The translations under genes were made by a program, and so were the position numbers. Positions 1-64,000 of a stretch of DNA of 64,000 nucleotides are shown here, one piece after another. The notes under the pieces were generated by a model. The model was not told the origin of the DNA and ran no database searches. It was given only the letters and a program-made list of their open reading frames with translations. Origin of the DNA: Mobula birostris (Eukaryota); contig NC_092370.1 in assembly GCF_030028105.1 (NCBI RefSeq), forward strand, positions 187,904,005 to 187,968,004, given 5' to 3'. The stretch's first letter is position 1. The number at the start of each line of letters is the position of its first letter.

Positions 1-326
1 TGGAACCAAACCATCTCCATTACAGCACATTTTCTCAGGCCTTTCAATATGTGCCAATTCTGCCTCATCTTGTCAAGGCTTTCATGAATTTACACTAGCA
101 CAATGTTGACGTCATTGGCCAGTGTGACAGCAAAATTCCTTAAACTATGCATCTGCCTCACCAACCAACAGCTTAGTAGAATAGAGCCTTAAGCCTGCAT
201 TTGCAGCCAGACAAATATTTTGTATTATTTTAAAGAAAGTTTTACAATTGTTGCAAATCTCTAACAAGCTCAAGGTACTTGCATTTCAATATACTGAGCA
301 TTCTTAGCAATTGATCCAATACACAC

Positions 327-416
327 CATCTTTATCACCAGCTTGATCTTCACTTTTTCTCTTATCATCTTTCTTCTTCTTGTCTTTTGGTTCCTTTTTT
401 ATATCATCTGCATCTC
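327..416 (-). CDS. BAZ1A: BAZ1A coding exon 21 (K/D-rich, symmetric)
   Basis: tttccttcaaag| [30 protein letters not shown] |gtgtgt; 90 nt, phase 1-1, in frame with exon 20. Confidence 0.8.
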
Positions 417-3400
417 CTTTGAAGGAAAGGGATTTCTAATTATATAACTTTATAATATCTAGAGCACTTGAAAAGTCAAGACTAACAAGGCTGAAACTAC
501 AGGAAAAGAATTTGTTGACAAACAATTGCTTTGGTAAACAAGTTGTATTGCAGACCTCAACTTTCTAAAAATGCAACTGGAAATTTAGGACAAGCAATGC
601 AGTTAAATCAACTGAACACCGGTGTTTCCATATCTCACAATTCTAAGAGTGCAATGAATTAAATTTGCACCTCGGCCATCACTTTATAGCTTTACATAAG
701 CATATCACAGACATCCCACCCTCCAAAAACTCATTTCAGGGAGGTAGCACCATCAATTTGCGGGAGACTCCCGGAACTTCCAGGAGAGGTGGGATGTCTG
801 CAATAGAGTAGCTCCTTAGTAACTAGCCAGCTAGTTTAAATAACGTTAGCTATGCTAATGAACGAATGACACCTGTTAAACTCACCTCAACATGTCTTTT
901 ACAGTCTTAACCCACCATAGGCAATAGAAAAGTCACTGTTGCAAACAGTGCAGCGAGCAACACTGTCATTATCTTTGACCCCTATTAGGCAGGAGTACAC
1001 TTTAGTGTAGTCTGGGGTGACGTACGTTTCATATTTTCTTTTTCTGGAACTCTCTCGTTCGTGGTCGCTCTCTCACGTTTGCTTTCTCGCACTCTCTTCC
1101 TCACGCGCGCTTGCTTTCTCACTCTCTCGCACTTGCTTTCTTGCTCTCACGCACGCACTCTCTCTCGTGGTCGCTCTCACTCGCGCTTGCTTGCTTTCTT
1201 GGTCTTGGTCTCTCTCTCTCTCTCTCGCTCTTGCTGTCTCGCGCTTGCTTTCTTGCTCTTACGCTTGCTCTCAAAAAAATCAATTTCCAGGACATTGTAT
1301 ATAATTTACGGGCATTAGGGAGCCACTATTAATATGCGGGAGACTCCCGGAACTTCCGGGAGAGGTGGCATGTCTGATATCAAGGCCGGAAAGGAATCAA
1401 GTTGGGGACAGGGTTGAACAGAGAAAGCAGAAAATAGGAAAATGAACAGGAGAAGTAATTCTTGCTAGGAAACCAAAGACTGGAACTACGTTACCCAAAA
1501 GTTTAATACATGTATACAGATTTACCAAGAGAAGGAAAGATGTTTAATCAAGATGTCACAGCCAAATTGGAACCCCTCTAAACCTCACTATTCTAGTGTG
1601 TAAATCCTTAAAAGCTCATTTGCAATTCTGTAAATCAATAGCCAGAGTAATTTGGGACAAAAAAAAGTGTATGACAAAATAAACTTAAGACCTATGTCAG
1701 ACTTCCACCAGAATACCGTAGCTGGTTTTAGTCTCATCATTTGGCAAGTGCTTGAGATTTGAGAATAAGAGGAGAACTTCACCAATCAAGACTAGATGAA
1801 CGAATAAGTGTTCTGCAGTTAAGCAGCCAAAGAGTTCCACCTAAATGAGATTATGTGATCTTTTCACCAAAGACTAGACACCTAGCATAGGCACCAGATT
1901 CAATGTCTCCCTTTTTCAATTATAAGGTAACTTTCATGTGCTAAAAAATGTTAATTAAGCAAGTTCCCTGCAGAACAACTAATGATGAATCAATACAAAA
2001 GAATGAACCACTATATTCAGCAAGCACAAGAAGGGAAGAGAAATTTCAGGATAATTGGTAGAAAACTCATATTTAAAAATTGGGTGAAAATTTCCAATCT
2101 CATTAATTCTTCCATCATGACAACCAATAGCCCGTAATTACTTCTACAAATCTGGCATAAGATTCCAATTAAGAGTTGTGGTACAGAAATAAAAAATAAT
2201 ACAACAATACTATTGGTAGCTACAAGGCATTATGAATTATGCCCTTTTTTAGCAGTAGTTCTAAAATAACCACCTTTTGGTGAATACCAGATAAAACAAA
2301 TTCCCAAAAACAATGCAAGGTTTTAAAAAGCAATGGGGAAAAACCTTGAAGTCTTAACTGAGAAATACTGACTCTAGCGATCTTATAAACTAGTATTGTT
2401 GAATAAGCGTGCAAGTCCTGACCAATTACCTAAAATAATAATTGTACAAAAAATAATTTGCTTCTTTCAGCAGGCTAAATTGGAGCATCGTCTCAATGGC
2501 TTAAATTTATAATGAAAAAGTATCACAGTTCCTGTAAATATTCTGCAAAGTTTGAACTCCTCTTGCATGAACACCCTTCTGACAACCTGTAAATATTCAG
2601 ATACCTTGAGTTCCCAAATGACAGCATCTTAAGAAACAGTGCTACCCTTGGAAAACCATTTATGAATATTCTAATAAGTTAAACAAGTGTAGTATAGGGA
2701 AACACAAGTCAAATTACAATGAGGCCTCGAGAAATTACATAAAATCTTTACAAGTAAAGATTTAATATTAAATGCAGTGAGTTAAGCAAAGGATCGATTG
2801 AAATTCAGACCTGTTCACTGAATTATTAAAAGTACTAACCCAGTGGAGGCTTCAGGAATTTACGCTCAATTCCCTGTTCTAACTGAAGCAAAGCAACTGC
2901 CAGATAATGCACCACAGAGTTTAATTGTTGAGGAAAATTAGCACTGGAAGATATAGAACTTCTTGTTTCACTCCCCGTTTCCAAAGGCCTGCACAAAAAA
3001 CAAAACTTCTGTATGTCAGTGTCACAAAAATTGAGCTACAGAGTATGAAAAGCTTTCCGTCAGTACATCAATGCCTTGAATTTACATCACAGAATTAAAC
3101 ATTTCTGTACAGTAATTCTCTGACAAGCAGCATTCAATTTTTCACAAATCCCGATGGCCCAAAATGTGAGCTAGGAGCCTGCAGTACAAGTTGAGTGCTA
3201 GTACTGGGTGTCTCAGGTGTGTGGCTGGAGCTGGGGTTGGTGTTTGGCAAGTAGGTTGGCTGTAGCAAAGCCAGAGTCCAGAAAGCTTGCTTATTTCCTT
3301 CTCTATTTAAACTTTATTGGATCACTAAAATATTATACTATTTTTCAACCTGTTAAGAAAGCTAAACTTAAAAAGTGGGCATTAATATCAGAAACATCTA

Positions 3401-6400
3401 ATAATTCAGAAAATTTGCCAGTCCAGTACTAAGGAAGTTCCAACCTGTATTCAGTTTTACTTTATTCAGTTCATACACTTCCTCTATGGCATATCTTGCA
3501 AATTTTGTGTGACAAGTTTGGACAGATCAAAGTTTTAGAAACAAAGCTAACTATATGCATAAACAGCTTTCCCATATTTACTCTGGAGCTTAAAATACAT
3601 GGAGTATTTAAAAACAACAAAAAAAGTAATTTATAGTACCATATACTGTGATAGTATATACAAATTCAAGAAGTGAAGTAAAATTATGTCAAATTCTTAG
3701 TGGAATTCTACTAAGTGAACTGTTAAGAACCAAATAATTAAACAAAAGCTAAAAGGATCCTCGGATTACAAAGGCCCAGAATATCCAAGCAACATTACGT
3801 TTGAAGTTTGAGGTTGCAAAATAATATACAGGTATGGACTTTGCTAGAACACCTGCATGGATATGCCAGTCATTGCCCCACAGTGAAAAATATTTTATGT
3901 TGAAGAGAGATTGGGCTGGTGAAAAGAAAACTGTAACCCCAAAAATCAGGCTGTGGGGTTTGACTTCAGAGGGAGGGGGTGCACGAAACACCTCAATGAT
4001 TAGGAGAATCATGACGACACTCAGTGGGGACGGGCGGCGACACAGGGAGTGAGACAGCGTGGAGCAAGAGAAAAAAGGTGTCATGTGACACTCACTCCTC
4101 TCCTGAAGCATCCAAGTGAAGCACAGGGTTCAAATCCAGCATTACATTAGTACATCTAGTTGCCCAGAAACACCAATGATTGCTGATCCCAGAACAACAG
4201 CCTATTTACTTCACTATGTTCCAAAAAAAAATGCAAGTGCTAGAAATCTGAAAGGAAAACAAAGTAATGAAAATTCAGCACATCCAGCAGCTTTACTGGG
4301 GAGTAAGATTTTTAATTCAATGGCTCTTCTTCAGAACTGGGAAAAAGTTAAGCACACTCATAAGAACTTGCCAAAGATGGGGGAAATGAAGAAAGACAAA
4401 CAAACAGGTACCAACTAGGAGAGGATGCTAATGTCAGCTATTCTCTGTTTGGAACAGAGGTAAAAGAAAATCTGCTGGAATTCAAATAATAGAGCAATGC
4501 ATTTGATGGAAAATTGAAAAAGACTAGGAAAGCACATCAGGCGGCATTTGTGGGAGAGAAATAACTGGAGACACATCTGAAATGGCCAGGAATTGAGAAG
4601 CAATTTCTGAAATAAAAACAAAAAAAAACTGAAAAATAGAGAGAGAGTGAGCACGCGAGAGCGCGCTGCCATTTAGGATGCAGACTTATTCCTCAGTTTC
4701 AGCCTTTGTTATATTTTATAAGGTTAATGCAAGCTTATTAACATTCCGGAGCACGTAGGCAGCAAGTTTTAGTCAGCAAAATTTATGCTTTTTTTAAAAA
4801 TATGTATTTATGAGGTGTTGGCCCCTGATAATAATGTTTTTGTTAATGATCAGATGATGTTTGGGCTAATAATGCTGGAAATTTGCTAATGTAAAGAAAA
4901 AAACATTAAAATATGTTCAGATTCAAGCAAAAACCACAGCAACATACCAACTAAAGAATGCAAATGCCCAGTTTTTGATGCCAATACTTAAACCTCTGAT
5001 TATATTTGAAAAAAAAAAATCAGTTATACCCAGCTTTGTTGCTATATCCATTGCTCAAAACATCAAGCTCCTTGGATTCCTTGCCTTCAATTTTAATAAC
5101 TCCATTTTCCTTCACATTATTTTCCAGTAACCGAATGCCATTTTGCGTAGGAAGTGCTTTGCCCAACAGTTCATACTGCCCTGTTTCCAGTGCTGCTCGC
5201 CATGCATACCGCTCCATCACCTGCTCATAGAAATGTTTTAGGCATGCTCTTTAAATCCAATAGTTTGATTCACTATCAAGGTCAGAATTTAATTTCACAA
5301 TTGTATAAAAAGCTTGTTAATACATACACACTCCAGAAGCAATATTGTGCAAGGATGTAATTATACATTTTTCATATTGCATTAATTTGCAATTACTTTT
5401 GCTTTGTGCTACAACTTAATTGCAGGCAAGTTTAAATAAAGAAAACAGAAATGTTCTTTGTTTAAACATACCAATTAAATTGTAGCATTTTTATACTATC
5501 TGTTGAATACATTTGCTGCATACCTTAAATAGCCATGACACGAAAAGGAAAAAAAAGATGACATCATGTATTTGTATTTAATCACTTCATGGCAAAGTCT
5601 CCTGGATTCAAATTCCCAAGTACAATGTGCTGAAGTATGTCTTTTTGAAAATTCTTTAGGCATTGAAGCATGTTTTTACAGTCAGTACCATAAACTCTTA
5701 AAAGACCCACTTTCCTCACATTCAAAAAATTTTGTTTCTGACATTATTTTTAAAACCATCATGGTCCATTCTCTTATCAGATGCTGCTTCTTCAGTCTTT
5801 TACCTTCTCCACCCATCACATCCCAGGCTGTCACTTCATCCCCCCCCCTTCCCCTGCCCACTTGGCATCACCTTTTACCATCTAACTGGTACTCCTTTCC
5901 GCCTTCCCTCAGTTTTTTTATGCTAGCTTCTTCCCCCTTCCTTTCCAGTACTGATGACGGGTTTCAGACTGAAATGTTGACTATTAATTCATTTCCATAA
6001 ATGCTACTGAGTTCCTTCAGCATTGTGTATGTATTACTCTAAATATCCTGCATTTACAGAATCTTGTGTTACTATCACGTCCTCTGGCTTTGACTTTGGC
6101 CTCCCCCCACCCCCCCCGATTTTTCTTGCTTTTGTTTCTTCTCCCAATTCAATCTATTTATCCTTCCATTTTTGGTTTGAAAGTCTCCTCCATTTTAATC
6201 CAAAATATTCACCTCATTATACATCCTAAATATCAACTTGCCCCTCCATGAGTAGTTTTCCAACAGCCCAAAGACATACACAAATATATAGTGAACTTTT
6301 TAGTTCTATAGCTTGTTCGGCATTGAGTGAGATTGTGACTGGTGTGTAACAACTCCATACACCTGCTTTGCTCCAGTCTCAAATATTTATATCAAATATA

Positions 6401-9400
6401 AATCAATCTTGTGTTTAAAACTAATTGACAAAACCTTTTGTCGTTTGCTGCACAGCAGTCCAAACCCAATCCATCCCTTGCATAAGGGATTTTTTTTTTG
6501 TTTAAAAAAAAAACACCATTAAAAGTTCTGATTAATATTTAGTCGTGATTGCATCGGGACCTGGTATAATAACACCAATGCCCTTGTATGGAAAAGCCTA
6601 CAAAAAGTAGTGAATACGGTCCAGTCCATTGCAGGTAAAGCCTTCCCCACCAATGAGCACATCTATATGGAGTGCTGTAGCAGTAAACCAGCACCCATCA
6701 AGGACCCACACCACCTTGCCATCAGCAAGGTGGTACTGTGGGCTCAGGATCCACACCCCCGGGTTCAGGAAACAGTTATACCCCTCAACCATTAGGCTAT
6801 TAAACCAGAGGGGATAACTTCACTCAGCGCATCACTCAACTGGACTCTCTTTCAAGGGCTCTTCATCTCATGATCTTGATATTTATTGCCCTTTTCTTTT
6901 TGCTCTTTTTGTATTGTGTTTCTTTTATTTACTGTGATTGCACCCAAGAAAATGAATCTTAGGGTCGAATATAGAAATATACACATACTTTGATAATAAA
7001 TTTACTTTGAACTTGAACTACACTCTCTATCAGTTCTTATCATCTTTTTAACTAATCAAACAATCCTTCATTTTATAACCCAGGAATATAACCTCAACTT
7101 GTGTAACTTCTTCTGTCTTTAACCTTTGGAATTAAGTATGTTTCCCGTAAACCTACAATGTGCTTTACCAAAAGGTCAAGGTATCCTTTCTGAACGTGGT
7201 GTTCCTACAATTTCTCATAGTACTTCGATTGTGCTCCAAACAACATAACCGATGATTGTGATTTCAGAAATCTTGTTGCAAGTTTCATATACATTCAAAT
7301 ATTCAGGGAATGGAAGACCAAAAAATTCTTTTAAAAGATCCAAAGAAAGAAATGTGAAAACAAGCTTAAAAATTGTAATGGAAAAATTGACAGAAATAGA
7401 CTGAAGAAATACCATACATACCATGCTGGTATGCACAAAGTAAATATCATTAAATTATTGAACTCAAACAAGCCTGCTTGCAATTTTTATTGTATTTATT
7501 AATACATACTTTAATTCCTCCTAGAGTTCCTTGCCAGGTTCTATCTTCAATGTCCAGAAGCAAATCCTTCAATCGCAGTTCAAGCTGCTTATCAGCAGGT
7601 AATTGGGAAGAATCATATGCACTGTGAACACCTTTCGAAGTATTTCGAGCAGGCTTGCTTTCCAATAGAGTTTTATCTGGAAATTAACATTGAATTTGTT
7701 TAATCAGTATACTCTTAAAGCAATTTATCAAGCCATTTTTCCCTTCCATTTTTCTTGCCACCAATTGTTACACCAACATTTTCTTTTCAACAGCTTAAAG
7801 TCAAAGATGCAAATTATTTGTGTAGCTTAAATACTGAATTCAATGCAGACATAATTAGAATTAAAGTATAAAATAGAAGCTTGGCAGAATAAGTGTTCAT
7901 TTCAGCTACTTGGGTATGATGCCACTTGGCAATTGACAATTACTCTGTGAACAAAATGCCTATTATTTGCAATAGCATAGCACCCATGGTACAATTGTTC
8001 ACGTGTCTTCAGTAATATGCAGTATAGGCCAGTGTGGAGATTTAAATTAGCAAGCCTTTTAATGGCATAATTTTCGAAAGATAACAAAAATTAACTCTTT
8101 GTAAAACAAGAAGGACATATTTGCATCCATGTTCATTATTCAAAGGATTAAACTATAGATATTCACCTGGGAACATCTCCAAGAGCAAGAATACTGAACA
8201 TACTGCACAATTTTAACATAATTATTCCACAGTGGTCGAGAGATTAAAGTTAATGCTTCACAGCAAAGACATGGGTTATATCCTGATCTGACAAGATGTC
8301 TAGAGATTGTACATGTTCTCAGTCAACACATAGCCTCTTCAGCGCCCCCCCCCCCCCCACAAGGTGTTGTTTCCTCTCAGGTGCAAAGACTTGTTGATTG
8401 GTAGTTAATTGCCTAAAGCAAATTCCCCCTAGTGTGACTGGTAGCACAAATCAGGAGATGGGGAAAAGGGCTAATGTAAATAGGATGGTATGGACTCTAA
8501 AAGTCCTGTTTCTATGATATACAATGTGAATAGCTTGCAGTTTTTCTTGCTTTTGTTTAAATAAGTCAGTTTGGAGATTTTCACACTTCATTAGGTTATG
8601 GGTATGTAATACTACAGCTGCAGTAACTCCATGAAGCAAAACAATTTTTTATCTCTATGTTCTATGAACAACTTCAATGTTCTTTTTGGTTTAAACCATT
8701 TCCAATACTTCCGTACACTGTCTGAAAAACATGGCTCCTGAAAAGGCACAGTGTTGTTTTTTTGATCAGTGGGCAGTCAGCCGTATGAAGTGTGAGAAGA
8801 CGTAGCTCACTCAGGTTCAACTGAGTACACAGCAAGATGTGGACACATGGAACAAACTACCTAGTTGTGAGGTTGACAGTAGTACCTTAGAAACTTTGAA
8901 TCTAAACTTGGTAGTTATTTCAACACACTAAGTGACTAGGAATTTGGTAAGCTTTGTTGGGGCCGAATGGCTTGATCTTGTCAAAAACTTGCTAACATTC
9001 TAATATGGTACTGATTCCCAGCAGTTTGGTGTTTTGAGCAGCAGTTAATTAGATTAAGATTGATTGGCAAGAACAAATTAAAATAAGGCAGGTAAGAGGA
9101 GTGGCCTTTGTTGGATAGTCCTCATACAGGATGTGGGAAGGCAGGGAGACCAGCGATGTCCCTGACAAATTCACCTGCAAGAAATGTATCCAGCTGCAGC
9201 TTCTAACACTCTGCTTTAAAGAGTTGGAGCAGGAACTGGATGAAATCTAGATCATTCGCGAAGCTGAGTGGGTGATAGATAGGATATATAGAGGTAGTTA
9301 CACCCAAGACGCAGAACACAAGAGACTGAGTGACAGGAAAGGGAAGGGGTTAAACAGCCAGTGCACCTGTGACCATTCCCCTCAACAGGTATACCACTTT

Positions 9401-12400
9401 GGATACTGTTTGGTTGGGAGGGAGAAGAGATGGTCTAGTAGAGGAAGGCTAAAGTGGTCAGAAGGGAAGGGGAGAGAAGAGACGAGCTGTGGTGATAGGG
9501 GATTTGTTAGTTAGGGGAACAGAAAAGATGTTCTGTGAATGAGATTCCAAGATGGCATGTTGACTCCAGGGTGCCAGGGTTCACAACTTCTCGGATTGAG
9601 TCCTCAGCATTCTTAAGTAGGAGGGTCCATAATGACAGAGGTAGGAAGAGTCACAAAGTTCTGTGAAGTGAGTTCAGGAAGTTAGGTGCTAAATCAGTAT
9701 ATAGAGGGACCAACTAGAGGGGATGCAATATTGGATCTCCTGTTAGGAAACGAATTAGGGCAAGTGACAGAAGTCTGTGTAGGGGAGCACTTTGATTCCA
9801 GTGATCATAACACCATTAGTTTCAATTTGATCATGGACAAGGATAGATCTGGTCCTAGGGTTGAGGTTCTGAACTGGAAGAAACCCAATTTGAGGAAATG
9901 AGAAAGGATCTAAAAAGCGTGGATTGGGACAGGTTGTTCTCTGGCAAAGATGTGATTGGTAGGTGGGAAGCCTTCAAAGGGGAAATTTTGAGAGTGCAGA
10001 GTTTGTATGTTTCTGTCAGGATTAAAGGCAAATTGAATAGGAATAAGGAACCTTGGTTCTCAAGGGATATTGCAACTCTGATAAAGAAGAAGAGGGAATT
10101 GTATGAAACGTATAGGAAACAGGGGGTAAATCAGGTGCTTGAGGAGTATAAGAAGTGCAAGAAAATACTTAAGAAAGAAATCAGGAGGGCAAAAAGAAGA
10201 CATGAGGTTGCCTTGGCAGTCAAAGTGAAGGATAATCCAAAGAGCTTTTACAAGTATATTAAGAGCAAAAGGATTGTAAGGGATAAAATTGGTCCTCTTG
10301 AAGATCAGAGTGGTCGGCTTTGTGCGGAACCAAAGGAAATGGGGGAGATCTTAAATAGGTTTTTTGCGTCTGTATTTACTAAGGAAGCTGGCATGAAATC
10401 TATGGAATTGAGGGAATCAAGTAGTGAGACCATGGAAACTGTACAGATTGAAAAGGAGGAGGTGCTTGCTGTCTTGAGGAAAATTAAAGTGGATAAATCC
10501 CCAGGACCTGACAGGGTGTTCCCTCGGACCTTGAAGGAGACTAGTGTTGAAATTGCGGGGGCCCTGGCAGAAATATTTAAAATGTCACTGTCTACGGGTG
10601 AAGTGCCGGAGGATTGGAGAGTGGCTCATGTTGTTCCGTTGTTTAAAAAAGGATCGAAAAGTAATCCGGGAAATTATAGGCCGGTGAGTTTAACGTCGGT
10701 AGTAGGTAAGTTATTGGAGGGAGTACTAAGAGACAGGATCTACAAGCATTTGGATAGACAGGGGCTTATTAGGGAGAGTCAACATGGCTTTGTGCGTGGT
10801 AGGTCATGTTTGACCAATCTGTTGGAGTTTTTCGAGGAGGTTACCAGGAAAGTGGATGAAGGGAAGGCAGTGGATATTGTCTACATGGACTTCAGTAAGG
10901 CCTTTGACAAGGTCCCACATGGGAGGTTAGTTAGGAAAATTCAGTCGCTAGGTATACATGGAGAGGTGGTAAATTGGATTAGACATTGGCTCAATGGAAG
11001 AAGCCAGAGAGTGGTGGTAGAGAATTGCTTCTCTGAGTGGAGGCCTGTGACTAGTGGTGTGCCACAGGGATCAGTGCTTGGTCCATTGTTATTTGTCATC
11101 TATATCAATGATCTGGATGATAATGTGGTAAATTGGATCAGCAAGTTTGCTGATGATACAAAGATTGGAGGTGTAGTAGACAGTGAGGAAGGTTTTCAGA
11201 GCCTGCAGAGGGACTTGGACCAGCTGGGAAAAATGGGCTGAAAAATGGCAGATGGGAGTTTAATACTGACAAGTGTGAGGTATTGCACGTTGGAAGGACA
11301 AACCAACGTAGAACATACAGGGTTAATGGTAAGGCACTGAGGAGTGCAGTGGAACAGAGGGATCTGGGAATACAGATACAAAATCCCCTAAAAGTGTCGT
11401 CACAGGTAGATAGGGTCGTAAAGAGAGCTTTTGGTACATTGGCCTTTATTAATCGAAGTACTGATATAAGAGCTGGAATGTTATGATGAGGTTGTATAAG
11501 GCATTGGTGAGGCCGAATCTGGAGTATTGTGTTCAGTTTTGGTCACCAAATTACAGGAAGGATATAAATAAGGTTGAAAGAGTGCAGAGGTTTACAAGGA
11601 TGTTGCCGGGACTTGAGAAACTCAGTTACAGAGAAAGGTTGAATAGGTTAGGACTTTATTCCCTGGAGCGTAGAAGAATGAGGGGAGATTTGATAGAGGT
11701 ATATAAAATTATGATGGGTATAGATAGAGTGAATGCAAGCAGGCTTTTTCCACTGAGGCAAGGGGAGAAAAACACCAGAGGACATGGGTTAAGGGTGAGG
11801 GGGGAAAAGTTTAAAGAGAACATTGGGGGGGCTTCTTCACACAGAGAGTGGTGGGAGTATGGAATGAGCTGCCAGACGAGGTGGTAAATGCGGGTTCTTT
11901 TTTAACATTTAAGAATAAATTGGACAGATACATGGATGGGAGGTGTATGGAGGGATATGGTCCGTGTGCAGGTCAGTGGGACTAGGCAGAAAATGGTTCG
12001 GCACAGCCGAGAAGGGCCAAAGGGCCTGTTTCTGTGCTGTAGTTTCTATGGTTCTATGGTAAGTTCAAGGGCAGGATCTCCAGGGTTATGATCTCAGGAC
12101 TGCTATCCATGCCACATGCTAGTGAGGCCAGAAACAGGAAGATCAAATAGTTTAACATGTGGCTAAGGAGTTGGTGTTGGAAGGTAGGTGCCAGAGTTTT
12201 GGATCACTGGGAAGGTGGAACCTGTACAGAAGAGACTGTTTGCAACTGAATTGGAGGGGGACTAATAACTTAGCGGGAACTTTTGCTCATGCTGTGCGGC
12301 AGAGGGGGAGTTGCGGGGGGTGATTTCAACTAGAGTTGCTGGGGGATAGGAACCAGAATGCCGGAACAAATAGTGAAGAGGATGTGGAGACTGATGTTGT

Positions 12401-15400
12401 TAAGACCTTGGTTGAGCATTGTGCAACTAATGTCCTGAGCTGTGTACATTTCAATGCAAGTATTTTAGGAAAGGCAGATGAACTTGGGGCATTAATCAAC
12501 ACATGGAATTTTGATATTGTAGCCATTTTTGAGACTTGGTTGCAGAAAGGGCAGGACTGGCAGCTCAGTGTTCTGGGGTTCTGTTGTTTTAGACATGATA
12601 GAGCGGGGAAAGGTAGCATTACTGTTCAGGGAAATGTCATGACAGTGCTCAGTCAAGCCACACTGGAGAACTCATGAGTGGAAATAAGGAAATATGACCA
12701 CGTTAACGGGACTGTATTAGACCACCCAAAAGTCTGCAGGAATTAGAGGAACAAATTTGTAAAGACATTGTAGACTGTTGCAAGAAACAAAGTTGTTACA
12801 ATAGGTGATTTTAACTTTCCACATATTGACTGGGACTCTCATACTGTGAAAGAACTAGATGGGATAGAGTTTGTCAAATGTGTTCAGGAAAGATTCTTCA
12901 ATCAGCACATAGATTCCCAGTTAGAATCTGCTATTAGGGAATGAGACAGGGCAGGTGGCAGAAATTTGTGTAGGGAAACACTTTGCATCAAGTGATCATA
13001 ATGCCATTAGTTTCAAAGTAAATATGGAAAAATATAAATCTGGATGATGGGTTGAGATTCTAAATTGGACAAAGGCCAATTTTGATGGTATCAGAAAGGA
13101 TCTAGCAAGTGTGCATTTGGACAGGCTGTGCTCTGGCAAAGGTGTACTTGGTAAGGCCTTTAAAATTGAAATTTTCTCAGTACAAAGCTTGTATGTGCCT
13201 GTCAGAATAAAAGACAACAGGTTTAAGGAACTTCGGTTTTCAAGAGATATTGAGGTCCTGGTTAACCAAAAAAAAGGCCGTGCATAGCAGGAATAGGCAG
13301 GTAGGGACAAGTGCCACATTTACGGAGTTTAAGAAATGCAAGGGAACACTTCAGTCAGGAGGCTGAAAGGTGCATGGGTGCCCGAGCAGACAAGATGAAG
13401 GAGAATCCCAAGGGATTCTACAGCTATGTTAAGAGCAAAAGGATTGCAAGGGACAAAATTGGTCCTCTGGAAGATCCGAAAGGTAACTATGCATGGAGCC
13501 AAAATCAATGGAGATGATCAGAAATGGATTTTTTTCCCCATTTGTATTTACTCATGAGACAGACAGTCTATAGAAGTGAGGCAAAGTGAGGTTATGTACC
13601 TTCTATAGATTACAGAAGAGGTGTTTGCTGTTTTGAGGCAAATTAGGGTGTGTAAATCCCCAGGGCCTAACATGATGTTCCCTTAGACCCTGTGGGAGGT
13701 GTGCAGAAATTGCAGAGGCCCTAGCAGAGCTATTTAAAATCATCCTTGGTGATAGGTGAGGTACTAGAGGATTGGGGGAGATAACATTGTTCCATTGTTT
13801 AAGAAAAGCTTTAAAAAAAAATAAACTAGGAAATTATAGGCCAGAGTCTGACATCAATAGTGGGAAAGTTATTGAAAGGTATTCTAAGGGACCAGATATA
13901 CGAGTATTTGGATTGACATGGACAGATTAGGAATTGTCAGCATGGCTTTGTGTGTGGTAGGTCATGTTTTTGAGGAAGTTACTACGAAAGTTGATGAAGA
14001 CAAGGCAGTGGACATTGTCTACATGAACTTTAGCAAGGCATTTGACAAGGTCTCACATGGGAAGTTGGTCAAGCTGCCCAGCATCCAAGACAAGGTGGTA
14101 AATTGGATTGGACATTGGCTTTGTGGGAGATGCCAGAGTGGTTGCCTTTCTGACTGGAGTCCTGTGACTAGTGAAGTGCCGCAGGGATCAGTGCTGGGTC
14201 CATTGTTGTTTGTCATCTCTATCAATGATCTGGATGATAACGTCATCAACTGGATCAACAAATTTGCAGATGACACCAAGATTGAGGGTGCTGTGGACAG
14301 TGAAGACCATCACAGTTTGCAGTGGGATCAGGACCAGCTGGAAAAATGGCAGATAGAATTTAATGCAGACAAGCGCGAGGTGTTGCACTTCGGTAGGAAC
14401 AACCAGGGTAGGTCCATAATTAATTGAAGGTGGTGTCACAGGTAGATAGGGTCGTTAAGAAAGCTTTTGGCACATTGGCCATCAAAATCAATATACCAAG
14501 TACAGGAGATGGGACGTTATGCTGAAATTGTGTAAGACATTGGTGAAGCCCAATTTGGAATACTGTATGTAGTTCTGGTACTCTACCTACAGGAAAGATG
14601 TAAATAAGGTTGAAGGAGTAGAGAAAATTTACAAGGATGTTGCCAGGACTGGAAGACGCAAGTTATAAGGAAAGACTGAATAGATCTGGACTTTAGCCTT
14701 TGGAACATTGAAGATTGAGGGGAGATTTGATAGAGGTATACAAAATTATGAGGGGTACAACTAAGGTAAATGCAAGTAGGCTTTTTCTACTGAGATTGGG
14801 TGGCTACAAACAAGAGGTCATGGGTTAAATGTGAAAAGTTTAAGGGGAACATGAGGGAAAACTTCTTCACTCAATCAAGGGTCGTGAAAATGTGGAATGA
14901 GTTGCCAGCACAAGTGGTGCATGTCACGCTCGATTTCAATGTTTCAGAGGTTTGGATAGGTACATGGATCGTAGGCATATGGTCCAGGTGCAGGTCAATG
15001 GAAGTGAGTAGTTTAAATAGTTTGGCATGAACTATATGGGCCAAAGGGCCTGTTTCGGTACTGTACTTTTCAATGACCCTATGATAATAATATTCAGAGA
15101 CTTATTTAAGAATACACTGAGATTCAAGGGTGTAAAGAATTACCTGGAATATGAAATCTTTCCACAGGAAAGTTAGTAAGCAATTCAATGAGGCGGTCTT
15201 TCTCCTGGAGAAGTGTTTCTTTTAAGGAGTTCTCTCTGTTTCCCCTAGAGTTAAGTGCTTCAATCAGTTGATTCAATTGTTCTGGTGATGAATAAAAACA
15301 CCATCTATTCGGTTTGTTTATTGGTCTGTGCAATTCTGCTGCAGGGGTGAAATCAAGAATTTGTTCCTGTTCTGAGGTAGATGGCTGTAAAGATCGTGAA

Positions 15401-18400
15401 GGAGAAACTGAACAGTTTTTGTCCTGAGCAATGGGCTTTTCATTGTATGGCTCATGCTGCCTTTGGTCCATCTTCCCTGAAGTTCCATTCCCTGAGGATT
15501 CATTACCTTGTGCTTTATCGTAAATTTTATTTCCCTGAGACTCCAAAGTTTTATCTAAAGTTTTAACAGGACAAGGCTGTAACATGTCCTCCATTAATCC
15601 TTCATAATCTTCTTCCACAAATAATCCAGGCACAGAACTTAAGACCCAGTATCTACGATACATGCGGTCACGTCCCAAAGGGAGAATATTGGTGCATGAT
15701 GAGGCATTTTGAATTTTCCCTCCAAGTTCTCTCTCTTTTTTCAGCTGCTCAGATTTCAAAGCTTCCTCTTCCTCTGGACTTAAGATCTCCCTCTTTTCCA
15801 CTGTTGATTCTTCAGCTTCCTCAGGATTCCGCATACTCTTAAACCCAATTTGATTCTTCTTTCCTATAGGTACAAATTAAAATCCAAAATTTCCATGAAC
15901 ATTAAATACCACAGAATATTATAACTTGAAAAGGCAATTAGACACAGTCTCAGAGCTTACACTCCAATTACTGACATCTATACACATCTCTTTCAAGTAT
16001 CACATCAACTCTATCAACAAGTACAGAAACAAATAAATATTTGAGTTTTACAAATAAGTTATGAATCACCTTGGGAACATGCAATAACTCCTCTGCTGCT
16101 GTTGCGACACTGTTTTAGACACTTTTAATCTACATTGGAGAAAGCTGACAGCAACCAACTCAGAAGTGATCAAATTACCCTGTCAAATGCAGGGTAAAGA
16201 AAGGATAATATGGGGCAAATTAATAAACATGGTGAGGCTGATGGGTTCAAATGTGTTTATTTCAACACCAGGACTATAATACACGAGGATAAACTTAGTG
16301 CTGTGAACGGTACATAAAAATATGTTGTTGTTGGCACTGACTGCATGTGGGACAGGACTAGCAATTCAATGTTTCTCAGTCTTGTTTTATGAGATAGACA
16401 GGGTGGTTATAGAGGTGGAGTGGTTCAGTTCAGTTTTCGTTTGTCATTTAGAAATGCATGCATTAAAAAAATGATACAACATTCTTCCAGAATAATATCA
16501 CAAGAAAACACGGGACAAACCAAGACTAAAACTGACAAAACTACATAATTAAAACAAGTAGTTACAACAGTGCAAAGCAATACCATAATTTGATAAAGAG
16601 CAGACCATGGGCACAGTAAAAAAAAAAAAAGTCTCAAAGTCCCAATAGACTCATCATCCCATGCAGGTGGCAGAAGGGAGGAACTCTCCCTGCCATGAAC
16701 CCCCAAGCGCCGCCAACTCACTGATGCAGCACCACTGGAAGCACCCAACCGCAGCTGACTCCTAGTCCGTCCGAAAACTTCGAGCCTCCGACCAGCCCCT
16801 CCGAGCACCATCCTCTGCTGAGCGCTTCAACCCCGCCCGCCGAGCGACAAGCAAAGCCGAGGACTCGGGGCCTTCTCCTCCGGAGGCTCTGGACCACACA
16901 GTAGCCGCAGCAAAGCAGGAATTCCAGAAGTTTCACCAGATGTTCCTCGGTACTCTCATGTCCGCCTCCATCAAATCAGGATTGTGCATGTCACCCTACT
17001 TGACAAATAACAGACATCACCACCGGAGTGGCCGCTGCGACCTGCGTCGCACCGCCATCTTCCCCATCTTATCCCATCTGGGTTGCACTACAGATAGAGG
17101 TCATACTGGAGATCTCATCCACAGAGGCAATTTGGAGGGGGCTCAGAAATAAGAAAGGTGCAATTACACTGATGGCATACTAGAGGCTCCCCAAGAACCA
17201 CTGGGGTGGAGGAACAGATACAAACACAGATTATGGAAAGGCGCAGAGTCAATAGGGTTGTCATAGTGGGGGAAGTAGTGGTGGGTCTTCTTGAAAATAT
17301 TAATGCAAACAAGTCCCCACAGCCTAATGGCATATATCTCAGAATATTGAAAGAAATGAGATTGCTGGGTCCTTGACAAAGATCTTTGCGTCCTCAGTAG
17401 CAACAGGCAAAGTCCCAGACAACTGTTGTGTCTTTGTTCAAGAAAGGAAGTAAGAATAATCCAGATAATTATAGGCAAATGAATCTCAAGTCAGTGGTAA
17501 GGAAGCTATTGGAGAAGATTCTGAGAGAAAAGATTTACAAACATTGGAAAGCAGAGCAGGCAATTCTTTACAAACCTGATCAAATTTCTGAAGAGGTGAG
17601 AAACAAGTTTGATGAGGGCAAGGCAGTGGATATTATTTACATCAGGGGTTCCCAACCTTTTTTTATGACATTGACCAATACAATAAGCAAAGAGTTCGTG
17701 GACCCCAGATTGGGAACCGTTGACATACAAGGACTTTAATAAGGAGCAAAGATTGTTGAGGCTCCCTTCCATCCATTCCACAATTTCTTTGACCCACAAC
17801 TGCCATTGAGGTGGTACAACAGCATCACAACTTGGACTGCTAGACTGGATAACAATTTCTTCCCTCAGGCTGAGGTCTTGTCACTAGGGCAGCGAGACAT
17901 TTACTGCACTGTTTACCTGCGCTCTGCACTACGTGCACTTTGATTTATATTTTATGAACTTCTAGTGTTGGCGCATGGCCAAGTGGTAAGGCATTGGCCT
18001 AGTGATCTGAAGATCGCTAGTTCGAGCCTCAGCTGAGGCAGCGTGTTGTGTCCTTGAGCAAGGCACTTAACCACACATTGCTCTACGACGACACCGGTGC
18101 TAAGCTATATCAGCCCTACTGCCCTTTCCTTGGACAACATCGGTGGCGTGGAGAGAAGAGACTTGCAGCATGGGCAACTGTTGGTCTTCCATACAATCTC
18201 GCCCAGGCCTGCACCCTGGAAACCTTCCAAGGCACAAATCCATGGTCTCACGAGACTAACAGATGCCTAAGAAAGAAGGTAATATTTTGCTTTATGTGGT
18301 GTGTGTAAGTTTTACGGGTGCACTGTGGTCCAGAGGGTTGTTGTTTCCTTTGGTTGTATACACGTACAGTCAGATGATAATCTTGAAGGCATTTAATAGG

Positions 18401-21400
18401 TCTCTCATGGTAGGTCAGCTCACAAAATAAAGATGCAAAGGATTGAAAGCGAATTGTAAATTTGGATTCAGAACTGACTCGTCCATTGGTGAGAGAGAAG
18501 GGGTGGAAGGCTGTTATTCTCACTCACGGGCTATGACTAACATTCCCAATGTTCACTACTGAAACCTCTTGTTTATGATGTACATCAACAATTTGGATGA
18601 AAATGTAAATAGATGGATGGATTAGAAAGTTTGTAGATGACACAAAGATTAGTGGAGTTGTGGACAGTGTAAAGAACTTTCCAAGAATAGAGAAGGATAT
18701 AGATCAGTTACAGATATGGACAAAGAAGTGGCAAATGAGAGTTTAATTTAAGCAGGTTGCGGCACCCCTCCTGCACGGAAAAGAAAAAGAAACAGAACTT
18801 GCAAAACCCAACCACTCCCTTGCACAAAAGCTAACAGATCACCCACCCGGACACGGCAGCTAAAACAGCTAATCCCCTTAGACCTTGAAAAGATTCATTA
18901 CTCACTTAATTCGGACATGAATTTCCAAAAGGGGACCTTTTCTTGAATATTTTCATAATTCCCATTTATATTAAGGGTTTATCCCTTTTTTTTTTCTTTT
19001 GCATTTAAATCCCTTACTCCCAGCTTCTTTCCGTTAAGACTTACTGTTTTTTTTATGTGTAAACATATAGCTCAGGTAGTAGGCAATATACCTTCTTTTT
19101 ATAAATACAGCTCTGTAGTGATAAAAGTTCTGATTAACTTTTCTATATATCGTAACGTTGCTTTTGGAGTTGGGTAGTGGGAGGGTGGGGTGGTAACTAA
19201 CTTTATACAATTCTACTATGGGTGCTTTTCCTTAACTGTTATGAACTGTACATTTGATATGTTTGTTTTGCACTGTACAGTATAAACCTCTTACTGTTTT
19301 TTTTGTTGCATTGTAGAAACTTATAAAAAAAATCATAAAAACAGCAAATCCCTAACCTCACCCCCAAATCCACTCCCACACAAAGAAAACAATACCATCA
19401 AACACCAACCCCCTCACCCAAAAAAAAAACCAAATGTATTGCACACTCGCTAATTGGCAAAAAGAAAGAAAACAAAAAAAAATGAAGGAGACCAATATCA
19501 ACCACAGTCCACACTGATAATCGCATACGACTTGGAATTTCAAAAACATCCCCCGCCCGGAACAATAAGAGCAACAGCTTGAACTCAGTCCTTCCATGGG
19601 GTATGACCTCCAGCCTGACGCAGCCTCCCGCAGAGAACGACATCCAGATCAGTTCCACAGTTCACTGAAAGTGGCTACGCAAGTGGATAAGATGGTAGAT
19701 GTGTATGGCACACCTGCCTTCATTCTTAAGCACGTTGTGTACAAAAGTAAAGTCACGCTACAAATATATAAAACTTTAATTAGAGCACATGTGGAGTATT
19801 GGATACAGTTCTAGTCACCCCATTATAGGAAGGATGTGGAGACAAAGTGTGCAAAATGCTGCCTGGATTAGAGTACAAGTTGTAAGGAAGAGTTGTACAA
19901 ACTTCAATCAGAATCAGGTTTAATATCACCAGCATATTTTGTGAAATTTGTTAACTTCGCGCCGGCAATGCAATGCAATACACGACAATATAGGGGGGAG
20001 AAAAAGGAAATCAGTTACAATAAATAATGTATATACACATATTAAATAGTTAATTAAAAGTAATGCAAAAACAGAAATAATATTTTGAAAAAGAGGTAGT
20101 GTTCAATCACAAACAAGAGAAAATCTGCAGATGCTGGAAATCCAAGCAACACACAAAATGCTGGAGCACCTCAGGCCAGACAGCGTCTATGGAAAAGAGT
20201 AAATGGTTGACGTTTCAGGCTGAGACCCTTCCTCAGGACCCTCGCACACCAGATAGCCTGTCAGAATGATCTCCAAGGTACATCTGAAGTTTGAGTGTTT
20301 AAGGTGACAAACTAAATCTTTTCAAATTCTGAATGAAATATAGCCACTATCAATTCTTCATTATAGCTGTATCAATATGTTGGGATCAGGTATGATTCTC
20401 AGAGATCTTGACACCCAAGAACTTGAAATTGCTCAATGGATCCCTCATGAGAATTGTTTAGTGTTCCCTCATCTTGCCCTTCAAGTCCACAGTCAGCTCT
20501 TTGGTCTTACTGATGTTGAGTGCAAGGTTGTTTCTGTGACTCCACTCAACTAGCTGGTACATCTTGGTCCTATATGCCTTGTCTCCATCTGAGATTCTAC
20601 CAACAATGGCTGTATCATCAGCAAATTTTTTAGACGGCATTTGAGCTGTAACTAGCCACACAGTTATGGGTATAGAGGAAGTAGAGCAATGGGCGCCAGT
20701 ATTGATTGTCAGCGAGGAGGAGATATTATTACCAATCCACTTCTGGTTAGGAAGTCAAGGGTCCAATTGCAGAGGGAGATAGAGGCCCAGGTTTCTGAAG
20801 CTTATCGATCAGGACTGTAGGAATGATGGTATTAAAGGCAAAGTATGGTCAAGAAAAAGCATCCTGACATAGGTGTTTGTATTGTCCAGGTGATCTAGGG
20901 CCATGTGAAGGGCCATTGAGATTGCATCTGCCGTAGACCTATTGTGGCAATAGGCAAATGGCAGTAGGTCCAAGTCCTTGTAGAAGCAGGAGTTCACTCT
21001 AGTCTTTTCGTCATTGTAGATGTGAGTGCTACTTGAATGGTTCTCCCTAGATCATTGGGGGCTGAAGTGAGAACTGATAGGGGTTTTTCAAATTATGACA
21101 GGATTGCTACCCGTACCACGTGCGAGTGAGGCTAGAAATAGGAAGATAATGCAGCTAAATATGTGGCTAAGGAGTTGGTGCAGGAGGGAGGGCTTCATGT
21201 TTCTGGACAATTGGGCCTTATTCCAGGGAAGCTGGGCCCTGTTCCGATGGGACAGGTTGCACCTGAACTGGAGGGGGACTAACATCCTTGCAGGAAAGTT
21301 TGCTAGTGCTGCTCTGGGGGGTTTAAACTAGATTTGCAGGGGGAGGGGAACCGGAGTGTTAGAGCTGATAGTGAGGTGGAGGAGGATAACGGTCAGGAGA

Positions 21401-24400
21401 GAACTGCAAGTATAGAGCATGGAGTAAAGCCAGATCTAACATATAAAGAGGCTTTGATGAAAGGGAAACAGAATAAAGTGTGTAAAGGTAGTAAGGTAGA
21501 AGGGCTAAAGTGCGTGTAATTCAATGCAAGAAGCAACAGGAACAAAGGGGATGAACTGAGAGCTTGGATACATACATGGAATTATGATGTAGTGGCCATT
21601 GCAGAGACTTGGCTGGCAGCAGGGCAGGAACGGATTCTCAATATTCTTGGATTTCAATGCTTTAAAAAGGAAAGAGAGGGGGGGAAAGGGGAAGAGGTGT
21701 GGCATTACTGGTCAGGGATACTATTACAGCTACAGGAAGGGTGGGTAATGTAGCAGGATCCTCTTTTGAGTTAGTATGGGTGGAAGTCAGGAACAGGAAG
21801 GGAGCAGTTACTCTACTGGGCCTATAGAATACTCCCCCTGGTAGCAGCAGAGATACAGAGGAGCAGATTGGAAGGCAGATTTTGGAAAGGTGCAAAAATA
21901 ACAGGGTTGTTATCATGGGTGACTTTAACTTCCCTAATACTGATTGGCACCTGATTAGTTCCAAGGGTTTAGATGGGGCAGAGTTTGTTAAGTGTGTCCA
22001 GGATGGATTCCTGTCACAGTATGTGGACAGGCTGACCGGGGGAATGCCATACTAGATCTAGTACTAGGTAATGAACCGGGTCAGGTCACAGATCTCTCAG
22101 TGGGTGAGCATCTGGGGGTCAGTGACCACCGCTCCCTGGTCGTTACCACTATCATGGAAAAGGATAGAATCAGAGAGGACAGGAAAATTTTTAATTGGGG
22201 AAGGGCAAATTATGAGGCTATAAGGCTAGAACTTGCGGGTGTGAATTGGGATGATGTTTTGGCAGGGAAATGTACTATGGAAATGTGGTCGGTGTTTCGG
22301 GATCTTTTGCGGGATGTTAGGGATAAACTTGTCCCGGTGAGGAAGATAAAGAATGGTAGGGTGAAGGAACCATGGGTGACAAGTGAGGTGGAGAATCTAG
22401 TCAGGTGGAAGAAGGCAGCATACATGAGGTTTAGGAAGCAAGGATCAGATGGGTCTGAGGAGCAGCTGAGGAGAGCAAGAAGGGGGCATGAGAAGGCCTT
22501 GACGAGTAGGGTAAAGGAAAACCCCAAGGCATTCTTTAATTATGTGAAGAACAAAAGGATGACAGGAGTGAAGACAGGACCAATTAGAGATAAAGGTGGA
22601 AAGATGTGCCTGGAGGCTGTGGAAGTGAACAAAGTCCCCAATGAATACCTCTCTTTGGTATTCACCAATGAGAGGGAACTTGATGACGGTGAGGACAATA
22701 TGAGTGAGGTTGATGTTCTGGAGCATGTCGATATTAAGGGAGAGGAGGTGTTGGAGTTGTTAAAATACATTAGAACGGATAAGTCCCCAGGGCCTGAGGG
22801 AATATTCCCCAGGCTGCTCCACGAGGTGAGGGAAGAGATTGCTGAGCCTCTGGCTAGGATCTTTATGTCCTTGTTGTCCACGGGAATGGTAATGGAGGAT
22901 TGGAGGGAGGCGAATGTTGTCCCCTTGTTCAAAAAAAGTTCGTACGGATAGTCCAGGTAATTATAGACCAGTGAGCCTTACATCTGTGGTGGGAAAGCTG
23001 TTGGAAATGATTCTTAGAGATAGGATCTATGGGCATTCAGAGAATTATGGTCTGATCAGGACAGTCAACATGGCTTTGTGAAGTTCAGATCGTGTCTAAC
23101 AAGCCTGATAGAGTTCTTTGAGGTGGTGACCAGGCATATAGAAGAGGGTAGTGCAGTGGATGTGATCTATATGGGTTTTACAAGGCATTTGACAAGGTTC
23201 CACATGGTAGGCTCATTCAGAAAGTCAGAAGGCATGGGATCCAGGGAAGTTTGGCCAGGTGGATTCAGAATTGGCTTGCCTGCAGAAAGCAGAGGGTCGT
23301 GGTGGAGGGAGTACATTCGGATTGGAGGGTTGTGACTAGTGGTGTCCCACAAGGATTGGTTCTGGGACCTCTACTTTTCGTGATTTTTATTAACGACCTG
23401 AATGTGAGGGTAGAAGGGTGGGTTGGGAAGTTTGCAGACGACACAAAGGTTGGTGGTGTTGTAGATAGTGTAGAGGATTGTCGAAGATTGCAGAGAGACA
23501 TTGATAGGATGCAGAAGTGGGCTGAGAAGTGGCAAATGGAGTTCAACCTGGAGAAGTGTGAGGTGGTACACCTTGGAAGGACAAACTCCAAAGCAGAGTA
23601 CAAAGTAAATGGCAGGATATTTGGAAGTGTAGAGGAGCAGATACATGTCCACAGGTCCCTGAAAGTTGCCTCACAGATAGATAGGGTAGTTTAGAAAGCT
23701 TATGGAGTGTTAGCTTTCATAAGTCGAGGGATAGAGTTTAAGAGTCGCGATGTAATGATGCAGCTCTATAAAACTCTGGTTAGGCCACACTTGGAGTACT
23801 GTGTCCAGTTCTGGTCGCGTCACTATAGGAAGGATGTGGAAGCATTGGAAAGGGTACAGAGGAGATTTACCCCAGGCAGAGATTGAGGGAGCTAGGGCTT
23901 TACTCTCTGGAGAGGAGGAGGATGAGAGGAGACATGATAGAGGTATACAAGTGTACAAGTTTCCTTTTATATTTTATTCTCTATTAATTATAGTTCCAGT
24001 AATATCTATAAACTGTAAATCATTTAATCGTATCTGGTGTATTGTCTGTTATTTGGGCGGGGTGGGGTATATCACACAGCATCCACACAAACTAATTATC
24101 CAGTTTGGCGGGGCCGAGGGCTGTTTCCCTAGATGACAGCGAGCCGAGCGACCCCGAGGCTGGCCAGGGGGGCTACACAAGTTATTAAGAGGAATAGATA
24201 GAGTGGAGAGCCAGCACCTCTTCCCCAGGGCACCACTGCTCAATACAAGAGGACATGGCTTTAAGGTAAGGGGTGGGAAGTTCAAAGGGGATATTAGAGG
24301 AAGGTTTTTTACTCAGAGAGTGGTTGGTGCATGGAATGCACTGCCCGAGTCAGTGGTGGAGGCAGATACACTAGTGAAGTTTAAGAGACTACTAGACAGA

Positions 24401-27400
24401 TATATGGAGGAATTTAAGGTGGGGGGGTTAAATGGGAGGCGAGGTTTAAGGGTCAGCACAACATTGTAGGCCAGAGGGCCTGTACTGTTCTATGTTCTAT
24501 GACTAGCTTAGATAGAATTTCCCCCAGGTAAAATGTCAAACACCAGGTAGAAATGTCAAACACCAGAGGACAAACATTTCAGGGTTTGGGTGGTGGGGAG
24601 ACAGGAAGTTTAAAGGTGATGTGAGGGGCAAGTTTTCTTTTTACATGCAGGGAATATTAAGGTGCACAGAATAGATTACTGGGGTTGAAGTTTGGTGGTG
24701 TTTAAGCAGTTTTTAGAAAGACACACGAATATGAAGAGAATGGAGGAATATGGATAATACACAGCAGGAAGATACTTAGTTACAAATTGGCATCAAAATT
24801 GGCACATCATGAACGTAATCATGGCTTATCCAGTGCTGTACTGTTCTACATTGTCATAGTGAAAAGAAATGTAGGGAATTGCAATTCTCAGACTAACCTT
24901 TTTGTCCCTTTTTACATGATCCCAATTCTTCTTCATCTTCTGTGGCTGTATCACACCCACGATCTCTGTGTGCAGACTCCTGGCTTTCTGTGCTGGTGCT
25001 GAGCTCTTCCTGAGTTGTGTTCCGAATCATATCTTCTTCACTTTAGAAATAACTTATATTGACAAGCAAGCCAAGATATTCCCATAATAATTCAGTAATC
25101 CCTCCCACTAAATCTATGACTAGTCATATTCCACACCAAGTCAGGTTCCTTGGCCAGATCCCAACGTACCTTCAAATTGCTTTGATCAAGTTGATTAAAC
25201 AATACAACTTTATCTATGGTAATTTTTTTTGGTCTGGATAAAAAGAAACTGACTTGAATGGACAACAATTAGTTTATTTGCTGCTGTATGGCATCATTGC
25301 CTCTGTAACGATGACTGAAGTTTAAGTGACGAATACTTAAACTAAATAAGCATACAAATATAAACAAAAATTATACAGTAAATCTACATAGACCATGACA
25401 TCCTTCTTCTTGAAAGCAAAGTAGACCAAGAAACTCATCAAGGGGAGAATGAAATCAATGAACAGTCCAACAAAGAGACTGATTTGAGAGAACTAGATTT
25501 TGGTGAACAAGAGATAACTTCAGAATGCTGATCAAAAGCAGTGTTCTATCTTTTAAAATAAGAATGCAACAGCCAGCTAATATGGAACAATGCCACTTTA
25601 TCCACTGGTCCTGTGCCAAAATAGATGCCCAGGTAATCATTTTTGTCCTTCTTGCATTATTAGAAATGCAAATAAAACATTAAATGGAAGCCCCAGCTGC
25701 CTTTTCTGATGGCCAAAACCATATCTAAAGTTTGACTACAAGAAAGCTCTTCTGTCCCAACCTACATTCATTTCTTAGAAGTATTGGAAAGTAATCATGG
25801 CCTGCGAATTTGAAAGACTGTCATGTGACTGTTTTTTTAAAGTGATAAAACATCTAAAATAAATTTGTTCACTAGAATATTTCAAGATATTTAAGGTGCT
25901 ACATAAAATCCCATAACTTTGAAATCTATCCCATTATTCTATTTATTTAGGGTCCATATTTTTGCTCATTTCTGGTTTGGCAATGTTGCCAGCTCATCAA
26001 TCGCACAACTTTGGTAAAGGTGATTAAATCAAACCCTCTAAGTTACCAATACGTTACTGATGAAAACATTTTACATTTCTTCACAATAAAGAACACATTT
26101 GCCAGCTTTTTTGGGCTTCCTATAGAGGTCCAATTTATTCTCGGCTAACAATTCAGTCTTCCAGACTAACAGACGACTGATGCTACAATCTGGAATAAAC
26201 AAAATGTTAGAAGAACTAAGTGGATCAGTTAGCAACTGGGGAGCCAAAAGATGAAAGTTAACATTTTAAGTTGAGACCTTGCATCAGGACTGAATAGGGT
26301 CTTGACTTGCACTTTTTGCTTCCACACATGCTAACTGATCCAATGTGCTCTTCAGCATTCTTTTTTTAAAACCTGACTTCCTCCCAAATCATATTAGGAT
26401 GGAGTTGAAGACACATAACAAACTGGAAGAATATGGCCCACCTATGAAAATGAGGATTGATTACGATGATAGACCAAAGAAACAGAAAAAGTAGATTTCC
26501 TTCTGCATTCAAAATAAAACCACTCCCTTGAACTTGTTGCTTGGGTTACAGCTGAAATGAGAGTATGTCTGAAGAACCAAAAAGAAACAATTCTTCACAG
26601 AATAGGGAAGCCAGATAACAATTTTAAATATCGGGGGAATTTGAAAACACACAATATGATTGAACAAACAAGTTAAAAGAAAATAAAGAAGATTTTTGAA
26701 CTATGTTAAAGAACTTGCTATCCAAGCGCCATGATAATCTGTGTAGAAGCATTGCTTAGAGTGGTGAAAAGTAGCAAATTTGTATAAAAATTTGAAAGGC
26801 ATGGCAGAAGATAACTATCAAGATTATATGCTTAGACCATCAAAACATAGAGGAACCGTCACTAACTTGCACCGATAATCCTGTAATTTCAGTCTCTGAG
26901 GTTCAAATGGGGTACCTGTCCAAATAGACCTGTGCCCTATCAACTGACTGAAGTATTCACTGAGACCTTTAACTTCTCACTTTGGTAGTCTGAGATACCC
27001 ACCTACCTCAAGCGGGCTTCAATTATACTGGTGCTTAAAGAACATGGTAACCCGCCACAATGGCCATCGCACAGAAGCACTTACATCCAAAGGGATGAAG
27101 TGTTTTGAGAGGTTGGTGATGAAACACATCAACACCTGTCTGAGCAGCAACTTGGATCCACTCCAATGTGCCTATTGGCACAAAAGTTCCACAGCACATG
27201 CCATCTCATTGATACTCCACTCAAATGGAACAGCTGGACAGTAAAGGTACATACATCAGAATACCCTACAACTACAGCTCGACATTCAATACCATCATTC
27301 CCTCAAAGCTAATCAATAAGCTTGAAGACCTTAGCCTCAATACCTCCTCATGCAATTGCATCCTCTATTTCCTTACATGCAGACCCTAACCTGTTTGGAT

Positions 27401-30400
27401 TGGCAACATCTTCTCCACCACCTCCATCAGCACAGGTGCACGACATGGTAGCATGCTTATCCCTCTGCTCTATCACTTTGCACTTACGACTGTGTGGCTA
27501 AGCATTGCTCCAATGCCATATTCAAGTTTGCTGACGACACCACTGTCGCAGGCTGAATCAGCATATAGGCGAGAGACTGAAAATATGACTGAGTGGTGGC
27601 ACAATGACCTCTTACTCAATGTCAGCAAGACCAAGGAACTGATTATTAACTTCATAGGTCCATGAGTCTGTTCTCATCAGGGAATCAGAGGTGGCAAGAG
27701 CCAGCAATTTTAAGTTCCCTGTTGTAATCATTTCAGAGCACCTGTCCTGGGCCCAGCATGCAAGTGCAATTATGAAGAAAGCACAGCAGCACCTCTACTT
27801 CCTTAGGATTTTGCAAAGATTTGGCATGACATCTAAAGCTTTGATGCCGAGCATACTGACTGGCTGCATCACAGCCTGGTATGGAAACACCAATGCCCCT
27901 GAAATGAAAATCCTACAAAAAGTAGTGGAGTACAGGACCAGAGCCATTAAACGTTCGAGTTAACACTTTCATTCCCAGAATCATTCCCGTGGACCTCCTC
28001 TGGACCCTCTAAAATGCAGCACATGTTTCCTTAGGTAAGAGGCCCAAAACTGCTCACAATATTCCAAGTGTGGTCTGACCAATGCCTTATAAAGTCTCAA
28101 CATTACATCCTTGCTCTTATATTTTAGTCCTCTTGAGAAGAATGCTAACAATGCATTTGCCTTCCTTACTACAAACTCAACCTGAAAGTTAACCTTTAGG
28201 GAATCCTGCACAAGGACTCCAAAGCCCCTTTGAAACTCTGATATTTGAATTTTCTGCCAGTTCAGAAAATAGACTATGCTTTTATTCCTTTGACCAAAAT
28301 GCATAATCATACACCTCCCTATACCAAGTTCCATCTGCCACTTCTTTGCCCATTTTCCTTCTGCAGACTTCATGAAAACATTGCACCCACACCACCACCA
28401 GCCCCTCCACCTATATTCATATCATCTGCAAACTTGGCCATAAAGCCATCAATTACTTCACCCAAATTATTGACATACAACAAGAAGTCATCCCAACACA
28501 GACTGCTGTGTAACATGACTAGTCATGGGTAGCTCGCCAGAAAAGGCCCCTTTTACTCCCACTCTTTGCCTCCTGCCAGTCAGTTTTCTATCCATGCTAA
28601 TATCTTTCCTGCAATTTATCTACCTTCAGCTTCCCAAGCACCTTCACAACAACACTCACTTCTGCCCCCAACACACCCAAATTTCTGGCATACTGCTAGT
28701 GTCTTCCACAGTGAAGACTGATGCCATTTCTTTGTCTTCCATTACTACCTCTCCAACATCATTTTCCAGTAGTCTGATATCCACTCTTGCCTCTCTTTTA
28801 CCCTTCATACGTATATTTTGATATCCTGATATCATTGGCTAGCTGACCTTGATATTTCATCGTTTCTCTCCTTTTGGCGTTTTTTTTTAAAAAGATGCCT
28901 TCTATTGGTTTTAAAAACTTCCCAATCATCTAACTACCCACTAATCTGCTGTATTAAATGCCCTCTCTTTCTTTTATGCTGTCTTTGACTTCCGTATCAG
29001 CCACAGGTTGCCTCATCCATCCAAATATTACATTTTCTTTGGGATCTATCTATTCTGCACTTTCCAAGCTGCCTCCAGAAACTCCAGCCATTGTTGTTCT
29101 GCCATCATCCTTGCTTGTGACCTATTTCAATCAACTTTGGCAAGCTCCTCTCTCATGCCTCCAATTCCCTTTACTTCACTGATATATCTGACTATCTTCT
29201 GCCTATCAAACTGAAGGCAAATTTTATCATATTATGATTACTGTCTCCCAAGGGTTCCTTTACCTTAAATCTGGCTCATTACACAATACCTGAACCAGAA
29301 TTGTCTTTTCCCAAGTGGGCTCAACCACTCTAAAATGCCATCTCATAGGCATTCTACAAATTTCCTCCCTTGGGATCCAGCACCAACCTTATCTTCCCAA
29401 TCTACCTGCATATTCAAATCCCTCAATCTCTAACTGCACTACAAGATTATCTACCTTATTCAGTACTGCGTATATTCAAATATAACACCTGCAGTGCTGT
29501 ATTCTTCACCCTTTTTGATTTTGCCCCTATTTTACACTCCAACTCATCCCACAGACTGCAATTTTGCCCAATCAACTGCCTGTCCTTCTTCACAGTCTCA
29601 CTACACTCTGCATCTGCTTGTATACCCACTGCCCATCCTCCGCCCTATCATTCCGGTTCCCAAACTCCTGCCAAATTAGTTTAAAATTGGGTTAATATGA
29701 AATAAAGCAGTATTCATGTATATTTTTGTACGGCAGAACCAAAAATATGGTCTAGGCCCTGCTGTTGCTACATAAAACATTTAACATTGTACCCACAGCC
29801 ATAAGAAAAATTAGTTGCGCCAAGTTGCTTTTGAACCATTCTTTACATATCAGAACTCAAGGCTTTCAAATTTGGACTTTTTAAAAGCATGAAATGACTT
29901 CACTGAGCCGTCACTAAAAACTTACACTGAATTTCCCTTCAAATTTCTCTGTTCTTCTTTCAGCTGATCATGCCTCTCCTTGAACCTTTGTTCTTGCTCT
30001 CTTAGTCGTTCTTCTTTTCTCTTGCGGTATCTGCCAGGTAATGTGAACATTAAATAACAACATTAAATGTACAAGAATATCAATAGTAGTATGCAATTTA
30101 GCTCTCAAGACATAATAGATATAAAAATCCTAGCTAACTACAATCTGGGCCATAGAAACCAACCCTGCAGCATACACGTTTTTTCAACTATGTGACTATC
30201 TTCCAAAGTCACATACTGCATGATGCAAGCACATTAATTTTACTCAAACCAAATTTCTATTCCTGCAGTATAATCAACAGAATGAAATTCAATGGTGGCA
30301 TTCTTAAAAATACCTTATTTAAGGCTATCCTTAGTAAGCAATGATTGTGAAAACTAGATCAGTGGATATAATTTGGTAAAAATCAATGATAACACTGGAA

Positions 30401-33400
30401 CTAGGCAGGCTTCAGTTTCACAGCCAAGGTCTTATGGGCATTTATGTAAAACGATGACAGCACAATTTGCTTGTCTGGCATAGCTCAGCTGTCATAACAC
30501 ATGCTTCAAAGCAGACTTGCATTACTTAAGATACCACAATGGTGCATTGTGGATGAAACCTGTCTGCTAGGCTGGGATTTTTCCACTGAAGAGAGGGATT
30601 TTTGTCAAATTTGGTTCCTTAAATAACTACAACAAAAATGAAACTAGAGCTTGTTACCTGGAAGACAAGACCATAAGTCATGGGAGCAGAATTAAGCTAT
30701 TTCTCCCATCAAGTCTGCTTCACCATTTGATTGTGGCCAATTTATTTTTCCATTTTCCTGCCTCCTCCCTATAACCTCTAACGCCCTTACTAATTAAGTA
30801 CCAATCAACCTCTGCTTTAAATATACACAATAATTGGCTGCCACACTGCCAATGAACTCACAAATTCACACCCCTCAGGCTAAAGAAATTCCTCAGGTCT
30901 GTTCTAAAGGGGCATCTTTCTATTCTGAAGCTGTGCCCTCTGGTCTTAGATTCTCTCGCTACTGGAAATACCCTCTCCAGATCCACTCATCTGGGCTTTT
31001 CAATATTTGGTAGGTTTAAATTAAATCCCCCCCACTTCATTCTTCTAAACTCCAACAGCTCCAGTCCAGAGTCAAACGCTCCTTAAACATTAACCTTTTA
31101 TTCCCAGGATCATCCTCAAACTTCCTTTACACTCTTTCCAAGGCCAGCACATTTTCACGAGGCCCTAACCATTATGTTATGCTGTTAACATAAGTGGCAT
31201 AAATTTGCTCCAAAAGGGTCACTTGTATATGCTTGCATAGTTGCAGCACATTTTTTTTTTAAAAAAAAACAAAACACTCACAGAAATGTAAGTGAATTTT
31301 ATCCCTCAACTATGGAATTGAAGCTTTGAATGAGATATGATAATACAGTTGGTCCTCCTTATCCGCGAGGGATTGGTTCCGGGACTCCTCGTGGATACCA
31401 AAAAACGCGGATGCTCAAGTCCCTTATTCAACCTGTCTCAATGAAATGGACCTTAGGACCCAGCGGAACCCCAGACCTTATTTAACCTGTCTCAGTGCGG
31501 TGGACATTAGGACCTGAATCTGCAGTGTTTCTGTTCACGAAAATAATCATGATTGAAAATAAAGTGGAAATAATAAGGCAATCGGAAAGAGGTGAAACGC
31601 CATCGGTCATTGGAAAAGCATTAGGCTACAGTCGGTCAACGATCAGAGCAATTTTAAAGGATAAAGTGAGAAAGGCCCTGCCCTGATGAAAGCTACAATT
31701 ATTACTAAGCAGTGGTTTAATTATTGGGTTTTGTGTTTTTGATCCTCCACATCAACGTGACACGGATGGACAGCACACTCAGGAGTGGTCTGTCACTGGA
31801 TTGAACTCAGGAACTTCTGTTCCCAAACCCAGCACTGAAACATACGTTTCTTAAGTGTTTTATATGCATAGAAAGGTAAAATATAACTGACGCTAAATAA
31901 TACCAGATGTACCTGTTCCGACTTACTTAGTAAGAGAATTTCTGTTTTTTTCCCAATNNNNNNNNNNNNNNNNNNNNNNNNNNNNNNNNNNNNNNNNNNN
32001 NNNNNNNNNNNNNNNNNNNNNNNNNNNNNNNNNNNNNNNNNNNNNNNNNNNNNNNNNNNNNNNNNNNNNNNNNNNNNNNNNNNNNNNNNNNNNNNNNNNN
32101 NNNNNNNNNNNNNNNNACAAGTGCTGGAAGAGCACTTCCGGGTTTTCTCGATTCGTGGTTGGTTGAATTCACGCATGCGGATGCGGATAAGCAGGGCTAC
32201 CTGTACCATTTATAGGCCTTTCTGCATCATTCTAGAAATTTGAGAAGAACATTTTGGTTTCACTTACAGTTGTGGCCACGATGCCATTCCCATGTCAGAT
32301 GCATATAGGATTATTTCATTCCCCATACAATGCTTTTTGAAACACTGCAGGAGAACTTAAACCATATGTCAAGTTCTCCTGCAGTGTTCCAAACTGCAGT
32401 TGCTCCCATGTCATTTCCCACTTTGGCATATAGTCTTAATGAAACCTGCAAATAATGACGTCAAATTTAATGCATTCCCACCCTAACCGTTGATATACTG
32501 ATGACGCCATGTGACACAAAGTATTGATCATTAATTGACCCCTCAATATCTGCCCTGCCTGCTCTTAAATATTCTACCTGAAGTGGACCACTGATATCTA
32601 TTCCCTCCAAATCCTTGAAGGCTATAGCACAGAACTGTTAGTCCAATTTCCAAGTTCTTGCAACCCTTCCAACACATCTGTAGGCACAGTTCTATGATAA
32701 ATTATCATTGTCTACTCGGTCCATACCTTGCTGCAGCTTCCTCTCGCCCTCTGCGGTGCTGCTCAGCTTTTAGTTCTCTAAATTCTTGCCTAGTCTGTTT
32801 CAGAATCTCTACATTATCTTCAATGAAGTCCCTTGTGGAAACCAGAGTTAGTAGCTGTCCACACAGAGCATGCAGTACCTTCAGTTTTTCCGCTGGCAAA
32901 AAGCAAGCAAAGGGATTATGAATGCATGTGCAGCAAGTTGTGCGCCAAGACTAATTTATTCTTTACTTGTTAATTGTTTCAGTGATGATGCATACTGAGA
33001 AGTTGTGCTCCGATTTGTACACTTCAGTTTCTTTGAAACTTTTACTGAATTGCCAACATTTGATTTGTGGTCAAAATAAAATAGTCAAATGTTTATTATA
33101 AAAACCTTTTAAAAAAACATGCAATCATTGAATAAACTTTCTCCTTTAGGAGGACTGATAATGACTAAACTGCTATAGGAGCAAAAGTTTTTTTAAAAAT
33201 GTATACATCGTTACCTGATGTCAAATCATACACTGGGATATTCGTTAGTTTTTTCAGAAGTTCTGGATTATTCATCCTGAATTCAACACAGGCATCATCA
33301 GAAGCATCAAATCCACCTTGCTGCTGGTATCGATACTTTGCATTTGCTGGTGTTACGTCAGTCCCCGCTGCCAAGATGTGAAGCCGGAGGATTTCAGACA

Positions 33401-36400
33401 GTGTGCAGCTATCGAGATCCAAATTACGCAATGAGCAGCCTTCAACAAATAAGCAGGTAAACATTTAATGATCATTAGGCTAGTAAAGCAAGTTTTCCCC
33501 CAATGAAAATTCAAACTGCAATTATAAGTAAAGGACCTTGGTAGAGCTGGGGCCATGCAGCTGCAAAAGCTGCAACAGCAGAGACTGCACATTTGGAGGA
33601 ATCTAGATCTTCATCCAAAGCATCTGTGAATTGAATAAAAAGTCAGAGGTTTGTTGTTAAACACAGAAACAATGTATTAAAGATACCTCAAGGACAGCTT
33701 CCAATTAAAAGCAGCACATTTAAAGTATTAACTCTCTAAAATGACTGCTCAGTTTTGCAAAGTATTTGTTAGATTGTATTTCAATACTGTCCACTTTCCC
33801 CATTAAAAACATAGAATCTGCCAAGCACCAGGATTGGAATCAGTATTGGGAAAAATAATAACCACATTTCTTTGAATTTAATTCAGCCACGGCCACCAAA
33901 ATAAACTACTGAAACGTTCGCTATTAAACAATTTTAGGTCCCCCACCCTCCATGCAGAATTGCAATTCATAAATTTTCAGTTTTACACGGCCAGTGGATT
34001 ACACTGGAAATGTGCAATTTGACCAAGGGCTTCTTGTGCTTTTGTTGACTTTAATTTTATACTTTCCACACCTACAACACATTTTCTGTACCTTCAAATT
34101 CATTAAGAATAAAAACACACATTTCATATTTTATTAAAGCTGCATCTAATGTGCATATTTCTGAGCTTCTGAAGAAACACTTCAGAAGAAAAATGATTAT
34201 GGGTTGAACTTTTTTAGGTTCAGCTCAGGGGTTTATTATAACTACAGGAAAAAGCATCAACTTCCAGTTTCTATAAAAAATTACAACTAAATCAGTCATG
34301 ACAACAAATAAACAAACTTAGTTATCTACCTTTTATCCCTCCCTTGTGATGAACATTGTTAATGCACAAATGCAATTGATCAACTGTTTATACAGTATTT
34401 GACAGCTATAAACTGAATTACAGGGTGATGTTATAAAACAATGCTAATTGGGTTTTAACAGTGCGAAAGAAAAAAAAGCCAAGTAGATTGCAAGTTAAAA
34501 AAAACTCATCATTCCTATATACAGTTCAATCTTAGTATTCCCTGGAATGTATTTCTTGTTTAAAATCACCAGCTTGTATGTTAGTGAGATATACGTCAAG
34601 AGATTTTGTCTTAACTTATTCAGGAAGTCCAGCAACAACAAGTATAATTTGCTGATTACACCACTAATCTATATCTTCAAACCAATCTCTAACCTTTTGG
34701 ATCTGGTTCCTTTAATTGTTCTTTGGCTACTTCTTCCTCTTCCTCTGCATGTGCCTGGAAGATTGCAGTTAGGAAAAAAAATAGCAATTCACAGAGTGGC
34801 CCTTCCGTGTCATTTCCAACAAGTGCTTCCTCTAGACTTTCTGTGAATTAATCAGAATCATTCCATCAGATCAGCAATTTCTCTTTTTACATTTTTTTAT
34901 TAATTTTCCAAAATTATAAACAGTATAACAATGTTGATACAGAGAGATTGGAATAATCTTATTGTTGATAAGCATGTACAAAAAAAGATTTCAAATAATA
35001 CCAGTATTATTTGAACTTCCAAACTCTTGATATAATTAATCATAGAGAAAAAAGAAATAAAAAGAAAAAAATACAAAGAACCGCCCCCCCAATAAAAACT
35101 AAACACTAAACCCAAAAGAAAAGCAAACGGAACAAAACAAGGCTAGATCATTATCTTAAATCGAACACGTTCAGTAATGTTGCCAACTCTGCTCCTCTAT
35201 TCATATATTTTAAGTTAATAAGAAGGATTCGGAAAGGTCAAATTACATCATATGAAAATGTTGAATAAATGGTTTCCAAGTCTCTTCAAATTTAACCGAA
35301 GGATCAAAAATGTCACTTCTGATTTTTTCTAGATTTAAACATAATATAGTTTGGGAAAACCATTGAAATGTAGTAGGAGGATTGGTCTCCTTCCAGTTAA
35401 ATAAAATGGATCTTCTGGCCATTAAAGTATCAAATGCAATCATCCGACAGGCTGAAGAGGATAAAAATCTATGTTCTGCCCTTGGCAAGCCAAAAATTAC
35501 CGTAATAGGATGGGGTTGTAAATCAAAACGCAAAACTGTTGAGTAATATCAAAAATATCTTTCCAGAATTTTTACAAAAGAGGACAGGACCAAAACATAC
35601 GAGTTAAAGAAGCCACTTCAGAGTGACATCCGTCACAAATAGGGTTTATATGGGAATAAAAATGGGCTAATTTTTCTTCAGACATATGGGCCCTATGCAC
35701 TACTTTAAATTGTATTAGTGTATGTTTAGCACATATAGAGGAAGAACTAATTGAAAAATTTTATCCCACTTCTCTATGGGTAGGGAAAGTTGAAGTTCCC
35801 TTTCCTATTCATTTTTAATTTTATCAGCTATACCTCGCTGTAATTTCATAATTATATCATAAATTATTCCCTTCTGAAAGGGATTTAAACCTAAAATTTT
35901 ATCAATGATATCAGTAGGGTACGAGGTTGGGAAGGTAGCAATTTCTCAACAATAAATCTTAAAATCTTAAATATTCTGAGAATATTATTGCACATCTAAA
36001 ATAGTAGAAAAATTCTGGTTTACTTCAAACAATTAGGCAATTAACACCTGCAGATCAGTTTCATTATCAATTTATAGTCTTTTAAATGAGAACAATAAAA
36101 TACATTTGTTGCCACCTATTAAGCTGCCTCAGTTCCAATTTAAAGTCCTCCATCGTCTTAAGTGCTCCCTTGAGAAAGTGGGAAACTTGCCTTTGTGCAT
36201 TTTTGTGGGTCCCGAGGTTACTGGGAAAGCCAATGTGAAACCGCAAATTCTTCTACACAACAGGCCCTAGTCTGATGGAATCAGTGATCAGGAAGTTTTG
36301 CGAGAGATGTGCTCCTTCTTTCATGTTCAGTACCATCCAAAATACTAGTTCTCCACTCCTGAGTAGAAATGAATCAGATCTACAGGAATGAGTGGGAATA

Positions 36401-39400
36401 TTGGATTTCAGGTGGCTCTGAGAAGATCACTTGTATCTCCATTCCAGGAATCTAATTCCGGGCAAGCAAAGTATATTTCCATATCAATAGATTTGACTAA
36501 GTGTGATTAGATTCTCAAAGCTAGGGATTTTGTCTAGGACGGAACACTGTTAAGTTGCCTTTGCATTTGGCATATTTAGAGACTATTTGGTAGCATTTCT
36601 CTAGTTGTAGGTAGAACAAGACCCAAAATAGATAGAAAGGCAGGCATGACATTCTTTGGTTCATGACCAACAGTAATATTTGTTTAGTATGGAATGACAT
36701 ACAGATCATAAATAGGTACAATGATGGTTAATAAAAGAAATCTTCAAGATGTTATTATATTATTGTTGAGTGCAAGAGCTAGGGAAAAAGTTCAGGTATT
36801 TTGATGAGCAACTCGCCTCGACTTTTTTTTTAAAAAAGTACACAATTTGCAGCAACACACTACATACTCAAGATCTTGTGGAAGTCCAGCTTCTTGGACT
36901 TATGATAATGACATCACTAAACCTGTATTTTAGAATTCTCCGTCTAACAATAACATAGAAACAACAGTGTAAGTAATACTCTGTCATGAAGTCTATTAAA
37001 GATAGCAAGAGTGTCAGTAGCATATCCCGGGTCCCAATGTAAATTTATCTATACTTGAATCCACCCATAAGCAAACTTTCACTAATCATTATCTTACTTG
37101 CACAAAGATCTAGTTTTACAATTCAAAATAATTACCTAGACTCACACCATCTGGAAACTCATCCTGGAGGTCAAATAGCTCTCCAAATGCATGCAAAAAC
37201 TCTAGAACCATCAATGCATCACCAAACAGTTCTGATGGTAATCTAGTCTTCACAGGTGTTGGAGAAGGAAGTTCCTATGGATTAAAAAATATTGACAATG
37301 GATATTATGCAATATTCATTCAAAAACAATTACAAATTATTTTAATATTGCGAACATTTATCAAAGTAAGAGTTCTTAGTGCATGTGCAAGTAAACAGAT
37401 CAGATGGTTATCTAATCACATATCAATTTAAAACACTCCTTAGCATTTTTAGCATCTACAGCTCAGAATTTAGGATCATACATTAACATTAAACATTGTG
37501 AACTGTCAATATGAAAAACATCAGCTCAAGACAGTCAGCAGCAGTTTTGTGATTCTTGAAGTCAGGCATTTTAGATTTCTTATACAACCAGCCAATATAT
37601 TATCACTAGACCTTCAGATAGTTGCACATAAATTAGATAATGCAAACAGAAAATTAGTAACGACAGAGGTACTGAGATAATGTATAGTACATTATTGGAG
37701 TGCTCACAGATGCAGGAGAGAGTGCCATTTTCTAATCCAGATGCTAACTAATTTAAGTGTTTGCTGTGACATGCACGCGCAGCATATTCCATGTGGATTT
37801 CCTGTGCAACTGCTTCTAGTTAAATCAAAGCACATGGTCTCTTAGTTATACCATCTTTGTACAGCAAATTGATCTTTATCCAGTTTCTCTTCTGTACCCT
37901 TCTCGTCTCCTTTCCTTGAGAGATGTCATGATACAGAACCAATCTCTGAGCATCTAGAGTGGGGAAACTGCAGTTTAAAATTCAACTGGCTTCTTCTCAT
38001 TATTGCCTCATTGAGTCATATGCCCATTACTCTAGGTTCCCAGTTTGCAGATCCATTCCATTTAACTCTCTGCAGTACATCCATCTAACACAATCACAAA
38101 CCACTATGTTGATAGGCCTATTCTTGATACATCAGTCTGGCATTTCATACCCAACCAATGCTTCTTCGTCCCCTTACCCTCAGCCAATTCTACTCATTCA
38201 ACCTTTATATTACCCACGAAGTGCACTGAAGCAAATCGCCAAATCTCAGCACAGGACAAGGACAAGATCAACGGGTCCATGGAAATACAACCACTTTAGG
38301 AGACCCCTTCAATTCGCACAAAACCCTGTATTGTTGCTAATCACTGATTACTGTATCTTTGGTTGAAATCCTTGAACTTTGTACTTAAAAGATTCAAGCG
38401 ATTAGATCAATTTATCAATTGCAATTATGGACGCATTATAGACATCCTACCCCGCAAAAACTCATTTCAGGGAGATAGCACCCCCCCCCCCGCCCCAGTC
38501 GACCTCCAAGGGTGAATGTAATACTTTGTTTAGTGATTTTTGTCTAATCTGTAAACAAAGTTGGGTATATGCAGAAAATGTGACATTAAAATATGTACTT
38601 ATATTATCATGGAGTCATTTTTTTAAAATTCTATTACAACTTTAAGCAAGTCTACAGGGAGTTGACCTCATCACGTAGGACATCAAGAGTAGCTCCTTAG
38701 CAGCTAGCCAGCTAGTTTAAATAACGTCAGCTATGCTAATGAATGAATGACACCTGTTAAACTCACCTCAACATGTCTTTTACATTTAAACCCACCATGG
38801 GCAATAGAAAAGTCACTGTTGCAAACGGTGCAGTGAGCAACACTGTCATTATTTTTTGAGGTTGACTGTAAAACTCGCCCACAGAGAAAATTGATAGGTC
38901 TACTTTAGCACGAAGAGAGACCAATCAGGATGCTCGTTCTCACTCTTCTTCTTAAAAAAAAACAAAAATCGATTTCTGGGATATTGTATGTAATTTGCAG
39001 GCGTCAGGGAGCTGCCATCAACATGCGGGAGACTCCCAGAACTTCCGGGAGAGGTGGAATGGCTGGCATTAAAAAATGTTTTGCTTGCTCTGCCCACGGC
39101 CATTGAAAAAGCAATACTTTCAAGAGGAGGGGAATAATGAACCGTACAGAAAATAAATAAAAATGGTCGTATAAAAAGGAAGAATCAATTATGGCTATGG
39201 TTTTGACAGCAATTTTTGCAAATGTTATTACCAGATGCAATTTAAAAGATAGACCTGAGAAAATCATAACACAGGAAGAAAACGACGCAATAGAACATTA
39301 TGTGCCAAAACTGTTACGACAATTTCTAATGGCATGGCTCACGATTAGTCAGAAGAAACAGCATTTGAAGTGGCAGAAGTAAAAGTATACCACCATCTTG

Positions 39401-42400
39401 TGGAAGGACTCAAGAATTACATCCATTATTATCGCATTTTCTAAATGGCTGTTAATAACACACATGGATTTCAAGAAGTTATTCATAGAAAGTACATAAA
39501 CTTTAAAAACTGCACAGCTACCTTTAAGTCCTCACATTCCATATCTTCTCGGGGTTTATTCCATTCTTTAAGATATTCAGCATACTTTTTCTTTTCTTCT
39601 CGTAGTTTCTCTCTTTCCTGTTTTAAGGAGACTAAATTTTAATTATGCACACCTAAAATCAGTCTTCAATAATTACATAAGTGGAAATTAATTTTAATGG
39701 CAACATCTCTGGTGAAACAGAAGCCAAAATCAAGATAGTTAAGGTAAATTAAGAAAACTTCAGGTTTCAATTTCCTCTGATGATACAAAGGAATCAGCTG
39801 AGTGACATGTAGGTGGGAGGACAAGGGAAAAAGAAAGAATAGGCAGTTTAAAAATAGTTAAGATATAGGTGATAAAACCATGTGCAGTTTTGCAATAAGA
39901 GCATGTATCATTCAACTGAAAATAAATCAAGTCATAAGTAATGAATACACTATATTGAAAACTAGTCTGGATTTTAATTGAGTCAAACTATTATTCATTA
40001 CCTTCTCTTTCTCCAATTTTAAGCGTTCCTTTTCTTCTTTCCTTTTCATTTTCTCTTGTTCTAATATTTTCTTTAATTCTTCTTTTTTCTTTTCTTTGTC
40101 CTCTTTTTCTTTCTTTTTAGCTTCCAAAATCTCCTTTCTTTTCTTTAACTCATTTGCTAGTTCCTCCTCTTTCCTCCTTTTGGCTTTCAGAGGAATAAGA
40201 AATTAATTAATCAAGCTGGAAAGTATTCTGAAAATGCAAGTTAACAAAAACATAACTTTGGCAATAATCTTGACTATTTATGGAATGCACCAATTTTTAT
40301 TTTCCAGATTGTTTTTAACCCCACACTGAAGCTACTTAGCAGATTCTGACCCTTTTAAGTTCTCAAAAGATCTCAAATACAACAAACTAACTTTCTGAAA
40401 CACCTTTCCAATGTTTCTGGGCACTATTGTCCATGACAAGCTTACCAAACATTTCAATTGTTCAAAAGCATTATCACATGAAACAATGCTGTTTTCTTTA
40501 ATTGATCTATATTTTGTCTCTTCTGTCTCACTGTTACAAGTGCAACATTGCCAGCAAATAAACTGCAACACCTTCTCTTGTATACCATTATAATTTCCAA
40601 TTCTATACGCTTTTCAAATGATGCACTCAGATTAACATTCAAGCCCCACATCCATCAACCATGATTACCTATACTTGAATTTCAAGCATGTAGCAACTGC
40701 ATTAAGGCGGGAAAATGAAAATGGAACCCAAAAACTACACAAATAATCCCCTTTCCTTTTACAATCTGGCAATAAAAGGAAGCTTGGAAATTGACTGTCA
40801 TTGACTGCTCTTCAGGCTGGAAAACAAAACATGGTTTACCTAGTGCTCTCATTTCTTTTTGCCTGTGCAACTTTTCAATTTCTTGTGCAGGTTTGGTTTT
40901 GTGCCTCGATGCATCCTCCCCATCAGTAGCACTATCAGACCGTGACTAGAGAATAAAAGTAGGTTAGTCAGTATTTCAATATACTTAGTTATTTTCCTTC
41001 TTTTCACCACCCAGATTCCCACACCCTTTTCAAGTGCAACACAAACTTATCCATATCTCACACATTAATACAAATTTCACCATATATAATGTGGTTTTCT
41101 TTAAACTGGAAAGCAGCATTTTGGAGAATGCTTTCAGTGCATCAGGAAATATGACCTAAATGTTGATCAACTTCCCCGTTCCACTTCCATACTGACTTAA
41201 GTCCTCAGCCTGCCATGTTGACACAACATATAACTTGATAAACAGCATTTTATCTTCCAACCACCCTTCTGGACACAAAAACCACGTGCAATTTCAAAAA
41301 TGATTATGTTGCCACTTACACCCTAGAAGGAAGTCTGAGAATCAGAGCGGGAGTGCGGAGGAAGCCATTTTTGAATCCCCCCCCCCCCCCACAAATTGGC
41401 GTTCAGAGAGGCGGGACTGCGCAGGCGTGTGACGTCGGGCAGTAAAGCGTGGAAGATTTAAAAGGACAGAAATCCTGATTCGGGTGTAATTCAAAGAAGG
41501 AAGTCTGAGAATCGGAGTGGGAGTGCGGAGGAAGCCATTTTTGGATTTTTTGGGTTTTTTTTCGATCAGCGTTCAGAGAGGCAGGCTGCAGATTGAGCCG
41601 GGAGCAGAGTGAAGGCTTAAGGGCTTCAGCTCAACAGGGTCAGGCGGAACCGGGTGAGGTGAAGGAGGTTTGGTTATTCATTTTTTATTGTTATTTGAGG
41701 AGAGGGGAAGTATGAGTGTGAGGGCAGCTTGTTGTTCTCGGTGCCAGATGTGGGAGGTCGTGGAGTCTCCAAGTCTCCCGGACGTCCACACCTGCGCCAG
41801 GTGCGCCGAGATGCAGCTCCTAGGAGACTGCATTAGGGAACTGGAGCTGCAGCTCGATGACCTTCGTCTTGTCAGGGAGAGTGAGGAGTTGATGGAAAGG
41901 AGTTACAGGCAGGTGGTCACACTGGGGCCACAGGAGGCAGATAAGTGGGTCACGGCTAGGAGGGGGAAAAGGAAGAGTCAGGTAATAGAGAGTACCCTGG
42001 TGGCTGTGCCCTTTGACAATAGGTACTCCTGTTTGAGTACTGTTGGGGGGGACAGCTTACCTGGGGGAAGCAACAGTGGCTGTGCCTCTGGCACAGAGTC
42101 TGGCCCTGTAGCTCAGCAGGGTAGGGAAAGGAAGAGGAGGGCAGTAGTAATAGGGGACTCGATAGTAAGGGGGTCAGATAGGCAATTCTGTGTACGCAGT
42201 CGGGAGACCCGGATGGTAGCTTGCCTCCCTGGTGCCAGGGTCCGGGATATTTCTGATCGTGTTCAAGATATCCTGAAGTGGGAGGGAGAGAAGCCAGAGG
42301 TCGTGGTACATATAGGTGCCAATGACTTAGGTAGGAAAAGGGGAGAGGTCCTGAAAGGAGAATATAGGGAGTTAGGAAGGGAGTTGAGAAAAAGGACCGC

Positions 42401-45400
42401 AAAGGTAGTAATCTCGGGATTACTGCCTGTGCTACGCGACAGTGAGAGTAGGAATGCAATGAGGTGGAGGATAAATGCGTGGCTGAGGGATTGGAGCAAG
42501 GGGCAGGGATTCAAGTTTTTGGATCACTGGGACCTCTTTTGGCGCAGGTGTGACCTGTACAAAAAGGACGGGTTACACTTGAATCCTAGGGGGACCAATA
42601 TCCTGGCGGGTAGATTTGCGAGGGCTACTGAGGTGACTTTAAACTAGAATGGTTGGGGGGGTGGGAATCAAATTAAAGAGACTAGGAGAGAGGAGGTTAG
42701 TTCACAAATAGAGAAAGCTAGTAGACAGTGTGTGAGGGAGGATAAGCAGGGGACAGAGATCAGGAGCACTCAGACCAAAGATGTACAGGAGAAGGAAGAA
42801 AAAGATAACAAAGTTGTTTGCTCCATTAAGGATAAAAAGAGAGTAAGAGGTGGAGAGTTTCTTAAATGCATCCATTTTAATGCTAGAAGCATTGTAAGAA
42901 AGGTGGATGAGCTTAGAGCATGGATTGATACCTGGAAATATGATGTTGTAGCTATCAGTGAAACGTGGTTGCAGGAGGGGTGTGATTGGCAACTAAATAT
43001 CCCAGGATTTTGTTGCTTCAGGTGTGATAGAATAAGAGGGGCAAGAGGGGGAGGTGTTGCATTGCTTGTCAGAGAAAATATAACAGCGGTCCTCTGGCAG
43101 GATAGATTAGTGGACTCGTCCAGGGAGGCTATTTGGGTGGAATTGAGGAATAGGAAAGGTGTAGAGACACTTATAGACCACCTAATGGGGACCGAGAACT
43201 GGAGGAGCAAATTTGTAAGGAGATAGCAGATATTTGTAGTAAGCACAAGGTTGTGATTGTGGGAGATTTTAATTTTCTACACATAGACTGGGAAGCCCAT
43301 TCTGTTAAAGGGCTGGATGGTTTGGAGTTTGTCAAATGTGTGCAAGATAGTTTTTTGCAGCAATACATAGAGGTACCAACTAGAGAAAGGGCAGTGTTGG
43401 ATCTCCTGTTAGGGAATGAGATAGAGCAGGTGACAGAGGTATGTGTTGGGGAGCACTTCGGGTCCAGTGATCACAATACCATTAGTTTCAATATACAGGT
43501 GTCCCCCACTTTTCAAACATTCGCTTTACGAAACCTCAGTGTTATGAAAGACCTACATTAGTACCCTCTTTTCGCTTTCAGAAGGTGCTTTCACTGCTAC
43601 GAAAAAAATTCAGCGCGCGCCCCGAGCAGCCACTCTCCCTGGATTCGGAACGGCATTGCTTTAACACGTGCCTGTGAGCTGGATGGGAGACACCAGAGAG
43701 TAGTGGTGGATAACTGTGTGTCAGATTGGAGGACGGTGTGTAGCAGTGTGCCTCAGGGATCTGTACTGGGTTCAATGTTGTTTGTCATATATATTAATGA
43801 TCTGGATGAAGGGGTGGTAAATTGGATTAGTAAGTATGCAGATGATACTAAGATAGGTGGCGTTGTGGATAATGAAGTAGGTTTTCAAAGCCTGCAGAGA
43901 GACTTAGGCCAGTCAGAAGAGTGGGCTGAAAGATGGCGGATGGAGTTTAATGCTGAAAAATGTGAGGTGCTACATTTTGGTAGGACTAATCAAAACAGGA
44001 CATACATGGTAAATGGTAGGGCATTGAAGAATGCTGTAGAAAAGAGGGATCTAGGAATAATGGTGCATAGTTCCCTGAAGGTGGAATCTCATATGGATAG
44101 GGTGGTGAAGAAAGCTTTTGGTATGCTGGCCTTTATTAATCAGAGCATTGAGTATAGGACTTGGGATGTAATGTTGAAATTGTATAAGGCATTGTACTGA
44201 TATTTTAAACATTTCTAATGAGTTTTCAAAAAACTGATTTTGGCCCCTTCAGTGGTCTTAACGAAAGGTGACAGGATTTTCTACGGAAAAAAGTGAGTGG
44301 GATAAAAAGTGCATTTCTCAATTTTTATACCTACTCCTGAACAGCACACAAATTTGGAAACCAGAACAAGCAAATGTTATGATGGATAAAGAATGGTTGA
44401 TTGGAAAAAGACCATAAGAACAGAAGTAAAGTCATGCCTCCAATAGCTACAAACTGCTGTGCCCTTTTTCAACCAACCAGATAAGCTAAACAGGAATACA
44501 GAATCTCCTTACAGTCTTCCCTAACAAATGACAAAGACAGCTACAATCTATTCACAACTCTTACATCCATCAGTTTCATTTTTAAAAAAAAAATCAGCTA
44601 CCTACTTTTTGGGGTAGAGTGAAAGAAAGGGGAGGGAGGGAGGGATGCAGGGAGCCCAACTTCCAAACCAAAACACCCAATTACAGTAAAGTACAGCACA
44701 GGACAGATCATTGTTTATTACAACCAGGAAAAAAAGGTTAAGTTTGCACTAGAATCAAATTTTTGACGACAAAATTAATTTATGATTGATGAAAAATTTG
44801 ATCAGCTAATCAATATTAATTGCCAGGTAAATAGACAGTGCAAAGCATTTGACATACTAACAAAACAAAGTTAGGCAGGAAAGCGAGTTGACAGTTAGCA
44901 AAGGGGTAGTTTTACACCAGCTGAGTATATAAGAAGGTGGCAGATGGAATAATGAAGGCATTATGGGCAGATGTAGTTTGTAAATAGTGGATTCCAGTTA
45001 GTTGGACCACATCCGGGACCAGTACATTTTGGTCCAACTAAGCAGTTACCTCAATTAGCTGAAGCTCGTGGAAATAGTTAAAAAGGTATTAAAAAAAAAA
45101 GACAAACTAATTTTAAACTAGATAATAAATTGAATATTTAAATAACAAAAAACAAATTAGACTAGTAGAGTACAGTACTTTAATGTGTATATTAGTTACT
45201 AATAGTTATTGGAGGAATTCATCCAGTGTATACTGCTGTGTTCCTTTCACTGACTGTAAACAAACAAAACCAATGCAGATACCTAGTGCAGATAATGGAA
45301 CACCTTCATACAATGCTTTTGTTGATTGCTTTGTCCAAATCTTCATTTTCATTGTAACATTCAAGATAATCATCAATACCTTCAAATATTTTTATAGTTC

Positions 45401-48400
45401 CGAACCTGAAGTAGTGAAATTGTTTTCCTTTCATTCCCAGCCATTGCTGGCATATCCAAGCCTGAATACTTTAAACCACAGCGAACAAAACAGTTTCGAA
45501 TTATTTTATTGGTTACTTCTCACCAACTATTCATGACAATTATTTAAAAACTGTTCGCTCTCAGCATGGTGCAGTATTTAATGAAGCTAGTTAGAAACTT
45601 TTCTGCAACAGTCTCCAGTCTTAATTAAGCAGTACAGTGTCCCAAATAAAGGGAATCCCAGGTATTTTTCCCCCAATTAGTTTTTGCTCTTTAAAAGTTG
45701 TTCCAAATAAGCAGCTGCTCCGATTAACCAATGGGCCTATTAACTAGAATTCACTGTATTGATTAGTGGGGAGTCATTAAAAACAATATCAAACACTAAC
45801 TTCTACCGTAGCATAAAAAGACCAACAGGCTCCAGGACAGCTTCTTCTACCAGGCCATCAGACTGATTAATTCACACTGACACAATTGTATTTTTAAGCT
45901 ATATTGACTGTTCTGTTGTATATCTTACTATACACAATATTGATTACAAATTACTATAATTTGCACATTCAGACTGACATGCAACATAAGGATTTTTACA
46001 CCTCATGTGAAGGATGTAAGAAACAAAGTCAATTCAATTCACAGAAATGAATTTAAGATATAAAAATGTCAGTCTTAAATTTATATTCCACAATTAACTA
46101 TGCATGCTACTTAATTATCAAGCAATTTGGAAACACTTGACCAAAACTAAGAAAGAGTCCAGAGACAGAAAGGATCAGCAACCCTGACCAGACAGGGCTC
46201 AAAACCCAACTGAATATAGCAACAGTTATCTGCATCAAAGTCAGCACAAAGATAAGGATGAAGGACAACAGGTGGATAATCTGCAAAAAGTAGTCAGTCA
46301 AGACACAATATACGTGAAAACCAGAGCTCCTTATGCCACTGAGACACAAAGATCAGTAGGATACACTTTCAATTTTTGTCTCTGCACTTTGGAGTTTAAA
46401 CACCCAAAGAATTAGAATTAGTCTAAGAAATACATGAGAATTAAGGATCAAGGATCAATGGTCTAAGATGTGAGAAGATCGGCTATTACGTCTAGGGAGA
46501 TGAAAGAATGGGAGGCTATCTCCTGCAGATGATTTCATGAAGAGTATGGAACAGTAGACATCCCTGCAGTGAGTCAAAAGAGATGCTAACATTATTGCAA
46601 TTTATTCACCATCTTTGTTGACATCACTAAACCTTTTGAGGTTTGTTTGAGGTCCTATGGAAGGTCACTGCAAGGTTGTCCTGAAATACTGACAATTGTC
46701 CAACAACGTCATGACAAACAATGGCCAGAGTACTGGATGATTGAGTCTTCAGACCCAGTTCTGGTCACCAATGACATGAAACAAGCTTGCATGACAGCTT
46801 AAACATATGAAATCTCTACTTAGAATACTTCACATCAAGTGACAAAACAAGGTATCAGATAGATTCTGAACAATGCTCACCACAATATACACACTACAGA
46901 AAGAATCACAGATCAAATAGTCAGAAGAATGGCTGATGACAGAATATCAAAGAAACTACTTTACGGAGTACTGACTGAGAGCGAACAATCAAGTGGTAGA
47001 CAGAAAAAGATTCAAAGACTCTCTTGGAAGAATTTCAACACTGTCATATACCACTGAGAACAAGCAGCACTGGATTGCCCTTTTTGAATATCTGCATAAA
47101 AAAGTGCTTGCACATATGAGGAAAGTAGGAAAGAGAAAGCAAACCAGAAAAGGGAATCTCAGAAAACAATAACCATTGATGCTACAGCATCCCACACCTT
47201 TGTCATTTGTGTGAAAGGAGCTTCCAGGATCAGACTGCTCCAATCAGTCATCTTCATCGCAACACCGCAGACCAAATGTCATAGTCTTACTTGAGAAGGG
47301 ACCAACAAGATTTCTGGTACCAGACCAATTCCCAGGATAAAAGGACGATGACAGTCTAGGCTTAAAGGGCTATATGGCCTACTACAGCTAATTCTATGAA
47401 TTTATGATGGAGATTAACAGGGCAGATAACAGGAGGCTATTTCCTCCAAATAGATAATAAAGGGGTACAATTACAAAAGGATCTGCCATTTATTACTGAA
47501 ATTAGGACAAATATCTTTATACAGAGATACAAATCTTTGGCATCCCTCATCTCAAAGTTGCAAATACTTTGTCATTGAACGTAAAAAATCTGAGATCAAC
47601 AGACATCTAGGTTTAAAAATTGAATCAGATGGCTGTCTAGAAGCAGAGACACAAGATTAAGGCAGGGACCTTATGGTTTACCCCTGCTTCTGTAAATGTT
47701 CAATATTGTTTTAAGTCACTTGAAACCAGTTTGCACACAATTCCAATGTAAAATTCAATAGCATGAAATTTAAAAATCAGATAACCAAGCAAAAAATATA
47801 TTTTCAGAAACTACAGCAGCATCTTTAAATCCCAAATACTTCATTCAACAATGCAAAACGAGGAAATCTACAGATGCTGGAATTTCAAGCAACACATAAA
47901 AATTGCTGGTGAACACAGCAGGCCAGGCAGCATCTCTAGGAAGAGGTACAGTCAATGTTTCCGGCTGAGACCCTTCGTCCTAAGGTTCTTGATACTCACA
48001 TTTGTTAATGAAGAACAGTTCTTCGGAATCCTTACTCGCCCTTTGTTAGAACCCAAGGTAAATGTTGATAGATCATCCGGAAACAAATGTAAGAAGTTCT
48101 GCTCTGAAAGCTTGTATTTATCTATTGTTGTAGACTGAATAAAAGCAAAGACATTGGAATTAAATGTACCCATAAGCTGAACCATGTACAACACAAGCAA
48201 CCTTTTTCTCTCAACTGAATATAACCAAATGTATTTTAAATATGCTCTTAGTGAAAAGACATTTGAACTGGATTTTAGAAAAAGAATTTCTGGATAACAT
48301 AATTAATCCTCAAAACTTGGAATTGGTAAAGCATGCACAATATACTTATTGACAATCAAGGATGACCTAGCATGGTTAGGAACGAGAGATAAAGATCATT

Positions 48401-51400
48401 TTTAACGTCTTGAGAATATAGAAGTAGTAACTCTACAGAGGAAAGTGTGTCCAAATCTTCATAGATACACGCTGGTTCAGACACAGCACGTCAATGGCAA
48501 TAAGGGCAGATAAATTTGGATTGCTGTTGTTCCTTTCTGCACCTTGTGGTGTATCAGGTGGCAACTTTGTCATTTCTTTAGCGTGTCGGGTTTTCTTGTA
48601 CAAGATTGAATTGCTAGCTCAATGCTCAACCCAGCACAGATGGAAGCGAGAAAGGAGCTGGCTGGATTCAAACCGGAGACCACTCACCTCGAATTCCGGT
48701 GCAGATGCCACTACACCACCAGCCAGCAAAAAGAATTTGGATTCGGCAAGGCATAAACAGATAGTTTGAATGGATACAGTTCCCCAATAGTGCTTCCATG
48801 TACTAGATTATATGAATTTTGTATCTCAATAGTTCACATATATGAATAAAAACAAAATTTTAACAAGGTCATTAACCAAAAGCACTAACCCTATTTTTCA
48901 CCCTGCACGAGCTGGTCTGATCTGTTGAATATTTCTCACATTTTCTGACTTCAGATTTTTATTACCTGCAGTATTTAGCCTCACACTTCATAAACAGGGT
49001 TACGATGAAAACTTAAAACTAAGATACTGGAGAAAGGCAAAGAAGTTGTTCACAATTTGTGGATCTAGTATGGGGTTATTAGTTTTGAAGCAGTAATACC
49101 TCAAAACTATCTTTCTCTTGTATTTAAACTTTCAAATGACTTATGATTCAATGTAGCATCCATTTTGAAATTATAAAATTAGATATTGCTTAACTACCAC
49201 TTACAAGGATACAACTCCTGCACCCTCTAGTGGCAGGTCAAAAGGGAAGTCAAAAGCAGCAAAAACAAAAATCTAATAAGAAAAGCAAAGTGAAAATGAA
49301 TGTTATAGGACACCATGGATCACATCTCAGTTTATTCTTTATCCTCAGCATTGGAGCAATATAAACCAAATCAGTATCCAAATGTTCAACATTTGAATTT
49401 ACCATTTTTAAAATATAGGATTCTTTAAAACTGTATTTATATCAGCACGGAGAGTTCATAGGCCTAACTTAAGCAGGATAGTTCTAGTGGAAATAAACTG
49501 CAATGAGAAACGGAAGGCTATTGTAGGTTTTCTTCAAGATCTAATGCAGCATACTTGGTATCATTTCAAGATACATACAGTTCAATGTAAAAACTGATTA
49601 GAAAGAAAGCCACCAGTGGATGAAAGCGCAAAGCCTGCGCTCATTCTCCAACAATTATGTTAACAGAACATAGAACAGTACAGCACAGTACAGGCCCTTC
49701 GGCCCACATTGTTGTGCCGACCCTCAAACCCTGCCTCCCATATAAGCCCCCACCTTAAATTCCTCCATATACCTGTCTAGTAGTCTCTTAAATTTCACTA
49801 GTGTATCTGCCTCCACCACTGACTCAGGCAGTGTATTCCACGCACCAACCACTCTCTGAGTAAAAAACGTTCCTCTAATATCCCCCTTGAACTTCCCACC
49901 CCTTACCTTAAAGCCATGTCCCCATTGTATTGAGCAGTGGTGCCCTGGGGAAGAGGTGCTGGCTATCCACTCTATCTATTCCTCTTAATACCTTGTATAC
50001 CTCTATTATGTCTCCTCTCATCCTCTTTCTCTCTAAAGAGTAAAGCCCTAGCTCCCCTAATCTCTGATCATAATGCATACTCTCGAAACCAGGCAGCATC
50101 CTGGTAGATCTCCTCTGTATCCGCTCCAATGCTTCCACATTCTTCCTACAGTGACATGACCAGAACTGGACACAGTACTCCAAATGTGGCCTAACCAGAG
50201 TTTCATAGAGCTGCATCATTACCTCGCGACTCTTAAACTCTATCCCTCAACTTATGAAAGCTAACACCCCATAAGCTTTCTTACTACCCTATCTACCTGT
50301 GAGGCAACTTTCAGGGATCTGTGGACGTGTACCCCCAGATCCCTCTGCTCCTCCACACTACCAAGTATCCTGCCATTTACTTTGTACTCTGCCTTGGAGT
50401 TTGCCCTTCCAAAGTGTACTGCCTCACACTTCTCCATGTTGAACTCCATCCGCCACTTCTCAGCCCACTTCTGCATCCTATCAATGTCTCTCTGCAATCT
50501 TCAACATTCCTCTACATTATCTACAACACCACCAACCTTTGTGTCGTCTGCAAACTTGCCAACCCACCCTTCTACCCCCACATCCAGGTGGTTAATAAAA
50601 ATCACGAAAAGTAGAGGTCCCAGAACAGATCTTTGTGGGACTAGTCACAACCCTCCAATCCAAACATACTCCCTCCACCATGACCTTCTGCCTTCTGCAG
50701 GCAAGCCAATTCTGAATCCACCTGGCCAACCTTCCCTGGATCCCATGCCTTCTGACATTCTGAATAAGCCTACCGTGTGGAACCTTGTCAAATGTCTTAC
50801 TAAAATCCATATAGATCACATCCACTGCACTACCCTCATCTATATGCCTGGTCACCTCCTCAAAGAACTCTATCAGGCTTGTTAGACACAATCTGCCCTT
50901 CACAAACCCATGCTGACTGTCCTGATCAGACCATGATTCTCTAAATGTCCACAGATCCTATCTCTAAGAACCTTTTCCAACACTTTCCCACCACAGACGC
51001 AAGGCTTTAATAATACAAATATTGCCTTGAAAATCCATGATCATCCAGTACACCAACTTGATCAATCTTACCTTAACCTTAAGTCTGCCATGCCGCAATT
51101 CACAATGCTGTTTGAGGAAGAGCTTTAGTTTATCCCGGGAATATTGATTTTTCTTGCGACTGGTAAAAGAAAAGAAAATCTAAATCATAGCTACTTAGAT
51201 ACACACACACACACCCCCAGTGGGAGTAGACACCTGCCCACCACCCATCCCTTGTATCTCTTCAATTTCTGAAATCCCATCATGGCAGATTAATTCCAAG
51301 TTCCTTAAATTTCACTCTATTTCTTTCAATTCAACAATTTTTCAAAATTAATCATCTCATCTCAAAAAAATGTTCGATCTAGCCTTCAATCCTCAGAATT

Positions 51401-54400
51401 CTAGAGAATAGCAAACCCCTGCAAGAAATTCCCAAAGTTATGTTCAATTTCAACATTTAAGAGAAATTTCAGTTAGAACATGGCTGGGAGGTATTTGGAC
51501 GACTATAGCCAAGGTATGGGTTGATGGGACTAGGCAGAATAAGTTTGGCATAAACTAGATGGGCCAAAGAGCCTGTTTCTGTGCTCCAAGCCCATAAAAC
51601 AAAAACAGAATCAGGCCATTCGGCCCACTGGGTATTCACTGCCATTTGATCATAGCTGATTTACTTCCCCTCTCACCCCATTTTCCTGCCTTCTCCCCAT
51701 AATCTTTGATACTAATCAAGAATTTGTCAACCTCCATTTTAAATATACCCAATGAACTGGCTCCCACAGTCACCTGTGGAAACGTCTTACACAGATTCAC
51801 CACTTCCCAGCTGAAGAATTTCCTCCTCATCTCTGTTCTAAAGGGATGCCCTTCTATTCTGAGGCCATGTCCCCTGGCACAGACTACCTCTAATCTTGTA
51901 CTTGTGTCCTTGATTGAGACATTCTCAGAGGGCATGGTCATGATCTATTCAATTTTGTGTTTCCACCTCAACTTTTCACTTTGCTGCTTATGACAGAGCA
52001 ACACTCCCATCCCAGGGATTAGCATTGTAGATTTCCTCCAATACTTAAGTATTCTTAAAGACTAAAACTGTCCACAGTATTTCAGGTATGGCCTCGCCAG
52101 CATGCTCCACAAATGCAATAACACGGAAAGAATCCTTGCTGCATTATATCATTTTTCTTCCCCAGTGACCTTGATAACTTGATGAGTCTAATCAATATGC
52201 ACACTGCCAATATTTCCCCAATTTGCTTCCTATTCTACAAGAACACATCAGGGTCTTTAAACACCACCCCTCACCCTTGCCTTTTTTTAACCCTCCCAGA
52301 GCTTACTTTCATTACATCCCACAGCACAGCACTCACCACTGCACTGATATTATAGGCATCCATTAGTCTCGTGAGACCATAGATTTGTACCTTGGAAGGT
52401 TTCCAGGGCGCAGGCCTGGGCAAGGTTGTATGGAAGACCAGCAGTTGCCCATGCTGCAAGTCTCCCCTCTCCACACCACCGATGTTGTCCATGGGAAGGG
52501 CATTAGGACCCACACAGCTTGGCACCGGTGTCGTCGCAGAGCAATGTGTGGTTGGTTAAGTGCCTTGCTCAAGGACCCTCACACTGCCTCAGCCAAGGCT
52601 TGAATTAGCGATCTTCAGGTCACTAGACAAATGCCTTAACCACTTGGCCACGCGCCAACACTGCACTGTTACCTTGCCTGATTAATAATGTAATCTCACC
52701 AACTTTCCCTTTGGATTATTGAATAACTAGGAGTATTGAGGAACCAGTCTTGGTCACTGTGAATCACCATCAAGGCACCAAAAGACAATAGGATTTCCAA
52801 AAGATACATCTTTCAGCAAATATTTCAATATTCATGTAGATTTTAAACTTCTAGTGAAACATCCCAGATACTCACTTCATCTGGGCAGCTTTAATTATGA
52901 TTTCATTTCCTTCAGTTTTAAGTGGTTTCACCTTGTACTTAAATAAAGATACATCAATCTTGCTTTTTTCCCTGCAAAAACAATATCAAATTTTAACAAT
53001 ATTGTGCTGCTTAACTTCGCAAGCTTTCATCGTTTTTTGTTAAATTAAATACACCACTGTTATAAAATGCAAGTACAAGCCTTTTTGAATTTCTTTTCTA
53101 AAGTGGACTGCTGAGCCACACCATTATCCACCTTCTCAAATGATTTGTGTAGGGATTTCGAAAAGAAACTTAAGCAGTTACCAGACTTAGTTTCTACCCA
53201 AACCCTGTAGTTCTTCCCTTAGCTTTACTCCAGACTCTCAAGTACTTAAATAAATTTAATGTTTTATACATTTTTGTCAACTGAATTGAAGTAGGTTTGG
53301 ACCTATGATACAAGATTACACCTAACTGACAAACAGAAACTATAGGGTGACTACTATGAGAAACATGAATTGCTTAATTCAAGATACTAGATAACTGGGC
53401 AAATACTGTAATTGCCTCTGTAATTGTTTTTGCTGCACTCCAAAGAGAGAGAGTTTTAATTTTTCAGCATAAACATCCATTAGGATGCCCATGAACAAAT
53501 ATCAGCAGAAGAAACCCAATTTCCTAGAAAGCAAAGGTGCACAATTCACTTTCTCCAAATAAGAAATACTCTTAACTTTTCCATGTTCATAGTCAAATAT
53601 AAATTTGCCCAAAATGTTTACTCACTGCTGTTTCATTTTCTTATGGCATGGGAGACCACTTATTAAGCCTATGCCAGCTGTCATAGCATATTTATCAGGC
53701 ATATTCATCTACTTAATTCCCTGTAATGTATTTTCACGCATGTGCCTATCAATTCCTCCCAGTTATATGACTACCCATGTACATTATGGGCAATTAACTT
53801 GGGATGTGGGAGGAATCCAACAATCACAGGTGGGATGCGCAAAATCTTTAAGGCCAATGTTGCTGCTTTGTTAATTTATAGATCACAACAGGCAACATTA
53901 TATTATGCTTGATTTGATATTTTGTGCTATAAATCTTCGATCTTGTTAACACACTGGTTTTGCCAACAGAAGAAAAAACTTTAGAAATTAGTCTGCACAT
54001 TCAATTAGTCTGACAAAAATTGTTGTCAAATACAAAAACAAGTCTACAGTTAGAGCTTACTGCCATTTCCAAATATGTTTTTCATCAAATTTCCAAGCTC
54101 ATCATCACATCCAATACTGGAATGCAATATGTGCCATTCCAACAGCAATGTTAACAGCTCAGCTCATCTATTACTTCTGATGGATAGCCCACTCCAAAAG
54201 CTCTAATATTCTGCTAATCAGTTTACTTCGCAAAAAAATGTTTCACTAAACCATAATTTTGATTTTCAAGGTAACAGATCAGACAAGTTTTAACTTGTAA
54301 AAAGGCATTTGCTGTAAATTCTAACTGTTCCACTTATCACCTGCTCAAGGAAATGGCACATGTAGTTAAGAAAGCCAATTTAAAATTTAAAAAGAAAAAA

Positions 54401-57400
54401 AAAAATGAGAAACAGCTTCAAAAACATAACTTAAAGCAACAAGAATCTCTACATAAAGTGGGAGAAAAGAAATTTCAGCTGCAAGATTATGGAATTAAAT
54501 GGCCAAACTAAAAATAAATGAATGAAATTAATAGAAAAAAAATGAAGTAAAGAGTTGAAAGAAAGTGGGCTATTCAACTGGTTTAAATTATTCACATCAA
54601 ACCATTGCTGTTTCCACACAAGAGATTAGTAATTATTCTAATCTCTCACCACATTATGATGCTTCTCAACTATCTTATTTATAACCTAGCAGTGCCAGTA
54701 GAACAGACTAAAGACACAAATTAGTCTATCTAGGTGCAATGTAAAGATTTACCCAATTGATGGAGAAGCTGTCGAGACTTTGGATTGTTCCTCAATGTCA
54801 CTTTCATCACTAATGACAATTACAACATCTTCAGTTCTGTTACTTATGTGTCCATTAGCAGTCCCATTTAGCATCGGTGGGGTCAGAACTTCCAAAACCT
54901 TACATGTTTGCCTACAAAAAAAAAAAATTTCAATTGAATCCAAAAAAAAAAAAGAGAAACTTTTCATCAAATACAGCTAATGAAAACTTAACATAGGCTA
55001 GCTGGATTTGAATAACTGCCCAAATATTTGGCACTTCATTTGTTTTTGAATCCAGAAATACAAATTTTAAATGGTACTCCAAACATATGCAGTTCTTTTA
55101 AAGAAAATGTTCGAGTCATTTTCATGAGGAATCATTTAAGCTTATACATCTCGATTCTGTCAATGGCATACAATGTACATTCATTACTCGTGTAAGTGTG
55201 CTCTAAACACAAACTGTCAAACACTACAATCTCAACATCAAAATGCAGGTGCTCTTAAAGTCTTCAACAATATACTCACAGGGAAAATGTGCAGTTCTGC
55301 ACATGTGTTGGAACACACCACCCCAAACCCTTTCCTTCTATTGGGATGGGGTTGTTTAAAAAAAAGTTCCATCTACTTAATCTGAAAATTACTGTTTTCA
55401 TTTACTACTGAGAATATAGACATTAACTTCAAAGTCTGCATTTACTGTATGTCTGATTAAAGTCTGACTTAATAAATACATTATAATCAATGTAAACTAA
55501 ATATTTATGTTCCATTGCTTCTGCCCTTTAAGACTGTAAGGGAAAAAATGGTCAAATATCTGAGAAAATGGGGAAACCAACTTCAAAATCATGTTCTTAT
55601 TTCTGGGATGAAGAGTATACAAAAATGCAGACTTGCATTTTTAAAAAAAGCATCTTTCACATCTGTAGGATGCCCTCTGGCATTTACAGCTAGTATGCTA
55701 CTTAAATATTGGCATGACAATACAGCAACTAACTCACTTGAGTGACTCTGGGACTTGCAATGAGACCTGTAACCAATTAATTTGCTTTGGTGTTATTGGT
55801 GGTAGATCAAATGCTAGGCAAGGTACAACTTGTTTTCATTTGACTGAAACTAGCAAAGTATCACTTTCAAATGCAAAGTTAAAGCCTTAAAAAGCTGCAC
55901 TCATTCAGTATGGTATCAAAATAACTCATGGAATCATTTTGGAGTGGGACTTGAACTTCTGACTTTCTTACTCAGTAAAGCAAAACAGCACCCTGATCCC
56001 TTGACATTGCAGATCCATTTGTACTGTCATTCACTTCACTATGCGTACAAGTTAACATACTTTAATTGTGGTAGCAAAGGGCAAAAAGAACCTGTAGCAA
56101 GTAATATTAAAAAAAAACAGCACTATGCTTTGCTGAAAATTGCCATCAGGTAAAAGGATACACTACTGTGCAATCCAGCTTAATGAAAAAGCAATGTTGT
56201 CAAATTCATATGTAAACATCGTTAAATTGATCAAGGTAACATCTATAGCAGGGATTCCCAACCCGGGGTCCATGGACCCCTTGGTATAGGTCCATGGCCC
56301 ACAAAAGGCTGGGAACCCCGGTCTGTAGCATCACAGTGCAGGAAGTAATACATTGAGAATTGGGAGTAAAAACAGGAAAAGTTAACTTGTGACACACCAC
56401 TTAGAAATACAAATCCATCCCAAGTGCTTTTGCGACAAGTATTGGAAAAAGTGTGCAGTTTTGAGGACGTCAAAGAAAAAATATTCAGTGGACCACAATG
56501 TAAGATGGCAGAGGAATGCAAAGAGTTATCCCTTTCAAAGTGCTAATATTTTATATTACATCAATACCTGAGACCATTAAGACCAGTTACTTCTACTATC
56601 TCTCCTGCAAAGTATCGATGTTGCGTATACACGTAGAGATCTTCACAGAGCTCATGGAGTCGTGAGCAATAGGAAAGTGACGCTAAGTAAAGGATGGGCA
56701 TCACCAGTGGATCAGGGAAATTTTGAAGATTCTGTCTGGCCTTGGCTTCCGACTCAACTGCTTCCTGGTAAGTTAGCCCTGGCTTTCCTGTAATGGCACA
56801 GCTCCAGACCAGACTGTTGCAAAGTATGGTTCTTTCAAAAAAGTCACTGCAAAGAAAAAAAAAGCGGTGTTAAGTAGGGAAGTTCCTTGGCGTTATCTTT
56901 TCAGTGGACCTATCTTGGGACCACACACAAGTCCCATTACAAGGATGGCACTATAGCACCTCACTTTCTTAGAAGTTTGTGCAGATTCGGCATGTCATCT
57001 AAAACTTTGGCAAACTCCCATAGATGCACAGTGGAGAGTATCCTGACCTGTTGCATCACTGCCTGGTAGGGAAATATTAATGCCCAAGACCAGAAAAGCC
57101 TACAAAATGTAGTAGATACAGCCCTACCACAGACCACACCTACAAGGAGAACTGTTGCAGGAAAGAGGCATCCCTCAAAGATCCCCACCATCCAGTTTAT
57201 GCTCTCTTCTCACTGCAGCCATTAGGGAGGTGTTACAGAAGACTCAGGACCCACAAGTTCAGGAACAATTATTACCTCGCAATCAGGCTCTTGAACAAGA
57301 AGGGATAACTTCACTCACTCCAACACTGAACTGATCCCACAAACTATAGACTCATTTTCAAGGACTCAGTATTATTTTATTTTTCTCTTATGTACTTGGA

Positions 57401-60400
57401 CTTTTTTTTTGCCTTTTGCATTGTTTTTTTGTCCATCTTTCTTTGGGTACAGTTTTTCATTGATCCTATTTCTTTGTATCTACCGTGAATAGTCCACAAG
57501 AAAATGAATCTCAGGTTTGTATATTGTGACATATTCATATTTTCATAATAAATTTACTTTGAATTTCGAGGTATAAAATACAGTGAATTTAGTTACACTT
57601 CTGCTCTTACTTTTCTCCCCACTTACAAACCCCAGAACTAAGGGAGTCCCTTTGTTCACATTTCTACCCACAAAGGCTCACAATTATTACAACGACATTT
57701 ACAATTTCCAGCATCTTAGAATCATGTTTAATATCACTAACGTATGTCGTAAAATTTGTTGTCTGTGACGTCTTTACATCCTTTCAGCATCCTGAAGTAT
57801 CATCCCCTCAGTTGCTCTAGTTTACTCTTCCTTCACTATCAATATGTATGGCATTTCCTAAAACATCTCATTACGCAGGCACAGGAGATACAATGCTACC
57901 CTTTTAAATCTTCACTTCTTACACATCCAGCACCAAGTATTTTTATGGGAAGTAGCAATTTTCACTTCTGATTTAATATAGCTCGTAACTATGGGAAAAG
58001 TAAGTGCACTTTAAATAGCTCAAATATGTTCGCAGGCTCATTGTTACGATTCTCCTTTAGATTACAGTCCAATCTCTCTGAGTTCTGATACAGTTCTACA
58101 AATTCCAATGCAAATTTGTGGACCAGTACGATTTCTTCCAAAAAATATCTAAAAGCTTCAGGACCCAGTAGAAGTTCAATAATCACATCCAGAATTCCTT
58201 TTAATCATGAAAATGGCCAGTCTACATCTAACTCCTTCAAACTAACCTTTTATTTCCTCTTTTGTGCTATTACTGCTTAATTTCATTCAAATTGGTCATT
58301 TACTGTCTCTCACCATTTCACAAACTCTTCCACAAATCTGCAACTATACCCAGTTCTGATGAAAATACACCCATCTAAAATTGAAACAACTTATCTAAAG
58401 ATGCACATGACCTGCTGAGTATCTAGCATGTTCGTTCTAAATTTTAGATTAGTATAAATGGCATCTTAGTTTCATTTCATATTAGAGGAATGAAATGAAC
58501 TTTAATCTGTTACAAGTAGTTTATGATGTAGATGCTAATTAGATGGGACCAGACAAATACACAAGTGATGTCATTAATTGAAAAATTGAGTGCAAGCAAT
58601 TTCTGACAATCTCAGATATATTTAAAATTCATCCTGAATTGCAAAAATATAGTTTTCTCCACTAAAAGTATAAAGCACACTTCCACATTAAACACACACC
58701 AACTTTTACGAAGATGCTTTTATGCAGTGACATCTTATTCTTTCTATAATAAGCAACTAACAGACAGCCAATGAAATTGCAACCCAAAATAAAGCAAAAC
58801 TATTGTCACATTTAACTGCAGATCACTTTTAGTATAGAATCTGCAGGAATGCAAATGATATTCAGTTTAAGCTTTTTTTGCACTGTACAGAAGATTACAG
58901 GTCTCAGCAACAGTAAACGAAAGGAATCCTTCAAGACAGTTTTAAGATTTAAATGGAGGTCCACAGACAATTTGTTAGTACAAATATTTGAAATTATTGT
59001 CACATGTTGTATTCACTATCAATGCTATCAAGGGGATGAGAATTAACAACAGAAGAGCAATCCTTTTTCTGTGAAAGGGAACTTGGCCTCCATTTTTAGT
59101 GCTTGCCAACAATGACATGGGTGTGACTCACTCTCATTCGATAGAAAGATCACCAGCACAGATACTTCCTAAAGGACTGTCAGGGAACATCTGAAGCCAT
59201 CAACAGGGGTTAAAAATGATACAAAATCAAGTGAAAGGCTTATACTGCTGCACAAAGAGACCCATCTCCTGAGAATTATGAGAGAAAAAGAATCAGAATT
59301 CAACTGAGGACCAAGGCAATCCCAAAAATTTGGCATCAATGAAACAAATGAGAGTAAAAAGGAAAAAACAAACAAGACTTGATAATATCCCCTTTGCCAA
59401 TCACCTGTCCAGCTCTTGGCTCCATCCCTCCCCCTCCTGTCTTCTCTTATCATTTTGGATCTCCCCCTCCCAAATCTCTTACTAACTCTTCCTTCAGTTA
59501 GTCCTGACGAAGGGTCTCGGCCTGAAACGTCGACTGTACCTCTTCCTAGAGATGCTGTCTGGCCTGCTGCGTTCACCAGCAACTTTGATGTGTGAGGACT
59601 TGATAACTAGTATCCTAGTGCTTAAAGTGGATCCACTAATTATCACCTACCAAAATTACACAAATTCAAGAATGGTTCTCACCGAGATGAAGGAAGCAAA
59701 TACATCCTCTAGAGTTATAGAAGGAAAAGAAAACAGGCAGCTACAGAAGTGTTAAGGTGAGACAGGCATTGATGGAACTATACACATGTTGATTTGTTTT
59801 GAGATTGCAATTAGCAGAATTGTTCAGAGTGAACCAGTTGAAATGGCATTCCAACCACCAGAAAAAAAATGAATAAAGTGATGAACATTAGATTATTAAA
59901 CAAAACTAGAGCACAATTTTGGGGGTAATATACTGGCATGGACTGAGGCTAGGTTAATGGAAAAATCTGGCCTCCCCACATCCCATAATCTTGGGTGCTT
60001 TAATGACAAATTATTTAATGTTCAAATAGGGCCATCTTGCCAACCCTGTCTTCTCAGTCTTAATTAGTCATTCTTGAAGGAATAACTGAATCATTTCCAG
60101 ATTGGAAGGCTATGATCAGTGGGGTACTACTGGGATCTAATCTGGACTACTACTCATAACACAGAAGATATAAAGCCAGCTGGAAGAATGGACTATTAGC
60201 ACAATGTTAAAATGTGTTGAAGGGATATAGGCAGTTGAAGAGCAAGTAAATGACAAGTAAAATGTGGAAAAGTTGAATGTCATCCATTCTAACAGAGAAA
60301 AAAGATCTTATGAAAGTGCGAGAGTAAAAGGTATTACCTTTAAATAGACCTGGCATCTCTACAGGAATCACTGAAATTTAACATGTAGACAGAGCAAGTA

Positions 60401-62446
60401 ATTAGTAAGACAAATGGTATGTTTGTTAATATTGCAAAAGACTTTCAGCACAAGAACAGATGTCTCATCTCTTTTTAATGCAAGTCTTTCATACAACTCT
60501 ATCCAAAAATGAAGGTCTGACATCCTCATCTGTTTACTTGTGATTGAATGAGTGCAACTGAAATTCACCATATTGATTTAAGAGATTGTAGGTTTGTTGC
60601 ACAGAGATTTAACTGACTGCAGTACAGTATATTCTGAGTTTAATAAAACAAGAGGGATTCTTTTCGGATTTCAGAAGGTTAACGTTGATTTGATGTCTTT
60701 GATGTTGATGTTTCTCTTGACAGAGCAAGTTTAGAATCACGGTAACACTCAAAATAAGCAATAGCCATTTATAAAGGGAACAAATTTTAGGAGGCCCATG
60801 ATTCAGTGCAAAGTACGTTCAAAAGATCATTATGTTTTGAAGATACAAGTGAATCAAAGGATTAAGGGGTCGGTAGGAAAACTGTGTGGAGGTACAGAAC
60901 AGTCTTAAGCTTAGAGAATGGAAAAGGCAGAGTCAAATAAGCTGCTCCTACTTCCATTTCTTACAAGTTAATGGATGAGATTTCCTAGTCTTTGGATGGA
61001 CAATCACCCGGCACAGATTGTGGAACAGTGCAATTGCACACCAGGGTGGATATGGTACAATATTCATTAAATATTTATAATTTAAAGTGTGGTTGACCAG
61101 TAAATTCATCATTAACTGGGGGGGGCAACAATCTGCTTACATGATGGCAAGAAACTGGTATCAACAAATAATCCATATTACTTGTTTTTAAATTTTGCAG
61201 GTGTTAATCTTCACATATTCTATCAAGTTCATTCCTTGAAAAGTGATCATTTGATTCCCATCTACAAATGTCAACAGGTCAAACTGAAACACATTTTCTA
61301 AAAAGAACCTTCTTAACTACTTAAATAAAAGCAAATTTCGACATAAATGGGCAGTAATCTCAAAGTTTATCAGCATCCATACAACAATTAAGCCTTCAAT
61401 GCGATGAATACAAAATTGTCAGTGGTGCTGCCCACTAAATATAAAAAACTTGCAAAACTTAGAAAAGACAAGATTCCAATTAAGGAACTCCTAGGCTTTT
61501 TAAAAAAATCTAGTCACTCCAAGAGGTTATTTTAGATCAAGTCTTTTAATATACCATTTTGTGACCATTTCCATTAGCCTTTCCTCTTCTATCGTCTATC
61601 TTAGCGGTAATAAGTGAATCATTTTTAAGGCAAACAAATCGTGGTTGTTATATTGTCTTTAAAAAAAATTCACGAACTAGGTCTTCGACATCTTAAAATG
61701 ACACTATGAAAATAACTTTCAGTATTGCTGCATAGAGATGAGCAGTCTCTGGCTCTCTAAACTAGGCCCATTACTGAGTCCTTGTACAAAAGAGGCAATT
61801 CGGATAACCACCAAAACAACCCACGCTCTCCACATGTCGCCCAGAAACTCAAGTTGTCCCTCCGCGTTAGAGGATTATCCAAAATGAAGCTCTGACCTGG
61901 CACAATGTAAACCAGAGAATTGAGGACCAAGCCACGTTTGGCTTGGCGCAAATTCGTTCAGAACTTAGTGAATGCGCGCATATAGAGAAGGGAGAAAAAA
62001 GCAGACATCATGGTATATGAATAAATTTACATGATCCGACAGTACAAGGCCTACTCACAACCGACACGAGTTTATTACCACTTAAGAAACACCCGGGTTT
62101 TGTCGAGCCTAGGACACGGCGGCCGTGGGAGAGGTTGCTCACTAAACCCCGTGCCGTTAACGTAGATTTCGAACCATTATTTGTTGATTTAAACAATAAT
62201 AATAAGTACGGCCGCGTAAGGGGCTAGAAAGGCAGCGCTAGTATCCCCAGCCATCCGACCCGCGGTTATCAGCCAGAGCATCTGCGCGGAAGAAAGTTTA
62301 GCGACCGGTTGACGAGGTGAAATCGCAACTCACTCGTAACTCCTGAAGATTTCCCTGGTCACCCGACAGTAGAAAACTTCTTCGTCCGGCTTCAGGTCGG
62401 ACGGCGGCTTTCGTCTGACGAACGGCTTACGGTGGAGGAGCGGCAT
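327..62446 (-). CDS. BAZ1A: Bromodomain adjacent to zinc finger domain protein 1A (ACF1); 5' 21 coding exons, 3' end outside window
   Basis: Manual splicing of 21 GT-AG exons gives one stop-free frame with consistent phases (3583 nt). It starts [27 protein letters not shown] and matches recalled human BAZ1A throughout (WAC, DDT, WHIM motifs). Confidence 0.97.
708..1376. mobile_element. Non-autonomous DNA transposon with CAGACATCCCACC TIRs and 6-bp TSD (copy 1)
   Basis: TIRs cagacatcccacc / ggtggcatgtctg; ATATCA at 702-707 and 1377-1382; an internal extra right end finishes at 800; contains a CT-rich tract at ~1050-1272. Confidence 0.8.
2840..2988 (-). CDS. BAZ1A: BAZ1A coding exon 20
   Basis: ttttgtgcag| [49 protein letters not shown] |gttagt; 149 nt. 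Confidence 0.94.
5030..5220 (-). CDS. BAZ1A: BAZ1A coding exon 19
   Basis: tatgagcag| [21 protein letters not shown]...KENGVIKIE...NKA |gtataa; 191 nt. Confidence 0.9.
5760..6070 (+). mobile_element. PLE-related hammerhead repeat, decayed copy
   Basis: Same layout as 59386-59596; cagtaCTGATGAcgggtttcagactGAAAtgttgact at 5946-5982. Confidence 0.65.
6550..7020 (+). mobile_element. Rex1/Babar-type LINE 3' fragment
   Basis: Homologous to 56880-57565 and to the 3' end of 26930-27930; tail aataaatttactttgaacttgaact. Confidence 0.6.
7510..7676 (-). CDS. BAZ1A: BAZ1A coding exon 18
   Basis: aatttccag| DKTLLESKP...[29 protein letters not shown] |gtatgt; 167 nt. Confidence 0.95.
8250..8520 (+). mobile_element. 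Degenerate V-SINE/HE1-like SINE
   Basis: Decayed V-domain-like blocks (gtacatgttctc..., caaagacttg..ttggtagttaattg..aaattccccctagtgtg), recalled from shark/ray HE1. Confidence 0.5.
9050..15085 (+). mobile_element. Old near-full-length CR1 LINE (ORF1 esterase plus ORF2 APE-RT remnants), split by a younger CR1
   Basis: ORF1 remnant at 9130-9690 resumes at 12061 (gttaggtgct|aagttcaagggcagg). Decayed EN/RT with [16 protein letters not shown] and FADD motifs in ORF 13918..14427. CR1-type 3' end at ~15085. Confidence 0.85.
9691..12060 (+). mobile_element. Young 5'-truncated CR1 LINE (ORF2 RT)
   Basis: 447-aa ORF 9898..11241 with [46 protein letters not shown]; ends in (TTCTATGG)2. Confidence 0.95.
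15144..15863 (-). CDS. BAZ1A: BAZ1A coding exon 17 (WHIM2/WHIM3, WSD region)
   Basis: cctatag| [14 protein letters not shown]...[25 protein letters not shown]...[35 protein letters not shown]...FHIP |gtaatt; 720 nt; matches ORF 15124..15834. Confidence 0.96.
16424..17065 (-). mobile_element. Short non-autonomous retroelement (aagatggcg 5' end, ACTGA-repeat tail)
   Basis: Reverse strand starts ggggaagatggcggtgcgacg, retains CpGs, and ends aaaactgaactgaa; no coding ORF. Confidence 0.5.
17643..17722. mobile_element. hAT/Charlie-type mini-MITE
   Basis: CAGGGGTTCCCAACC...TTGGGAACCGTTG termini; interrupts the CR1 'VYMDF' segment; related to 56249-56320. Confidence 0.6.
17965..18270 (+). mobile_element. 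tRNA-derived SINE with CORE-like centre
   Basis: A box TGGCCAAGTGG, B box GTTCGAGCC, CORE-like gtccttgagcaaggcacttaacc; inverted second copy at 52351-52660; sits inside a Rex1-type 3' fragment (~17780-18385). Confidence 0.8.
18870..19335 (+). mobile_element. L1 3' end fragment
   Basis: ORF2 C-terminal LEKI-x-YS...GPF remnant, T-rich 3'UTR, A-rich tail at ~19325. Confidence 0.5.
19907..21030 (-). mobile_element. Rex1/Babar LINE fragment (RT), interrupted by the hammerhead repeat
   Basis: ORF remnants [17 protein letters not shown]...TYVRMLF and [16 protein letters not shown]; TTCTGA-like tail at 19907. Confidence 0.8.
20108..20240 (-). mobile_element. PLE-related hammerhead repeat fragment
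   Basis: Reverse strand reads ggtcCTGAGGAagggtctcagcctGAAACGTCaacc followed by the family tail. Confidence 0.7.
21098..24501 (+). mobile_element. CR1 LINE (ORF1 C-term plus full ORF2 with frameshifts/stops)
   Basis: DRLHLNWRG esterase end; EN and RT motifs in ORFs 21992..22951 and 23251..23694; (TTCTATG)2 tail. Confidence 0.93.
23952..24177. mobile_element. Solo-LTR-like insert (TGTA...TACA, 4-bp TSD)
   Basis: Cleanly interrupts the CR1 sequence gaggtatacaag|ttattaagag; CAAG duplicated at 23948-23951 and 24178-24181. Confidence 0.65.
24898..25040 (-). CDS. BAZ1A: BAZ1A coding exon 16
   Basis: tttctaaag| [48 protein letters not shown] |gttagt; 143 nt; phases 2-1 fit the neighbours. Confidence 0.87.
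26170..26360. repeat. Foldback (inverted) copy of the PLE-related repeat
   Basis: Two family halves in opposite orientation; perfect 14-bp IR TGGATCAGTTAGCA (26221-26234) / TGCTAACTGATCCA (26329-26342). Confidence 0.55.
26930..27930 (+). mobile_element. Rex1/Babar LINE RT remnant
   Basis: [48 protein letters not shown] motifs. Confidence 0.85.
27940..29690 (-). mobile_element. Decayed CR1 LINE
   Basis: ORF 27981..28373 (WAKKWQME...[13 protein letters not shown]) plus upstream EN remnants. Confidence 0.8.
29926..30030 (-). CDS. BAZ1A: BAZ1A coding exon 15
   Basis: cctggcag| [35 protein letters not shown] |gtaagt; 105 nt. Confidence 0.92.
30665..31170 (-). mobile_element. CR1 3' fragment
   Basis: Reverse-strand CR1 C-terminal/3'UTR remnant, similar to 51592-51890. 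Confidence 0.6.
31346..32203 (+). mobile_element. TcMar-Tigger non-autonomous element with MER2-like ends and truncated transposase HTH
   Basis: TA|CAGTTGGTCCTCCTTATCCGC ... GCGGATAAGCAGGGCTACCTG|TA; internal [38 protein letters not shown] is a CENP-B/pogo N-terminal HTH. Confidence 0.85.
31958..32116. other. Assembly gap (159 N)
   Basis: Run of n. Confidence 1.
32727..32892 (-). CDS. BAZ1A: BAZ1A coding exon 14 (WHIM1 region)
   Basis: tttttgccag| [55 protein letters not shown] |gtatgg; 166 nt. Confidence 0.95.
33215..33439 (-). CDS. BAZ1A: BAZ1A coding exon 13
   Basis: ttgttgaag| [51 protein letters not shown]...VYDLTS |gtaacg; 225 nt. Confidence 0.95.
33537..33623 (-). CDS. BAZ1A: BAZ1A coding exon 12 (probable cassette exon)
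   Basis: aattcacag| [29 protein letters not shown] |gtcctt; 87 nt, phase 1-1, weak donor. Confidence 0.88.
34694..34840 (-). CDS. BAZ1A: BAZ1A coding exon 11 (DDT domain C-half)
   Basis: aattcacag| [49 protein letters not shown] |gttaga; 147 nt. Confidence 0.95.
34884..35936 (-). mobile_element. 5'-truncated L1 LINE with 11-bp TSD
   Basis: ORF2 C-term (C..C........MFWSCP knuckle; [10 protein letters not shown]...LEKIR...WKPFI), AATAAA plus A-rich tail; AGCAATTTCTC at 34873-34883 and 35937-35947. Confidence 0.9.
37136..37274 (-). CDS. BAZ1A: BAZ1A coding exon 10 (DDT domain)
   Basis: aatccatag| [46 protein letters not shown] |gtaatt; 139 nt. Confidence 0.96.
38439..39065. mobile_element. 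Same 6-bp-TSD DNA transposon family (copy 2)
   Basis: Ends tagacatcctacc / ggtggaatggctg; GCATTA at 38433-38438 and 39066-39071; shares a ~170-bp internal block with copy 1. Confidence 0.8.
39522..39617 (-). CDS. BAZ1A: BAZ1A coding exon 9
   Basis: aaaacag| [32 protein letters not shown] |gtagct; 96 nt. Confidence 0.95.
40002..40183 (-). CDS. BAZ1A: BAZ1A coding exon 8 (charged coiled coil)
   Basis: cctctgaaag| [61 protein letters not shown] |gtaatg; the AAG acceptor is less certain. Confidence 0.88.
40840..40945 (-). CDS. BAZ1A: BAZ1A coding exon 7
   Basis: ttattctctag| [35 protein letters not shown] |gtaaac; 106 nt; phases 0-1 bridge the flanking exons. Confidence 0.85.
41712..42647 (+). 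CDS. CR1 ORF1p (Zn finger, coiled coil, SGNH/GDSL esterase), 311 aa, open
   Basis: CSRC...[14 protein letters not shown] coil, [26 protein letters not shown]; no stops. Confidence 0.88.
   Translation: MSVRAACCSRCQMWEVVESPSLPDVHTCARCAEMQLLGDCIRELELQLDDLRLVRESEELMERSYRQVVTLGPQEADKWVTARRGKRKSQVIESTLVAVPFDNRYSCLSTVGGDSLPGGSNSGCASGTESGPVAQQGRERKRRAVVIGDSIVRGSDRQFCVRSRETRMVACLPGARVRDISDRVQDILKWEGEKPEVVVHIGANDLGRKRGEVLKGEYRELGRELRKRTAKVVISGLLPVLRDSESRNAMRWRINAWLRDWSKGQGFKFLDHWDLFWRRCDLYKKDGLHLNPRGTNILAGRFARATEVTLN
43496..43679. mobile_element. One end of a Tigger/mariner-type DNA transposon
   Basis: TA|CAGGTGTCCCCC terminus; no partner TIR; joined directly to the CR1 RT segment. Confidence 0.55.
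44985..45756. mobile_element. TcMar-Tigger-like non-autonomous element
   Basis: Imperfect TIRs (t)agtggattccagttagttggacca / tgggcctattaactagaattcactg|TA. Confidence 0.65.
45800..46042 (+). mobile_element. Rex1-type LINE 3' tail
   Basis: [16 protein letters not shown]-terminal motif; tail aaagtcaattcaattca. Confidence 0.55.
46500..47310 (+). mobile_element. Decayed RTE (BovB-like) LINE
   Basis: FVD.TK.F and [15 protein letters not shown]...GRQKK.F remnants characteristic of the RTE ORF. Confidence 0.65.
47852..47980 (-). mobile_element. PLE-related hammerhead repeat fragment, truncated inside the ribozyme core
   Basis: Reverse complement closely matches 59506-59594, but the core reads gGACGA (CU missing) and GAAACAUU. 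Confidence 0.7.
48000..48134 (-). CDS. BAZ1A: BAZ1A coding exon 6
   Basis: ttttattcag| [45 protein letters not shown] |gtgagt; 135 nt. Confidence 0.92.
48524..48727 (-). mobile_element. tRNA-derived SINE
   Basis: Reverse strand starts gctggcTGGTGGTGTAGTGG (A box)...GGTTTGAATCC (B box) and ends aacaaca. Confidence 0.7.
49665..51005 (-). mobile_element. 5'-truncated CR1 LINE (same subfamily as 21098-24501)
   Basis: Reverse ORFs 50592..50903, 50261..50497 and 49908..50219 with RT motifs; TTCTATG tail. Confidence 0.93.
51072..51159 (-). CDS. BAZ1A: BAZ1A coding exon 5
   Basis: cttttaccag| [29 protein letters not shown] |gtaaga; 88 nt. Confidence 0.94.
51440..52120. mobile_element. Two CR1 3' fragments tail-to-tail
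   Basis: Plus-strand 3' end (gggccaaagagcctgtttctgtgct) abuts a minus-strand 3' end (ORF 51636..51941 RGHGLRIEG...[11 protein letters not shown]). Confidence 0.6.
52351..52660 (-). mobile_element. tRNA-derived CORE-like SINE (second copy)
   Basis: Reverse complement of 17965-18270; CTGCACTG direct repeat at 52339-52346 and 52661-52668. Confidence 0.8.
52876..52971 (-). CDS. BAZ1A: BAZ1A coding exon 4
   Basis: tttttgcag| [31 protein letters not shown] |gtgagt; 96 nt. Confidence 0.92.
54753..54911 (-). CDS. BAZ1A: BAZ1A coding exon 3
   Basis: tttttgtag| [38 protein letters not shown]...SPSI |gtaaat; 159 nt, phase 2-2. Confidence 0.92.
55630..55990 (-). mobile_element. Degenerate SacSINE1/DeuSINE-like element
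   Basis: acttgcattt... tail and ggagtgggacttgaac..ctgact..ctcag head (B box GTTCAAGTCC on the minus strand), matching a recalled shark DeuSINE. Confidence 0.5.
56249..56320. mobile_element. hAT/Charlie-type 72-bp mini-MITE
   Basis: CAGGGATTCCCAACC / GGCTGGGAACCCCG termini; 8-bp TSD ATCTATAG/GTCTGTAG (6/8 match). Confidence 0.7.
56568..56846 (-). CDS. BAZ1A: BAZ1A coding exon 2 (WAC domain)
   Basis: ttctttgcag| [54 protein letters not shown]...[16 protein letters not shown] |gtattg; 279 nt. Confidence 0.96.
56880..57565 (+). mobile_element. Rex1/Babar LINE 3' fragment
   Basis: [15 protein letters not shown]...[14 protein letters not shown]; tail aataaatttactttgaa. Confidence 0.75.
59386..59596 (+). 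mobile_element. Short non-autonomous Penelope-like (PLE)-related repeat carrying the hammerhead
   Basis: Pyrimidine-rich 5' part, hammerhead, then GATGCTG..CCTGCTG tail. Flanked by the 10-bp direct repeat GACTTGATAA (59376-59385 and 59597-59606). Confidence 0.75.
59499..59536 (+). ncRNA. Minimal type I hammerhead ribozyme motif
   Basis: UAGUC-CUGACGA-AGGGUCUCGGCCU-GAAAC-GUC^GACUG. Stem I is UAGUC/GACUG, the CUGANGA and GAAA core boxes are present, stem II is closed, stem III is the palindrome ACGU, and the GUC cleavage triplet ends at 59531. Confidence 0.75.
59780..60965 (+). mobile_element. Very old CR1-like LINE remnant
   Basis: Scattered collinear RT/3' pieces (ggggtaatatactggcatgga; cagtggggtac..ctgggatc; ctgctcctact tail). 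Confidence 0.4.
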
Positions 62447-63360
62447 CTCCTCGTTAGACAGGCAGAGCTGTCAGAGAAGGAGGGAAGAACAAAGAGAGAA
62501 TAATATAGAGAGGGGGGAAAACACAAAATAAAATCGGCGCCCGGAGCCGCAGCCCGAGAGCAGGGAGCCCGCACCCGGCCGGCAACGTCTAACCGGCCAG
62601 GAAACTTCACCACCAAACTTAATCGTCGCCGGCGCCGTTCGATCCATCACTGGGGCGCCGCGGCTCCCTGTCGCCGGCAGCACGGCCGAATCCGGAGTCA
62701 AGCGAGGCAGACAATGTGCTCGGCAGTCGCGGTTCCGCGGTGTCGGCACGGCCGCACCAAACGCGGAACAAGTCGCGCCAAGTGTCTCCCAACGAACACC
62801 TGGCCGGTGCCGGACGTTTCACCGCCGTCCGACTTACAGGAGTTGGTGGTGACCGACTCAGTGACCACCACCGGCTGCCTGGTCAGCGCTCGCCGTACCT
62901 GCTCAGTTGCCAAACGCTTCCTTTCCTTTCCGTTCCTTCCCCGCCCGCCGAGCCGCAGCCTCTGCCGCCTCCTTCACTCACTCCGACGCTCGCTTCCCTA
63001 CCCAACCCAACCCAACCCCCTCCCCTCCCGTGACGCCGCCTGCGCACGTACGTCATAAAGGGGGGCAGAACCCACACGCCAATACTTCTCTTCCCATTGG
63101 CCGCGCCGGTGAAGAGGAACGAGTACAGCTCGCTGTCTCGTGCTGTGACGTCGCGTGTGACTGGGATCTGCGCTGGTCGCAGGGCGCTGTGCGCTCGGCC
63201 AAGTGTTCGCTGCTCACTTCGTTCCTTCCTTCCAACGTGGTCTTTTCACATTGTGCGCACTTTGAATTGCTGCCGCTTGGAGCCTTCTTCAGCTGTGACG
63301 GATCCAATTACAGCGCGAGCCTTGCTCGAACTTTTTTTTCCCATTCAACTTGCCGCCGGA
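62040..63360. promoter_or_regulatory. CpG island / BAZ1A promoter and non-coding first exon region
   Basis: Sharp rise in GC and CpG over the CpG-depleted background, spanning the ATG exon. GC box at 62941-62946; CCAAT boxes at 63079-63083 (+) and 63096-63100 (-); CRE-like TGACGTCG at 63146-63153. Candidate minus-strand 5'UTR donors after 62838 (CCT|gtaagt) and 62899 (CAG|gtacgg). Confidence 0.85.
62334..62446 (-). CDS. BAZ1A: BAZ1A coding exon 1 (start codon, WAC N-term)
   Basis: gaggagATG CCG CTC CTC CAC...; [37 protein letters not shown](D); donor GA|gtgagt. A polypyrimidine tract plus CAG acceptor puts the exon 5' edge at 62467. Confidence 0.95.
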
Positions 63361-63825
63361 ATGGGGAGAATGAGTTGATGGTTTCGCAGAGGTGGTTTCC
63401 TGACCACGACTGTGTTGCGATTTGGAAAACGAGTGGGGTAGAAGACCGGTTGCTGCCTACCATTCTAAATTATTGTCTAACCTACTCAATAGAAAACAGA
63501 CTTTGTTTACAGAAGCTCAAGCCGTTGTGCGGTTGTCCGAGTCAGAAGATAACATTCCAGTACTGGACCTGGCCATATTTACCTTCGTTGGCAGAGGTGC
63601 TGTCTTCAGATGAAACGTTAAATTGGAGTGAATATCAAATATCTCTTTGTGTTATTCAAAGTTGAGAAGAGTTCACTAAACCAACGTGATTAAAATAGGT
63701 AATCAGATCATTATATCGTTTTGTGACGTTTCATTATGTTTACACAATGCCAGTAAAGCTGCTTGCTTGACAGTTCGAGAGACCCGCGTTCAATACTATC
63801 TAATGTTGTTATTCTCATTCACTTT

Positions 63826-63930
63826 ATTTTGAATAAGGACTGAGAGTCAACGCATGATTTATTGTAAATAACTTTATTTATTGAATAAGGACTCAGAGTC
63901 AACGAATGTTTTTTGTAAATAACTATTTTG
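63826..63930. repeat. Two-copy ~52-bp tandem duplication
   Basis: ttgaataaggact(g/c)agagtcaacg(c/a)atg..ttgtaaataact repeated. Confidence 0.8.
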
Positions 63931-64000
63931 TAATATTTCTGAATAAAGTACATTTTTGGGGGGAAAAATCTCATTCACTCTGCAACTAATGTAGCTTTGA

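Follow-up and report, generated by a model that had tools for sequence, protein, structure and literature searches.

An abundant ray repeat with a minimal hammerhead motif, probably a Penelope-like terminal repeat, in an intron of a BAZ1A-like gene

The inserted unit and its hammerhead motif

The window, i.e. the whole 64-kb stretch of DNA that was analysed, is vertebrate DNA with remnants of CR1-type LINEs, and harbours part of a BAZ1A-like gene, including, on the same strand as the exons of Table 1, further exons for the WHIM1 and WSD domains. The unit described here lies antisense to this gene, in the intron that follows the first coding exon.

Table 1. Features of the BAZ1A-like gene, the inserted unit and further family copies in the window
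Feature	Position	Strand	Evidence
Intron of BAZ1A-like gene, phase 2	56561..62470	-	ORFs and domain matches
First coding exon of BAZ1A-like gene	ORF 62330-62470	-	
WAC-domain exon of BAZ1A-like gene	ORF 56561-56869	-	PF10537, E 3.6e-25
Left TSD copy (10 bp)	59376..59385	+	Sequence
Inserted unit, likely a PLE pseudo-LTR: high-copy terminal repeat truncated at the 5' end and without the tail	59386..59596	+	Contig alignments
Branch-point-like word, pyrimidine tract and CAG, directly 5' of stem I	59480..59497	+	Sequence only
Donor-like site (predicted exon end 59487, GT 59486-59485)	59481..59489	-	Sequence and protein models
Minimal type I hammerhead	59499..59536	+	Sequence, descriptor, fold energies
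Region 3' of ribozyme, up to where family similarity stops	59537..59594	+	Profile and contig comparison
Right TSD copy (10 bp)	59597..59606	+	Sequence
Family copy with 91% identity across 88 bases, tail present, core broken	47852..47979	-	Profile/pairwise
Family copy of another subfamily, tail present, stem I broken	20112..20241	-	Profile/pairwise
Older copy, long pyrimidine-rich 5' part, tail present	~5760..6062	+	Profile
Two decayed copies, head to head, inverted	26200..26365		E 2.3e-4 and 3.7e-3 (weak)

As an earlier note on this DNA had claimed, the unit is 211 bp long and is bounded by an exact target-site duplication (TSD), GACTTGATAA. The TSD sequence occurs nowhere else in the window; among 200,000 random placements of a 211-bp unit, only 105 had a 10-bp duplication near both ends. 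The TSD is deduced from sequence alone, since no empty site was seen. Among 15 of 26 contig joints, none skips the unit. Compared with the family majority, this copy has lost 12 bases near 59471 and differs by one private substitution (59558). It lacks the tail of around 37 bases found in other copies, and two unmatched bases (59595-59596) stand between the end of the family similarity and the TSD.

The catalytic boxes of a hammerhead (CUGANGA, GAAA and UH) are all present together with stems I and II. Stem I has 5 bp (59499-59503/59532-59536), CUGACGA occupies 59504-59510 and GAAA 59524-59527, stem III is the loopless palindrome ACGU (59527-59530; no loop 3) and C17 is C59531, after which the RNA is predicted to be cut. 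This is the layout proposed in the earlier note with the exception of stem II, which is best redrawn with 4 bp (59512-59515/59520-59523) and an unpaired A59511 (-7.0 vs -5.6 kcal/mol); the 10.1-11.1 pair is a G.U wobble in the focal copy. A strict hammerhead descriptor gave one match in the 64-kb window, which is this motif, and none on either strand of 60 Markov-simulated 64-kb sequences, bearing out the claim of a complete type I hammerhead with C17 at 59531. Neither the TSD nor the hammerhead is due to chance.

Rfam models gave no match at the gathering level over the whole 64 kb and, at E<=10, three chance matches and no hammerhead family in 59350-59650. Since Rfam does not model the minimal form, this outcome speaks neither for nor against a hammerhead. 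The folding energy of the motif is unremarkable (z -1.24). In the predicted lowest-energy fold of the monomer, part of the core (59506-59509) pairs with 59528-59531, and in the predicted fold of the whole 211-nt RNA the probability of stem I is near zero; the best two-strand structure is a non-hammerhead duplex, which is uninformative on a tandem transcript. By these folds the monomer is predicted to misfold. Cleavage is predicted to require a dimer or the protein of the element. Exact-pattern scans for the ribozyme found nothing in metagenome or viral contigs, and a single match in a prokaryote genome was set aside as chance, its similarity being confined to the 23-base pattern.

The acceptor-like sequence directly before stem I is a predicted candidate for the 3' end of an intron of a pseudo-LTR (pLTR). 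Position 59485 is divergent in about half of the family depth, and on inspection of the sequence the unit contains no donor for such an intron.

Family size, ends and decay

Together with the focal copy, the window contains four clear family copies and one decayed inverted pair, none of which satisfies the full descriptor apart from the focal copy. The 5' start points differ between copies: the one at 47852-47979 begins inside the hammerhead core and the one at 20112-20241 at stem I, while the copy at 5760-6062, matched at E 9e-9 by a profile built without it, has a decayed hammerhead at 5946-5985. These three extend around 37 bases past the end of the focal copy, no TSD is evident at any of them, and there is no head-to-tail tandem array at the focal locus. 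Of the five to six copies counted previously, those at 47852, 20108 and ~5760 stand and the one at 26170 is the decayed inverted pair; the supposed variant at ~58350 was rejected, having no profile match at E<=10 and a best pairwise score that was equalled by 26 of 1500 random pieces.

Parts of the unit were present in 21 of the 24 listed public runs, from 10 studies. Contigs of two organisms (A and B) were aligned to 59150-59849, with 49,324 contigs aligning for organism A and 95,237 for organism B, in line with the very large copy number that the earlier note considered possible. The flanks of the unit are unique, with a depth of 7-14 against a summed depth of 1.5-17 million inside the unit. 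The ratio of ribozyme to flank depth is around 1.3 million in both runs, or around 42,000 after division by the 31-base word length; neither contigs nor depth ratios are copy numbers, and these two values are crude bounds at the ribozyme. The family therefore probably has no fewer than tens of thousands of copies. Every convincing named protein match to the translations of the unit comes from Mobula hypostoma or M. birostris, which places the family in mobulid rays.

That the 211 bp are a discrete non-autonomous element, as had been claimed, is not supported. Upstream of 59386, 105 and 171 contigs (agreement 0.77 and 0.81) share a continuation, and the left end of the unit is therefore a truncation point; at 59594, around nine more bases are shared before the sequences scatter (505 and 630 contigs, agreement 0.46). 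The boundaries of other copies lie at different points, and the 12-base deletion is private to this one. Loose ends also accumulate at 59500 (605 and 655 contigs, agreement only 0.39) and at 59537 (457 and 462 contigs), where subfamilies diverge from the focal copy just outside the ribozyme, and depth peaks over the ribozyme itself. Among 15 of 26 contig joints, three connect opposite strands and none leads from the 3' end of the unit back to its 5' end.

In both organisms, contigs run on each side from the unique flank through the TSD and 27-29 bases into the unit, an overlap slightly below the 31-base bridging rule. The flanks of organism A, which may be the source of the window, are identical to it, and those of organism B differ at 6 of 469 sites (1.3%). 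Since both junctions occur in both organisms, the insertion is older than their split. Recent mobility, as assumed in the earlier note, thus applies in a loose sense at most. With one private substitution and the 12-base deletion relative to the family majority, the focal copy is young but not new.

Changes in the motif were counted among contigs that are at least 85% alike. Apart from a U/C exchange at 11.1 that leaves the pair intact, all of them are transitions at CpG sites, with 6-13% per base in core, stem and loop alike; the 10.1-11.1 pair is G-C in 37% and 32% of the family depth in the two runs. Each core CpG position is changed in 6-12% of the family depth, similar to the loop CpG. 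Genomic copies thus decay neutrally, and the intact core of the focal copy is explained by its youth rather than by selection. Within one CpG, C7>U reaches 16% vs 6-7% for G8>A, while three other CpGs are near-symmetric (9-13%), an asymmetry that points to selection in the parent elements, with position 7 free and G8 kept. Covariation in the five window copies was not above that of shuffles, and no two-sided stem change reached 3% of the family depth.

Class of the parent element

Minimal hammerheads of this kind were described in 2014 in the terminal repeats of metazoan Penelope-like elements (PLEs), most of them as single motifs that probably derive from truncated PLEs (Cervera and de la Pena 2014, PMC4209133). 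The passages of that paper on the motif list as hallmarks large families with compensatory changes, an extra base at 9/10.1, a palindromic 15.2-16.2 and a G10.1-C11.1 pair. A large family, the extra base and the palindrome, i.e. three of the four, are found here, and the earlier assignment to the PLE-type minimal hammerheads is upheld. The unit further resembles the published motifs in being of type I without loop 3, in its short helix I, in its dispersed large family and in the intron-end-like sequence at helix I, where an intron of D. virilis Penelope ends, according to the same passages; its helix II has 4 bp in contrast to the 6-8 bp of the Schistosoma and Drosophila examples given there (PMC4209133). 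The focal copy is unremarkable in itself, one among a great many dispersed PLE-type minimal hammerheads. Coelacanth and Xenopus are quoted with 4,000-9,000 motifs, far below the contig counts obtained here, but contigs are not copies. PMC4209133 makes no mention of cartilaginous fish in the text and supplements searched.

The insertion features are also those of PLEs. Frequent 5' truncation, an optional tail of 30-40 bp and adjacent inverted copies are given as PLE features in the relevant part of PMC8557442, and solo pLTRs and TSDs of 8-10 bp in that of PMC3846280. In each of these respects the unit and the other family copies agree with endonuclease-positive PLEs, i.e. in 5' truncation (window copies and contigs), a tail of around 37 bases in three of the four clear window copies and absent from the focal one, an inverted copy (the pair at 26200-26365, with weak E-values, and the opposite-strand joints) and the TSD. 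For Poseidon of Anolis, PMC11167929 describes, in the sections on priming and targets, reverse transcription that starts at two internal sites defining the tail, and a preference for AT-rich targets. An AT-rich target and a 3' end around 65-100 bases after the cut site are shared with the unit; the start codon in stem II of the Anolis element has no counterpart in stem II of the focal copy (PMC11167929). A priming step guided by microhomology of target and RNA was considered and dropped, since PMC11167929 reports homology-free starts where it treats them, and one junction is insufficient.

On this evidence, we put the probability at roughly 80% that the unit is a solo PLE pseudo-LTR, truncated at its 5' end and without the tail, and belongs to a very abundant ray repeat. 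No GIY-YIG or PLE-type reverse transcriptase was found in the window by Pfam among 290 of 366 ORFs of at least 55 residues, a scan that left out 75 CR1-like ORFs, with one done separately, and that shorter or broken remnants would escape; such an absence is expected for a solo fragment. Protein searches with the translations of the unit gave host gene models only and no PLE protein, and two low-complexity matches to its frames were discarded as chance.

The insertion would then have proceeded by target-primed reverse transcription as the likely mode. The parent element would have been transcribed, and its GIY-YIG endonuclease would have nicked AT-rich DNA, as may be extrapolated from the account of Poseidon (PMC11167929). 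Of two start regions internal to the RNA, reverse transcription may have used the inner one, giving a copy without the tail of 30-40 bases. As the structure in place shows, copying ended after 211 bases, leaving the 10-bp duplication. The copy was present before organisms A and B diverged and has subsequently acquired its substitution and its 12-base deletion. The hammerhead, if it has a role at all, may act in the tandem RNA of the parent through pairing of the ACGU palindromes. For PLE minimal hammerheads, PMC4209133 gives no cleavage of the monomer and low cleavage of the dimer in its part on activity; dimer cleavage is the subject of Lunse et al. as cited in PMC6765202. The Anolis hammerhead cuts only with the protein of the element and is dispensable for insertion in vitro, as stated in the corresponding section of PMC11167929, and PMC8557442 still describes what PLE hammerheads do as unclear.

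A different origin would be a dedicated non-autonomous element copied in trans by a PLE enzyme, i.e. a non-LTR retrozyme or a SINE-like pLTR derivative, possibly via circular RNA, of which the unit would be a truncated monomer. The very high copy number, the lack of any coding sequence seen and the many copies that appear to begin at the 5' edge of the ribozyme (59500, with an agreement of only 0.39) would suit such an element, and the accessible part of a preprint (bioRxiv 10.64898/2026.07.22.740005) describes retrozyme families averaging 363 bp alongside PLEs in one chondrichthyan genome, as well as pLTR-related retrozymes in Xenopus; its tables may already cover related motifs. Likewise, animal non-LTR retrozymes as outlined in PMC7229834 share with the unit the short non-coding structure, a type I hammerhead that needs a dimer, a TSD of more than 4 bp and kinship to pLTRs. 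In contrast to the fixed tandem units, canonical ribozyme and circular RNA of those retrozymes (PMC7229834), the focal locus has no array, ends that are not fixed and a minimal ribozyme. The absence of a tandem array at this locus is where the retrozyme alternative raised earlier fails, and the missing joint from 3' to 5' end among 15 of 26 joints, as well as 211-bp ends that are not the family ends, stand against it too, while an optional tail and inverted copies are insertion features of PLEs. Neither is there a SINE-like fixed 5' end with a head derived from a small RNA, the family continuing upstream and no tRNA or 5S-like head being matched at E<=10. We therefore regard a dedicated element as unlikely.

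That the repeat belongs to a non-PLE class, e.g. a SINE driven by CR1, with an accidental hammerhead-like motif, is very improbable: the missing Rfam match, the unremarkable folding z-score, the lack of covariation in five copies and the CR1-type LINEs common in the window would allow it, but the descriptor found nothing in 60 simulated windows, the unit has no similarity to the CR1 copies of the window, and the A9.1 bulge, the tail, the inverted pair and the G8/C7 asymmetry fit PLE hammerheads beyond what the descriptor needs.

Host gene setting and antisense blocks in Mobula gene models

Because the unit lies antisense to the BAZ1A-like gene, the host pre-mRNA does not contain the catalytic core. 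With unique flanks and no partner copy, this orientation and a monomer predicted to misfold, the hammerhead is probably inert at this site. A local function, either as a ribozyme in antisense RNA or as a poison exon of the BAZ1A-like gene, could draw on the complete core, the only one among the window copies, on the distance of around 3 kb to the first coding exon, on the persistence of the insertion in two organisms and on the retention of the donor-like site that Mobula gene models use. An intact core is found in the majority of young family copies, however, with each core CpG changed in 6-12% of depth, and the focal copy is missing the tail and with it the main acceptor, the pyrimidine tracts of the candidate acceptors are weak (0.40-0.55) and all three length-compatible inclusions meet a stop in the phase-2 intron, which, together with the misfolding predicted for the monomer, makes a local function highly improbable.

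Regardless of this copy, the family appears on the antisense strand in annotated proteins. The antisense translation of the unit matched 16 protein clusters among 233 candidates, and a shared block matched 17 clusters among 42 candidates, representing 16 unrelated genes that carry all or part of 46 residues (138 bases); the full block is present in frame in ten clusters from nine genes. All 17 clusters are RefSeq models of Mobula hypostoma or M. birostris. The block starts at the same residue in 11 of the 17 models, mapping to the end of the tail, and ends at the same residue in 15 of the 17, mapping to the donor-like site (59487/59486). In the MAGOH model it interrupts an otherwise continuous protein sequence, at what we take to be a native exon border; SUGT1, TIMM8A and AS3MT are among the other genes concerned. 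The sense strand of the element was found in only two models, the sense and antisense searches being unequal in sensitivity.

Splicing into an antisense repeat would be expected to produce such fixed borders in unrelated genes, and in these database gene models the blocks look like exonisation in the style of Alu. Against exonisation stand the small number of annotations, i.e. only two, and the lack of a pyrimidine tract before the main acceptor within the element. This acceptor lies around eight bases from the end of the element and is preceded by a purine-rich run, and the tract would therefore have to come from the flank. The focal copy has kept the donor and is missing the main acceptor.

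It is tempting to speculate that the PLE-type repeat is an equivalent of Alu in manta and devil rays which, as a recurrent antisense cassette exon of 138 bases, is reshaping the ray transcriptome, and we give this proposal slightly less than an even chance. If true, antisense repeats in introns would provide both splice sites, the acceptor at the end of the tail and the donor just past the ribozyme, and the cassette would be in frame in phase-0 introns but would act as a poison exon in introns of phase 1 or 2. In primates, antisense Alu repeats of high copy number supply both splice sites of cassette exons from within introns, with recurring boundaries. The pattern in the Mobula models is the same, the donor element being a PLE-type terminal repeat and the evidence consisting of gene models. 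No report of such antisense exons was found by title or abstract among the papers listed, with most subscription papers, Repbase and Dfam outside the scope, and exonisation terms are absent from the main text of a 2026 mobulid genome preprint; in locusts, a Penelope sequence is among the exonised elements listed in the relevant part of PMC6546357.

Taken as a PLE pseudo-LTR, the repeat adds rays to the hosts of PLE-type minimal hammerheads, among which they were not found named in the literature searched. The size and youth of the family would allow the start sites of reverse transcription to be mapped from thousands of copies, and thousands of natural copies would equally allow a test of selection on the ribozyme core.

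The recurrent supply of exons by a repeat is best known for Alu. If the antisense exons are real, the end piece of a PLE would be a recurrent exon donor in a vertebrate; if they are not, the blocks would be a systematic annotation artefact in two reference proteomes, touching conserved genes such as MAGOH, SUGT1 and TIMM8A.

Apparent copy starts and other repeats of the window

Aligned to the 211-bp unit, family contigs from two public sequencing runs (X1 and X4, of organisms A and B) carry long loose ends, unlike one another, at position 59500 (605 and 655 contigs), where the ribozyme begins on its 5' side; many family copies seem to start there. The motif TCAGT, which is initiator-like, overlaps the CAG at 59494-59498, so that, judged by sequence, a transcript may start there. 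Further copies placed with this start pattern are listed below with the remaining features, among which the CENP-B type domain is probably a remnant of a DNA transposon.

Features of the window
Feature	Position	Strand	Detail
Copies with the apparent 59500 start	20241, 26290, 47979
Two decayed family copies	26200-26365		inverted, head to head
Long CR1-type LINE	41658-44200	+	GDSL-esterase ORF1 (PF13472, E 4e-15), then fragments of endonuclease and RT
Further CR1 remnants	9865-11887, 13888-14427, 21992-24469
CENP-B type helix-turn-helix	31486-31683	+	PF04218, PF13384
Assembly gap	31958-32116		159 N

Fold, core variation and duplication of the hammerhead

The core GACG (59506-59509) pairs perfectly with CGUC (59528-59531), i.e. 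with stem III and the cut site, which is predicted to give a stable inactive fold of the monomer, possibly a built-in off state of the hammerhead. Across the family, the CpG at 59508-59509 varies asymmetrically (C7>U in 16 % versus G8>A in 6-7 %), which sets it apart from the three other CpGs of the motif and hints that the parent elements were under selection. Separately, a scan of prokaryote genomes for the ribozyme pattern returned a 23-base match in a bacterial MAG (L001:6001-6023), whose flanks lack similarity and which was taken as chance.

A few X1 and X4 contigs jump back from 59534-59538 to 59500-59501, representing short head-to-tail duplications of the hammerhead only (59500-59536; period around 35-40 bases), at low depth and a handful of loci. 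By their arrangement, these would be natural dimers.

Element-derived sequence in Mobula gene models

Two Mobula gene models (P0001 and P0003) include the element in sense, with the hammerhead, and one of them starts at the CAG before stem I. For 16 unrelated genes of Mobula there are RefSeq protein models (clusters P0005-P0021) in which the antisense strand (59487-59594, -) turns up as a block whose borders recur, 46 residues long in 9 of the 16. This block may reflect Alu-style exonisation or else a systematic annotation artefact.
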